A stretch of DNA of 39,479 nucleotides from Candidatus Omnitrophota bacterium (GTDB lineage Bacteria; Omnitrophota; Gorgyraeia; Duberdicusellales; 4484-171), in assembly GCA_023228195.1 (NCBI GenBank), contig JALOBR010000002.1:1-39479 (forward strand), given 5' to 3'. Below, piece by piece: positions 1 through 39,479 of the stretch. A program made the position numbers and the translations under genes. Position 1 is the first letter of the stretch. Each line of letters opens with the position of its first letter. Below the pieces are notes generated by a model. That model was not told the DNA's origin. It worked only from the letters and a program-made list of their open reading frames with translations, and ran no database searches.

Positions 1-1
1 A

Positions 2-334
2 CTGGGGGTTGATGTCCCGGTCGACGATACTAAAATAATTGCAAAGGTAATTGAAGAAGAAGCTTCGTATTCTGATTTTGTAAACCTTTTAAGTTTTAAG
101 CGCGGAAAGCTATCAATAGTTCGCGTAGACCTTCCGGAAGATTCCCCGGTAATAGGAAAGCTGGTCCAAGAAATTACCTGGCCAAAAAATTCCACGCTTG
201 TATCTATTCTAAGGGCCGATGAAGTTATCATACCAAAAGGCAACACTGTACTTAAGCCCGGAGACGATATAATTGCCTTAACGCTTATCGGTAACGAGCC
301 ATCGCTTTTAAGCCTTTTAGTGGGCAGATTGTAA
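2..334 (+). CDS. trkA: Trk/Ktr K+ uptake regulatory subunit, C-terminal fragment (TrkA-C/RCK_C domain); the 5' end lies outside the window
   Basis: Open frame from the window edge to TAA 332-334. It is absent from the ORF track because it has no start. Translation ...KLSIVRVDLPEDSPVIGKLVQEITWPKNSTLVSILRADEVIIPKGNTVLKPGDDIIALT... fits the TrkA-C pattern, and the fragment sits just upstream of trkH. Confidence 0.7.
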   Translation: MGVDVPVDDTKIIAKVIEEEASYSDFVNLLSFKRGKLSIVRVDLPEDSPVIGKLVQEITWPKNSTLVSILRADEVIIPKGNTVLKPGDDIIALTLIGNEPSLLSLLVGRL

Positions 335-607
335 TGCAAAGGTTTTGCAATCCGGCTGCCGGTATTTTTATAGCCATCATCAATTTATCCGCTTTCGCCC
401 TTTATTGGGATACTAATATCCGTGACGGGCTTCGGTGGATGCAACTAATATGAACATACTAGTTAGGTGTTTCATAAATGTTTAAAAAAGCAAATCTAAC
501 CAAGAAAATGATTCTTAATGCCATAGAAGGTATTTCTATTGAAATATTTTACGCATTGGCGATTATAGCAATAGCTTTTCTGGTATGCGTTATAATTATT
601 TACTAAG

Positions 608-2110
608 ATGGTTTTAAAACCGCATTTAGACGATTTCAAAATAATCGGTTATTATCTTGGAAAAATCACAATAGGCATCGGCCTTTTTATGCTGATACCT
701 ATTGTCTGCGCGCTTGGCTTTAAAGAAGTAGGCCCTGCTTTTGATTTTTTTATCGGTATAGGAGTGTCATTCCTTTGCGGATTTATACTTACCAAGATAT
801 GTTTTACCGATAAAGATTTGAATTGGATGCAGGGAATGATTGTTGTTTCTTTGTCCTGGCTGGTTGCAACAATAATTGGAGCAATACCTTTATATTTAAG
901 CGGGCACTTTAAATCTTACCTTGATGCTTGTTTCGATGCCATGTCGGGTTTCGCAACAACAGGTTTAGCCTTGATTCAGGATCTTGATCATCTTTCCTAT
1001 GCCCATAATCTTTGGCGGCATCTTATAATGTTCGTCGGCGGCCAGGGTATTGTTATCGTTGCCCTTTCTTTCTTTATGAAAGGACTTTCCGGGGCATTTA
1101 AAATGTATGTCGGCGAAGCGCGCGATGAAAGAGTACTCCCGAATGTTATTCACACTTCAAGGTTTATCTGGCTGGTTAGCATAGTTTTTCTTGTGCTGGG
1201 GACCCTTGCGCTTGGAATAACCGGGCTTTTAAACGGAATGAAAGTCCACAATGCTTTTTTTCACGGGGCATGTATTTTTATGACGGCTTTTGATACCGGC
1301 GGATTTGCCCCGCAATCGCAAAGCATCCTTTATTACCATAGCATGGCTTTTGAGATGATAACGGTAATAATTATGATTTTAGGCGCAATTAATTTCAAAT
1401 TGCATTATCATCTTTGGACCGGTAATTTTAAGGAATTATTCCGCAATATAGAATCGCGGACTTTTTTCGTTACGGTCACCATAATATTCATTATCGTTGC
1501 AATCGGGTTAGATAAAGTAGGCATTTATCAGCATACTTTAATTTTATTTCGAAAAGGTTTTTACCAGCTGATTTCAGGGCATACCGGAACAGGGTTTCAG
1601 ACTATATACGCAAAGCAATTCATAAATGGTTGGAACCAGCTTTCTTTAACCGGAATAATTTTAGCGATGGCTCTTGGAGGCGCGGTGTGTTCAACTACGG
1701 GTGCGATAAAGATGCTTCGTATCGGGATAATAATGAAAGCCGTAAAAGAGGATATAAGAAGAATAATGCTTCCGGAAAAAGCTATAGTCGTTCAAAGATT
1801 CCATCACATAAAAAACATTTTTCTTGATGACAAACAGGTGCGGGCAGCACTATTAATCAGCTTGTGTTACCTTTTACTTTATGCGGCCGGCGCGTTGATT
1901 GGTATGTTTTTGGGTTATCCTTTCGTTGCTTCATTATTTGAATCAACCTCTGCTGCGGCGAATGTCGGGCTTTCCTGCGGTATAACCAACGCAACCATGC
2001 CGGCATTTTTAAAAATTACCTATATGATACAGATGTGGGCGGGACGTCTTGAATTTATGTCCATATTTACATTGCTTGGATTTTTAATTGCGGCGATAAA
2101 GGGAAAATGA
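608..2110 (+). CDS. trkH: TrkH/KtrB-family K+ transporter membrane subunit
   Basis: 500-aa polytopic ORF with four glycine-containing pore-loop motifs (SGFATTG, DTGGF, GHTGTGF, AANVGLS). It is a neighbour of the trkA fragment. Confidence 0.85.
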   Translation: MVLKPHLDDFKIIGYYLGKITIGIGLFMLIPIVCALGFKEVGPAFDFFIGIGVSFLCGFILTKICFTDKDLNWMQGMIVVSLSWLVATIIGAIPLYLSGHFKSYLDACFDAMSGFATTGLALIQDLDHLSYAHNLWRHLIMFVGGQGIVIVALSFFMKGLSGAFKMYVGEARDERVLPNVIHTSRFIWLVSIVFLVLGTLALGITGLLNGMKVHNAFFHGACIFMTAFDTGGFAPQSQSILYYHSMAFEMITVIIMILGAINFKLHYHLWTGNFKELFRNIESRTFFVTVTIIFIIVAIGLDKVGIYQHTLILFRKGFYQLISGHTGTGFQTIYAKQFINGWNQLSLTGIILAMALGGAVCSTTGAIKMLRIGIIMKAVKEDIRRIMLPEKAIVVQRFHHIKNIFLDDKQVRAALLISLCYLLLYAAGALIGMFLGYPFVASLFESTSAAANVGLSCGITNATMPAFLKITYMIQMWAGRLEFMSIFTLLGFLIAAIKGK

Positions 2111-2643
2111 AAAATATAAAAAATTACGAATTAAGAATTAAGAATTGCAGAAAAAATAAAATAATTTTTCTTTTGTCTTTTTTATTTTGTCTTTGGTCTT
2201 TTGCGTGTTTCTCTGAGGCTGTCTCAAGCGCGGAACTTATAGCTTCCGCAAAGCAATATGATGGGAAAGAAATAGTTTACAGGGGCGAAGTTATCGGCGA
2301 TGTGATGATAAGAGGAAAATTCGCCTGGATAAATGTGAATGATACGAAAAACGCAATAGGGGTATGGCTGACCGCGGATTTAGCCAAAGAAGTTTCTTAT
2401 GCCGGAAGCTATAAAACAAAAGGCGATATTGTTGAGGTAAAAGGAAAATTTAACCGCGCCTGCCTTGAGCATGGAGGAGATTTGGACATACACGCAAATA
2501 GCCTGCAAATTATCGAAAAAGGTAAGAACGTAGCTGAAGTGATTTCACCGCGTAAAATTACAACGGCAATTGTGTTTTTTATAATTTGTTTGACATTAAC
2601 GGTTATTTATTTTATAAAATTAGGTTATGGAAATAAAAGTTAA
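2107..2643 (+). CDS. Hypothetical membrane-anchored protein (N-terminal signal/TM helix, central beta-rich possibly OB-like domain, C-terminal TM helix)
   Basis: ATGA overlap with the trkH stop. Hydrophobic N-terminus (IIFLLSFLFCLWSFACF) and C-terminus (TAIVFFIICLTLTVIYFI). No family recognised. Confidence 0.55.
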   Translation: MKNIKNYELRIKNCRKNKIIFLLSFLFCLWSFACFSEAVSSAELIASAKQYDGKEIVYRGEVIGDVMIRGKFAWINVNDTKNAIGVWLTADLAKEVSYAGSYKTKGDIVEVKGKFNRACLEHGGDLDIHANSLQIIEKGKNVAEVISPRKITTAIVFFIICLTLTVIYFIKLGYGNKS

Positions 2644-3658
2644 AAAACTCGAAGAGGAATTCGGGAAAGATTTATTGATTGCGCAGACCCCTTCTGATGT
2701 GGAAGCGCTAAGAATAAAATATCTTGGAAGAAAGGCTGAAATTAATCAGCTTTTCTCAATAGTTCCGTCTTTAAGCAAAGAAGCAAAGGGTGTCTGGGGC
2801 AAGAACCTGAACATTCTTAAAAATAAAATAACCTTTGCGCTTTCCGAAAAATCCAGGGGCTTGAATACAAAAGAAGAAAAAATCGATTTAACTTACCCGT
2901 CTGCCCGTTTAACCCGAGGAAGCCGTCATATTCTAAACGTGGTAAGTGAAGAAATCTGTTCGGTTTTTGAAAAGCTCGGGTTTACCGTGGTTGAGGGAAC
3001 CGAGATAGAAGATGAGTGGCATAATTTCAGCGCTTTAAATATACCGCTGGATCACCCTTCGCGCGATGCTTTTGATACCTTTTATCTGGACATACCGCAG
3101 CCTCAAGAAAAACATCGAGGAAAATTTTTGCTGCGTAGCCACACTTCACCATCACAAGCGCGGGTAATGAAGCTATCAAAGCCGCCCATCGCTGTAGTTT
3201 CTCCGGGAAGAGTATACCGGCCAGACAGCGTAGACGCTTCGCATTCATTTATGTTTCATCAGGTTGAAGGCTTTGCCGTAGATGAGAATATAAATTTTGC
3301 GCACCTAAAGGGCGTGCTTCTTAATTTCGCAAGATTGTTTTTTTCCCCGGATGTTAACTTGCGTCTTCGTCCGCACTTTTTCCCTTTTACTGAGCCTTCG
3401 GCAGAGGTAGACATCTCATGTTTTATTTGTAAAGGCAAACAGGAAAAATGCAGTCTTTGTAAAGGGAAAGGCTGGCTTGAAATACTCGGCTGCGGAATGA
3501 TTCATCCCGAAGTTCTTAAAAATTGCGGCATAGATCCAAAAAAATACAAAGGCTTTGCTTTCGGTATGGGGGTGGAGCGGCCCGCGATGCTTAAATACGG
3601 TATAAATGACATAAGGCTTTTTTATGAAAACGATGTTAAGTTCCTTGAGCAATTTTGA
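2627..3658 (+). CDS. pheS: Phenylalanine--tRNA ligase alpha subunit
   Basis: Class II aaRS signatures: FLLRSHTSPSQAR, VYRPD, FHQVEG, and motif 3 GFAFGMGVERPAMLKYGI. Confidence 0.93.
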   Translation: MEIKVKKLEEEFGKDLLIAQTPSDVEALRIKYLGRKAEINQLFSIVPSLSKEAKGVWGKNLNILKNKITFALSEKSRGLNTKEEKIDLTYPSARLTRGSRHILNVVSEEICSVFEKLGFTVVEGTEIEDEWHNFSALNIPLDHPSRDAFDTFYLDIPQPQEKHRGKFLLRSHTSPSQARVMKLSKPPIAVVSPGRVYRPDSVDASHSFMFHQVEGFAVDENINFAHLKGVLLNFARLFFSPDVNLRLRPHFFPFTEPSAEVDISCFICKGKQEKCSLCKGKGWLEILGCGMIHPEVLKNCGIDPKKYKGFAFGMGVERPAMLKYGINDIRLFYENDVKFLEQF

Positions 3659-3679
3659 GACGTAGGTAATTATATATAT

Positions 3680-3804
3680 GAAATTCCAAATCCCAATTTC
3701 CAAATTACAAACAAATTCCAATATTCCAAGCGGAACCTGTTTCGGTCATTGAAAATTGTAATTTGGTATTTATTTGGAATTTGTTGCTTAGTGCTTGGAA
3801 TTTC
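3680..3804. repeat. CCAA-rich / TTGG-rich long imperfect palindromic element, copy 1 (pheS-pheT spacer)
   Basis: The left arm GAAATTCCAAATCCCAATTTCCAAATTACAAACAAATTCCAATATTCCAAGC faces the right arm ...TTGTAATTTGGTATTTATTTGGAATTTGTTGCTTAGTGCTTGGAATTTC. The termini GAAATTCCAA/TTGGAATTTC are exact complements. Confidence 0.6.
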
Positions 3805-3808
3805 AAAT

Positions 3809-3849
3809 GTCTGTGCTTGTCTGTAATTTTACATCTGTGCTAATCTATG
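3809..3849 (+). promoter_or_regulatory. Array of four RTCTRTG direct repeats (starts 3809, 3819, 3833, 3843) just upstream of the pheT RBS
   Basis: GTCTGTG-ctt-GTCTGTA-attttac-ATCTGTG-cta-ATCTATG. It has the same 10-14-10 spacing as the array at 11079-11119. Confidence 0.45.
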
Positions 3850-3862
3850 TAGGAGCGAAGCG

Positions 3863-5845
3863 ATGAGATTTAGTTTAAATTTTGTAAAAGAACTGATAAA
3901 GGTTGATTTACCTGCTGAAGAGCTGGCGCAGCTTCTTACTATGGCAGGTATTGAAGTAGAGCATTTTGAAAAACAAGGAGAAGATTTTCTCTTTGATATC
4001 GAAATTACTTCCAACAGATACGATTGGCTTTCTATCGTAGGTATTGCGCGGGAAATTTCCGCCTGTCTAGGAGAGAGGTTTAGCATAAAATATCCCAAGA
4101 TTGTTAAGTCGCCGCTTATCAAAGACAAGCAGATAAAAATAGAATCTTCCGCAGACTGCCCATTTTATATAGCGCGCCGCATCCGCGGAGTAAAAGTGTC
4201 AATTTCCCCCGCGCATCTTAAGGAAAGAATTACAAACTGCAAAATAAATTCCATAAATAACGTCGTTGATATTACAAATTACTGCATGCTTAAATGGGGT
4301 AATCCTTTGCATTCCTTCGACGAAGATAAAATCGAGGGAAGCATCTATGTGCGTAGAGCCAGGGACGGCGAAAAATTTATCGGAATTGACGAGAAAGAAA
4401 GAATTTTAAATTCCGAAAATCTTGTCATTGCCGACGAAAAAAAAGTTATCGCGCTTGCCGGCGTAATGGGGGCAAAAAACACAGAAGTTACCGAAAAAAC
4501 AAAAAACGTTCTTTTAGAGGCAGCTATATTTTCCCCTCTTAGAATAAGGCATTCAAGGCGCTTTGCCGGAATAGATACAGATTCTTCTTATCGGTTTGAA
4601 AGGCAGGTATTTGCCGATTATCTTGAATATGCTTCGGCCCAGGCCAGCCAGTTAATTGCCGAAATTGCCGGCGCAGAATTCACGGGATACCTTGGGGCCG
4701 GGAAGAAGCCGCGCGTTACGGATAAAAAAATAACACTTGATCTCGATAAATTAAATGAATATCTCGGCGCAGAGTACCAAAAAAGCAAAGTAAAAAGCAT
4801 TCTTGTAAATCTAGGTTTCATTGTAAAAGAATCAGGGAAATTTAAGTTTCTACTTTCAGCGCCAAAGCACAGGTTCGATATAACAAGGGAAGTGGATGTT
4901 TACGAGGAAATTTCAAGAATTTACGGTTACGATAAAATCAAAGAACGTATTCCGGCAATTCCCCATAAGGTAGTTAAGAACGAAATTTATGAATTCAAGA
5001 AAGAACTAAGGCAGCAACTTTCCGTTTTAGGGTTGAGCGAAATAATTACATACAGTGTTGAGGCAGACGAAGACCTTGGCAAATTAGGCTGTAATAATTT
5101 AATAAAATTGGTAAACCCCTTAAGGGCGCAGGAAAATTCGTTGAGGCCGAGCCTTTCTTTAGGGCTAATTAAAACGGTTAGCTATAATTTGAACCGCAGC
5201 CGCGCTAATTTGCGTTTCTTTGAAATAGCAAATGTTTATTCCAGGCAGGCGAACGGTTTTTGCGAATTGCCTCATCTTTCAATAGGTCTTTGCGAAGAAG
5301 AAAAAGATTTGTTTTATCTTAAAGGAATTATAGAGGAAATTTTTAAGTTTCTTAATATAAATGATTTTGAATTCAAAGAAAAAAGCTTTTCTTTCTGCGC
5401 GAATGCCTTGGAAATTTTTGTAAATAAAAAATCCGCGGGGTTCTTGGGAAAACTTGATGAAAAAATCAAGAACGAATTCGGCCTCAAGAAAGAGTTATAT
5501 CTTTCCGAACTCGATATCGCTTCCCTTTGCGCCGCGAAAAAACTTAAATGCTATGCGCAAATAAGCCCGTATCCGGTTGTTTTCCGCGATATAAGCATAG
5601 CTATCCATAAAGATAAGCACTTTAGCGATGTCGAAAAAATAATAAAAGAAAAGGAAGAATACATCTGTGATTACAGAATAATAGATACTTATCAGGGAAA
5701 AGACTTAGAAAAAGATTTTTACGCTTTTTCGCTGCGCGTGTTCTACCAATCAAAAGAGCGTACCCTCACCTCAGAAGAAGTGGACCAGATTCATAATGCT
5801 ATAAGGGAACTTCTTAGCAAACAGGAAGGAATCAGGTTGAGATAG
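3863..5845 (+). CDS. pheT: Phenylalanine--tRNA ligase beta subunit (short form, 660 aa)
   Basis: AGGAG RBS 8 nt upstream. B1 N-terminus (MRFSLNFVKEL...MAGIEVE), B3/4 region (NNVVDITNYCMLKWGNPLHSFD), B5 region and a C-terminal FDX-ACB-like domain (YPVVFRDISIAI...). Confidence 0.9.
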   Translation: MRFSLNFVKELIKVDLPAEELAQLLTMAGIEVEHFEKQGEDFLFDIEITSNRYDWLSIVGIAREISACLGERFSIKYPKIVKSPLIKDKQIKIESSADCPFYIARRIRGVKVSISPAHLKERITNCKINSINNVVDITNYCMLKWGNPLHSFDEDKIEGSIYVRRARDGEKFIGIDEKERILNSENLVIADEKKVIALAGVMGAKNTEVTEKTKNVLLEAAIFSPLRIRHSRRFAGIDTDSSYRFERQVFADYLEYASAQASQLIAEIAGAEFTGYLGAGKKPRVTDKKITLDLDKLNEYLGAEYQKSKVKSILVNLGFIVKESGKFKFLLSAPKHRFDITREVDVYEEISRIYGYDKIKERIPAIPHKVVKNEIYEFKKELRQQLSVLGLSEIITYSVEADEDLGKLGCNNLIKLVNPLRAQENSLRPSLSLGLIKTVSYNLNRSRANLRFFEIANVYSRQANGFCELPHLSIGLCEEEKDLFYLKGIIEEIFKFLNINDFEFKEKSFSFCANALEIFVNKKSAGFLGKLDEKIKNEFGLKKELYLSELDIASLCAAKKLKCYAQISPYPVVFRDISIAIHKDKHFSDVEKIIKEKEEYICDYRIIDTYQGKDLEKDFYAFSLRVFYQSKERTLTSEEVDQIHNAIRELLSKQEGIRLR

Positions 5846-6011
5846 AAGTTGGGAGGGGTAAATACCCCGCTCGCTCCCTTAGGTCGCTCAGGGGTAAGTC
5901 CAACGAGACTTACGTTTTTTTAAGTCCTGACCGTCTTGATTGTCTACGAGGGCAGGCGCGGCGGGCGTGCGAAGAAAAAACGTGTAGTCGAATTGTCATT
6001 AGGAGGTATTT
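5846..6011 (+). promoter_or_regulatory. Conserved structured leader element, copy 1 (type A; RBS box AGTCGAATTGTCATTAGGAGG at 5986-6006)
   Basis: Shares the exact 23-mer TAGTCGAATTGTCATTAGGAGGT with copies at 16624-16646 and 29920-29942. CCAACGAGACT lies at 5900-5910. The ACGTTTTTT/AAAAAACGT stem flanks a long GC-rich insert. Confidence 0.6.
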
Positions 6012-6224
6012 ATGAAATACGAAAGGAAAGATAAATACACGAAACCCCTGACGCCCGCAGATGTTTTAAGTCTGGCACTTAAAAAAGAAGAGTCTTCTTG
6101 TGAATTTTATGATGATATGCTTAAAGTAACCGAAAGCGTCATATTAAAAAAGCTTTTAACTGAATTAAAAAATGCAGAATTAGGGCACATTCAGAAAATT
6201 AAAAACCGGATAGCTAAGCGTTAG
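6012..6224 (+). CDS. Small ferritin-like/rubrerythrin-like family protein (70 aa)
   Basis: Perfect AGGAGG RBS at 6001-6006. The helix pair ALKKEESSCEFYDDML...LKNAELGHIQKI resembles E..x..FY / E..H ferritin-like half-sites. Confidence 0.55.
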   Translation: MKYERKDKYTKPLTPADVLSLALKKEESSCEFYDDMLKVTESVILKKLLTELKNAELGHIQKIKNRIAKR

Positions 6225-6253
6225 GCCGCAGTTTATTCCCCGCGACACTAAAA

Positions 6254-6280
6254 CCCCGCCTCTTTAGGCCGGGGATTTAT
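6254..6280 (+). terminator. Terminator-like GC hairpin after the 70-aa ORF
   Basis: CCCCGCC-tcttta-GGCCGGGG, followed by ATTTAT. Confidence 0.4.
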
Positions 6281-6327
6281 GGAAGGCTTTATTCAATTCA
6301 ACTTCATCTAAAGTTAAGGAGAAAACA

Positions 6328-6978
6328 ATGGATGCCCATAAATCAAAATCATTACAAAACATTGAAGAGAAAATGCAGGATATGGACGAGAGTTCCTTGC
6401 GCTATCATATATTAGAAAGCGCGAAGAGCTTTAAGACATCATGGGTTTCGCTTGGCAGGGCGCTTTATAGTGTATGGAAGGATAAGCTTTATAAGGATTG
6501 GGGTTTTAATACGCTTGAAGGCTATACTTCCAAGGAAATCGGCATAAAAAAGCCAACCGCGATGAAGCTTTTAAGGAGTTATTATTTTTTAGAGAAAGAA
6601 GAGCCGCAATATCTCACCAAAGAATATGAAGAATCAGCGAACCCCGTCAGCGTACCTACTTATGAATCCGTTGACTTACTTAGAAAAGCGAAAAATAACA
6701 AAATTCTCGATAATCAGGACTATACAAATCTTAAAAAAGATATATTCGAAAAAGGAAGGGATACTCAGGCTGTAAAAAAAGATTTAACTACTTTGATAAG
6801 GCAGCGTAAAGAAATCGACCCTGAAGAGAGTCACGAAAAAGAACGCGCAGGCGTTGTGAAAAGATATTTAAATGTGCTTAAAAGCATGAAGAAAGAAATA
6901 GAAATTACCAAACTTCTGCCGCCCACACTGCTTAAAGAAACTGAAAGTTTGATAAATAAATTAGAAGAAGAAATTTGA
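6328..6978 (+). CDS. Hypothetical K/E-rich protein, possible DNA-binding (HTH-like YTSKEIGIKKPTAMKLL)
   Basis: AAGGAG RBS 7 nt upstream and a clean 216-aa ORF. No family recognised. Confidence 0.6.
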   Translation: MDAHKSKSLQNIEEKMQDMDESSLRYHILESAKSFKTSWVSLGRALYSVWKDKLYKDWGFNTLEGYTSKEIGIKKPTAMKLLRSYYFLEKEEPQYLTKEYEESANPVSVPTYESVDLLRKAKNNKILDNQDYTNLKKDIFEKGRDTQAVKKDLTTLIRQRKEIDPEESHEKERAGVVKRYLNVLKSMKKEIEITKLLPPTLLKETESLINKLEEEI

Positions 6979-7080
6979 CACGAATTGTCACGAATTTAGA
7001 ACAAATTTTCACGAATAAATTTATGGTAGATTTATTTTCCCATTCGTGGCAATTCGCCTTTAATCAGTGGATATTCGTGT

Positions 7081-8058
7081 TTAATCGGGCAGGCTATCTA
7101 TAAAGGTAAGCAATTCACTGTAACTGTTGACTTTACATATTGAGCCGCGCACTCTTGCCGAAGCTTCGAAGTCTCTAAGATACCACAGGGAAATTTTTCT
7201 CATAAAACCAACCCTTATCGAATCTTTTACTTCCTTATATTTTTCTAAAAGGCTAAGGTGCTTTTTAAGCGTTGCTTTTCTCATTTCCATACTTACCGTA
7301 GCTACGGCTTTACCTTCCATATAGTTGGCAATGTCTTTAAGCATCCAGGGCCTTCCCAGCGCACCTCTTGCAACAATAATTCCGTCGCAACCGGTTTCAT
7401 CAAACATTTTTTTCGCTAAGTGCGGCGTCAATATATTGCCGCTGCCAAACACAGGTATATTTACTGCTTCTTTCACTGCTTTTATTAAATTGTAGTCAAC
7501 ATCCCCGCTGTACATTTGAGTTTTAGTTCTTCCGTGGACGAAAAGAGCAGAAGCTCCGCTGCCTTCGCATAATTTCGCCAGCTCTGTTATTTGTTTTTTA
7601 TCTTTCTCCAGATAGCCTATCCTGATTTTCGCTGTTACCGGGACAGGAAGTCCGCTTGAAAGTTTTTTTATGAGTTTTGATAAAATATCAATGTCATTTA
7701 ATAAATAGGCACCGCATTTTTTCTTAACCACTTTTCTCACCGGGCAGGCACAATTGATATCCAAAAAAGAAATGTTGACCAAGTCTATGAGCTGATGTGC
7801 GGCTTCCAGCATTTTTTCCGGATCCCTTCCTAATAGTTGTCCGGCAATAGGCGTGTCTTCTTCGGTTGTTTTAATGAGCCTTAAGCTGCGAATGCGGCTA
7901 TAGATGAGAGAGTTGGCATCCAGCATTTCAAAAAAACAAAATTTAGCGCCATATTCGCGGCAAATAAGCCGAAAAGCGAGGTCGGAGCACCCCGCCAAAG
8001 GCGCCAAAAAGACATTGGTATTTATGGTTTTTGAGCCGATTTTTATCATATTTTGCAT
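7081..8058 (-). CDS. dus: tRNA-dihydrouridine synthase (Dus family, DusB-like)
   Basis: FLAPLAGCSDLAFR, DINCACPVRKVVKKKCGA, VHGRT and ARGALGRPW motifs. The start was moved to Met51 of the tracked ORF (MQNMIKIGSK...), because Dus proteins begin about there and the upstream 150 nt is a GC-rich non-homologous stretch. Confidence 0.85.
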   Translation of the reverse strand: MQNMIKIGSKTINTNVFLAPLAGCSDLAFRLICREYGAKFCFFEMLDANSLIYSRIRSLRLIKTTEEDTPIAGQLLGRDPEKMLEAAHQLIDLVNISFLDINCACPVRKVVKKKCGAYLLNDIDILSKLIKKLSSGLPVPVTAKIRIGYLEKDKKQITELAKLCEGSGASALFVHGRTKTQMYSGDVDYNLIKAVKEAVNIPVFGSGNILTPHLAKKMFDETGCDGIIVARGALGRPWMLKDIANYMEGKAVATVSMEMRKATLKKHLSLLEKYKEVKDSIRVGFMRKISLWYLRDFEASARVRGSICKVNSYSELLTFIDSLPD

Positions 8059-8237
8059 ACTTGAGCCATTAACCACTCGCGCGCCCGCCGCGTTCGCCGG
8101 AAGGCAGGCGTGGCGGTCAGGTTCGGAGGTGATTTGGCTATCCACAGGATGTCCTGCTGGGCTATGCACTTTTCTCCTTGCTTCGCTAGGGGAAAAGTGC
8201 TGCCTCATTAAAAAATACTTGACTAAAAAGCCTTTAA

Positions 8238-8253
8238 TAGTAAAATTTTACTA
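8238..8253. promoter_or_regulatory. Perfect 16-bp palindrome TAGTAAAATTTTACTA (operator-like) in the divergent dus / ligase promoter region
   Basis: Exact inverted repeat, followed by a direct half-repeat TTAAAATTTTACTA at 8254-8267. Confidence 0.4.
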
Positions 8254-8269
8254 TTAAAATTTTACTAAA

Positions 8270-8400
8270 GCACCTCGGCTTTAATGTGGCGCCGAGTGCG
8301 TGCTTTCTGCACAGCACCTCGGCTTTAATGTGGCGCCGAGTGCGTGCTTTCTGCACTGCACCTCGGCTTTAAAGGAATGCCGAGTGTGCGCTTTCTGCGC
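8270..8400 (+). repeat. Three tandem copies of a 44-nt stem-loop module abutting the RBS of the acyl-CoA ligase gene
   Basis: Units are 8270-8313, 8314-8357 (43/44 identical) and 8358-8400 (diverged). Each has CTCGGC-loop-GCCGAG and GTGC-TTTCT-GCAC hairpins. In unit 3 the second hairpin is GCGC-TTTCT-GCGC. Confidence 0.8.
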
Positions 8401-8415
8401 AAGGAGGACCCATAT

Positions 8416-9996
8416 ATGAATGTAAAAGAGTTGCTTATAAACCAGGCTTCGTTGTTTCCTCAAAAAAGCGCTTTTATCTTTGAAGGCAAAGAAACAACTT
8501 TTTTGCAACTTAAGGATGCCGCATTTAAGATCGCCAGTTATTTTACAAGGCAAGGCATAAAAAAGCCAGATAAAATTGCTATTTTTACCCCAAACACCCC
8601 GGATGCTATTTGCGCGCAGATGGCAGCATATTCAATAGGTGCAACTTTAATACCTTTTGATTTCATGCTTACGGAAAATGAAATCATTCATTTCTTAAAC
8701 CATAGCGAAGCAAAAGTGTTAATTATGCAGCCGAGAAAGGATATAAACGTATTAAACATCCGGGAAAACTGTTATTCGGTAAAATATATAATAACCTGTA
8801 AGGATCATCTTCCCGATTGCGATTTTCTTGATGATATATTGGCAGAGGAAAGTAGTGACGCCCCGGCGCCTTCATCTTCGGATGAAGACCTTGCGGCGGT
8901 ATTCTATACATCCGGTTCAACCGGGCACCCTAAGGGTGTAATGCTTAGCTATAAACAGTTTGATAACCCGGTCGATACGATAAATCATTTTTTGGGAGTT
9001 TCGGAAAATGATATTTATTGTACCGGCGGTATACCTTTTTCCCACGTGGGAGGGCTTAACTACCTGCTTTTAATGATTCGTTTTGCATCAACCGTTATCG
9101 TGATGGGAAGATTCCATCCGATGGAATTTTTGAAAAACATAGAAAAATATAAAGTTACAATATTCTGCATCGTGCCTTCGATGTATGTTGCAATTTTATC
9201 CTTAAAAGAATACGAAAGGTTTAACCTTTCATCTTTAAGATATTCAGTTGTTTTCGGTGCGCCTTCCTCGCCGATTTTGCTTAAGAAATTTCACAGGTCA
9301 TGTCCTAAAGCAATTGTTTTAAATGGATGGGGCATGACTGAAACCGCCGCTCCGAATACTTTTTCACCCCCGGATGAACACAAGATATCCAGCATAGGAA
9401 AATTCGGATTTCGTATGCAGGCAAAGATAATAGATGAAGAAGGGAAATCTTTATTGTATGGAGAAAAAGGCGAACTATTGGTTAGCGGAGAAGGTGTTAC
9501 CAGCGGTTATTACAGAGAGCCTACTTTAAGCTCGGATGCTTTTTGGGGAGAGGGTTGGCTTCGTACCGGTGATATTGCTTATTTTGGAAAAGACGGGCTG
9601 ATATATCTTTCCGGAAGGAAAAAAGACATGATAAAAGTTGCCGGAGAAATAGTTTTTTCATCGGAAGTCGAAGAAAAAATACAACTCTATCCAAAGGTTG
9701 AAGAAGCCGCTGTCATAGGTGTTGCCGATGAATTAAGAGGAGAAGTGCCTAAAGCTTTTATTGTTGCAAAAGAATCCGAAGCGATAGATACTCAGGAATT
9801 AAGGGGCTTTTTAAAAGAGCACCTGGCGCATTTTAAAATTCCCCATTATTTTGAATTAGTCAAAGAGCTTCCCAAAAATAGAGTTGGAAAGATTGATAAG
9901 CAGGCTCTTAAAAATACTGAAGAGGAACAAAACCAAAAAGAGGAATCGGACCAACAAGAGGAACCGAATCAACAAAGTGAAGGAGAAATATCATGA
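8416..9996 (+). CDS. AMP-dependent acyl-CoA/acyl-ACP synthetase-ligase (ANL superfamily)
   Basis: AAGGAGG at 8401-8407, 8 nt before ATG 8416. Motifs YTSGSTGHPKGV, GWGMTET, TGDIAYFGKDGLIYLSGRKKDMIKVAGE and PKNRVGKIDK. It has an acidic/Q-rich C-terminal tail. The tracked start at 8344 lies inside a tandem repeat. Confidence 0.9.
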   Translation: MNVKELLINQASLFPQKSAFIFEGKETTFLQLKDAAFKIASYFTRQGIKKPDKIAIFTPNTPDAICAQMAAYSIGATLIPFDFMLTENEIIHFLNHSEAKVLIMQPRKDINVLNIRENCYSVKYIITCKDHLPDCDFLDDILAEESSDAPAPSSSDEDLAAVFYTSGSTGHPKGVMLSYKQFDNPVDTINHFLGVSENDIYCTGGIPFSHVGGLNYLLLMIRFASTVIVMGRFHPMEFLKNIEKYKVTIFCIVPSMYVAILSLKEYERFNLSSLRYSVVFGAPSSPILLKKFHRSCPKAIVLNGWGMTETAAPNTFSPPDEHKISSIGKFGFRMQAKIIDEEGKSLLYGEKGELLVSGEGVTSGYYREPTLSSDAFWGEGWLRTGDIAYFGKDGLIYLSGRKKDMIKVAGEIVFSSEVEEKIQLYPKVEEAAVIGVADELRGEVPKAFIVAKESEAIDTQELRGFLKEHLAHFKIPHYFELVKELPKNRVGKIDKQALKNTEEEQNQKEESDQQEEPNQQSEGEIS

Positions 9997-10721
9997 TGCA
10001 AAGAGATGTCCATCTGCACGCAAAAGGATTACTTGAGTCTTTACAATTCCGCCAGGGTGATTTTGGCGAAATCGGCATTATCAGCGGACAGCACCAAAGA
10101 GCCCAAAGATGCCTTCAGTATTTGGAAAATCCCGTGAAAAATTTTACTTTTTTAGGTTACACCTTCTGGACCGGCTTATATAAAGGAAAGAAAGTAACTG
10201 TCGGTAACGGCGGTTTCTATGCGCCGGATTCAGCATTTGTTACGGAAATTTTATGCGCGGGGGGAATTAAAACGCTCATCCGGCTTGGTTCTTGCGGAGG
10301 CATGAAACAGGAAATGACTGTCGGAGATTTTGTCGTGGTCGATAAGGTAATAAGAGGCGACGGCGCAACGCGTTATTACGTTGACGATAATTTTGTGGCG
10401 CAAGTAGATAAAGAATTAACCGGTAAACTGGCAGAAATTTTTAAGAAGGAAGGCACGGTTTATCAGGGTGGATGCTGGACAACAGATGCGATGTTTAGAG
10501 AAACAAAAGAAATCGTAAATCCTTATATAGAAAAAGGCGCGATTTGCGTGGATATGGTAACAAGCCCGTTTGTTACGGTTTCCAATGTTTACAAAACGAA
10601 AGTCGCCGCAATTTTGGTAGTTTCAGATAATCTTTTAACCGGTGAGATGGGCTTTGCAGATTTTCGTTTATTTAACGCGGAAGAAAAAATGACAAAAACA
10701 ATATTCGAAATAATAAGTTAG
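9993..10721 (+). CDS. Nucleoside phosphorylase family-1 protein (PNP/UDP/MTAP-like)
   Basis: ATGA overlap with the ligase stop and AGGAG 7 nt upstream. LIRLGSCGG, a DxxIRGDG-type segment and ICVDMVTSP fit the PNP_UDP_1 fold. Confidence 0.75.
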   Translation: MMQRDVHLHAKGLLESLQFRQGDFGEIGIISGQHQRAQRCLQYLENPVKNFTFLGYTFWTGLYKGKKVTVGNGGFYAPDSAFVTEILCAGGIKTLIRLGSCGGMKQEMTVGDFVVVDKVIRGDGATRYYVDDNFVAQVDKELTGKLAEIFKKEGTVYQGGCWTTDAMFRETKEIVNPYIEKGAICVDMVTSPFVTVSNVYKTKVAAILVVSDNLLTGEMGFADFRLFNAEEKMTKTIFEIIS

Positions 10722-10738
10722 TTTTATAAGGGAGTTAT

Positions 10739-11002
10739 ATGCCAGAAATGCAATGGAGCGCGAAAGCCAAGGAAATTTTTGATAAGGTGATAAGCAACCT
10801 TCCGCAATTTCATCGTTCAATCGCCGAGAGATTGGTTAAGGAGTCAGCTGAAGAAATTGCAAAAAACAAAAAATTGACAATTGTGGAAGAGAAAGAACTG
10901 GTGGAAGCTTTTTTCCAGGAAATTCCCCCGGCCTTTAAGGATATGATGAAAAGGTTGTTTACTAAATTAGGTATTGAATACGAGAAATATGGAGTTTCTT
11001 GA
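10739..11002 (+). CDS. PCP-reductase-domain family small protein (87 aa)
   Basis: GGGAG RBS. W-S-x-x-A-K-x-x-F-x-K-V...P-x-F-x-R...A-E resembles the protochlorophyllide reductase 57-kDa C-terminal (PCP_red) domain pattern. Confidence 0.55.
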   Translation: MPEMQWSAKAKEIFDKVISNLPQFHRSIAERLVKESAEEIAKNKKLTIVEEKELVEAFFQEIPPAFKDMMKRLFTKLGIEYEKYGVS

Positions 11003-11078
11003 TGGTTCAGATTAGCGCAGACCCGCCTAAATAAAAATATCAAAGTGGCGGGGAAGCGGATGACTACAGATAAAAACC

Positions 11079-11119
11079 ATCCGCGATCATCTGTGATTTC
11101 TTATTTGTGATTATCTGTG
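11079..11119 (+). promoter_or_regulatory. Array of four ATCYRYG direct repeats (starts 11079, 11089, 11103, 11113) upstream of the PanE-fusion gene
   Basis: ATCCGCG-atc-ATCTGTG-atttctt-ATTTGTG-att-ATCTGTG. It aligns column by column with 3809-3849. Confidence 0.45.
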
Positions 11120-11135
11120 TAATAAAAAATATAAT

Positions 11136-12743
11136 ATGAAGATAGCAATAATAGGTCCGGGCGCGATAGGTGGTTTAGTCGCAGGGTATCTTAAGGAGCA
11201 AGGCGAAGATGTATTCCTCGTCGGCACCAAAGACGCGGTTGAGGCAATTAATAAGAAAGGCCTCTCAGTTTCCGGCGTGCGCGGGAATATTAAGGTAAAT
11301 ATTCAGGCGTCCCTTTCTTTAAATAAAAAAGTAGACCTTATAATTTTAGCTACTAAAACGCAGGACATAGAAAAAGCTTTAACGGAAAATAAGAAATACC
11401 TGGACGATACAATTATTCTAACCACGCAAAACGGCGTAGAGGCTGACGAAATTGTCGCGCAATTTATTCCCAAAGAAAATATCATCTCAAGTGTTGTGAT
11501 GTTTGGCGCGACACGTCTTACGCCAGGAGAGATAGTTCATAATTTTGAGAGAAAATGGGTAATCGGCAAGCCTTTCGGAAAAAATGATGATTGGGTTAAG
11601 CGGGTATCTATATTACTTGGCAGGATTTTTCCTATTGAAATAACTGATGATATTAAAGGAATGAAATGGCTTAAGGTTTTCGCAAATGCCAACAACTGTA
11701 TTCCCGGAATTACCGGCAAAAGCATGCAGGAATGTTTCGCTAATTTAGATTTATGCGAAATAAGTATCGGCATATGGCAGGAAGGTCTTGGCGCGATAAA
11801 AAAATCCGGAATACATCTTGTTAATCTTCCGGATTTTACTATCGAGCAGGTGACGAAACTTTCTTCTATGCCTATAAAAGAAGCAGCAAAGATATTCTCC
11901 GGCATAATGATAAATTTAAGCAAAGAGCCTTTATACGGCTCAATCTTACAGAGCATAAAAAGGGGTAAGCCTTCCGAGATAGATTATTTAAACGGAGCAT
12001 TCCTCAGCTTAGGAAGAAAAAATTCGTTCCATACGCCCCTTAATAAGAAATTAGTCGAACTTGTGAAAATAGTAGAAAAAAATAAAAAGTTTTTAAGCAT
12101 GGATGAATTAATCGCCAAAACTAAAAACCTGATTCCGCAAACAGGTTTCGCGGGAGAAGAAAGAGTAAACACGCCTTTCCCGCGCTTAAAATTAACTGTA
12201 AATAAAGTTGAAGGCGATTGTTATCATGGATACAAACAAGGCGATGAGATAATTTTAGAAGATTTCACTCATGCGCCGAAGCATTTTTGCCTGGGGCTTG
12301 CCCATGCGTTGTTTCCTGTAATTTACGCTTTAAGCTTTGGCGCAAAGTTTGGTTTCAGGGATAACCAGCGCTCGCTTCTGGTTACTTGCCCGGATGGCGG
12401 AAAACTGGAATTTAAGGCAGAAATTTTTGATAAAGAAGGAAAGGTTGAACAAATAGAAAAAGACCCAAACCATAAAGGGCCGAATCCGAAAGATATGGTT
12501 TTAGAGGTAGTCGAGTCAAAAGGTAAATGCGCTTATCAGTATAAGCTTGGAGATAAATTTGAAGTCAAAGGGCTTAAGTGCCCGGAAGGATTTTGCGGCG
12601 CAGCGTATCATTGCGCATTTCCGGCGCTCTTTGCGCTTAATTTCGGCGCGAAGTTTTTCTTTATGGATGACCCGGATGGCATTAATACTGTGACCTGTCC
12701 GGATGGCGGGAATATTGTGTTTAAGGTGAGCAGAAAAAAGTAA
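11136..12743 (+). CDS. Fusion protein: ketopantoate reductase-like (PanE/ApbA) oxidoreductase plus two tandem TIGR04076-like Cys-rich domains
   Basis: N-terminus IAIIGPGAIGG (Rossmann fold) and SILQSIKRGKPSEIDYLNG (ApbA_C). The C-terminus holds two about 85-aa repeats, each with ...C..G....FP.....FGAKF........TCPDGG..FK. The second repeat has CPEGFC. Confidence 0.8.
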   Translation: MKIAIIGPGAIGGLVAGYLKEQGEDVFLVGTKDAVEAINKKGLSVSGVRGNIKVNIQASLSLNKKVDLIILATKTQDIEKALTENKKYLDDTIILTTQNGVEADEIVAQFIPKENIISSVVMFGATRLTPGEIVHNFERKWVIGKPFGKNDDWVKRVSILLGRIFPIEITDDIKGMKWLKVFANANNCIPGITGKSMQECFANLDLCEISIGIWQEGLGAIKKSGIHLVNLPDFTIEQVTKLSSMPIKEAAKIFSGIMINLSKEPLYGSILQSIKRGKPSEIDYLNGAFLSLGRKNSFHTPLNKKLVELVKIVEKNKKFLSMDELIAKTKNLIPQTGFAGEERVNTPFPRLKLTVNKVEGDCYHGYKQGDEIILEDFTHAPKHFCLGLAHALFPVIYALSFGAKFGFRDNQRSLLVTCPDGGKLEFKAEIFDKEGKVEQIEKDPNHKGPNPKDMVLEVVESKGKCAYQYKLGDKFEVKGLKCPEGFCGAAYHCAFPALFALNFGAKFFFMDDPDGINTVTCPDGGNIVFKVSRKK

Positions 12744-12809
12744 CACATCATACGTATCGGATAACGCGTTTTTATGACGTGTTACGTGATGCAATTAAAG
12801 GAGTTTTAG

Positions 12810-14063
12810 ATGAGACGAGTAGTTATAACAGGCATAGGGGTAATTAGCGCGGCAGGCGAGGACAAAAATACTTTTTACGATAATCTTATCGCGGGTAAGC
12901 CTTTCGTTGAAAGGGTAGAAAACTTCGACGTAAGTTTATTTGTCTCAAAAATTGCTTCGCAGGATTTAGGTTTTGACCCGCTAAAATTCGGCATTAAAGA
13001 TCATTTTCGTATGGATAGGTATGTCCAATTCGGTATTGCCGCCGCAAAACAGGCAGTTGAGGACAGCCACATTGATTTCGATAAAATAAACAGGAAAAAA
13101 TGCGGTGTAATTTTAGCAAACGCAATTTGCGGAACGCGTTTTATGGAAGAGGAATTTCTGCTTGTAACCGATTGGGGAAAAAAGCCGATTGACTCAAGAA
13201 AGGGCAGGCCTTATCTTTATGATGCCGCCATGTTTAACACCCCAAGCGCGGAGATTGGGGCGATTTATCATACCCAGGGGCTTAATTGTACGATTTCAAC
13301 AGGGTGCACTGCCGCGACAGATTCGCTTGGGTTTTCTTTTGAGCTGATTCGTGAAGGCCGGCAGGATATAATTATTGCTGGCGGCACCGAAGCGCCGGTA
13401 TGCCCAATTACCTTTGGCGCATTTGATGTAGTAAATGTTTTAGCTAAAAATAATGATGAGCCGCACAAAGCAAGCCGGCCATTTGATAACAAGAGAAACG
13501 GTTTTGTAATTTCTGAAGCCGCAGGCGTTGTGATGCTTGAAGAATTAGAGCACGCAAAAAAGCGCGGTGCGCATATCTACGGAGAACTGGTCGGTTACGG
13601 CACAAGCTGCAATGCCTTCCATATGACGGATTTACCTGAAGACGGTGAGGCAATGGAGCGCTGCATTAAAGATGCGATTAAAGATGCGGGTATAAAAAAT
13701 GAAGATATAGATTATATAAATACGCATGGCTCATCTACCCGTCAAAATGATGTATTTGAAACAAATGCCTATAAAGCGGTATTCGGTGATTATGCTTATA
13801 AGCTTCCGATAAGTTCAATCAAGTCTATGATTGGGCATCCTTTGGCAGCGGCGAATGCTGTTGAAAGCGTTCTATGCGCAATGATTTTTGAAAAAGGATA
13901 TCTACCTCCTACGATAAATCAGGAAGAACCGGATCCAAAATGTGATTTAGATTATATCCCGAATGTAAAAAGACAATATATGCCTAATTACATATTAAAA
14001 ACAAGCAGCGGATTCTCTGGAATACATTCGTCGATTATATTTAAAAAATGGAGTGGAAAATGA
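12810..14063 (+). CDS. Type II PKS ketosynthase alpha (KSalpha)
   Basis: AAAGGAG RBS. VVITGIGVISAAG. Active-site Cys in TISTGCTAATDS (Cys166, TGC 13305-13307). The FHMTD and NTHGSST histidines complete the C-H-H triad. Confidence 0.88.
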   Translation: MRRVVITGIGVISAAGEDKNTFYDNLIAGKPFVERVENFDVSLFVSKIASQDLGFDPLKFGIKDHFRMDRYVQFGIAAAKQAVEDSHIDFDKINRKKCGVILANAICGTRFMEEEFLLVTDWGKKPIDSRKGRPYLYDAAMFNTPSAEIGAIYHTQGLNCTISTGCTAATDSLGFSFELIREGRQDIIIAGGTEAPVCPITFGAFDVVNVLAKNNDEPHKASRPFDNKRNGFVISEAAGVVMLEELEHAKKRGAHIYGELVGYGTSCNAFHMTDLPEDGEAMERCIKDAIKDAGIKNEDIDYINTHGSSTRQNDVFETNAYKAVFGDYAYKLPISSIKSMIGHPLAAANAVESVLCAMIFEKGYLPPTINQEEPDPKCDLDYIPNVKRQYMPNYILKTSSGFSGIHSSIIFKKWSGK

Positions 14064-15292
14064 AAGAAAGAGTAGCGATAACAGGCATCGGAGTTGTTTC
14101 ACCGGCCGGTTTAAAAAAAGAAACTTTCTGGGCAAATTTAAAACGCGGGGATTCCTTTATAGATGAAATTACGCGTTTTGACGCATCGCTTTATCCGTCA
14201 CGCATAGCCGGGCAGGTTCATGAGCTGGACCATTATTCGCATTTGCCAAGCCGTCTTGTAAAAAAGATTGATGTGTTTTCTCATATGGCATTAGTTGCCA
14301 GCGAACAGGCGCTTCAGGATGCAAAAATAGATTTAAATAACGTTGATAAAAAACGCGTGGGCATTTTTATGGGTAATGCTATCGGTGGATGGTTATTCGC
14401 AGAAACAGAACTGCGCGATATGTATATTGAAGGAAGAGAAGGCGTTTCTCCTTATATGGCTTCGGCATGGTTTCCTGCTGCGCCCCAGGGGCAAATTACA
14501 ATTTTTTATGGATTTAAGGGCTACAGCAAAACCGTAGTAGCCGATAAAGCTTCTTCCGCGCTTGCTCTGTGGTACGCGGCAAAAAATATAAGTGAAGGTA
14601 AAAATGATTACGTTCTTGCCGGAGGAATGGAAGCCCCGATTACGCCATACGCGCTTTTAAGCTCAAATTCCTGCGGCCAATTATCTAAAAACAACCTTAA
14701 TCCCAGAAAAGCTTATAAGCCTTATGATTTATATCGAGACGGTTTTGTTTTAGGTGAGGGCTCCGGAATAGTGAATCTCGAAAAAGAAGAACATGCCCAA
14801 AAAAGAGGTGCCCATATTTATGGATTTTTAAAAGGTGTCGGGTTTTCCTCGGATGGTTATCACTATGAGCGCTATAGCCCGAATTCAGAAAGTTTTGAAT
14901 ATGCAATAGAAGAATGCCTGAAAGACGCAGGTTGGACAAAAAAAGAAATAGATTATATTTGTTTGGACGCAGAAGCAACAACTTTTGGCGATTACCTTGA
15001 GACGCAGGCGCTTAAGAACGTATTTGGCAAAGAACTTAAAAATATTTCACTCAGCGCGCCAAAGAGTATGTATGGAAATCTTTTAGGGGCTCAAACGGCG
15101 TTAGATTTGATATCAACGCTATATTCGATGAGCAATAACCTGGTTTTCCCGACAATTAATTATGAGATGAATGATCCTTATTGTGATTTGGACTATACGC
15201 CAAACGTTGCAAAGGAAAGAAAGATAAATAAAGCATTGTTGTTCGCACGCGGCCGCGGCGGGATAAATGTGGTTTTGGCAGTAGAAAAGTAA
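14060..15292 (+). CDS. Type II PKS ketosynthase beta / chain-length factor (CLF)
   Basis: Thiolase-fold paralogue of the upstream KS without the active-site Cys (TVVADKASSALA aligns with TISTGCTAATDS). The second His is also lost (LDAEATTFGD). ATG 14060 overlaps the KSalpha stop as ATGA, with GGAG 6 nt upstream. An alternative start exists at 14048. Confidence 0.85.
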   Translation: MKERVAITGIGVVSPAGLKKETFWANLKRGDSFIDEITRFDASLYPSRIAGQVHELDHYSHLPSRLVKKIDVFSHMALVASEQALQDAKIDLNNVDKKRVGIFMGNAIGGWLFAETELRDMYIEGREGVSPYMASAWFPAAPQGQITIFYGFKGYSKTVVADKASSALALWYAAKNISEGKNDYVLAGGMEAPITPYALLSSNSCGQLSKNNLNPRKAYKPYDLYRDGFVLGEGSGIVNLEKEEHAQKRGAHIYGFLKGVGFSSDGYHYERYSPNSESFEYAIEECLKDAGWTKKEIDYICLDAEATTFGDYLETQALKNVFGKELKNISLSAPKSMYGNLLGAQTALDLISTLYSMSNNLVFPTINYEMNDPYCDLDYTPNVAKERKINKALLFARGRGGINVVLAVEK

Positions 15293-15444
15293 TTTAAAGG
15301 TATAACCCCGAAGTGTCTATATACTCAAAAAATATCTCATGAGAGTACTCATTAAATATTTTTTGAGAGCACTTCGGGATAGCTCGACTAAGTATTTTTT
15401 CATATTTACCATATGAAAAAATACAAGTCTCACTAGGAGGTTTT
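15293..15444 (+). promoter_or_regulatory. Conserved structured leader element, copy 2 (type B; AGTCTCACTAGGAGG at 15426-15440)
   Basis: Hairpin 1 is CCCGAAGTG...CACTTCGGG (15307-15378). It is followed by GACT, hairpin 2 GTATTTTTTCATA/TATGAAAAAATAC, AGTC, then the SD. It lies upstream of the ACP gene. Confidence 0.6.
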
Positions 15445-15675
15445 ATGGCGCTTAAGGAAGACGTTGTAAACGCGATTGCGGATATTTTAGATGTAAAGGC
15501 CGACGAAATAAAAGATAGCGAAACGCTGTATGATTCAATTGGCGTAGATTCAACGGAAATGGTTGAGCTTTGCGTTTCTTTGGGGAAAAAGTTTGGTATA
15601 AAAATTGCTACAAATGAAATAACAAAGTCTTCAACCCCGCTTGAGATAGCGGCGTTGGTAGAGAAAAAGAAATAA
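15445..15675 (+). CDS. Acyl carrier protein
   Basis: 76 aa, acidic. Phosphopantetheine site GVDSTEMVEL (Ser36, TCA 15550-15552). AGGAGG RBS. Confidence 0.88.
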   Translation: MALKEDVVNAIADILDVKADEIKDSETLYDSIGVDSTEMVELCVSLGKKFGIKIATNEITKSSTPLEIAALVEKKK

Positions 15676-15704
15676 TAATCAGCAGTAAGCACAATAGTCA
15701 GAAT

Positions 15705-16502
15705 ATGAAAATAATCGATTTAAGCCTGCCCATTGATGATAAAGCTTTTGAGGTGCATCATGTTGAAATTGAGCGCGTGTCTCATAAGGCAGGAGTCGAG
15801 AAGTTTAACCGCGTTTTAATGGGGAAAACCTTGAAAGGTAAGCTCCAATATATATTAGGTAAGCGTATCGTTAAAAAAGAAGACCTGCCGGATGAAGAGT
15901 TTTTATCTTTAGAAATTGTACATTCACCGGTTCATATCGGAACCCATCTGGATTATTCTTTTCACTACGGTTCAAAATCAGAAGGCCGGGCCTCTAAAAC
16001 TGCGGAGGAAATTCCTCTTGAATGGTGCTATCAAAACGGAGTAAAGCTTGATGTCTCATATAAGAAGCTGAATGAAACAATAACCGCTGTCGACTTAGAA
16101 GGTGTTTTAAAGAAAATAAATTATACATTAAAGCCTTTTGATATTGTTTTATTATATACGGGTGCTGATAAATTATATGGCGGACCAAAGTATTTTAGCG
16201 ATTATCCGGGAGTGGATATTTCCGCTATCGATTATTTGCTGGATAAAGGAATTAAAATTTTCGGAGTTGACACTATGGGTATAGACCGGCCGTATAGATT
16301 TATGCTTAAAGAATTTTTAGAAACAAAAGATACTAAGAGATTGTACCCGGCGCATTTTTACGGCAGAAAAAGAGAATTTATTCATATAGAGCGTTTAGCA
16401 AATCTTGAAAAACTGCCGGATTTTGGTTTTAAGGTAAATTGTTTTCCGGTAAAAATTAAAACTACAGGCGCAGCTTGGGCGAGAGTAGTTGCTATTTTAT
16501 AA
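15705..16502 (+). CDS. Cyclase family protein (PF04199 putative cyclase / kynurenine formamidase fold)
   Basis: MKIIDLSLPI N-terminus and an HxGTHxDxxxH metal motif (VHIGTHLDYSFH). Confidence 0.75.
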   Translation: MKIIDLSLPIDDKAFEVHHVEIERVSHKAGVEKFNRVLMGKTLKGKLQYILGKRIVKKEDLPDEEFLSLEIVHSPVHIGTHLDYSFHYGSKSEGRASKTAEEIPLEWCYQNGVKLDVSYKKLNETITAVDLEGVLKKINYTLKPFDIVLLYTGADKLYGGPKYFSDYPGVDISAIDYLLDKGIKIFGVDTMGIDRPYRFMLKEFLETKDTKRLYPAHFYGRKREFIHIERLANLEKLPDFGFKVNCFPVKIKTTGAAWARVVAIL

Positions 16503-16650
16503 AAATAATATAATAATTTATCCCGACTCGCCTGCATATCGTTTAAATTTTCGGAGAAAATTTAAACGAAACTCGTCGGGACAATTCCAATGAGACTTGC
16601 CTTTTTACGATAGTAAAAAGGCTTAGTCGAATTGTCATTAGGAGGTAAAA
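16503..16650 (+). promoter_or_regulatory. Conserved structured leader element, copy 3 (type A; box 16625-16645)
   Basis: Hairpin 1 is CCCGAC..[CGTTTAAATTTT/AAAATTTAAACG]..GTCGGG. It is followed by ACAATTCCAATGAGACTT, hairpin 2 GCCTTTTTAC/GTAAAAAGGC, then AGTCGAATTGTCATTAGGAGG. Confidence 0.65.
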
Positions 16651-17088
16651 ATGGGCCATACAGTTAATTCAATTATAATTAATGCTCCTTACGAGAAAAT
16701 TTTTGATATTTCTAATGATATTGAACGCTGGACAGAATTATTCGGCGGTGAGTATAAGGAGGCAACCGTAGAAAAAAAAGAAGGTAATAAAATAACATTT
16801 AGGCTTATGGATGATGAAGGCAGGACATGGAAATCGTGGCGCCTTCTTTTTAAGGACAAGAATTTTGCCTACGCCGAAAGAGAGGAACCGAAATTTCCTT
16901 TTAAGTTTATGAAAATCGTTTGGCTTTATATACCAAGGCCCGCCGGTGTTGAAATGGTTTGGATCCAGCATTTTGAAATGGATGATAAAGCTAAATTTAC
17001 TGACGAGCAGGTAGAAGGCTTTATCAATAAACACTCGAAAGATAATTTGAAGATATTTAAGGACATAATTGAGAGAGAGGCGAAATAG
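16651..17088 (+). CDS. SRPBCC-superfamily polyketide cyclase/aromatase-like protein
   Basis: 145 aa. The N-terminus (SIIINAPYEKIFDISNDIERWTELF) fits the Polyketide_cyc2/TcmN-ARO/CYC pattern. AGGAGG RBS. It lies in a KS/CLF/ACP context. Confidence 0.7.
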   Translation: MGHTVNSIIINAPYEKIFDISNDIERWTELFGGEYKEATVEKKEGNKITFRLMDDEGRTWKSWRLLFKDKNFAYAEREEPKFPFKFMKIVWLYIPRPAGVEMVWIQHFEMDDKAKFTDEQVEGFINKHSKDNLKIFKDIIEREAK

Positions 17089-17165
17089 CCGTCAGATATC
17101 AGGTACCAGCCAGCAGCTTTTAAAGAGCTGAAATCTGAAAGCTGACGCTTGAAAGCTTTTAAAAA
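17089..17165 (+). repeat. TCAG/CTGA intercistronic hairpin cassette, copy 1 (SRPBCC-MFS spacer)
   Basis: GAAATAGCCGTCAGATATCAG...CAGCT-tttaaag-AGCTG...CTGAAAGCTGACGCTTGAAAGC. It runs from the stop codon to the start codon. Confidence 0.55.
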
Positions 17166-18287
17166 ATGAACAAACTAACTTTCATAATTCTTTGTTTAGA
17201 GGGTGCGATTTTATCGTTTAATGTCGCAGCGTCGGCAGCTCTTATCCCTTCTGTGGCAACAGATTTTGGAATTTCTGAGTTTGTTGCAGGACGAATTGTC
17301 TGGCTTTATATGATTCCTTACGGCTTTGCCGCTCTCCTTTACGGTCCCTTAGTGCGGGCGTTTGACGCTAAGAAGATTGAGCTGATTTGTCTTTTATCCT
17401 TTTCCGCAGCTAATTTACTGGCTGCTTTTTCAAAAAATACCGCTATGCTTTTTACGGCAAGATTTTTTATGGGGGTATTCGGCGCGTCCGTTATACCCCT
17501 TGCTTTAATTTTGATAGCGCAGTCATATGGAAGCGAAAAAAGAGGAAGAATCGTTGGTGTGTTTTTTGCTTCTACATTCATAGCCTCTCTTTTAGGGCTG
17601 TTTTTAAGCGGTATTCTACATTGGCGTTTGATTTTCTTATTGCCGGCTATTTCAGGGTTTCTGCTTTTGCCCTTAATGTATTTTTGTTTACCGCATTTTA
17701 CGCCGGTTAATAAAAAGTTTACCATCAATTACATAGAACCGTTTAAAGATAAAGTTATACTGTATATGTTTGCCTATATATTTATTATAAGTTTGCTTTA
17801 TCATGGCCTTCAGCAATGGTTTTCGGTCTATTTTTCTACCCGGTATAGCCTGGGGCAATTTGCAATCAGTATGCTTATTACTTTAACCAGTTTAAGCGGA
17901 GTATTCGGAGAAACCCTTGGCGGAATATTCGCCGATAAAATTGGCAGGATTAGAACCGTTAATTTAGGGATAATTTTAATGATTATAAGCGTATTATTTC
18001 TTATTTTAAAAATGCCGGTTTTTACGCTCGGTTTGATTATGGTTATCTGGGGATTAGGCTGGACATTTAACCATGCCGGAATTTCTACAATACTTACGGA
18101 TTTACCGAAGAAATTTTTACATGAAGCAGCCAGTTTAAACTCAAGCGTGCGTTTTGTTTCCGGCGGTATTGGGGTAGCTGCTTCAGGGCTGATTATGCAG
18201 AAAAGTTTTGTAGCCGGATTTATGTTGTTCGGCGGATGTTTAATTGCGTTATTACTTTGTACGAAATATTTAATCATTAAACTATAA
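17166..18287 (+). CDS. MFS transporter (probable exporter)
   Basis: 373 aa with about 12 hydrophobic helices. MFS loop motifs GPLVRAFDAKK and GIFADKIGRIR. Confidence 0.8.
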   Translation: MNKLTFIILCLEGAILSFNVAASAALIPSVATDFGISEFVAGRIVWLYMIPYGFAALLYGPLVRAFDAKKIELICLLSFSAANLLAAFSKNTAMLFTARFFMGVFGASVIPLALILIAQSYGSEKRGRIVGVFFASTFIASLLGLFLSGILHWRLIFLLPAISGFLLLPLMYFCLPHFTPVNKKFTINYIEPFKDKVILYMFAYIFIISLLYHGLQQWFSVYFSTRYSLGQFAISMLITLTSLSGVFGETLGGIFADKIGRIRTVNLGIILMIISVLFLILKMPVFTLGLIMVIWGLGWTFNHAGISTILTDLPKKFLHEAASLNSSVRFVSGGIGVAASGLIMQKSFVAGFMLFGGCLIALLLCTKYLIIKL

Positions 18288-18300
18288 ACAAGGAGGCAGG

Positions 18301-19074
18301 ATGAGTGATCTTAAAGGTAAAACTGCAATTGTCACCGGAGCAAGCCGCGGGATTGGGAAAGCTCTTGCTTGTGTGGCAGCCAGTTTAGGCGCGAATGTAG
18401 CTATCGCAGCGAGAGGAGAAGGTCCGTTAAAAGAAACTGCCGCAGAAATAGAAAAAACATACAAGGTTAAAGTCCTGGCTGTGCCCTGCGATGTTACAAA
18501 GCTGGAAGATTTGGAAAATTTAGTGAATAAAACAAAAGAAAAATTCGGAAACATTGATATCTTAATAAATAACGCAGGCGTATCCAGTCAATATCCTTTT
18601 GAAAAACAGCCGATTGAAGATTTTGAGCGCCTTGCGCATACAAACTATTTAGGTTATGTGCGTATGATTCGTCTGGTGATAAACGACATGATAAAAAATA
18701 AATCCGGGGCAATAATCAATATGGTTTCCGGCTCAACGCTTTGCGACCCGCTGCCGAGAAATTTTATTGTGTATAGCTCGCTAAAGGTTGGGCTTCGCGC
18801 TTTTTCTAAAGGCTTGTTCTGGGAAGTGCGAGACCACGGAATAAAAGTTACTTCGCTTTTTCCGGGCGTAACCGACACTGATTTAACCGGAAAATTACAG
18901 GAAATTACAGCGAATAGTTCGCGTTTGATGACAACTGAGGCAATTGAAAATGCGGTAAGGTTTGCTTTGACCGTTCCGGCTAATGTTTGCCCCTTGGAGA
19001 TAGCGGTAATAAATCAGCAAACCCCATGGACAAAGCCGGTTATACCTTTCAAACAGGACCATCCGGAGAAGTAG
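18301..19074 (+). CDS. Short-chain dehydrogenase/reductase (probable polyketide ketoreductase)
   Basis: AAGGAGG RBS. TGASRGIGKA, NNAG and a catalytic YSSLK (YxxxK) motif. Confidence 0.85.
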   Translation: MSDLKGKTAIVTGASRGIGKALACVAASLGANVAIAARGEGPLKETAAEIEKTYKVKVLAVPCDVTKLEDLENLVNKTKEKFGNIDILINNAGVSSQYPFEKQPIEDFERLAHTNYLGYVRMIRLVINDMIKNKSGAIINMVSGSTLCDPLPRNFIVYSSLKVGLRAFSKGLFWEVRDHGIKVTSLFPGVTDTDLTGKLQEITANSSRLMTTEAIENAVRFALTVPANVCPLEIAVINQQTPWTKPVIPFKQDHPEK

Positions 19075-19251
19075 GAATAGTGAGATGCGTAATTTTATAA
19101 TAACAATAATCCCGCCTCACAGAAAATGCGTAAAATTTTCACACTCGCTTCGCTCGCAGGAAAATTTTATAGCGTTCGGCGGGACAATTCGACTAGGCAA
19201 TTTTTCATACAGGAAGTCTGAGAAATTGCAAGTCTCATTGGGAGGTTTCTA
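19075..19251 (+). promoter_or_regulatory. Conserved structured leader element, copy 4 (type B; AGTCTCATTGGGAGG at 19231-19245)
   Basis: Hairpin 1 is CCCGCC...GGCGGG (19111-19183). It is followed by ACAATTCGACT, hairpin 2 GCAATTT/AAATTGC, AGTC, then the SD. It lies upstream of the radical SAM gene. Confidence 0.6.
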
Positions 19252-20709
19252 ATGAAGATCTTATTCGTTCAGCCGAAAATCGGCGCTTGGGCAACGCATG
19301 GCGTTCACTTTGCACCTAACCAGTTATATGCCCAGTGGGGAGCATATATCCGCGAGAAAGGTTATGCTGATCTTGAAGTTTTAGATGCAACTGTCCTGGG
19401 TATTCCAATTGAGCACTTGGCCGAAAAGGTTAAAGAAAAGAATCCCGATGTGGTTGTTTTGGGCGATATGATTCATTGTTCGGTAGGCTTTGGCGTAATC
19501 TGGCATTTTAACCAGGCAGCGGCGAGAATAAAACAGGTTTTACCAAAAACAAAAGTTATTATGGGCGGGCTTTGGTATTCCGCTCTTCCTGTTCAGACCC
19601 TGGAAGATAACCCCGCGATAGATTATGTGGTTATGGGCGAAGAAGAATCTTTCTATGATTTAATTGATGCTATAGATAAAGGAAAAAACATAAAAGATGT
19701 TGCAGGGGTAACTTGCCGCATAGACGGAAAACCTGTAATGGGGCCGCATAAGCCATTATTGCAGAATTTGGATACATTGCCGCTCCCCGCTTATGATTTG
19801 TTTGCTATGGATAAATACGTAGGGCATACTTTTTGGAAGCCGTTTGTTGAAATGATAACTTCCCGTGGTTGCCCCTCGGCTTGCACCTTTTGTTATGAGT
19901 GGGATCAGTACGACCCGCGCAGTCCCCAGGATTTTTTAACCTGGCGCGCAAAGTCCCCGGAACGCGTTGTTGAAGAGCTTGAGCTTCTGCATAAAATGGG
20001 CACAAAAGTCGTGGTTATACAGGATGATAACTTTAACGTTAATCCCGACAGAGTTGAAAAATTCTGCAACTTAAAGAAAGCAAAAAACAATCCGATTAAA
20101 TGGGTTTCTCTGGGAAGGGCGGTTGATTGGATTAATTGCGAAAAAATTCTGCCTCTCATGAAAGAAACAGGATTGTTTATGGGAGTATTCGGAATTGAAG
20201 TTACCACCCCGGAAGAACTTAAAAAAATTGCAAAAGGCATAACCATTGACCAGATTAAAAAGACAATCGATATTTTACGCGCCCAGAATATCGCAATTGT
20301 CGCTGATATTATGATGGGTTTTGATGATGATACGGAATATTCGATAAAACAGAGATTTGAATTTACCGATGAGGTTGATCCGGATATTCTTTGGGTAGGC
20401 TACGTTACCCCTGCTCCTAATTCACCAATCTGGAGACAAAGGGTTAAACGCGGCGAAATAGACATCAAAAAAATTGATTTTCTTAAATGGGATTTCTTAC
20501 ACCCGGTTATGCCGACAACACACCTGACCCTGGAAGATTACGGAAGGCTTGGTACGTGGTGTATGCGCGAATTTTTCTCAAAGCCGGGGCGTATTCAGAG
20601 AATTATGACCAGTAATTTTGATCCGCTTGCAAAACTTTGCTTCGAAGATGTTATGCACGGAGTTTCAAAGTGGGAAGCAGGCGCGGTTAAGGGAGAGAAA
20701 CATATATAA
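19252..20709 (+). CDS. B12-binding-domain radical SAM enzyme (class B-like)
   Basis: N-terminal Rossmann-like cobalamin-binding region (DVVVLGD...IMGG) followed by the CPSACTFC (CX3CX2C) radical SAM cluster motif. GGGAGG RBS. Confidence 0.85.
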   Translation: MKILFVQPKIGAWATHGVHFAPNQLYAQWGAYIREKGYADLEVLDATVLGIPIEHLAEKVKEKNPDVVVLGDMIHCSVGFGVIWHFNQAAARIKQVLPKTKVIMGGLWYSALPVQTLEDNPAIDYVVMGEEESFYDLIDAIDKGKNIKDVAGVTCRIDGKPVMGPHKPLLQNLDTLPLPAYDLFAMDKYVGHTFWKPFVEMITSRGCPSACTFCYEWDQYDPRSPQDFLTWRAKSPERVVEELELLHKMGTKVVVIQDDNFNVNPDRVEKFCNLKKAKNNPIKWVSLGRAVDWINCEKILPLMKETGLFMGVFGIEVTTPEELKKIAKGITIDQIKKTIDILRAQNIAIVADIMMGFDDDTEYSIKQRFEFTDEVDPDILWVGYVTPAPNSPIWRQRVKRGEIDIKKIDFLKWDFLHPVMPTTHLTLEDYGRLGTWCMREFFSKPGRIQRIMTSNFDPLAKLCFEDVMHGVSKWEAGAVKGEKHI

Positions 20710-20717
20710 TGAGCTCA

Positions 20718-20752
20718 GCATTTTTCCAAGTGTTAACACGAGGGAAAAATGC
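20718..20752 (+). terminator. Stop-proximal hairpin GCATTTTTCC-N14-GGGAAAAATGC (family shared with 27125-27165)
   Basis: 10-bp stem beginning 9 nt after the radical SAM stop codon, with no U-tract. It shares TTTTTCCAAGTG...GGAAAAATG with the copy after the ALDH gene. Confidence 0.35.
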
Positions 20753-20761
20753 TAGAGCGAA

Positions 20762-20890
20762 TTACCCCAAACCACTCTCAAAAAATATAATTTAACTAAG
20801 CCTGACTTTGTCAGGCAAGGTTCATTAGATTTTTTGAGTATGTAGGTGGTTTGGGGTGCAGCGTATCAATCAAGAGGCTACTTTAAATTT
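20762..20890 (+). promoter_or_regulatory. Divergent relative of the leader element (long hairpin 20764-20857)
   Basis: ACCCCAAACCAC-TCTCAAAAAAT ... ATTTTTTGAG-..-GTGGTTTGGGGT shares the CTCAAAAAAT/ATTTTTTGAG arms with hairpin 1 of copy 2. The inner hairpin is GCCTGAC/GTCAGGC. It lacks the AGTC...AGGAGG box. Confidence 0.35.
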
Positions 20891-21775
20891 ATGATTTGCG
20901 ATAGCCATATACATTTCATTCCGCAGGAAATATCAGAAAATACTTCCTTTTACAAAGGAATATGGTCCGATAAGGTACGGCTTTTTGAATTTATTGATAT
21001 GAATCAAATTGAAAAAGCCCTTTTAATTTATCCTGCCACAGATGCCCATTTAAAGCTAGGCCGGCAGAAATTATGTGAACTTTACAATTTCTTTCTTGGC
21101 GCGTTGATAGAAGAAAATCCGAAAATTATTGGCTTTGGGATAGTTGATTTAAGCAGCAACATATCTTCGCAGGTAAAACATTTAAGAGAAGAAGGTTTTA
21201 AGGGGATAAGTATAGCTTCGAGCGAAGACGGCGCGTTCGTTTTAGATAAACTTAAGCCTTTGTTCGAGGCCGCAGAGAAACATAAACTCGCAATATTCGT
21301 ACACCCGCAGACAATAAACCCGATAGGTTTCGAGCGCGTAAAGGACCCGCTGCTGATGCCTGTTTTAGAATACAGTTTTGATAGTTCTATGTTTTTAGGG
21401 ATATTAATGATGGAAGGGATTTTAGAAAAATTTAATATAAATTTTATTTTTTCTTCACTCGGAGGGGTCACCCCATTTTTAAAGGACAGGTTCGACAGGG
21501 TTTATATGATGCTTAAAACCCGCGACATGGTTAAAGATTTGGGAAGGTCCCCTTCAGAAATACTTAAAAGGGTATATGTGGACACTTCTGGCTCGTCTTT
21601 GGCAAACATAAAACTTGCAATTGATTTATTTGGTGAAGATAAAATTCTCTGGGGCTCGGATTATCCGGTACCGCCCAATATAAAAGATAATATTACGCAA
21701 TTAGACGCGCTGGGCAAAGATACCGCAGAAAAAATAGTATCCGGTAATTTTCATAGTCTTTTTGATACTAAATGA
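20891..21775 (+). CDS. Amidohydrolase_2 (ACMSD/decarboxylase-hydrolase) family protein
   Basis: MICDSHIHF metal-binding start, FVHP, DTSG and LWGSDYP motifs. The tracked GTG 20846 start lies inside a long hairpin arm, so ATG 20891 is preferred. Confidence 0.78.
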   Translation: MICDSHIHFIPQEISENTSFYKGIWSDKVRLFEFIDMNQIEKALLIYPATDAHLKLGRQKLCELYNFFLGALIEENPKIIGFGIVDLSSNISSQVKHLREEGFKGISIASSEDGAFVLDKLKPLFEAAEKHKLAIFVHPQTINPIGFERVKDPLLMPVLEYSFDSSMFLGILMMEGILEKFNINFIFSSLGGVTPFLKDRFDRVYMMLKTRDMVKDLGRSPSEILKRVYVDTSGSSLANIKLAIDLFGEDKILWGSDYPVPPNIKDNITQLDALGKDTAEKIVSGNFHSLFDTK

Positions 21776-22581
21776 AAATTTTTTGCAATTCAAAATTAAT
21801 TGAAAAAGAATCTCTTGAAGAAGTATTTGAACCGGGATTTTTATTCGGCTGGGGCGCTTTTGAAACTTTTCGCGCTTATTCTGGCAAAGTGCCGTTTTTA
21901 GATTTACATATTGCCCGTTTAAACGATGCCCTTAATGCATTAGGCATAGAAGAGCTTAAGGTAGATTTCAAAACCAGGATAAATGAACTTTTAAGGGTAA
22001 ATAATTTAGAAGATGCTTATATAAGAATTACTGCTTATAAAAAAAGAGAGTCCACGGGAGTGCTTATCTATGCGGACAAGTTCGGTTATTATCCCCAAAG
22101 CGCATACGAAAAAGGATTTACCGCCGTTATTTCTCCCTATAGAAGAAATATAAACAATAATTTTTATACCATTAAATCATTAAGTTATCTTGAAAACAGG
22201 CTTTCCTGGTTTGAGGCGCAAAAGCAAAGTAAAGATGAAGCTCTTGTTTTAAATGAAGATGGATTTTTATCGGGAGGCTCCCGCAGCAATTTATTTATTA
22301 TAAAAAACCAGGAGGTAGTAACACCGAGCATTGAAAGCGGAGCGTTTGACGGCATAACAAGAAAAATAGTAATTAGCGAGTTGAAAAAGATGGATATAAA
22401 CGTAAAAGAGGAGAAAACCAGCATCGAAGATTTGTTTTCCTGCGCAAACGAGGCATTTTTGACAAGCGCTTTACTGGAGGCGATGCCTTTGGTAGAATGT
22501 GACAACAAAGCAATTTCAAATGGCAAACCAGGAGATCTTACGATTAGGATTTTAAAGCAATATAAAAGCCTTATAAGTTGA
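21772..22581 (+). CDS. Class IV (fold type IV) PLP enzyme, aminodeoxychorismate lyase / branched-chain or D-amino-acid aminotransferase-like
   Basis: ATGA overlap with the amidohydrolase stop. 269 aa. A Lys in TIKSLSYLEN (K-x-x-N/S-Y-L pattern), and GITR and EAFLTSA segments. Confidence 0.72.
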   Translation: MKIFCNSKLIEKESLEEVFEPGFLFGWGAFETFRAYSGKVPFLDLHIARLNDALNALGIEELKVDFKTRINELLRVNNLEDAYIRITAYKKRESTGVLIYADKFGYYPQSAYEKGFTAVISPYRRNINNNFYTIKSLSYLENRLSWFEAQKQSKDEALVLNEDGFLSGGSRSNLFIIKNQEVVTPSIESGAFDGITRKIVISELKKMDINVKEEKTSIEDLFSCANEAFLTSALLEAMPLVECDNKAISNGKPGDLTIRILKQYKSLIS

Positions 22582-22588
22582 GGATATT

Positions 22589-23536
22589 ATGAAATTATCA
22601 CCGCTATTCTGGCCGATTGAATTAAAAGGTAGCACTATTTATATACTCGACGAAACTCTTCTGCCCCATAAATTCAAATATATAAAAGCAAAAGATTATA
22701 AGCAGGCTGTCAAAGCGATTAAAGATATGAAAACTCGCGCTGTCGGCCAGGTAATTCTTGTCTTTTATATTTTTCTTCTGGTTATAAGAAAGAATAAAAA
22801 CAAAAAAGACATAAAACCAATTCTCTTTAAGCTCGCCGAAAGCATAAATGCCGCGCGGCCGACTTTGTCCTTTAAATATCTGACAGATATGATTTTGGGC
22901 TGGATGGTTTCCGGTGCGCCCTTAGAAAAAAGCATACTTGGATTTTTAGAAATACTTAAAAATAAACGCATCCAGCAGGCTCGTGCGATGAGTGAATTGC
23001 TAAATGACGGCGACAGTATTCTTACGCACTGTAATATCAGTGGTCAGATGCCTTTAATCGGAGAGCTGGCCCGTCAGCAAAACAAAAAGGTAAAGTTTTT
23101 TGCTACGGAAACAAGGCCTTATTTGCAAGGCTCCCGCTTAACCGCCTGGGAATTACAAAGGCAGGGTTTTGATGTAACATTAATTTCGGATAACATGGTG
23201 GCGCAGGTTATGTATGAGAAAAAAGTAAATAAAGTAATTGTCGGAGCGGATCATTTAGCCCAAAACGGCGACATCGCTAATAAGGTCGGCACTTACCAGA
23301 TTGCTATTTTAGCGAAACATTTTAATGTGCCTTTTTATGTTTTATGCCCGCCACCCTCGCGCTCAAGAACCGGAAAAGATATCACAATAGAAATCAGGCC
23401 GCAAATAGAATTGCTGGAATACCAAGGGATTTCGCTTGCGCCGAAAGGGGCAAAAGGGTATTATCCCGCCTTTGATGTTACGCCCAACAATTTAATTACG
23501 GAGCATATTTACTTAGAAATCAACGATAAAGTTTGA
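22589..23536 (+). CDS. MtnA/eIF-2B-family sugar-1-phosphate isomerase (methylthioribose-1-P / 5-deoxyribose-1-P isomerase-like)
   Basis: GAGGA RBS. THCNISG (catalytic Cys), ETRPYLQGSRLTAWEL, GADHLAQNGDIANKVGTY (catalytic Asp) and PAFDVTP. Confidence 0.82.
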   Translation: MKLSPLFWPIELKGSTIYILDETLLPHKFKYIKAKDYKQAVKAIKDMKTRAVGQVILVFYIFLLVIRKNKNKKDIKPILFKLAESINAARPTLSFKYLTDMILGWMVSGAPLEKSILGFLEILKNKRIQQARAMSELLNDGDSILTHCNISGQMPLIGELARQQNKKVKFFATETRPYLQGSRLTAWELQRQGFDVTLISDNMVAQVMYEKKVNKVIVGADHLAQNGDIANKVGTYQIAILAKHFNVPFYVLCPPPSRSRTGKDITIEIRPQIELLEYQGISLAPKGAKGYYPAFDVTPNNLITEHIYLEINDKV

Positions 23537-23586
23537 GCAATTTAACTTTCTAACTTTCTGTTTATTTGAATTGCTCTTTTACTTTT
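23535..23586 (+). terminator. Terminator-like hairpin after the MtnA-like gene
   Basis: GAGCAATT (23535-23542) pairs with AATTGCTC (23569-23576) and is followed by TTTTACTTTT. The loop is large (26 nt), hence moderate confidence. Confidence 0.4.
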
Positions 23587-23740
23587 GGCCGCACAGTCGG
23601 AGATAAAAGCAGATTTAAAAATAATATAAAGGCTAATTTTTTTCACCTAATATCCAAACCAATGCACTTCGCATAACAAAAGCGCCTGTTTTCTTCAAAT
23701 ACGGTAAGCGGCTAACCAGCCGGCTAAAGCTATAAGCGTT

Positions 23741-24220
23741 TTAGTGTTTTAAATTTTCTTTCAATTTCGAGCGAGTTAGATAAAAAAAGACCCAAATAAC
23801 ATAACAAGCTAAGACTAAACATATCAAAGACAACTTGATAAAAAGCGAATAGGAATGAACGTAAACTCCTTGTGCAATCGTATGTGGTTTGGAAAATTCG
23901 GCAAGCTTCCAGAACAAAAAGGCAAGAAAGCCGATAAAAACGGCAACCATAACATTGCCTGCCAATATAATATTAGTTGACGCTATAAATTTTTTTAACT
24001 TAAATGTGCCCCAACCTGCCATAAAACAAATAAGGGGTATACTGCCAAGTAGGATAACCAGCGCAATATAACTGGCAATGATTTCTGGCCTTTCGAATTT
24101 ATTCCTAGCGCTGGGGAAAAGCTGGTGTATTAGAAAAACAAACATAAGCGATGAATATAACCCGACAATCCAATCTACCCCCGCAATCATTTTAAGTCCA
24201 AGAGGTATGCCTTTTTTCAT
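23741..24220 (-). CDS. Hypothetical integral membrane protein (about 5 TM helices)
   Basis: GGAGGGG RBS on the - strand just upstream of ATG 24220. Strongly hydrophobic 159-aa ORF. It is the only opposite-strand gene inside the accessory block. Confidence 0.65.
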   Translation of the reverse strand: MKKGIPLGLKMIAGVDWIVGLYSSLMFVFLIHQLFPSARNKFERPEIIASYIALVILLGSIPLICFMAGWGTFKLKKFIASTNIILAGNVMVAVFIGFLAFLFWKLAEFSKPHTIAQGVYVHSYSLFIKLSLICLVLACYVIWVFFYLTRSKLKENLKH

Positions 24221-24402
24221 ATCCCCTCCATTAAGCAGAAATTGTTTTTCTGTAAAATTAATATATTAAAACTGCCCCTGGAAACCCTTGAATAAATATT
24301 AGCACCCAATGGCCGTTATGCAATAAAATTGTTAAGATTGTTAAAAGAATTCAGTGTTTTATCTTATCTTGGCATCTGGAAAACCTGTCCTCAAAAATCC
24401 CT

Positions 24403-31694: not shown

Positions 31695-32474
31695 GTGAGA
31701 ATATTATTTCTTGGCGATATAGTAGGCAAGCCGGCCAGAATCTATTTAAAAGAGCTCTTGCCGTCTTTAAGAAAAAGCCTAAGCCTTGATTTTATAGTTG
31801 CAAACGGAGAAAACGCTGCCGGCGGCTCAAGCATTACTTCTGATACGGCATCGGATATTTTTAACAGCTCAGTTGATGTGGTTACTATGGGCGACCACAC
31901 ATTTAAAAAGCAGGAAGCTAAACAAGTGCTTGAATCAATGGATGTCATAAGGCCGCTTAACTATGGCGAGCTTGCCGCAGGCAAAGGTTATATTATAAAG
32001 GAAGCCGACGGTAAGAAAATAGGAGTTGTTAATCTCTTAGGACGAGTGTTTATGCCGCCGATGGATTGTCCTTTCAGGGCGGTCAGAAATATAATAGAAG
32101 ATTTAAGAAGCAAAGTTAAGGTAATTATCGTTGATATGCATGCCGAGGCAACCAGCGAAAAACTTGCAATGGGGTATTTTCTTTCGGGGAAAGTAACTGC
32201 GGTTTTGGGCACTCATACGCACATACCAACCGCTGACGAAAGGATAATCGATGGCTTTACTGCCTACATTACTGACGCTGGGATGACAGGAAGTTTTGAT
32301 TCAATTCTGGGCAGGGAAAAGCATCATATCATTGAGCGGTTTGTTACAAATATGCCGGTTCGTTTTAATTTAGCGCAAGGCGATGTGCGCATGCAGGGTG
32401 TAATAATTGAGGCAGATGATAAAACAGGAAAAGCCTTTTCAATAAAAAGAGTAGAATATAGGCAGGATGCCTAA
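31695..32474 (+). CDS. ymdB: YmdB-family metallophosphoesterase (TIGR00282; 2',3'-cyclic-nucleotide phosphodiesterase)
   Basis: GTG start with AGGAGG 9 nt upstream. ILFLGDIVGKP, ANGENAAGG, GDHTF, DMHAEATSEK and GTHTHIPTADE. Confidence 0.88.
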   Translation: MRILFLGDIVGKPARIYLKELLPSLRKSLSLDFIVANGENAAGGSSITSDTASDIFNSSVDVVTMGDHTFKKQEAKQVLESMDVIRPLNYGELAAGKGYIIKEADGKKIGVVNLLGRVFMPPMDCPFRAVRNIIEDLRSKVKVIIVDMHAEATSEKLAMGYFLSGKVTAVLGTHTHIPTADERIIDGFTAYITDAGMTGSFDSILGREKHHIIERFVTNMPVRFNLAQGDVRMQGVIIEADDKTGKAFSIKRVEYRQDA

Positions 32475-32494
32475 TTGGGCAAAGCGAGGTTAAA

Positions 32495-32854
32495 ATGGAT
32501 TATCAAGGCATGGAAAAGCGCAGATTCGTAAGAGCAAAATTTCCTTGTAGTATTTCCATTCATACTTTACATGAACACATAATCACCACTTACACCGAAA
32601 ATATTTCCGCGGGCGGAGTGCGTGTAATAATTGAAGAAAAACTAGAGATGTCTTCTACAGTTGGTTTGGAAGTCCAAATCAATAAAAATATTATTGTATG
32701 CAAAGGAAGAATAGTCTGGGTTGTTGACCGGGAAAGCCCATATAAAAAAGGCCTGCGTTATCATGATACAGGCATAGAATTTTATGAAATAAACGAAAAC
32801 GACAGGCGCGTAATAAATGACGCCATAGAGGAAATCCTTAAATGCGAGAAATGA
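32495..32854 (+). CDS. PilZ-domain protein (c-di-GMP receptor type)
   Basis: RRFVR (RxxxR) followed by ENISAGGVRV (D/NxSxxG). 119 aa. Confidence 0.8.
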   Translation: MDYQGMEKRRFVRAKFPCSISIHTLHEHIITTYTENISAGGVRVIIEEKLEMSSTVGLEVQINKNIIVCKGRIVWVVDRESPYKKGLRYHDTGIEFYEINENDRRVINDAIEEILKCEK

Positions 32855-34725
32855 TTCTAGATAAGATAAATTCCCCCAAAGACATTAAAGCCCTCGACAT
32901 CGGTAAACTAAGCGCCTTAAGTCAGGAAATAAGAGAGTTAATCGTAAAAGTAGTTTCCAAAAAAGGTGGACACCTCGCTTCGTCTCTAGGCGCGGTTGAA
33001 TTAACTGTTGCGCTTCACTATCTTCTCGATGCCCCGCGGGATACAATTATTTTTGACGTCGGGCACCAAATTTACGCGCATAAGATATTAACCGGCAGGC
33101 GTGAATCGTTTGTTAGTTTACGAGAGCATAAGGGCATAAGCGGATTTCCAAACTCAACCGAAAGCCCGTACGATACTTACATATCAGGGCACGCTTCAAC
33201 AGCTGTTTCCTGGGCTCAGGGTATATCCGAGGCAAAAAAAATAAAGAAAAACAATTCAAAAACTGTCGCGATAGTCGGCGATGGGTCGCTCACCGGAGGA
33301 ATGTGTTTCGAGGCGCTCAATGCCTGCGGGCATGCCCAGAGCGATTGCCTGGTTGTCTTAAATCATAACGAGATGAGTATTTCCCCCTCAGTAGGCGCGC
33401 TTAGCAACTATCTCGTAAAAATTACCTCAATGCCTGTTTATAACCGCATAAAGAACGAATTGGAATCTTTTCTCGACCATTTTGCTATTACAAAAAAACT
33501 AACCATTAAGGCAAAGAGGTTCGAAGAGGCTCTCAAGGGTTTGATTGTTCCAGGTATATTTTTCGAAGAACTTGGGTTTCGCTATTTCGGGCCTATTGAT
33601 GGGCACGATTTCAATAAACTTATCCCGACGCTTAAAAACATTATAACTTTAAAAGGGCCAAAAGTACTTCATATTATTACTAAGAAAGGGAAAGGCTATA
33701 AGTTTTCAGAAAATAACCCGGAAGATTTTCATAGCGCATCGAAATTCGATGTAGCTACCGGTTTAGCCGTAGGTAAAACCAAAGACGGCTTTGGAGAAGT
33801 TTTTTCAAAGAAACTGATTGAGCTTGCCAGGAAAGATAAAAGAATTGTAGCCATAACCGCAGCTATGCCCAAGGGTACGGGGTTGCATTTATTTAAGGAG
33901 CAATTCCCGGACAGGCTTTATGATGTAGGCATTGCGGAATCCCACGCAGTAGGTTTAGCAAGCGGCCTAGCCAAGGGCGGGATTAAACCGGTAGTCGCGC
34001 TATATTCCACATTTCTTCAAAGGTCATTCGACCAGATAATCCACGATGTGGCATTACAGAATTTAAACGTAGTTTTTGCTATAGACCGCGCAGGCGCAGT
34101 GGGTGAAGATGGCCCAACGCATCATGGTGTTTTTGACATCGGTTATTTGAGAATGATTCCCAATATGGTTTGCATTGCTCCTAAAGACAGCCGCGAGCTT
34201 GAGGACAGTTTGGAATTTGCATTTAGCCTTAGTTCGCCCTGCAGTATACGTTACCCAAAAGGCGAAGCTTATTCTTTGGGGTTTGATGAAAAAATTTCAT
34301 TAGGGAAATCACAGATTATATGCGAAGGAAAAGACGTATGCCTAATTGCGCTCGGCTCCATGGTTAAGAACGCTCTCAATTGCGCATCCTTGCTTAAAGA
34401 CGAGGGGATCGGCACTTTTTTGGTAAATGCCAGGTTCATAAAACCTCTCGATGAAAATTTGCTTAATTATATAGGAAATAATTTCAAAGTGATAGTTACG
34501 CTTGAGGAAGGTAATTTAGCTTGTGGGTTCGGCAGCGCTATCGCAGAATTTTTCGGTAATGTTGGTATCTCTGAGAAAGTTAAATTAATCCGCGCTGGCT
34601 TTCCAGATGAATTTATCACTTTCGCTAAAAGAGAGAAGCTTTTTGAAATATACGGCTTAGACGGCTACTCTTTGGCAAGCCGTATAAGAAAAGTTTTGGT
34701 AAATGAGATTCTTCTTCAAAAATGA
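32851..34725 (+). CDS. dxs: 1-deoxy-D-xylulose-5-phosphate synthase
   Basis: MILDKINSPKDIKAL..LSQEIR N-terminus, GGHLASSLG, TPP motif GDGSLTGGM...LNHN, and transketolase-like pyrimidine and C-terminal domains. ATG 32851 makes an ATGA overlap with the PilZ stop. An alternative ATG exists at 32842. Confidence 0.9.
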   Translation: MILDKINSPKDIKALDIGKLSALSQEIRELIVKVVSKKGGHLASSLGAVELTVALHYLLDAPRDTIIFDVGHQIYAHKILTGRRESFVSLREHKGISGFPNSTESPYDTYISGHASTAVSWAQGISEAKKIKKNNSKTVAIVGDGSLTGGMCFEALNACGHAQSDCLVVLNHNEMSISPSVGALSNYLVKITSMPVYNRIKNELESFLDHFAITKKLTIKAKRFEEALKGLIVPGIFFEELGFRYFGPIDGHDFNKLIPTLKNIITLKGPKVLHIITKKGKGYKFSENNPEDFHSASKFDVATGLAVGKTKDGFGEVFSKKLIELARKDKRIVAITAAMPKGTGLHLFKEQFPDRLYDVGIAESHAVGLASGLAKGGIKPVVALYSTFLQRSFDQIIHDVALQNLNVVFAIDRAGAVGEDGPTHHGVFDIGYLRMIPNMVCIAPKDSRELEDSLEFAFSLSSPCSIRYPKGEAYSLGFDEKISLGKSQIICEGKDVCLIALGSMVKNALNCASLLKDEGIGTFLVNARFIKPLDENLLNYIGNNFKVIVTLEEGNLACGFGSAIAEFFGNVGISEKVKLIRAGFPDEFITFAKREKLFEIYGLDGYSLASRIRKVLVNEILLQK

Positions 34726-34937
34726 ATTCTCCAATCATTATTTCAATAGACAAAGAAAAATGTAAAGGCTGTCAACTTTGCATTTTATTTTGCCCTTCAA
34801 AAAATCTTGTTTTGTCGGATGATCTGAATAAAAAGGGAATAAAATACGCTAAAGTTAAAAATGCATCTTCTTGCACCGGCTGCGGTTTCTGTTTTCTGGT
34901 CTGCCCGGATTGCTGTATAGAGATAATAGAGAAATAG
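34722..34937 (+). CDS. 2x[4Fe-4S] ferredoxin-like delta subunit of 2-oxoacid:ferredoxin oxidoreductase
   Basis: ATGA overlap with the dxs stop. Two cluster motifs: CKGCQLCILFCP and CTGCGFCFLVCP. Confidence 0.82.
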   Translation: MNSPIIISIDKEKCKGCQLCILFCPSKNLVLSDDLNKKGIKYAKVKNASSCTGCGFCFLVCPDCCIEIIEK

Positions 34938-35008
34938 CTATCAGCTTTCAGTCATCAGTCTTCAGCGGCTGATAACTGATATCTGACAGCCGAAAGCAAA
35001 TTTGATAA
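34938..35008 (+). repeat. TCAG/CTGA intercistronic hairpin cassette, copy 2 (ferredoxin-alpha subunit spacer)
   Basis: GAAATAGCTATCAGCTTTCAG...GCTGATAACTGATATCTGACAGCCGAAAGC. It has the same conserved ends as copy 1: GAAATAGCnnTCAG ... CTGACnGCnnGAAAGC, then an AT-rich stretch and the ATG. Confidence 0.55.
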
Positions 35009-36070
35009 ATGAAAACAAAAAAAGAAAAACTATTAATGTCGGGAAACGAAGCCATGGCAGAAGCTGCTATAAGGGCGGGTTGTCATTTTTACGCAGGGTA
35101 TCCTATCACTCCGCAAAATGAAATTCCCACTCATATGGCGAAAAGGATGAAGGAAGAGTCAAGAGTTTTTATCCAGGCAGAAAGCGAGCTATCCGCCATA
35201 AATATGGTTTTTGGCGCAGCCGCAACAGGCTCGCGCGCGCTTACTTCTTCTTCCAGCCCGGGCATATCGCTTAAGCAGGAAGGTATATCTTATATTGCGG
35301 GGGCGCAGCTTCCCGCAGTCATAATAAATGTTATGCGCGGCGGTCCTGGCTTAGGAAACATCGGATCCAGCCAAAGCGACTATTTTCAATCAACGCGCGG
35401 CGGCGGGCACGGTGATTATTTTACTCCGGTGCTTGCTCCATGGAGCGCTGAAGAAGGAGCGTCTCTTGTTATGCTCGCGTTCGATTTAGCAGATTATTAT
35501 AGAACGCCGGTTTTAATTTTAGCAGATGCGATAATCGGACAGATGATGGAGGGGGTAGATTTTCCTTCAAAAAGCGAATTTAAGAAAAAACTTCCTCCCA
35601 AAAAGTGGGCGCTTACAGGGGCAAAGGGCCGGCCGGCGAATATAGCAAAATCTTTTTTTCTTAAGGAAGGAGCGCTCGAGATTCACAATGAAAAGCTTAG
35701 AGAAAAATGGGGAAAAATAAAACAGAATGAGCAAAGAAGTTCCACATATAAAGCAGAAGACGCAAAATATCTTATTATAGCTTATGGCTCGCAGGCGCGT
35801 ATTGCCTGCGAGGCAGTTGACCGGCTTCGCGGAGAGAATTTAAAAGCCGGGCTGTTTCGTCCGATAAGCCTTTGGCCGTATCCGGCTGCCGGATTGCAAA
35901 AAATCGCTAAAAATATAAAAAAAATATTCGTAGTTGAACAATCTCTCGGCCAAATGCTTGATGATGTAAAACTCGCATTGCCCGGTAAAGAGATTAAATT
36001 TTTAGGCAGAACCGGAGGAGGGATACCTTCATCTTCGGAAATCGTAAAATTTGTAAAGAAAGCATTATGA
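35009..36070 (+). CDS. 2-oxoacid:ferredoxin oxidoreductase alpha subunit
   Basis: MSGNEAMAEAAIRAGCHFYAGYPITPQNEI is typical of Por/Kor/Oor alpha N-termini. 353 aa. Confidence 0.85.
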   Translation: MKTKKEKLLMSGNEAMAEAAIRAGCHFYAGYPITPQNEIPTHMAKRMKEESRVFIQAESELSAINMVFGAAATGSRALTSSSSPGISLKQEGISYIAGAQLPAVIINVMRGGPGLGNIGSSQSDYFQSTRGGGHGDYFTPVLAPWSAEEGASLVMLAFDLADYYRTPVLILADAIIGQMMEGVDFPSKSEFKKKLPPKKWALTGAKGRPANIAKSFFLKEGALEIHNEKLREKWGKIKQNEQRSSTYKAEDAKYLIIAYGSQARIACEAVDRLRGENLKAGLFRPISLWPYPAAGLQKIAKNIKKIFVVEQSLGQMLDDVKLALPGKEIKFLGRTGGGIPSSSEIVKFVKKAL

Positions 36071-36804
36071 ACAGAAAATTTGTAAAGCCGCCGTCATTAA
36101 GAGATGCCGTAACCCATTATTGCTCCGGTTGTGGCCATGGAATTTTACATAGATTAGTTGCCGAAACAATAGATGAGCTTGAACTTCGCGAAAAGACAAT
36201 TGGAGTTGCTCCTGTCGGTTGTGCTGTTATCGCATATGATTATTGGGATTTTGATGTTTGCGAGGCCGCGCACGGAAGGGCTCTTGCGGTTGCGACAGGA
36301 ATAAAAAGGTGCCGGCCAGAGTCGGTTGTTTTTACGTATCAGGGCGACGGAGATCTGGTTTCCATAGGAATGGCCGAAACTTTTCATACGGCAAACAGAG
36401 GAGAAAACCTTACCTGTATTTTTGTAAATAATGCCTGCTATGGTATGACCGGCGGCCAGATGGCGCCAACAACGCTTATCGGACAAATGACAGCGACTAC
36501 ACCTCAGGGAAGAAGCCCTAAAGCCGGAGAAGGCTGGCCTATAAAATTTAGTGAAATTTTAGCAAGCCTCGAAGGGGTTAATTTTGCAGCGCGCGCTGCG
36601 GTTTCCAGTCCAAAAGAAATAATAAAAGCGCGCTCGTACATAAAAAAAGCTTTCTCAAATCAATTAGAAAACAAAGGTTTTTCGATAGTTGAAGTTTTAA
36701 GTCCTTGTCCTACAGTTTGGCAGAAAAAGCCGTATGAAGCAATGAAATGGATAGATGAAGAAATGGTAAAAACATTTCCTTTGGGGGTTATAAAGGATAA
36801 ATAA
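36067..36804 (+). CDS. 2-oxoacid:ferredoxin oxidoreductase beta subunit (TPP-binding)
   Basis: ATGA overlap with the alpha subunit. YCSGCGHG and GDGD...NN TPP motifs. Confidence 0.85.
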   Translation: MNRKFVKPPSLRDAVTHYCSGCGHGILHRLVAETIDELELREKTIGVAPVGCAVIAYDYWDFDVCEAAHGRALAVATGIKRCRPESVVFTYQGDGDLVSIGMAETFHTANRGENLTCIFVNNACYGMTGGQMAPTTLIGQMTATTPQGRSPKAGEGWPIKFSEILASLEGVNFAARAAVSSPKEIIKARSYIKKAFSNQLENKGFSIVEVLSPCPTVWQKKPYEAMKWIDEEMVKTFPLGVIKDK

Positions 36805-36947
36805 AATTACAAATTCCAAATAAATTCCAATGACAAAAATTTCAATGTCCAAAATGGTATCTATTTGAGTCATTTGATAAGGCCTATCCTTTAGGATAAT
36901 TGGAGTTTGGGGTTTATTTGTAATTTGGTGTTTGGTGCTTGGAGCTT
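36805..36947. repeat. CCAA-rich / TTGG-rich long imperfect palindromic element, copy 3 (between the oxidoreductase beta and gamma genes)
   Basis: AATTACAAATTCCAAATAAATTCCAATG... faces ...ATTGGAGTTTGGGGTTTATTTGTAATTTGGTGTTTGGTGCTTGGAGCTT. The central hairpin is TATCCT-TT-AGGATA. Confidence 0.6.
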
Positions 36948-36951
36948 AGCA

Positions 36952-37494
36952 ATGAAAATAGATATACTGCTTTCAGGTTTCGGCGGGCAAGGCTTAATGA
37001 GCCTTGGTAAAGTGATTGCTACCGCAGCAATTTTAGAAAATAAATTCGCAACGTATATGCCTTCTTATGGCCCGGAAGTAAGAGGAGGCACCGCATATTG
37101 TTACGTAAAAATTTCAGATGCACCCGTTGCGTCTCCGCTTGTCGAAATCCCCGATGCCGCGATAATATTAAACCAGCAATCTTTGGATAAATTCAAAAAT
37201 CAATTGGACAAAAACTGCATATTAATATTAAATTCAGACCTCATACAAAACAAGCCGAATTTATCAGCTAAAAAGATAAGTTATCTTCCGTTAAGCAGTG
37301 CTGCCATTAAATGCGGAGACATAAAATGTGCAAATGTAGTTGCTTTGGGCGCGCTTATCCGTCTAAAACCGGATATTCTTAAGCAGGGAACGATTATCGG
37401 GATTTTAAAGAAAATCTTTAGCGCCAACAACTCTATGTTAAACATTAATATCAAAGCATTGTCTAAGGGCCACGAAGCAGCCAAGAATCCTTAA
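36952..37494 (+). CDS. 2-oxoacid:ferredoxin oxidoreductase gamma subunit
   Basis: MKIDILLSGFGGQGL start, GPEVRGG. GGAG 7 nt upstream of ATG 36952. The tracked start at 36907 lies inside a hairpin element. Confidence 0.82.
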   Translation: MKIDILLSGFGGQGLMSLGKVIATAAILENKFATYMPSYGPEVRGGTAYCYVKISDAPVASPLVEIPDAAIILNQQSLDKFKNQLDKNCILILNSDLIQNKPNLSAKKISYLPLSSAAIKCGDIKCANVVALGALIRLKPDILKQGTIIGILKKIFSANNSMLNINIKALSKGHEAAKNP

Positions 37495-37523
37495 GCTTAT
37501 ACAAGTTTCAAAATTATCCAAAA

Positions 37524-39470
37524 ATGCAGATGAACAATAAAGTGATTGAATTTTTAAAATTCCCGGTTTTTTTCATCTTTTTCGCATTCCTGGTTTTGTG
37601 CGTTTCATACAATTTAAACGATGCTGATTATTTTTTTCATACCAAGTCAGGGGAATATATCGTAACCCACAAAAACATTCCCAAAGAAGACATATTTTCT
37701 TTCTCAAAAGCCAAAAGTCCCTGGACCAATCATGAATGGTTTTACCAGATTGTAATTTACTCACTCTACAAAAATTGGGGAATTGACGGATTCTTCTTTT
37801 TGCGAACCGCAGTTTTTTGCCTGGCCTTCCTGATGCTTTCTATTTTTGCGTTAAAAACCGAGTGGATGTTTAGTTTTCCGCTTATTTTTTATGGGCTCTA
37901 TGTATCATTCGGAAGGTTTACTCTAAGGCCGGATAACTTCAGCTTTCTATTTTTTATTTTATTCTTGTTGCCCTTTGTTTTTAAGAAAAAGTGGCTGCTT
38001 TTCCTTCTTCCATTAATCCAGGTTTTTTGGGTAAATATCCACGGATTTTTCTTTTTAGGGCCGGTTGTTTTGTTTCTTTACCTTTTACTAGGCAAGATAA
38101 AAAACAAAGAAACTGATATAGCTTTTTATAACACAGTTAAAATAATTTTTGTATTAACTCTTCTTGCCTGTTTTTTGACTCCCCAGCCAATTTCTACGAT
38201 TAAATACCCTTTAAAAATTTTAAACGATATTGCATCCGGGAACCAGAAAATATTCTATAAGTATATTCAAGAACTGCAGAGTCCTTTTTCCCGTTTTGCG
38301 GCTAACCGGTTTTTCTTTAGCCTAATGCTATTTGCCTTTGTGTGCCTTGGATTTTTTAAGAAGTTAAATTTGTTTTATATCGGCCTTGCAATAACATTGG
38401 CTATATTTTCTTTGAATTCGCTGCGTAATATGTATTTTTTTGTTCCAGTTGCGATAGTTATATTCGTCGACAGATATCCGTATATAAAAGATTTCTTGAT
38501 GAAAAATATTTTGAAGGAGACAGGTTTTAAGCTGCTAAAAATATTTTTTATTATTTTAGCTATCTCTTTTTCTGTGAGTATGCTTAAGCAGCTAAAAAAT
38601 ATATATCGCCATGGTTCAGCGCTAATCACTCAAAATCAGCAAATAAACATAGAATCCGCTTTTTTAAATATAGACCCTTATGAAAATCCGAAAGATATGC
38701 TTGATTTTATAGAAAAACATAAGCTGCCAGAGCGGATGTTTAACACGTTTAATATAGGTGCCCATTTAATATTTAATTTTTTCCCGCAAAGAAAGGTTTT
38801 TATTGACGGTCGGGCGGATTTCTACGGGCCAGATTTTTTTAATATGTATACGCAAGTGATTAAGGGCAATGAATCTGCGCTAAGATATGCGATAAAAGAA
38901 TATGATTTAGAAGGGTTTATTATGTGTTATTTTGCGGATGCGCCATCTTCAAGCATAAAGTATATCAACGGTAAAGGTTTTAAGTGCGTATACTTCGGCT
39001 GGGATGGAATAATTTTTGTTAAAGATGATTTCATAGAAAGAAACCCTTCATTAAAGTCTTTCGTAGTTGATTTTGGTTCCTTAAACATCGAGAAATTAGA
39101 TTTTATTAAAAATATCAAACTAAAAATGCCTTATGTAAAAAGCTATCTGGATAAGGCAAAAGTTTTATACTTTTTGGGCTATTACGAAAAAAGCAAAGAA
39201 TATTTAAATGAAATAATAAAGATTTATCCAAACAATGACGAGGCATATCTGCTTCTTGCGAAAGTTTATTACAGGCAGGGCGATTACGAAAAAGCTTTTA
39301 TGTATTGCCGCGACAGTTTATTTTTTAATCCTTCCTTAGAAGCCGCGCATGTACTTTTAGCGAAAATATATATAAAAACCGCAAACTTAGAAGACGCACG
39401 CAGGGAAGCAGAAAAATATAAAGTAGATTTTGATAAATTCTTGGAGGAAACAAAAAATGAAAAGTTCTGA
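37524..39470 (+). CDS. Polytopic membrane protein with C-terminal TPR repeats (possibly a GT-C-type glycosyltransferase/polymerase-like protein)
   Basis: At least 10 hydrophobic helices in the N-terminal about 370 aa. The C-terminus has TPR-like repeats (YYEKSKEYLNEIIKIYPNNDEAYLLLAKVYYRQGDYEKA...). The function is a guess. Confidence 0.8.
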   Translation: MQMNNKVIEFLKFPVFFIFFAFLVLCVSYNLNDADYFFHTKSGEYIVTHKNIPKEDIFSFSKAKSPWTNHEWFYQIVIYSLYKNWGIDGFFFLRTAVFCLAFLMLSIFALKTEWMFSFPLIFYGLYVSFGRFTLRPDNFSFLFFILFLLPFVFKKKWLLFLLPLIQVFWVNIHGFFFLGPVVLFLYLLLGKIKNKETDIAFYNTVKIIFVLTLLACFLTPQPISTIKYPLKILNDIASGNQKIFYKYIQELQSPFSRFAANRFFFSLMLFAFVCLGFFKKLNLFYIGLAITLAIFSLNSLRNMYFFVPVAIVIFVDRYPYIKDFLMKNILKETGFKLLKIFFIILAISFSVSMLKQLKNIYRHGSALITQNQQINIESAFLNIDPYENPKDMLDFIEKHKLPERMFNTFNIGAHLIFNFFPQRKVFIDGRADFYGPDFFNMYTQVIKGNESALRYAIKEYDLEGFIMCYFADAPSSSIKYINGKGFKCVYFGWDGIIFVKDDFIERNPSLKSFVVDFGSLNIEKLDFIKNIKLKMPYVKSYLDKAKVLYFLGYYEKSKEYLNEIIKIYPNNDEAYLLLAKVYYRQGDYEKAFMYCRDSLFFNPSLEAAHVLLAKIYIKTANLEDARREAEKYKVDFDKFLEETKNEKF

Positions 39471-39479
39471 TCAGGCAAT
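39457..39479 (+). CDS. Possible start of the next gene (truncated by the window end)
   Basis: ATG 39457, preceded by GGAGG at 39443-39447, overlaps the end of the upstream gene in another frame. Only 7 codons are visible. Confidence 0.3.

What the first reader, a model, noticed from the sequence alone, without database searches (positions are those of the whole stretch)
16503..16650. Repeated structured leader element ending in an identical RBS box (5 clear copies in 39 kb, 3 inside the PKS cluster)
The exact 23-mer TAGTCGAATTGTCATTAGGAGGT occurs at 5985-6007, 16624-16646 and 29920-29942. The copies at 16.6 kb and 29.9 kb share 29 identical nt (GCTTAGTCGAATTGTCATTAGGAGGTAAA). In each case it sits 5-6 nt before the ATG of an unrelated gene: the ferritin-like ORF, the SRPBCC cyclase and RNase Y.

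Shorter variants precede the ACP gene (AGTCTCACTAGGAGG, 15426-15440) and the radical SAM gene (AGTCTCATTGGGAGG, 19231-19245).

All five share one architecture, in this order:
- a long 5' hairpin closed by CCCG../..CGGG-type pairs;
- a linker (ACAATTC in the best copies);
- GACT;
- an AT-rich hairpin with a T-run arm and an A-run arm;
- AGTC;
- the Shine-Dalgarno sequence.

A sixth, more divergent relative precedes the amidohydrolase gene (20764-20857). An element that supplies both the 5'-UTR structure and the RBS to functionally unrelated genes is unusual. It could be a mobile or duplicative expression cassette, a shared post-transcriptional regulon signal, or an mRNA-stabilising or processing module. 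The copy in front of rny is notable in that respect.
Basis: seen in the sequence. Interest (0 to 1): 0.75.

Follow-up and report, generated by a model that had tools for sequence, protein, structure and literature searches.

The report
Mosaic hairpin repeats between Omnitrophota genes
The repeated "leader with an identical RBS box" is real, but it is a fast-turning-over family of modular hairpin repeats that fills the gap between one gene's stop codon and the next gene's own ribosome-binding site in a few uncultivated Omnitrophota; this is a new family of a known kind of bacterial intergenic repeat, not a conserved regulatory leader.

Summary
The 23-mer occurs exactly three times (0 expected). 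All five named copies share one architecture. The "sixth relative" is an inverted copy, and a seventh lies at 27116-27175 (minus strand).

Each copy is a P1 hairpin followed by a rod-like hairpin, the "core". The base of the core is YAAU-UC-[4 bp]...[4 bp]-UC-AUUR. The three best copies carry a second core nested in inverted orientation (CAAUGA...GAAUUG, with a GA/GA mismatch).

Pairing covaries across copies. A covariance model built only from copies in other organisms recovers every window copy.

The host is Candidatus Omnitrophota. Relatives with 85-96% identical neighbouring proteins have the same GGAGG at short, element-free spacers, so the element does not supply the RBS. Copies are gained, lost and swapped between close relatives. 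Cores occur in both orientations. Other lineages carry unrelated palindromes at the same sites.

Nothing matches in Rfam, phage or plasmid collections.

Best reading: a new REP/BIME/BOX-like mosaic palindromic repeat family. It is co-transcribed and probably acts only as a generic intercistronic stem-loop next to the SD. A specific trans-acting partner for the invariant boxes is not excluded.

The parts
5865..6001 (+). Copy A (type 1), between pheT and a 70-aa ORF. P1 is 5865-5894, TAAGTC 5895-5900, CAACGA 5901-5906, GACT 5907-5910. A long apical insertion follows, then AGTC 5986-5989, GAATTG 5990-5995, TCATTA 5996-6001. Host SD GGAGG is 6002-6006 and ATG is 6012.
   Evidence: An identical copy is on a JGI contig (L006). 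An alternative terminator-like hairpin lies at 5894-5913.
15306..15435 (+). Copy D (type 2), between the second KS gene (14048-15292) and ACP. P1 is 15306-15378, TAGCTC 15380-15385, GACT 15386-15389, then the T-run/A-run hairpin, AGTC 15426-15429, TCACTA 15430-15435. SD is 15436-15440 and ATG is 15445.
   Evidence: z = -8.4. Found by the foreign covariance model at 22.6 bits.
16522..16640 (+). Copy B (type 1), between the cyclase and the SRPBCC gene. P1 is 16522-16580, CAATTC 16582-16587, CAATGA 16588-16593, GACT 16594-16597. The apical hairpin is 16598-16624, then AGTC 16625-16628, GAATTG 16629-16634, TCATTA 16635-16640. SD is 16641-16645 and ATG is 16651.
   Evidence: (z = -6.4)
19111..19240 (+). 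Copy E (type 2), between KR and the B12-radical-SAM gene. P1 is 19111-19183, CAATTC 19185-19190, GACT 19191-19194, AGTC 19231-19234, TCATTG 19235-19240. SD is 19241-19245 and ATG is 19252.
   Evidence: (z = -4.6). Its closest relative sits at a different junction in L017.
20707..20858 (-). Copy F, an inverted type-2 copy. The core is 20707-20764: on the minus strand it reads TAATTC-GCTC...GAGC-TCATTA, and on the mRNA strand TAATGA...GAATTA. P1 is 20765-20858. The TAATGA box overlaps the native TAA stop of the radical-SAM gene (20707-20709).
   Evidence: It is the best hit of the foreign covariance model (46.5 bits, E = 1.6e-9).
27116..27175 (-). Copy G, an inverted core without P1. The mRNA strand reads TAGTGA-ACAC...GCGT-GAACTA. 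TAG at 27116-27118 is the stop codon of ORF 25553-27118.
   Evidence: (28.4 bits, E = 4e-5)
29846..29936 (+). Copy C (type 1), between the 5-formyl-THF cyclo-ligase gene and rny. P1 is 29846-29865, TAGTTC 29867-29872, CAATGA 29873-29878, GACT 29879-29882, AGTC 29921-29924, GAATTG 29925-29930, TCATTA 29931-29936. SD is 29937-29941 and ATG is 29948.
   Evidence: z = -5.4. Absent from the same junction in L008, L009, L010, L013, L014 and L015.

Best explanation
It is a lineage-specific family of mosaic palindromic intergenic repeats in a narrow clade of Candidatus Omnitrophota.

**Anatomy (shown).**
- There are two modules.
- The first is P1, a hairpin usually closed by CCC(C)/GGG(G).
- The second is a rod-like 'core'. 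Its base is a YAAU:AUUR helix, then a symmetric 2x2 mismatch, then a freely covarying 4-bp helix. Above that is a stem with a U5/A5 tract and a variable tip.
- A forward core gives UC/UC and the boxes YAAUUC / UCAUUR. An inverted core gives GA/GA and the boxes YAAUGA / GAAUUR.
- 'Type 2' copies are P1 plus a forward core.
- 'Type 1' copies (the three with the identical 23-mer) are P1, the forward outer boxes and an inverted core nested inside.
- Longer composites are an inverted core, P1 and a forward core.

**Position (shown).** The element occupies the spacer between the stop codon of one gene and the pre-existing SD of the next co-directional gene. The forward box UCAUUR ends 0-3 nt before GGAGG. 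The inverted box UAAUGA abuts or overlaps the upstream stop codon.

**Spread (inferred).** It spreads and is exchanged at the DNA level, by an unidentified copy-and-paste or gene-conversion process acting on hairpin DNA.

**Effect (inferred).** Once present it is transcribed within the operon mRNA and folds into two very stable adjacent stem-loops immediately 5' of the SD. The most likely effect is generic: a barrier to exonucleases, a processing site, and a structural insulator of the downstream RBS. This would uncouple neighbouring cistrons, as REP, ERIC and Correia elements do.
For: **Real family with conserved structure**
- 17 copies were aligned on their boxes. Pairing is 96.7%, 6 of 8 base-of-rod pairs show double changes, and 0 of 500 shuffles reach this.
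- The 4-bp helix takes the forms GACU, GCAC, GCAG, ACAG, GCUC and CAAU, each with its complement.
- Three copies of one subfamily at non-orthologous sites show 6 compensatory pairs out of 30.
- Folding z-scores are -3.7 to -8.4.
- A covariance model built only from L015, L017 and L029 puts F, G, B, D, E, C and A at the top seven ranks in the window. It also finds forward and inverted cores in L007 and L028 and forward cores in L017.

**The SD belongs to the host**
- Element-free junctions in relatives read AAGGAGG / GGAGG at the same distance from the ATG.

**Turnover**
- Copy C is absent where RNase Y is 96% identical.
- Copies B and D are absent where the radical-SAM protein is 94% identical.
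- At the rSAM junction the window carries an element whose closest relative sits upstream of KR in L017. L015 and L017 carry a different subfamily at that junction.
- The efp-accB junction holds type 1 in three lineages, a degenerate composite in L028, and nothing in L029.

**Both orientations and no strand asymmetry**
-.

**Same sites, other palindromes**
- Related genomes carry unrelated palindrome families at the same sites.

**Narrow distribution**
- The 21-mer occurs in one of 185,579 species-representative genomes (2 loci) and in 4 JGI contigs. It does not occur in viral contigs, plasmids or phages.
- No Rfam family matches.
Against: - **No mobilising enzyme is known.** There are no terminal inverted repeats and no consistent target-site duplication, so the DNA-level mechanism is undefined.
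- **Invariant type-1 boxes.** The type-1 boxes (13 + 21 nt) are identical between organisms whose accB third-codon positions are only 53% identical. That is stronger sequence constraint than a generic hairpin needs. It points to sequence-specific recognition, either by a host factor or by the element's own propagation machinery.
- **Bias next to the SD.** The module nearest an SD is always a forward box (UCAUUR), never GAAUUR. This could reflect selection at the RNA or translation level.
- **No expression data.** Co-transcription, processing and any effect on stability or translation are inferred from position only.
- **Biased sampling.** Genome-wide copy number and orientation could not be measured. 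Only about 0.3 Mb of relatives was examined, and some loci were fetched because they contain the element.
Confidence: 0.55

Rival explanations
1. It is purely selfish or neutral palindromic DNA with no function in the mRNA. It inserts wherever a short intercistronic spacer tolerates it. Box conservation reflects only what the unknown propagation machinery recognises.
For: - Rapid gain, loss and swapping between close relatives.
- Cores occur in both orientations.
- Stems are almost entirely Watson-Crick, and sense and antisense fold equally well.
- Unrelated palindromes occupy the same sites in sister lineages.
- Ancestral spacers are only 10-30 nt long. Any tolerated insertion between the stop codon and the SD must therefore lie close to the SD.
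Against: - The forward box abuts GGAGG within 0-3 nt, while 14-36 nt are left on the stop-codon side. Random insertion does not predict that asymmetry.
- A 95-180 nt hairpin pair inside essential operons (rpmI-rplT, efp-accB, upstream of rny) will affect the mRNA whether selected for or not.
- No transposase, TIR or TSD was found.
Confidence: 0.2
2. It is a dedicated cis-regulatory RNA. The invariant type-1 boxes would form the binding site of a trans-acting protein, RNase or small ligand that controls SD access. Two mutually exclusive pairings would act as the switch: GRYARUUC:GAAUUGUC leaves the SD free, and UCCAAUGA:UCAUUAGGA sequesters it. This would define a post-transcriptional regulon.
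For: - 34 nt are invariant across species despite near-saturated synonymous sites.
- The minimum-free-energy folds of B, C and L003 pair UCC with GGA of the SD.
- The tandem GA/GA internal loop is a common protein-recognition motif (own knowledge).
- The element is always immediately 5' of a start site when in the sense orientation.
Against: - The downstream genes are unrelated: an SRPBCC cyclase, rny, a 70-aa ORF, accB, rplT and a STAS-like protein, by my reading of its sequence.
- It is not retained at orthologous genes.
- The same boxes occur inverted, at stop codons and with no SD (copies F, G and L007a).
- Predicted SD accessibility is inconsistent among copies.
- No Rfam family matches.
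Confidence: 0.15
3. It is a mobile expression cassette that brings a promoter as well as a leader. Transcription would start at the foot of P1, giving the downstream gene a 5'-terminal protective hairpin.
For: - A -10-like hexamer lies 0-11 nt upstream of P1 in many copies.
- B has TTGCTA-17-AATAAT.
- TATAAT is conserved upstream of the rSAM-junction element in the window, L015 and L017.
Against: - Promoter-like sites are not enriched over shuffles (32 found against 39 expected).
- The conserved TATAAT belongs to the flank, not to the swapped element.
- In A, D and L004 the hexamer is so close that a start site would fall inside P1.
- Promoters of this phylum are uncharacterised.
- AT-rich spacers give such hexamers by chance.
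Confidence: 0.07

Closest known systems
REP / BIME (bacterial interspersed mosaic elements) and REPINs of proteobacteria
   Same: - They are short palindromic units combined in mosaics with conserved linker motifs.
- They lie in transcribed spacers between co-directional genes.
- Units occur in both orientations and as inverted doublets.
- Families are lineage-specific and turn over quickly.
- They are known to act as mRNA stem-loop barriers (own knowledge; REPIN evolution in PMC3116915; overview in PMC3184786).
   Different: - There is no GT[AG]G foot and no sequence similarity.
- Units are much longer (a 45-110 nt rod plus a 20-95 nt P1) and their stems are hypervariable.
- The forward end sits flush against the SD rather than just after a stop codon.
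- A RAYT transposase was not looked for and could not be.
BOX (pneumococcus), ERIC/IRU (enterobacteria) and Correia/NEMIS (Neisseria) elements
   Same: - They are modular or palindromic repeats of 100-150 nt.
- They are co-transcribed with flanking genes and fold into long imperfect hairpins.
- They alter mRNA processing and stability.
- They are present or absent between close strains and insert in either orientation (own knowledge).
   Different: - The sequences and the host phylum are unrelated.
- Correia elements have TIRs and a TA duplication, which are not seen here.
- None of these families is reported to abut the SD systematically.
Intercistronic processing and stabiliser stem-loops (phage T7 RNase III sites, B. 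subtilis cggR-gapA, plastid intercistronic expression element)
   Same: - A stable hairpin lies between cistrons, just 5' of the downstream RBS.
- Processing there yields a protected, translatable downstream mRNA (own knowledge; plastid IEE in PMC2230500).
   Different: - Those are fixed, conserved sites in particular operons, not a dispersed and rapidly exchanged repeat family.
- Processing here is untested.

Membership tests
REP/REPIN (RAYT-associated) | A 20-40 nt imperfect palindrome with a conserved GT[AG]G at its 5' foot | tested here: not met
   The feet are YAAUUC / UCAUUR around a 2x2 mismatch. GCGTAGC is seen only upstream of the long composites.
REP/REPIN (RAYT-associated) | Extragenic, mostly between co-directional or convergent genes and within transcription units | tested here: met
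   Every copy whose flanking genes could be read lies between the stop codon and the SD of co-directional genes.
REP/REPIN (RAYT-associated) | A cognate RAYT (Y1 transposase) gene in the genome, and tens to hundreds of copies | not testable with these tools
   Only a 39-kb window and fetched stretches of at most about 21.5 kb were readable.
MITE | Terminal inverted repeats | tested here: not met
   Comparing the first 16 nt with the reverse complement of the last 16 nt gave 2-6 matches out of 16.
MITE | Target-site duplication flanking each copy | tested here: not met
   No consistent flanking direct repeat was found. Isolated cases (TCATTR around C and L007b, GGAGG around A) do not generalise.
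Mosaic intergenic repeats (BIME/BOX type) | Built from a small set of modules that recur in different combinations and orientations | tested here: met
   The combinations seen are P1 + forward core, inverted core + P1, inverted core alone, inverted core + P1 + forward core, and a forward shell with a nested inverted core.
Cis-regulatory RNA leader / riboswitch | A match to a curated RNA family | tested here: not met
   Rfam 15 gave 0 hits at gathering score in the whole window. Only chance miRNA/snoRNA-like hits appeared at E <= 10 over 15250-20900.
Cis-regulatory RNA leader / riboswitch | Retained upstream of orthologous genes, or of a coherent regulon | tested here: not met
   It is absent from the same junctions in relatives with 85-96% identical flanking proteins. 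The downstream genes are functionally unrelated.
Cis-regulatory RNA leader / riboswitch | Structure specific to the transcribed strand | tested here: not met
   Sense and antisense folding energies are similar, G-U pairs are few (34 against 21), and cores occur in both orientations.
Cis-regulatory RNA leader / riboswitch | Covariation supporting conserved helices | tested here: met
   The caveat is that pairing of the 4-bp helix was partly a selection criterion for the copies, and palindromic DNA gives the same signal.
Integron attC site | R''/R' boxes (RYYYAAC ... GTTRRRY) in a cassette array | tested here: not met
   The boxes are absent on inspection of all copies. The flanking genes are syntenic core and biosynthetic genes, not cassettes.
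Intrinsic terminator | A GC-rich hairpin followed directly by a U-tract | tested here: not met
   Neither P1 nor the rod is called a terminator. Only an alternative hairpin in copy A (5894-5913 plus T7) qualifies, and terminator-like sites are not enriched.
Hammerhead ribozyme / kink-turn | A CUGANGA...GAAA core around three stems (hammerhead), or a 3-nt bulge followed by tandem G.A pairs (kink-turn) | tested here: not met
   CAAUGA / GAAUUG lacks U4 and G5 and has no third stem in the right place. The GA/GA loop is symmetric with no 3-nt bulge (inspection). No Rfam ribozyme hit was found.

The most novel reading that the evidence does not exclude
The type-1 composite is a forward shell plus a nested inverted core. 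Its 34 nt are invariant across species whose synonymous sites are near saturation. It could be a portable recognition site for a specific trans-acting factor, such as an RNA-binding protein, an endoribonuclease or a DNA recombinase. If so, insertion next to an SD would place unrelated genes (rny, rplT, accB, PKS genes) under a common processing or translational control. That would be a mobile, plug-in post-transcriptional module.
Probability: 0.18. Interest if true: 0.65.

Novelty: new member of a known kind. Interest (0 to 1): 0.35.

Why it matters
- It documents a previously undescribed intergenic repeat family in Omnitrophota, a phylum known almost only from metagenomes.
- It points to a broader habit of this lineage: intercistronic spacers inside conserved operons are colonised by long, rapidly replaced palindromes.
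- For annotation, it warns against reading identical "RBS boxes" as shared regulation, and it explains unusually long structured spacers.
- If the invariant type-1 boxes turn out to have a specific partner, the family would be a natural example of a portable RBS-adjacent control or insulator module. On present evidence it is ordinary in kind.

Tried and rejected
- **Known RNA families.** Rfam gave nothing at gathering score over the whole window, and nothing meaningful at E <= 10 over 15250-20900.
- **tRNA or tmRNA.** None found.
- **Phage, plasmid or viral origin.** No match.
- **Leader peptide from the AUG in CAAUGA.** Rejected: copy A has ACG, and the reading frames run 3-15 codons and are not conserved (inspection).
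- **Hammerhead, kink-turn and attC.** Rejected on their defining cores (see the membership tests).
- **Terminator/antiterminator switch.** Only copy A has a credible hairpin plus U-tract.
- **SD-sequestration switch.** Predicted SD accessibility varies from about 0.01 to 1.0 among copies with no pattern.
- **Promoter carried by the element.** Not enriched; the conserved TATAAT belongs to the flank.
- **TIR or TSD.** None.
- **Conserved P1-loop motif CUCGCU..GCUCG as a separate widespread module.** It appears in only a handful of copies.
- **G-U strand-asymmetry test for RNA-level selection.** No asymmetry.
- **Looser, sequence-independent descriptor (only UC/UC loops plus pairing).** It recovered nothing beyond box-bearing copies; the reversed-sequence control gave 2 hits.
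- **MAFFT on full cores.** It mis-registered type 1 against type 2. The pair counts therefore used compacted sequences in which a GAAA placeholder replaces the variable interior.
- **Literature.** No description of such repeats in Omnitrophota was found.

Full report

Yes. The 23-mer TAGTCGAATTGTCATTAGGAGGT occurs at 5985, 16624 and 29920, all on the + strand. There is no further match at up to three mismatches, and shuffles gave none. A repeat search independently returns both the 3' box family and a 5' box family, GGGRYARTTCCAAYGAGACTT. A pattern search finds exactly five GACT...AGTC...GGAGG units, all on the + strand. In each, GGAGG ends 4-6 nt before an ATG. The downstream genes are:
- a 70-aa ORF with no Pfam hit;
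- an ACP;
- an SRPBCC cyclase;
- a B12-binding radical-SAM enzyme;
- RNase Y.

Each unit folds as two adjacent hairpins. Folding z-scores are -4.6 to -8.4 for B-E. Copy A carries a GC-rich insertion and gives z = -0.1.

**2. Anatomy**

I aligned 17 copies from the window and other organisms on their boxes. They fit one model:
- a P1 hairpin, followed directly by
- a rod with the layout 5'-YAAU-UC-[4 bp]-variable stem with a U5/A5 tract-[4 bp]-UC-AUUR-3', followed by
- 0-3 nt and then GGAGG.

In 'type 2' copies (D and E here) the 4-bp helix is GACU, GCAC, GCAG, ACAG or GCUC, always with its complement.

In 'type 1' copies (A, B and C here) the same outer shell encloses CAAU-GA-GACU...AGUC-GA-AUUG. 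Read on the other strand, that is exactly a type-2 core. So type 1 is a forward shell with a nested inverted core. This explains the three competing pairings that puzzled me at first, including the one RNAfold prefers, which covers GGA of the SD.

On a compacted alignment the eight base-of-rod pairs are 96.7% paired. Six of them show double changes, and 0 of 500 shuffles reach this. The caveat is that pairing of the 4-bp helix was partly a criterion for collecting the copies. The outer-helix changes (U-A to C-G, A-U to G-C) were not used when the copies were extracted, although the scans that found some copies required at least three of its four pairs.

**3. Whose genome, and where else?**

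RNase Y and radical-SAM homologues at 75-100% identity are annotated as Candidatus Omnitrophota. The distribution of the 21-mer AGTCGAATTGTCATTAGGAGG is narrow:
- one of 185,579 species-representative genomes (MAG DBS2-5.bin57), at two loci: efp->accB and rpmI->rplT;
- four JGI contigs (searched with two positions degenerate, AGTCGAATTGTCAYTRGGAGG): two more efp->accB junctions, the window's own copy A, and a tandem pair before what reads as a STAS-domain gene;
- no viral contigs, plasmids or phages.

No Rfam family matches. I found no paper describing such repeats in this phylum.

**4. Comparison with orthologous junctions**

I fetched syntenic loci from relatives. Five things follow.

*The SD is the host's.* Where the element is absent, the junctions read ...AAGGAGG(N5-9)ATG. 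The element therefore ends at UCAUUR and does not supply the RBS.

*Presence is patchy.*

| Junction | Window | Relatives |
|---|---|---|
| upstream of rny | copy C | absent where RNase Y is 96% identical (46-nt spacer) |
| cyclase->SRPBCC | copy B | absent where the radical-SAM protein is 94% identical |
| second KS gene->ACP | copy D | absent where the radical-SAM protein is 94% identical |
| efp->accB | not in the window | type 1 in three lineages, a degenerate composite in L028, a 23-nt spacer in L029 |

*Copies are swapped.* At the KR->rSAM junction, L015 and L017 carry one subfamily (GAUACUUC... P1, GCAC/GUGC helix). The window carries another subfamily there, and its closest relative sits upstream of KR in L017. 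The flank TTTTATAATAA(A)CAA is shared by all.

*One subfamily sits at unrelated sites.* It occurs upstream of rSAM in L015 and L017 and upstream of a DUF1844 gene in L029-L033. These copies are about 80% identical, with 6 compensatory pairs out of 30.

*Other palindromes use the same sites.* Sister lineages carry quite different perfect palindromes there, built from GGTTACTT/AAGTAACC, GCAGAT, AACTAC or CAGATG-type oligomers. The general phenomenon is colonisation of intercistronic spacers by hairpin repeats. The element in question is one sequence-defined family among them.

**5. Orientation**

Its core is at 20707-20764, and its TAATGA box overlaps the native TAA stop of the radical-SAM gene.

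I built a covariance model only from three non-window copies (L015, L017, L029). Its window hits, in rank order, are:
1. that inverted copy (46.5 bits);
2. a new inverted core at 27116-27175, whose TAGTGA box contains the stop codon of ORF 25553-27118 (28.4 bits);
3. then B, D, E, C and A.

In other loci the model finds forward cores, and inverted cores that precede P1 in the long composites. Counting the nested cores of type 1, forward and inverted cores are about equally common. Sense and antisense strands fold equally well, and G-U pairs are rare.

The core is therefore a palindromic DNA module, not a strand-specific RNA. What stays constant is that the end facing an SD is a forward box and the end facing a stop codon is an inverted box.

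**6. What it most likely is and does**

*Shown:*
- a modular, palindromic, lineage-restricted repeat family;
- it sits inside operons, between a stop codon and the native SD;
- it shows structural covariation and fast turnover.

*Inferred:*
- it propagates or recombines as DNA, by an unidentified mechanism; no TIR or TSD was found, and no transposase could be searched for;
- it is transcribed with the operon;
- two very stable stem-loops flush against the SD act as a generic exonuclease barrier, processing site or RBS insulator.

REP, ERIC and Correia elements and fixed intercistronic stem-loops have effects of this kind (own knowledge; PMC3116915, PMC3184786, PMC2230500).

*Against a purely generic role:* the 34 nt of the type-1 boxes are invariant between organisms whose accB third-codon positions are only 53% identical. 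This demands sequence-specific recognition by something. It could be the propagation machinery or a host factor.

**7. Rivals**

- **A dedicated riboregulator or regulon.** This is disfavoured by the unrelated target genes, the loss at orthologous sites, the inverted and SD-less copies, and inconsistent predicted SD accessibility.
- **A promoter-bearing cassette.** Support is weak and unenriched.
- **Known ribozymes, kink-turns, attC sites and terminators.** These fail their defining features (see the membership tests).

**8. Verdict**

It is wrong on two points: the element does not supply the RBS, and it is not a conserved or strand-specific leader. It is a new member of a known kind, mosaic palindromic intergenic repeats, in an under-studied phylum. 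Interest is moderate to low, with a minority possibility that the invariant type-1 module has a specific trans-acting partner.

Noticed in passing
window 8269-8400: There are three tandem 44-nt units, two of them identical. Each holds a CACCTCGGC..GCCGAGTG hairpin. They overlap the called GTG start (8344) of the AMP-binding enzyme ORF.
   Followed up: no
window 3686-3800, 25472-25565, 36795-36906; L017 2753-2888: This is a second intergenic family. A/C-rich CCAAAT/CCAAT-type tracts are followed by a complementary GT-rich arm, forming long hairpins upstream of genes.
   Followed up: partly
window 6979-7080: A long hairpin lies between convergent genes. Its arms (CACGAATTGTCACGAAT / ATTCGTGGCAATTCG) contain the same CGAATTGTCA word as the type-1 3' box.
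   Followed up: no
window 6254-6320: A possible degenerate relative of the element: a CCCCGCC..GGCGGGG hairpin, then CAATTC, a 5-bp hairpin and AAGGAG, before the ORF at 6328.
   Followed up: partly
L019, L017, L014, L015, L028 (intercistronic spacers of the syntenic PKS and acc loci): Each related lineage has its own family of near-perfect palindromes built from repeated oligomers (GGTTACTT/GGTTTCTT; GCAGAT; AACTAC; CAGATGACAGATG). They sit at the same gene junctions, and several junctions in one cluster share the same flavour.
   Followed up: partly
window 5894-5913: Copy A can alternatively form GTAAGTC-CAACGA-GACTTAC followed by T7. This is a terminator-like hairpin just after pheT, made from the element's own 5' boxes.
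   Followed up: no
window 20846-20893: The amidohydrolase probably starts at ATG 20891 (MIC...), as its orthologues do (MLCDSH...), not at the GTG at 20846 that lies inside the P1 hairpin.
   Followed up: partly
L008 9955-10000; L015 19389-19437: The element-free rny leader in relatives has its own small hairpin, UCCUUCGAAGGA. It pairs an anti-SD with the first bases of the SD.
   Followed up: no
window 8344-23536 and syntenic loci L014-L019, L025: The type-II-PKS-like cluster is conserved across many Omnitrophota. It contains an acyl-AMP ligase, KS/CLF, ACP, two cyclases, KR, a B12-radical-SAM enzyme, an amidohydrolase and an aminotransferase. Small genes come and go between the core genes: an MFS transporter, an S26-peptidase-like gene, a 23S-rRNA-IVS protein and a PDDEXK_3 gene.
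   Followed up: no
L028 16846-16992: The spacer after thiC contains what looks like a tRNA gene (GCGGGATTAGCTCAATTGGTAGAGC...). It was not run through ARAGORN.
   Followed up: no
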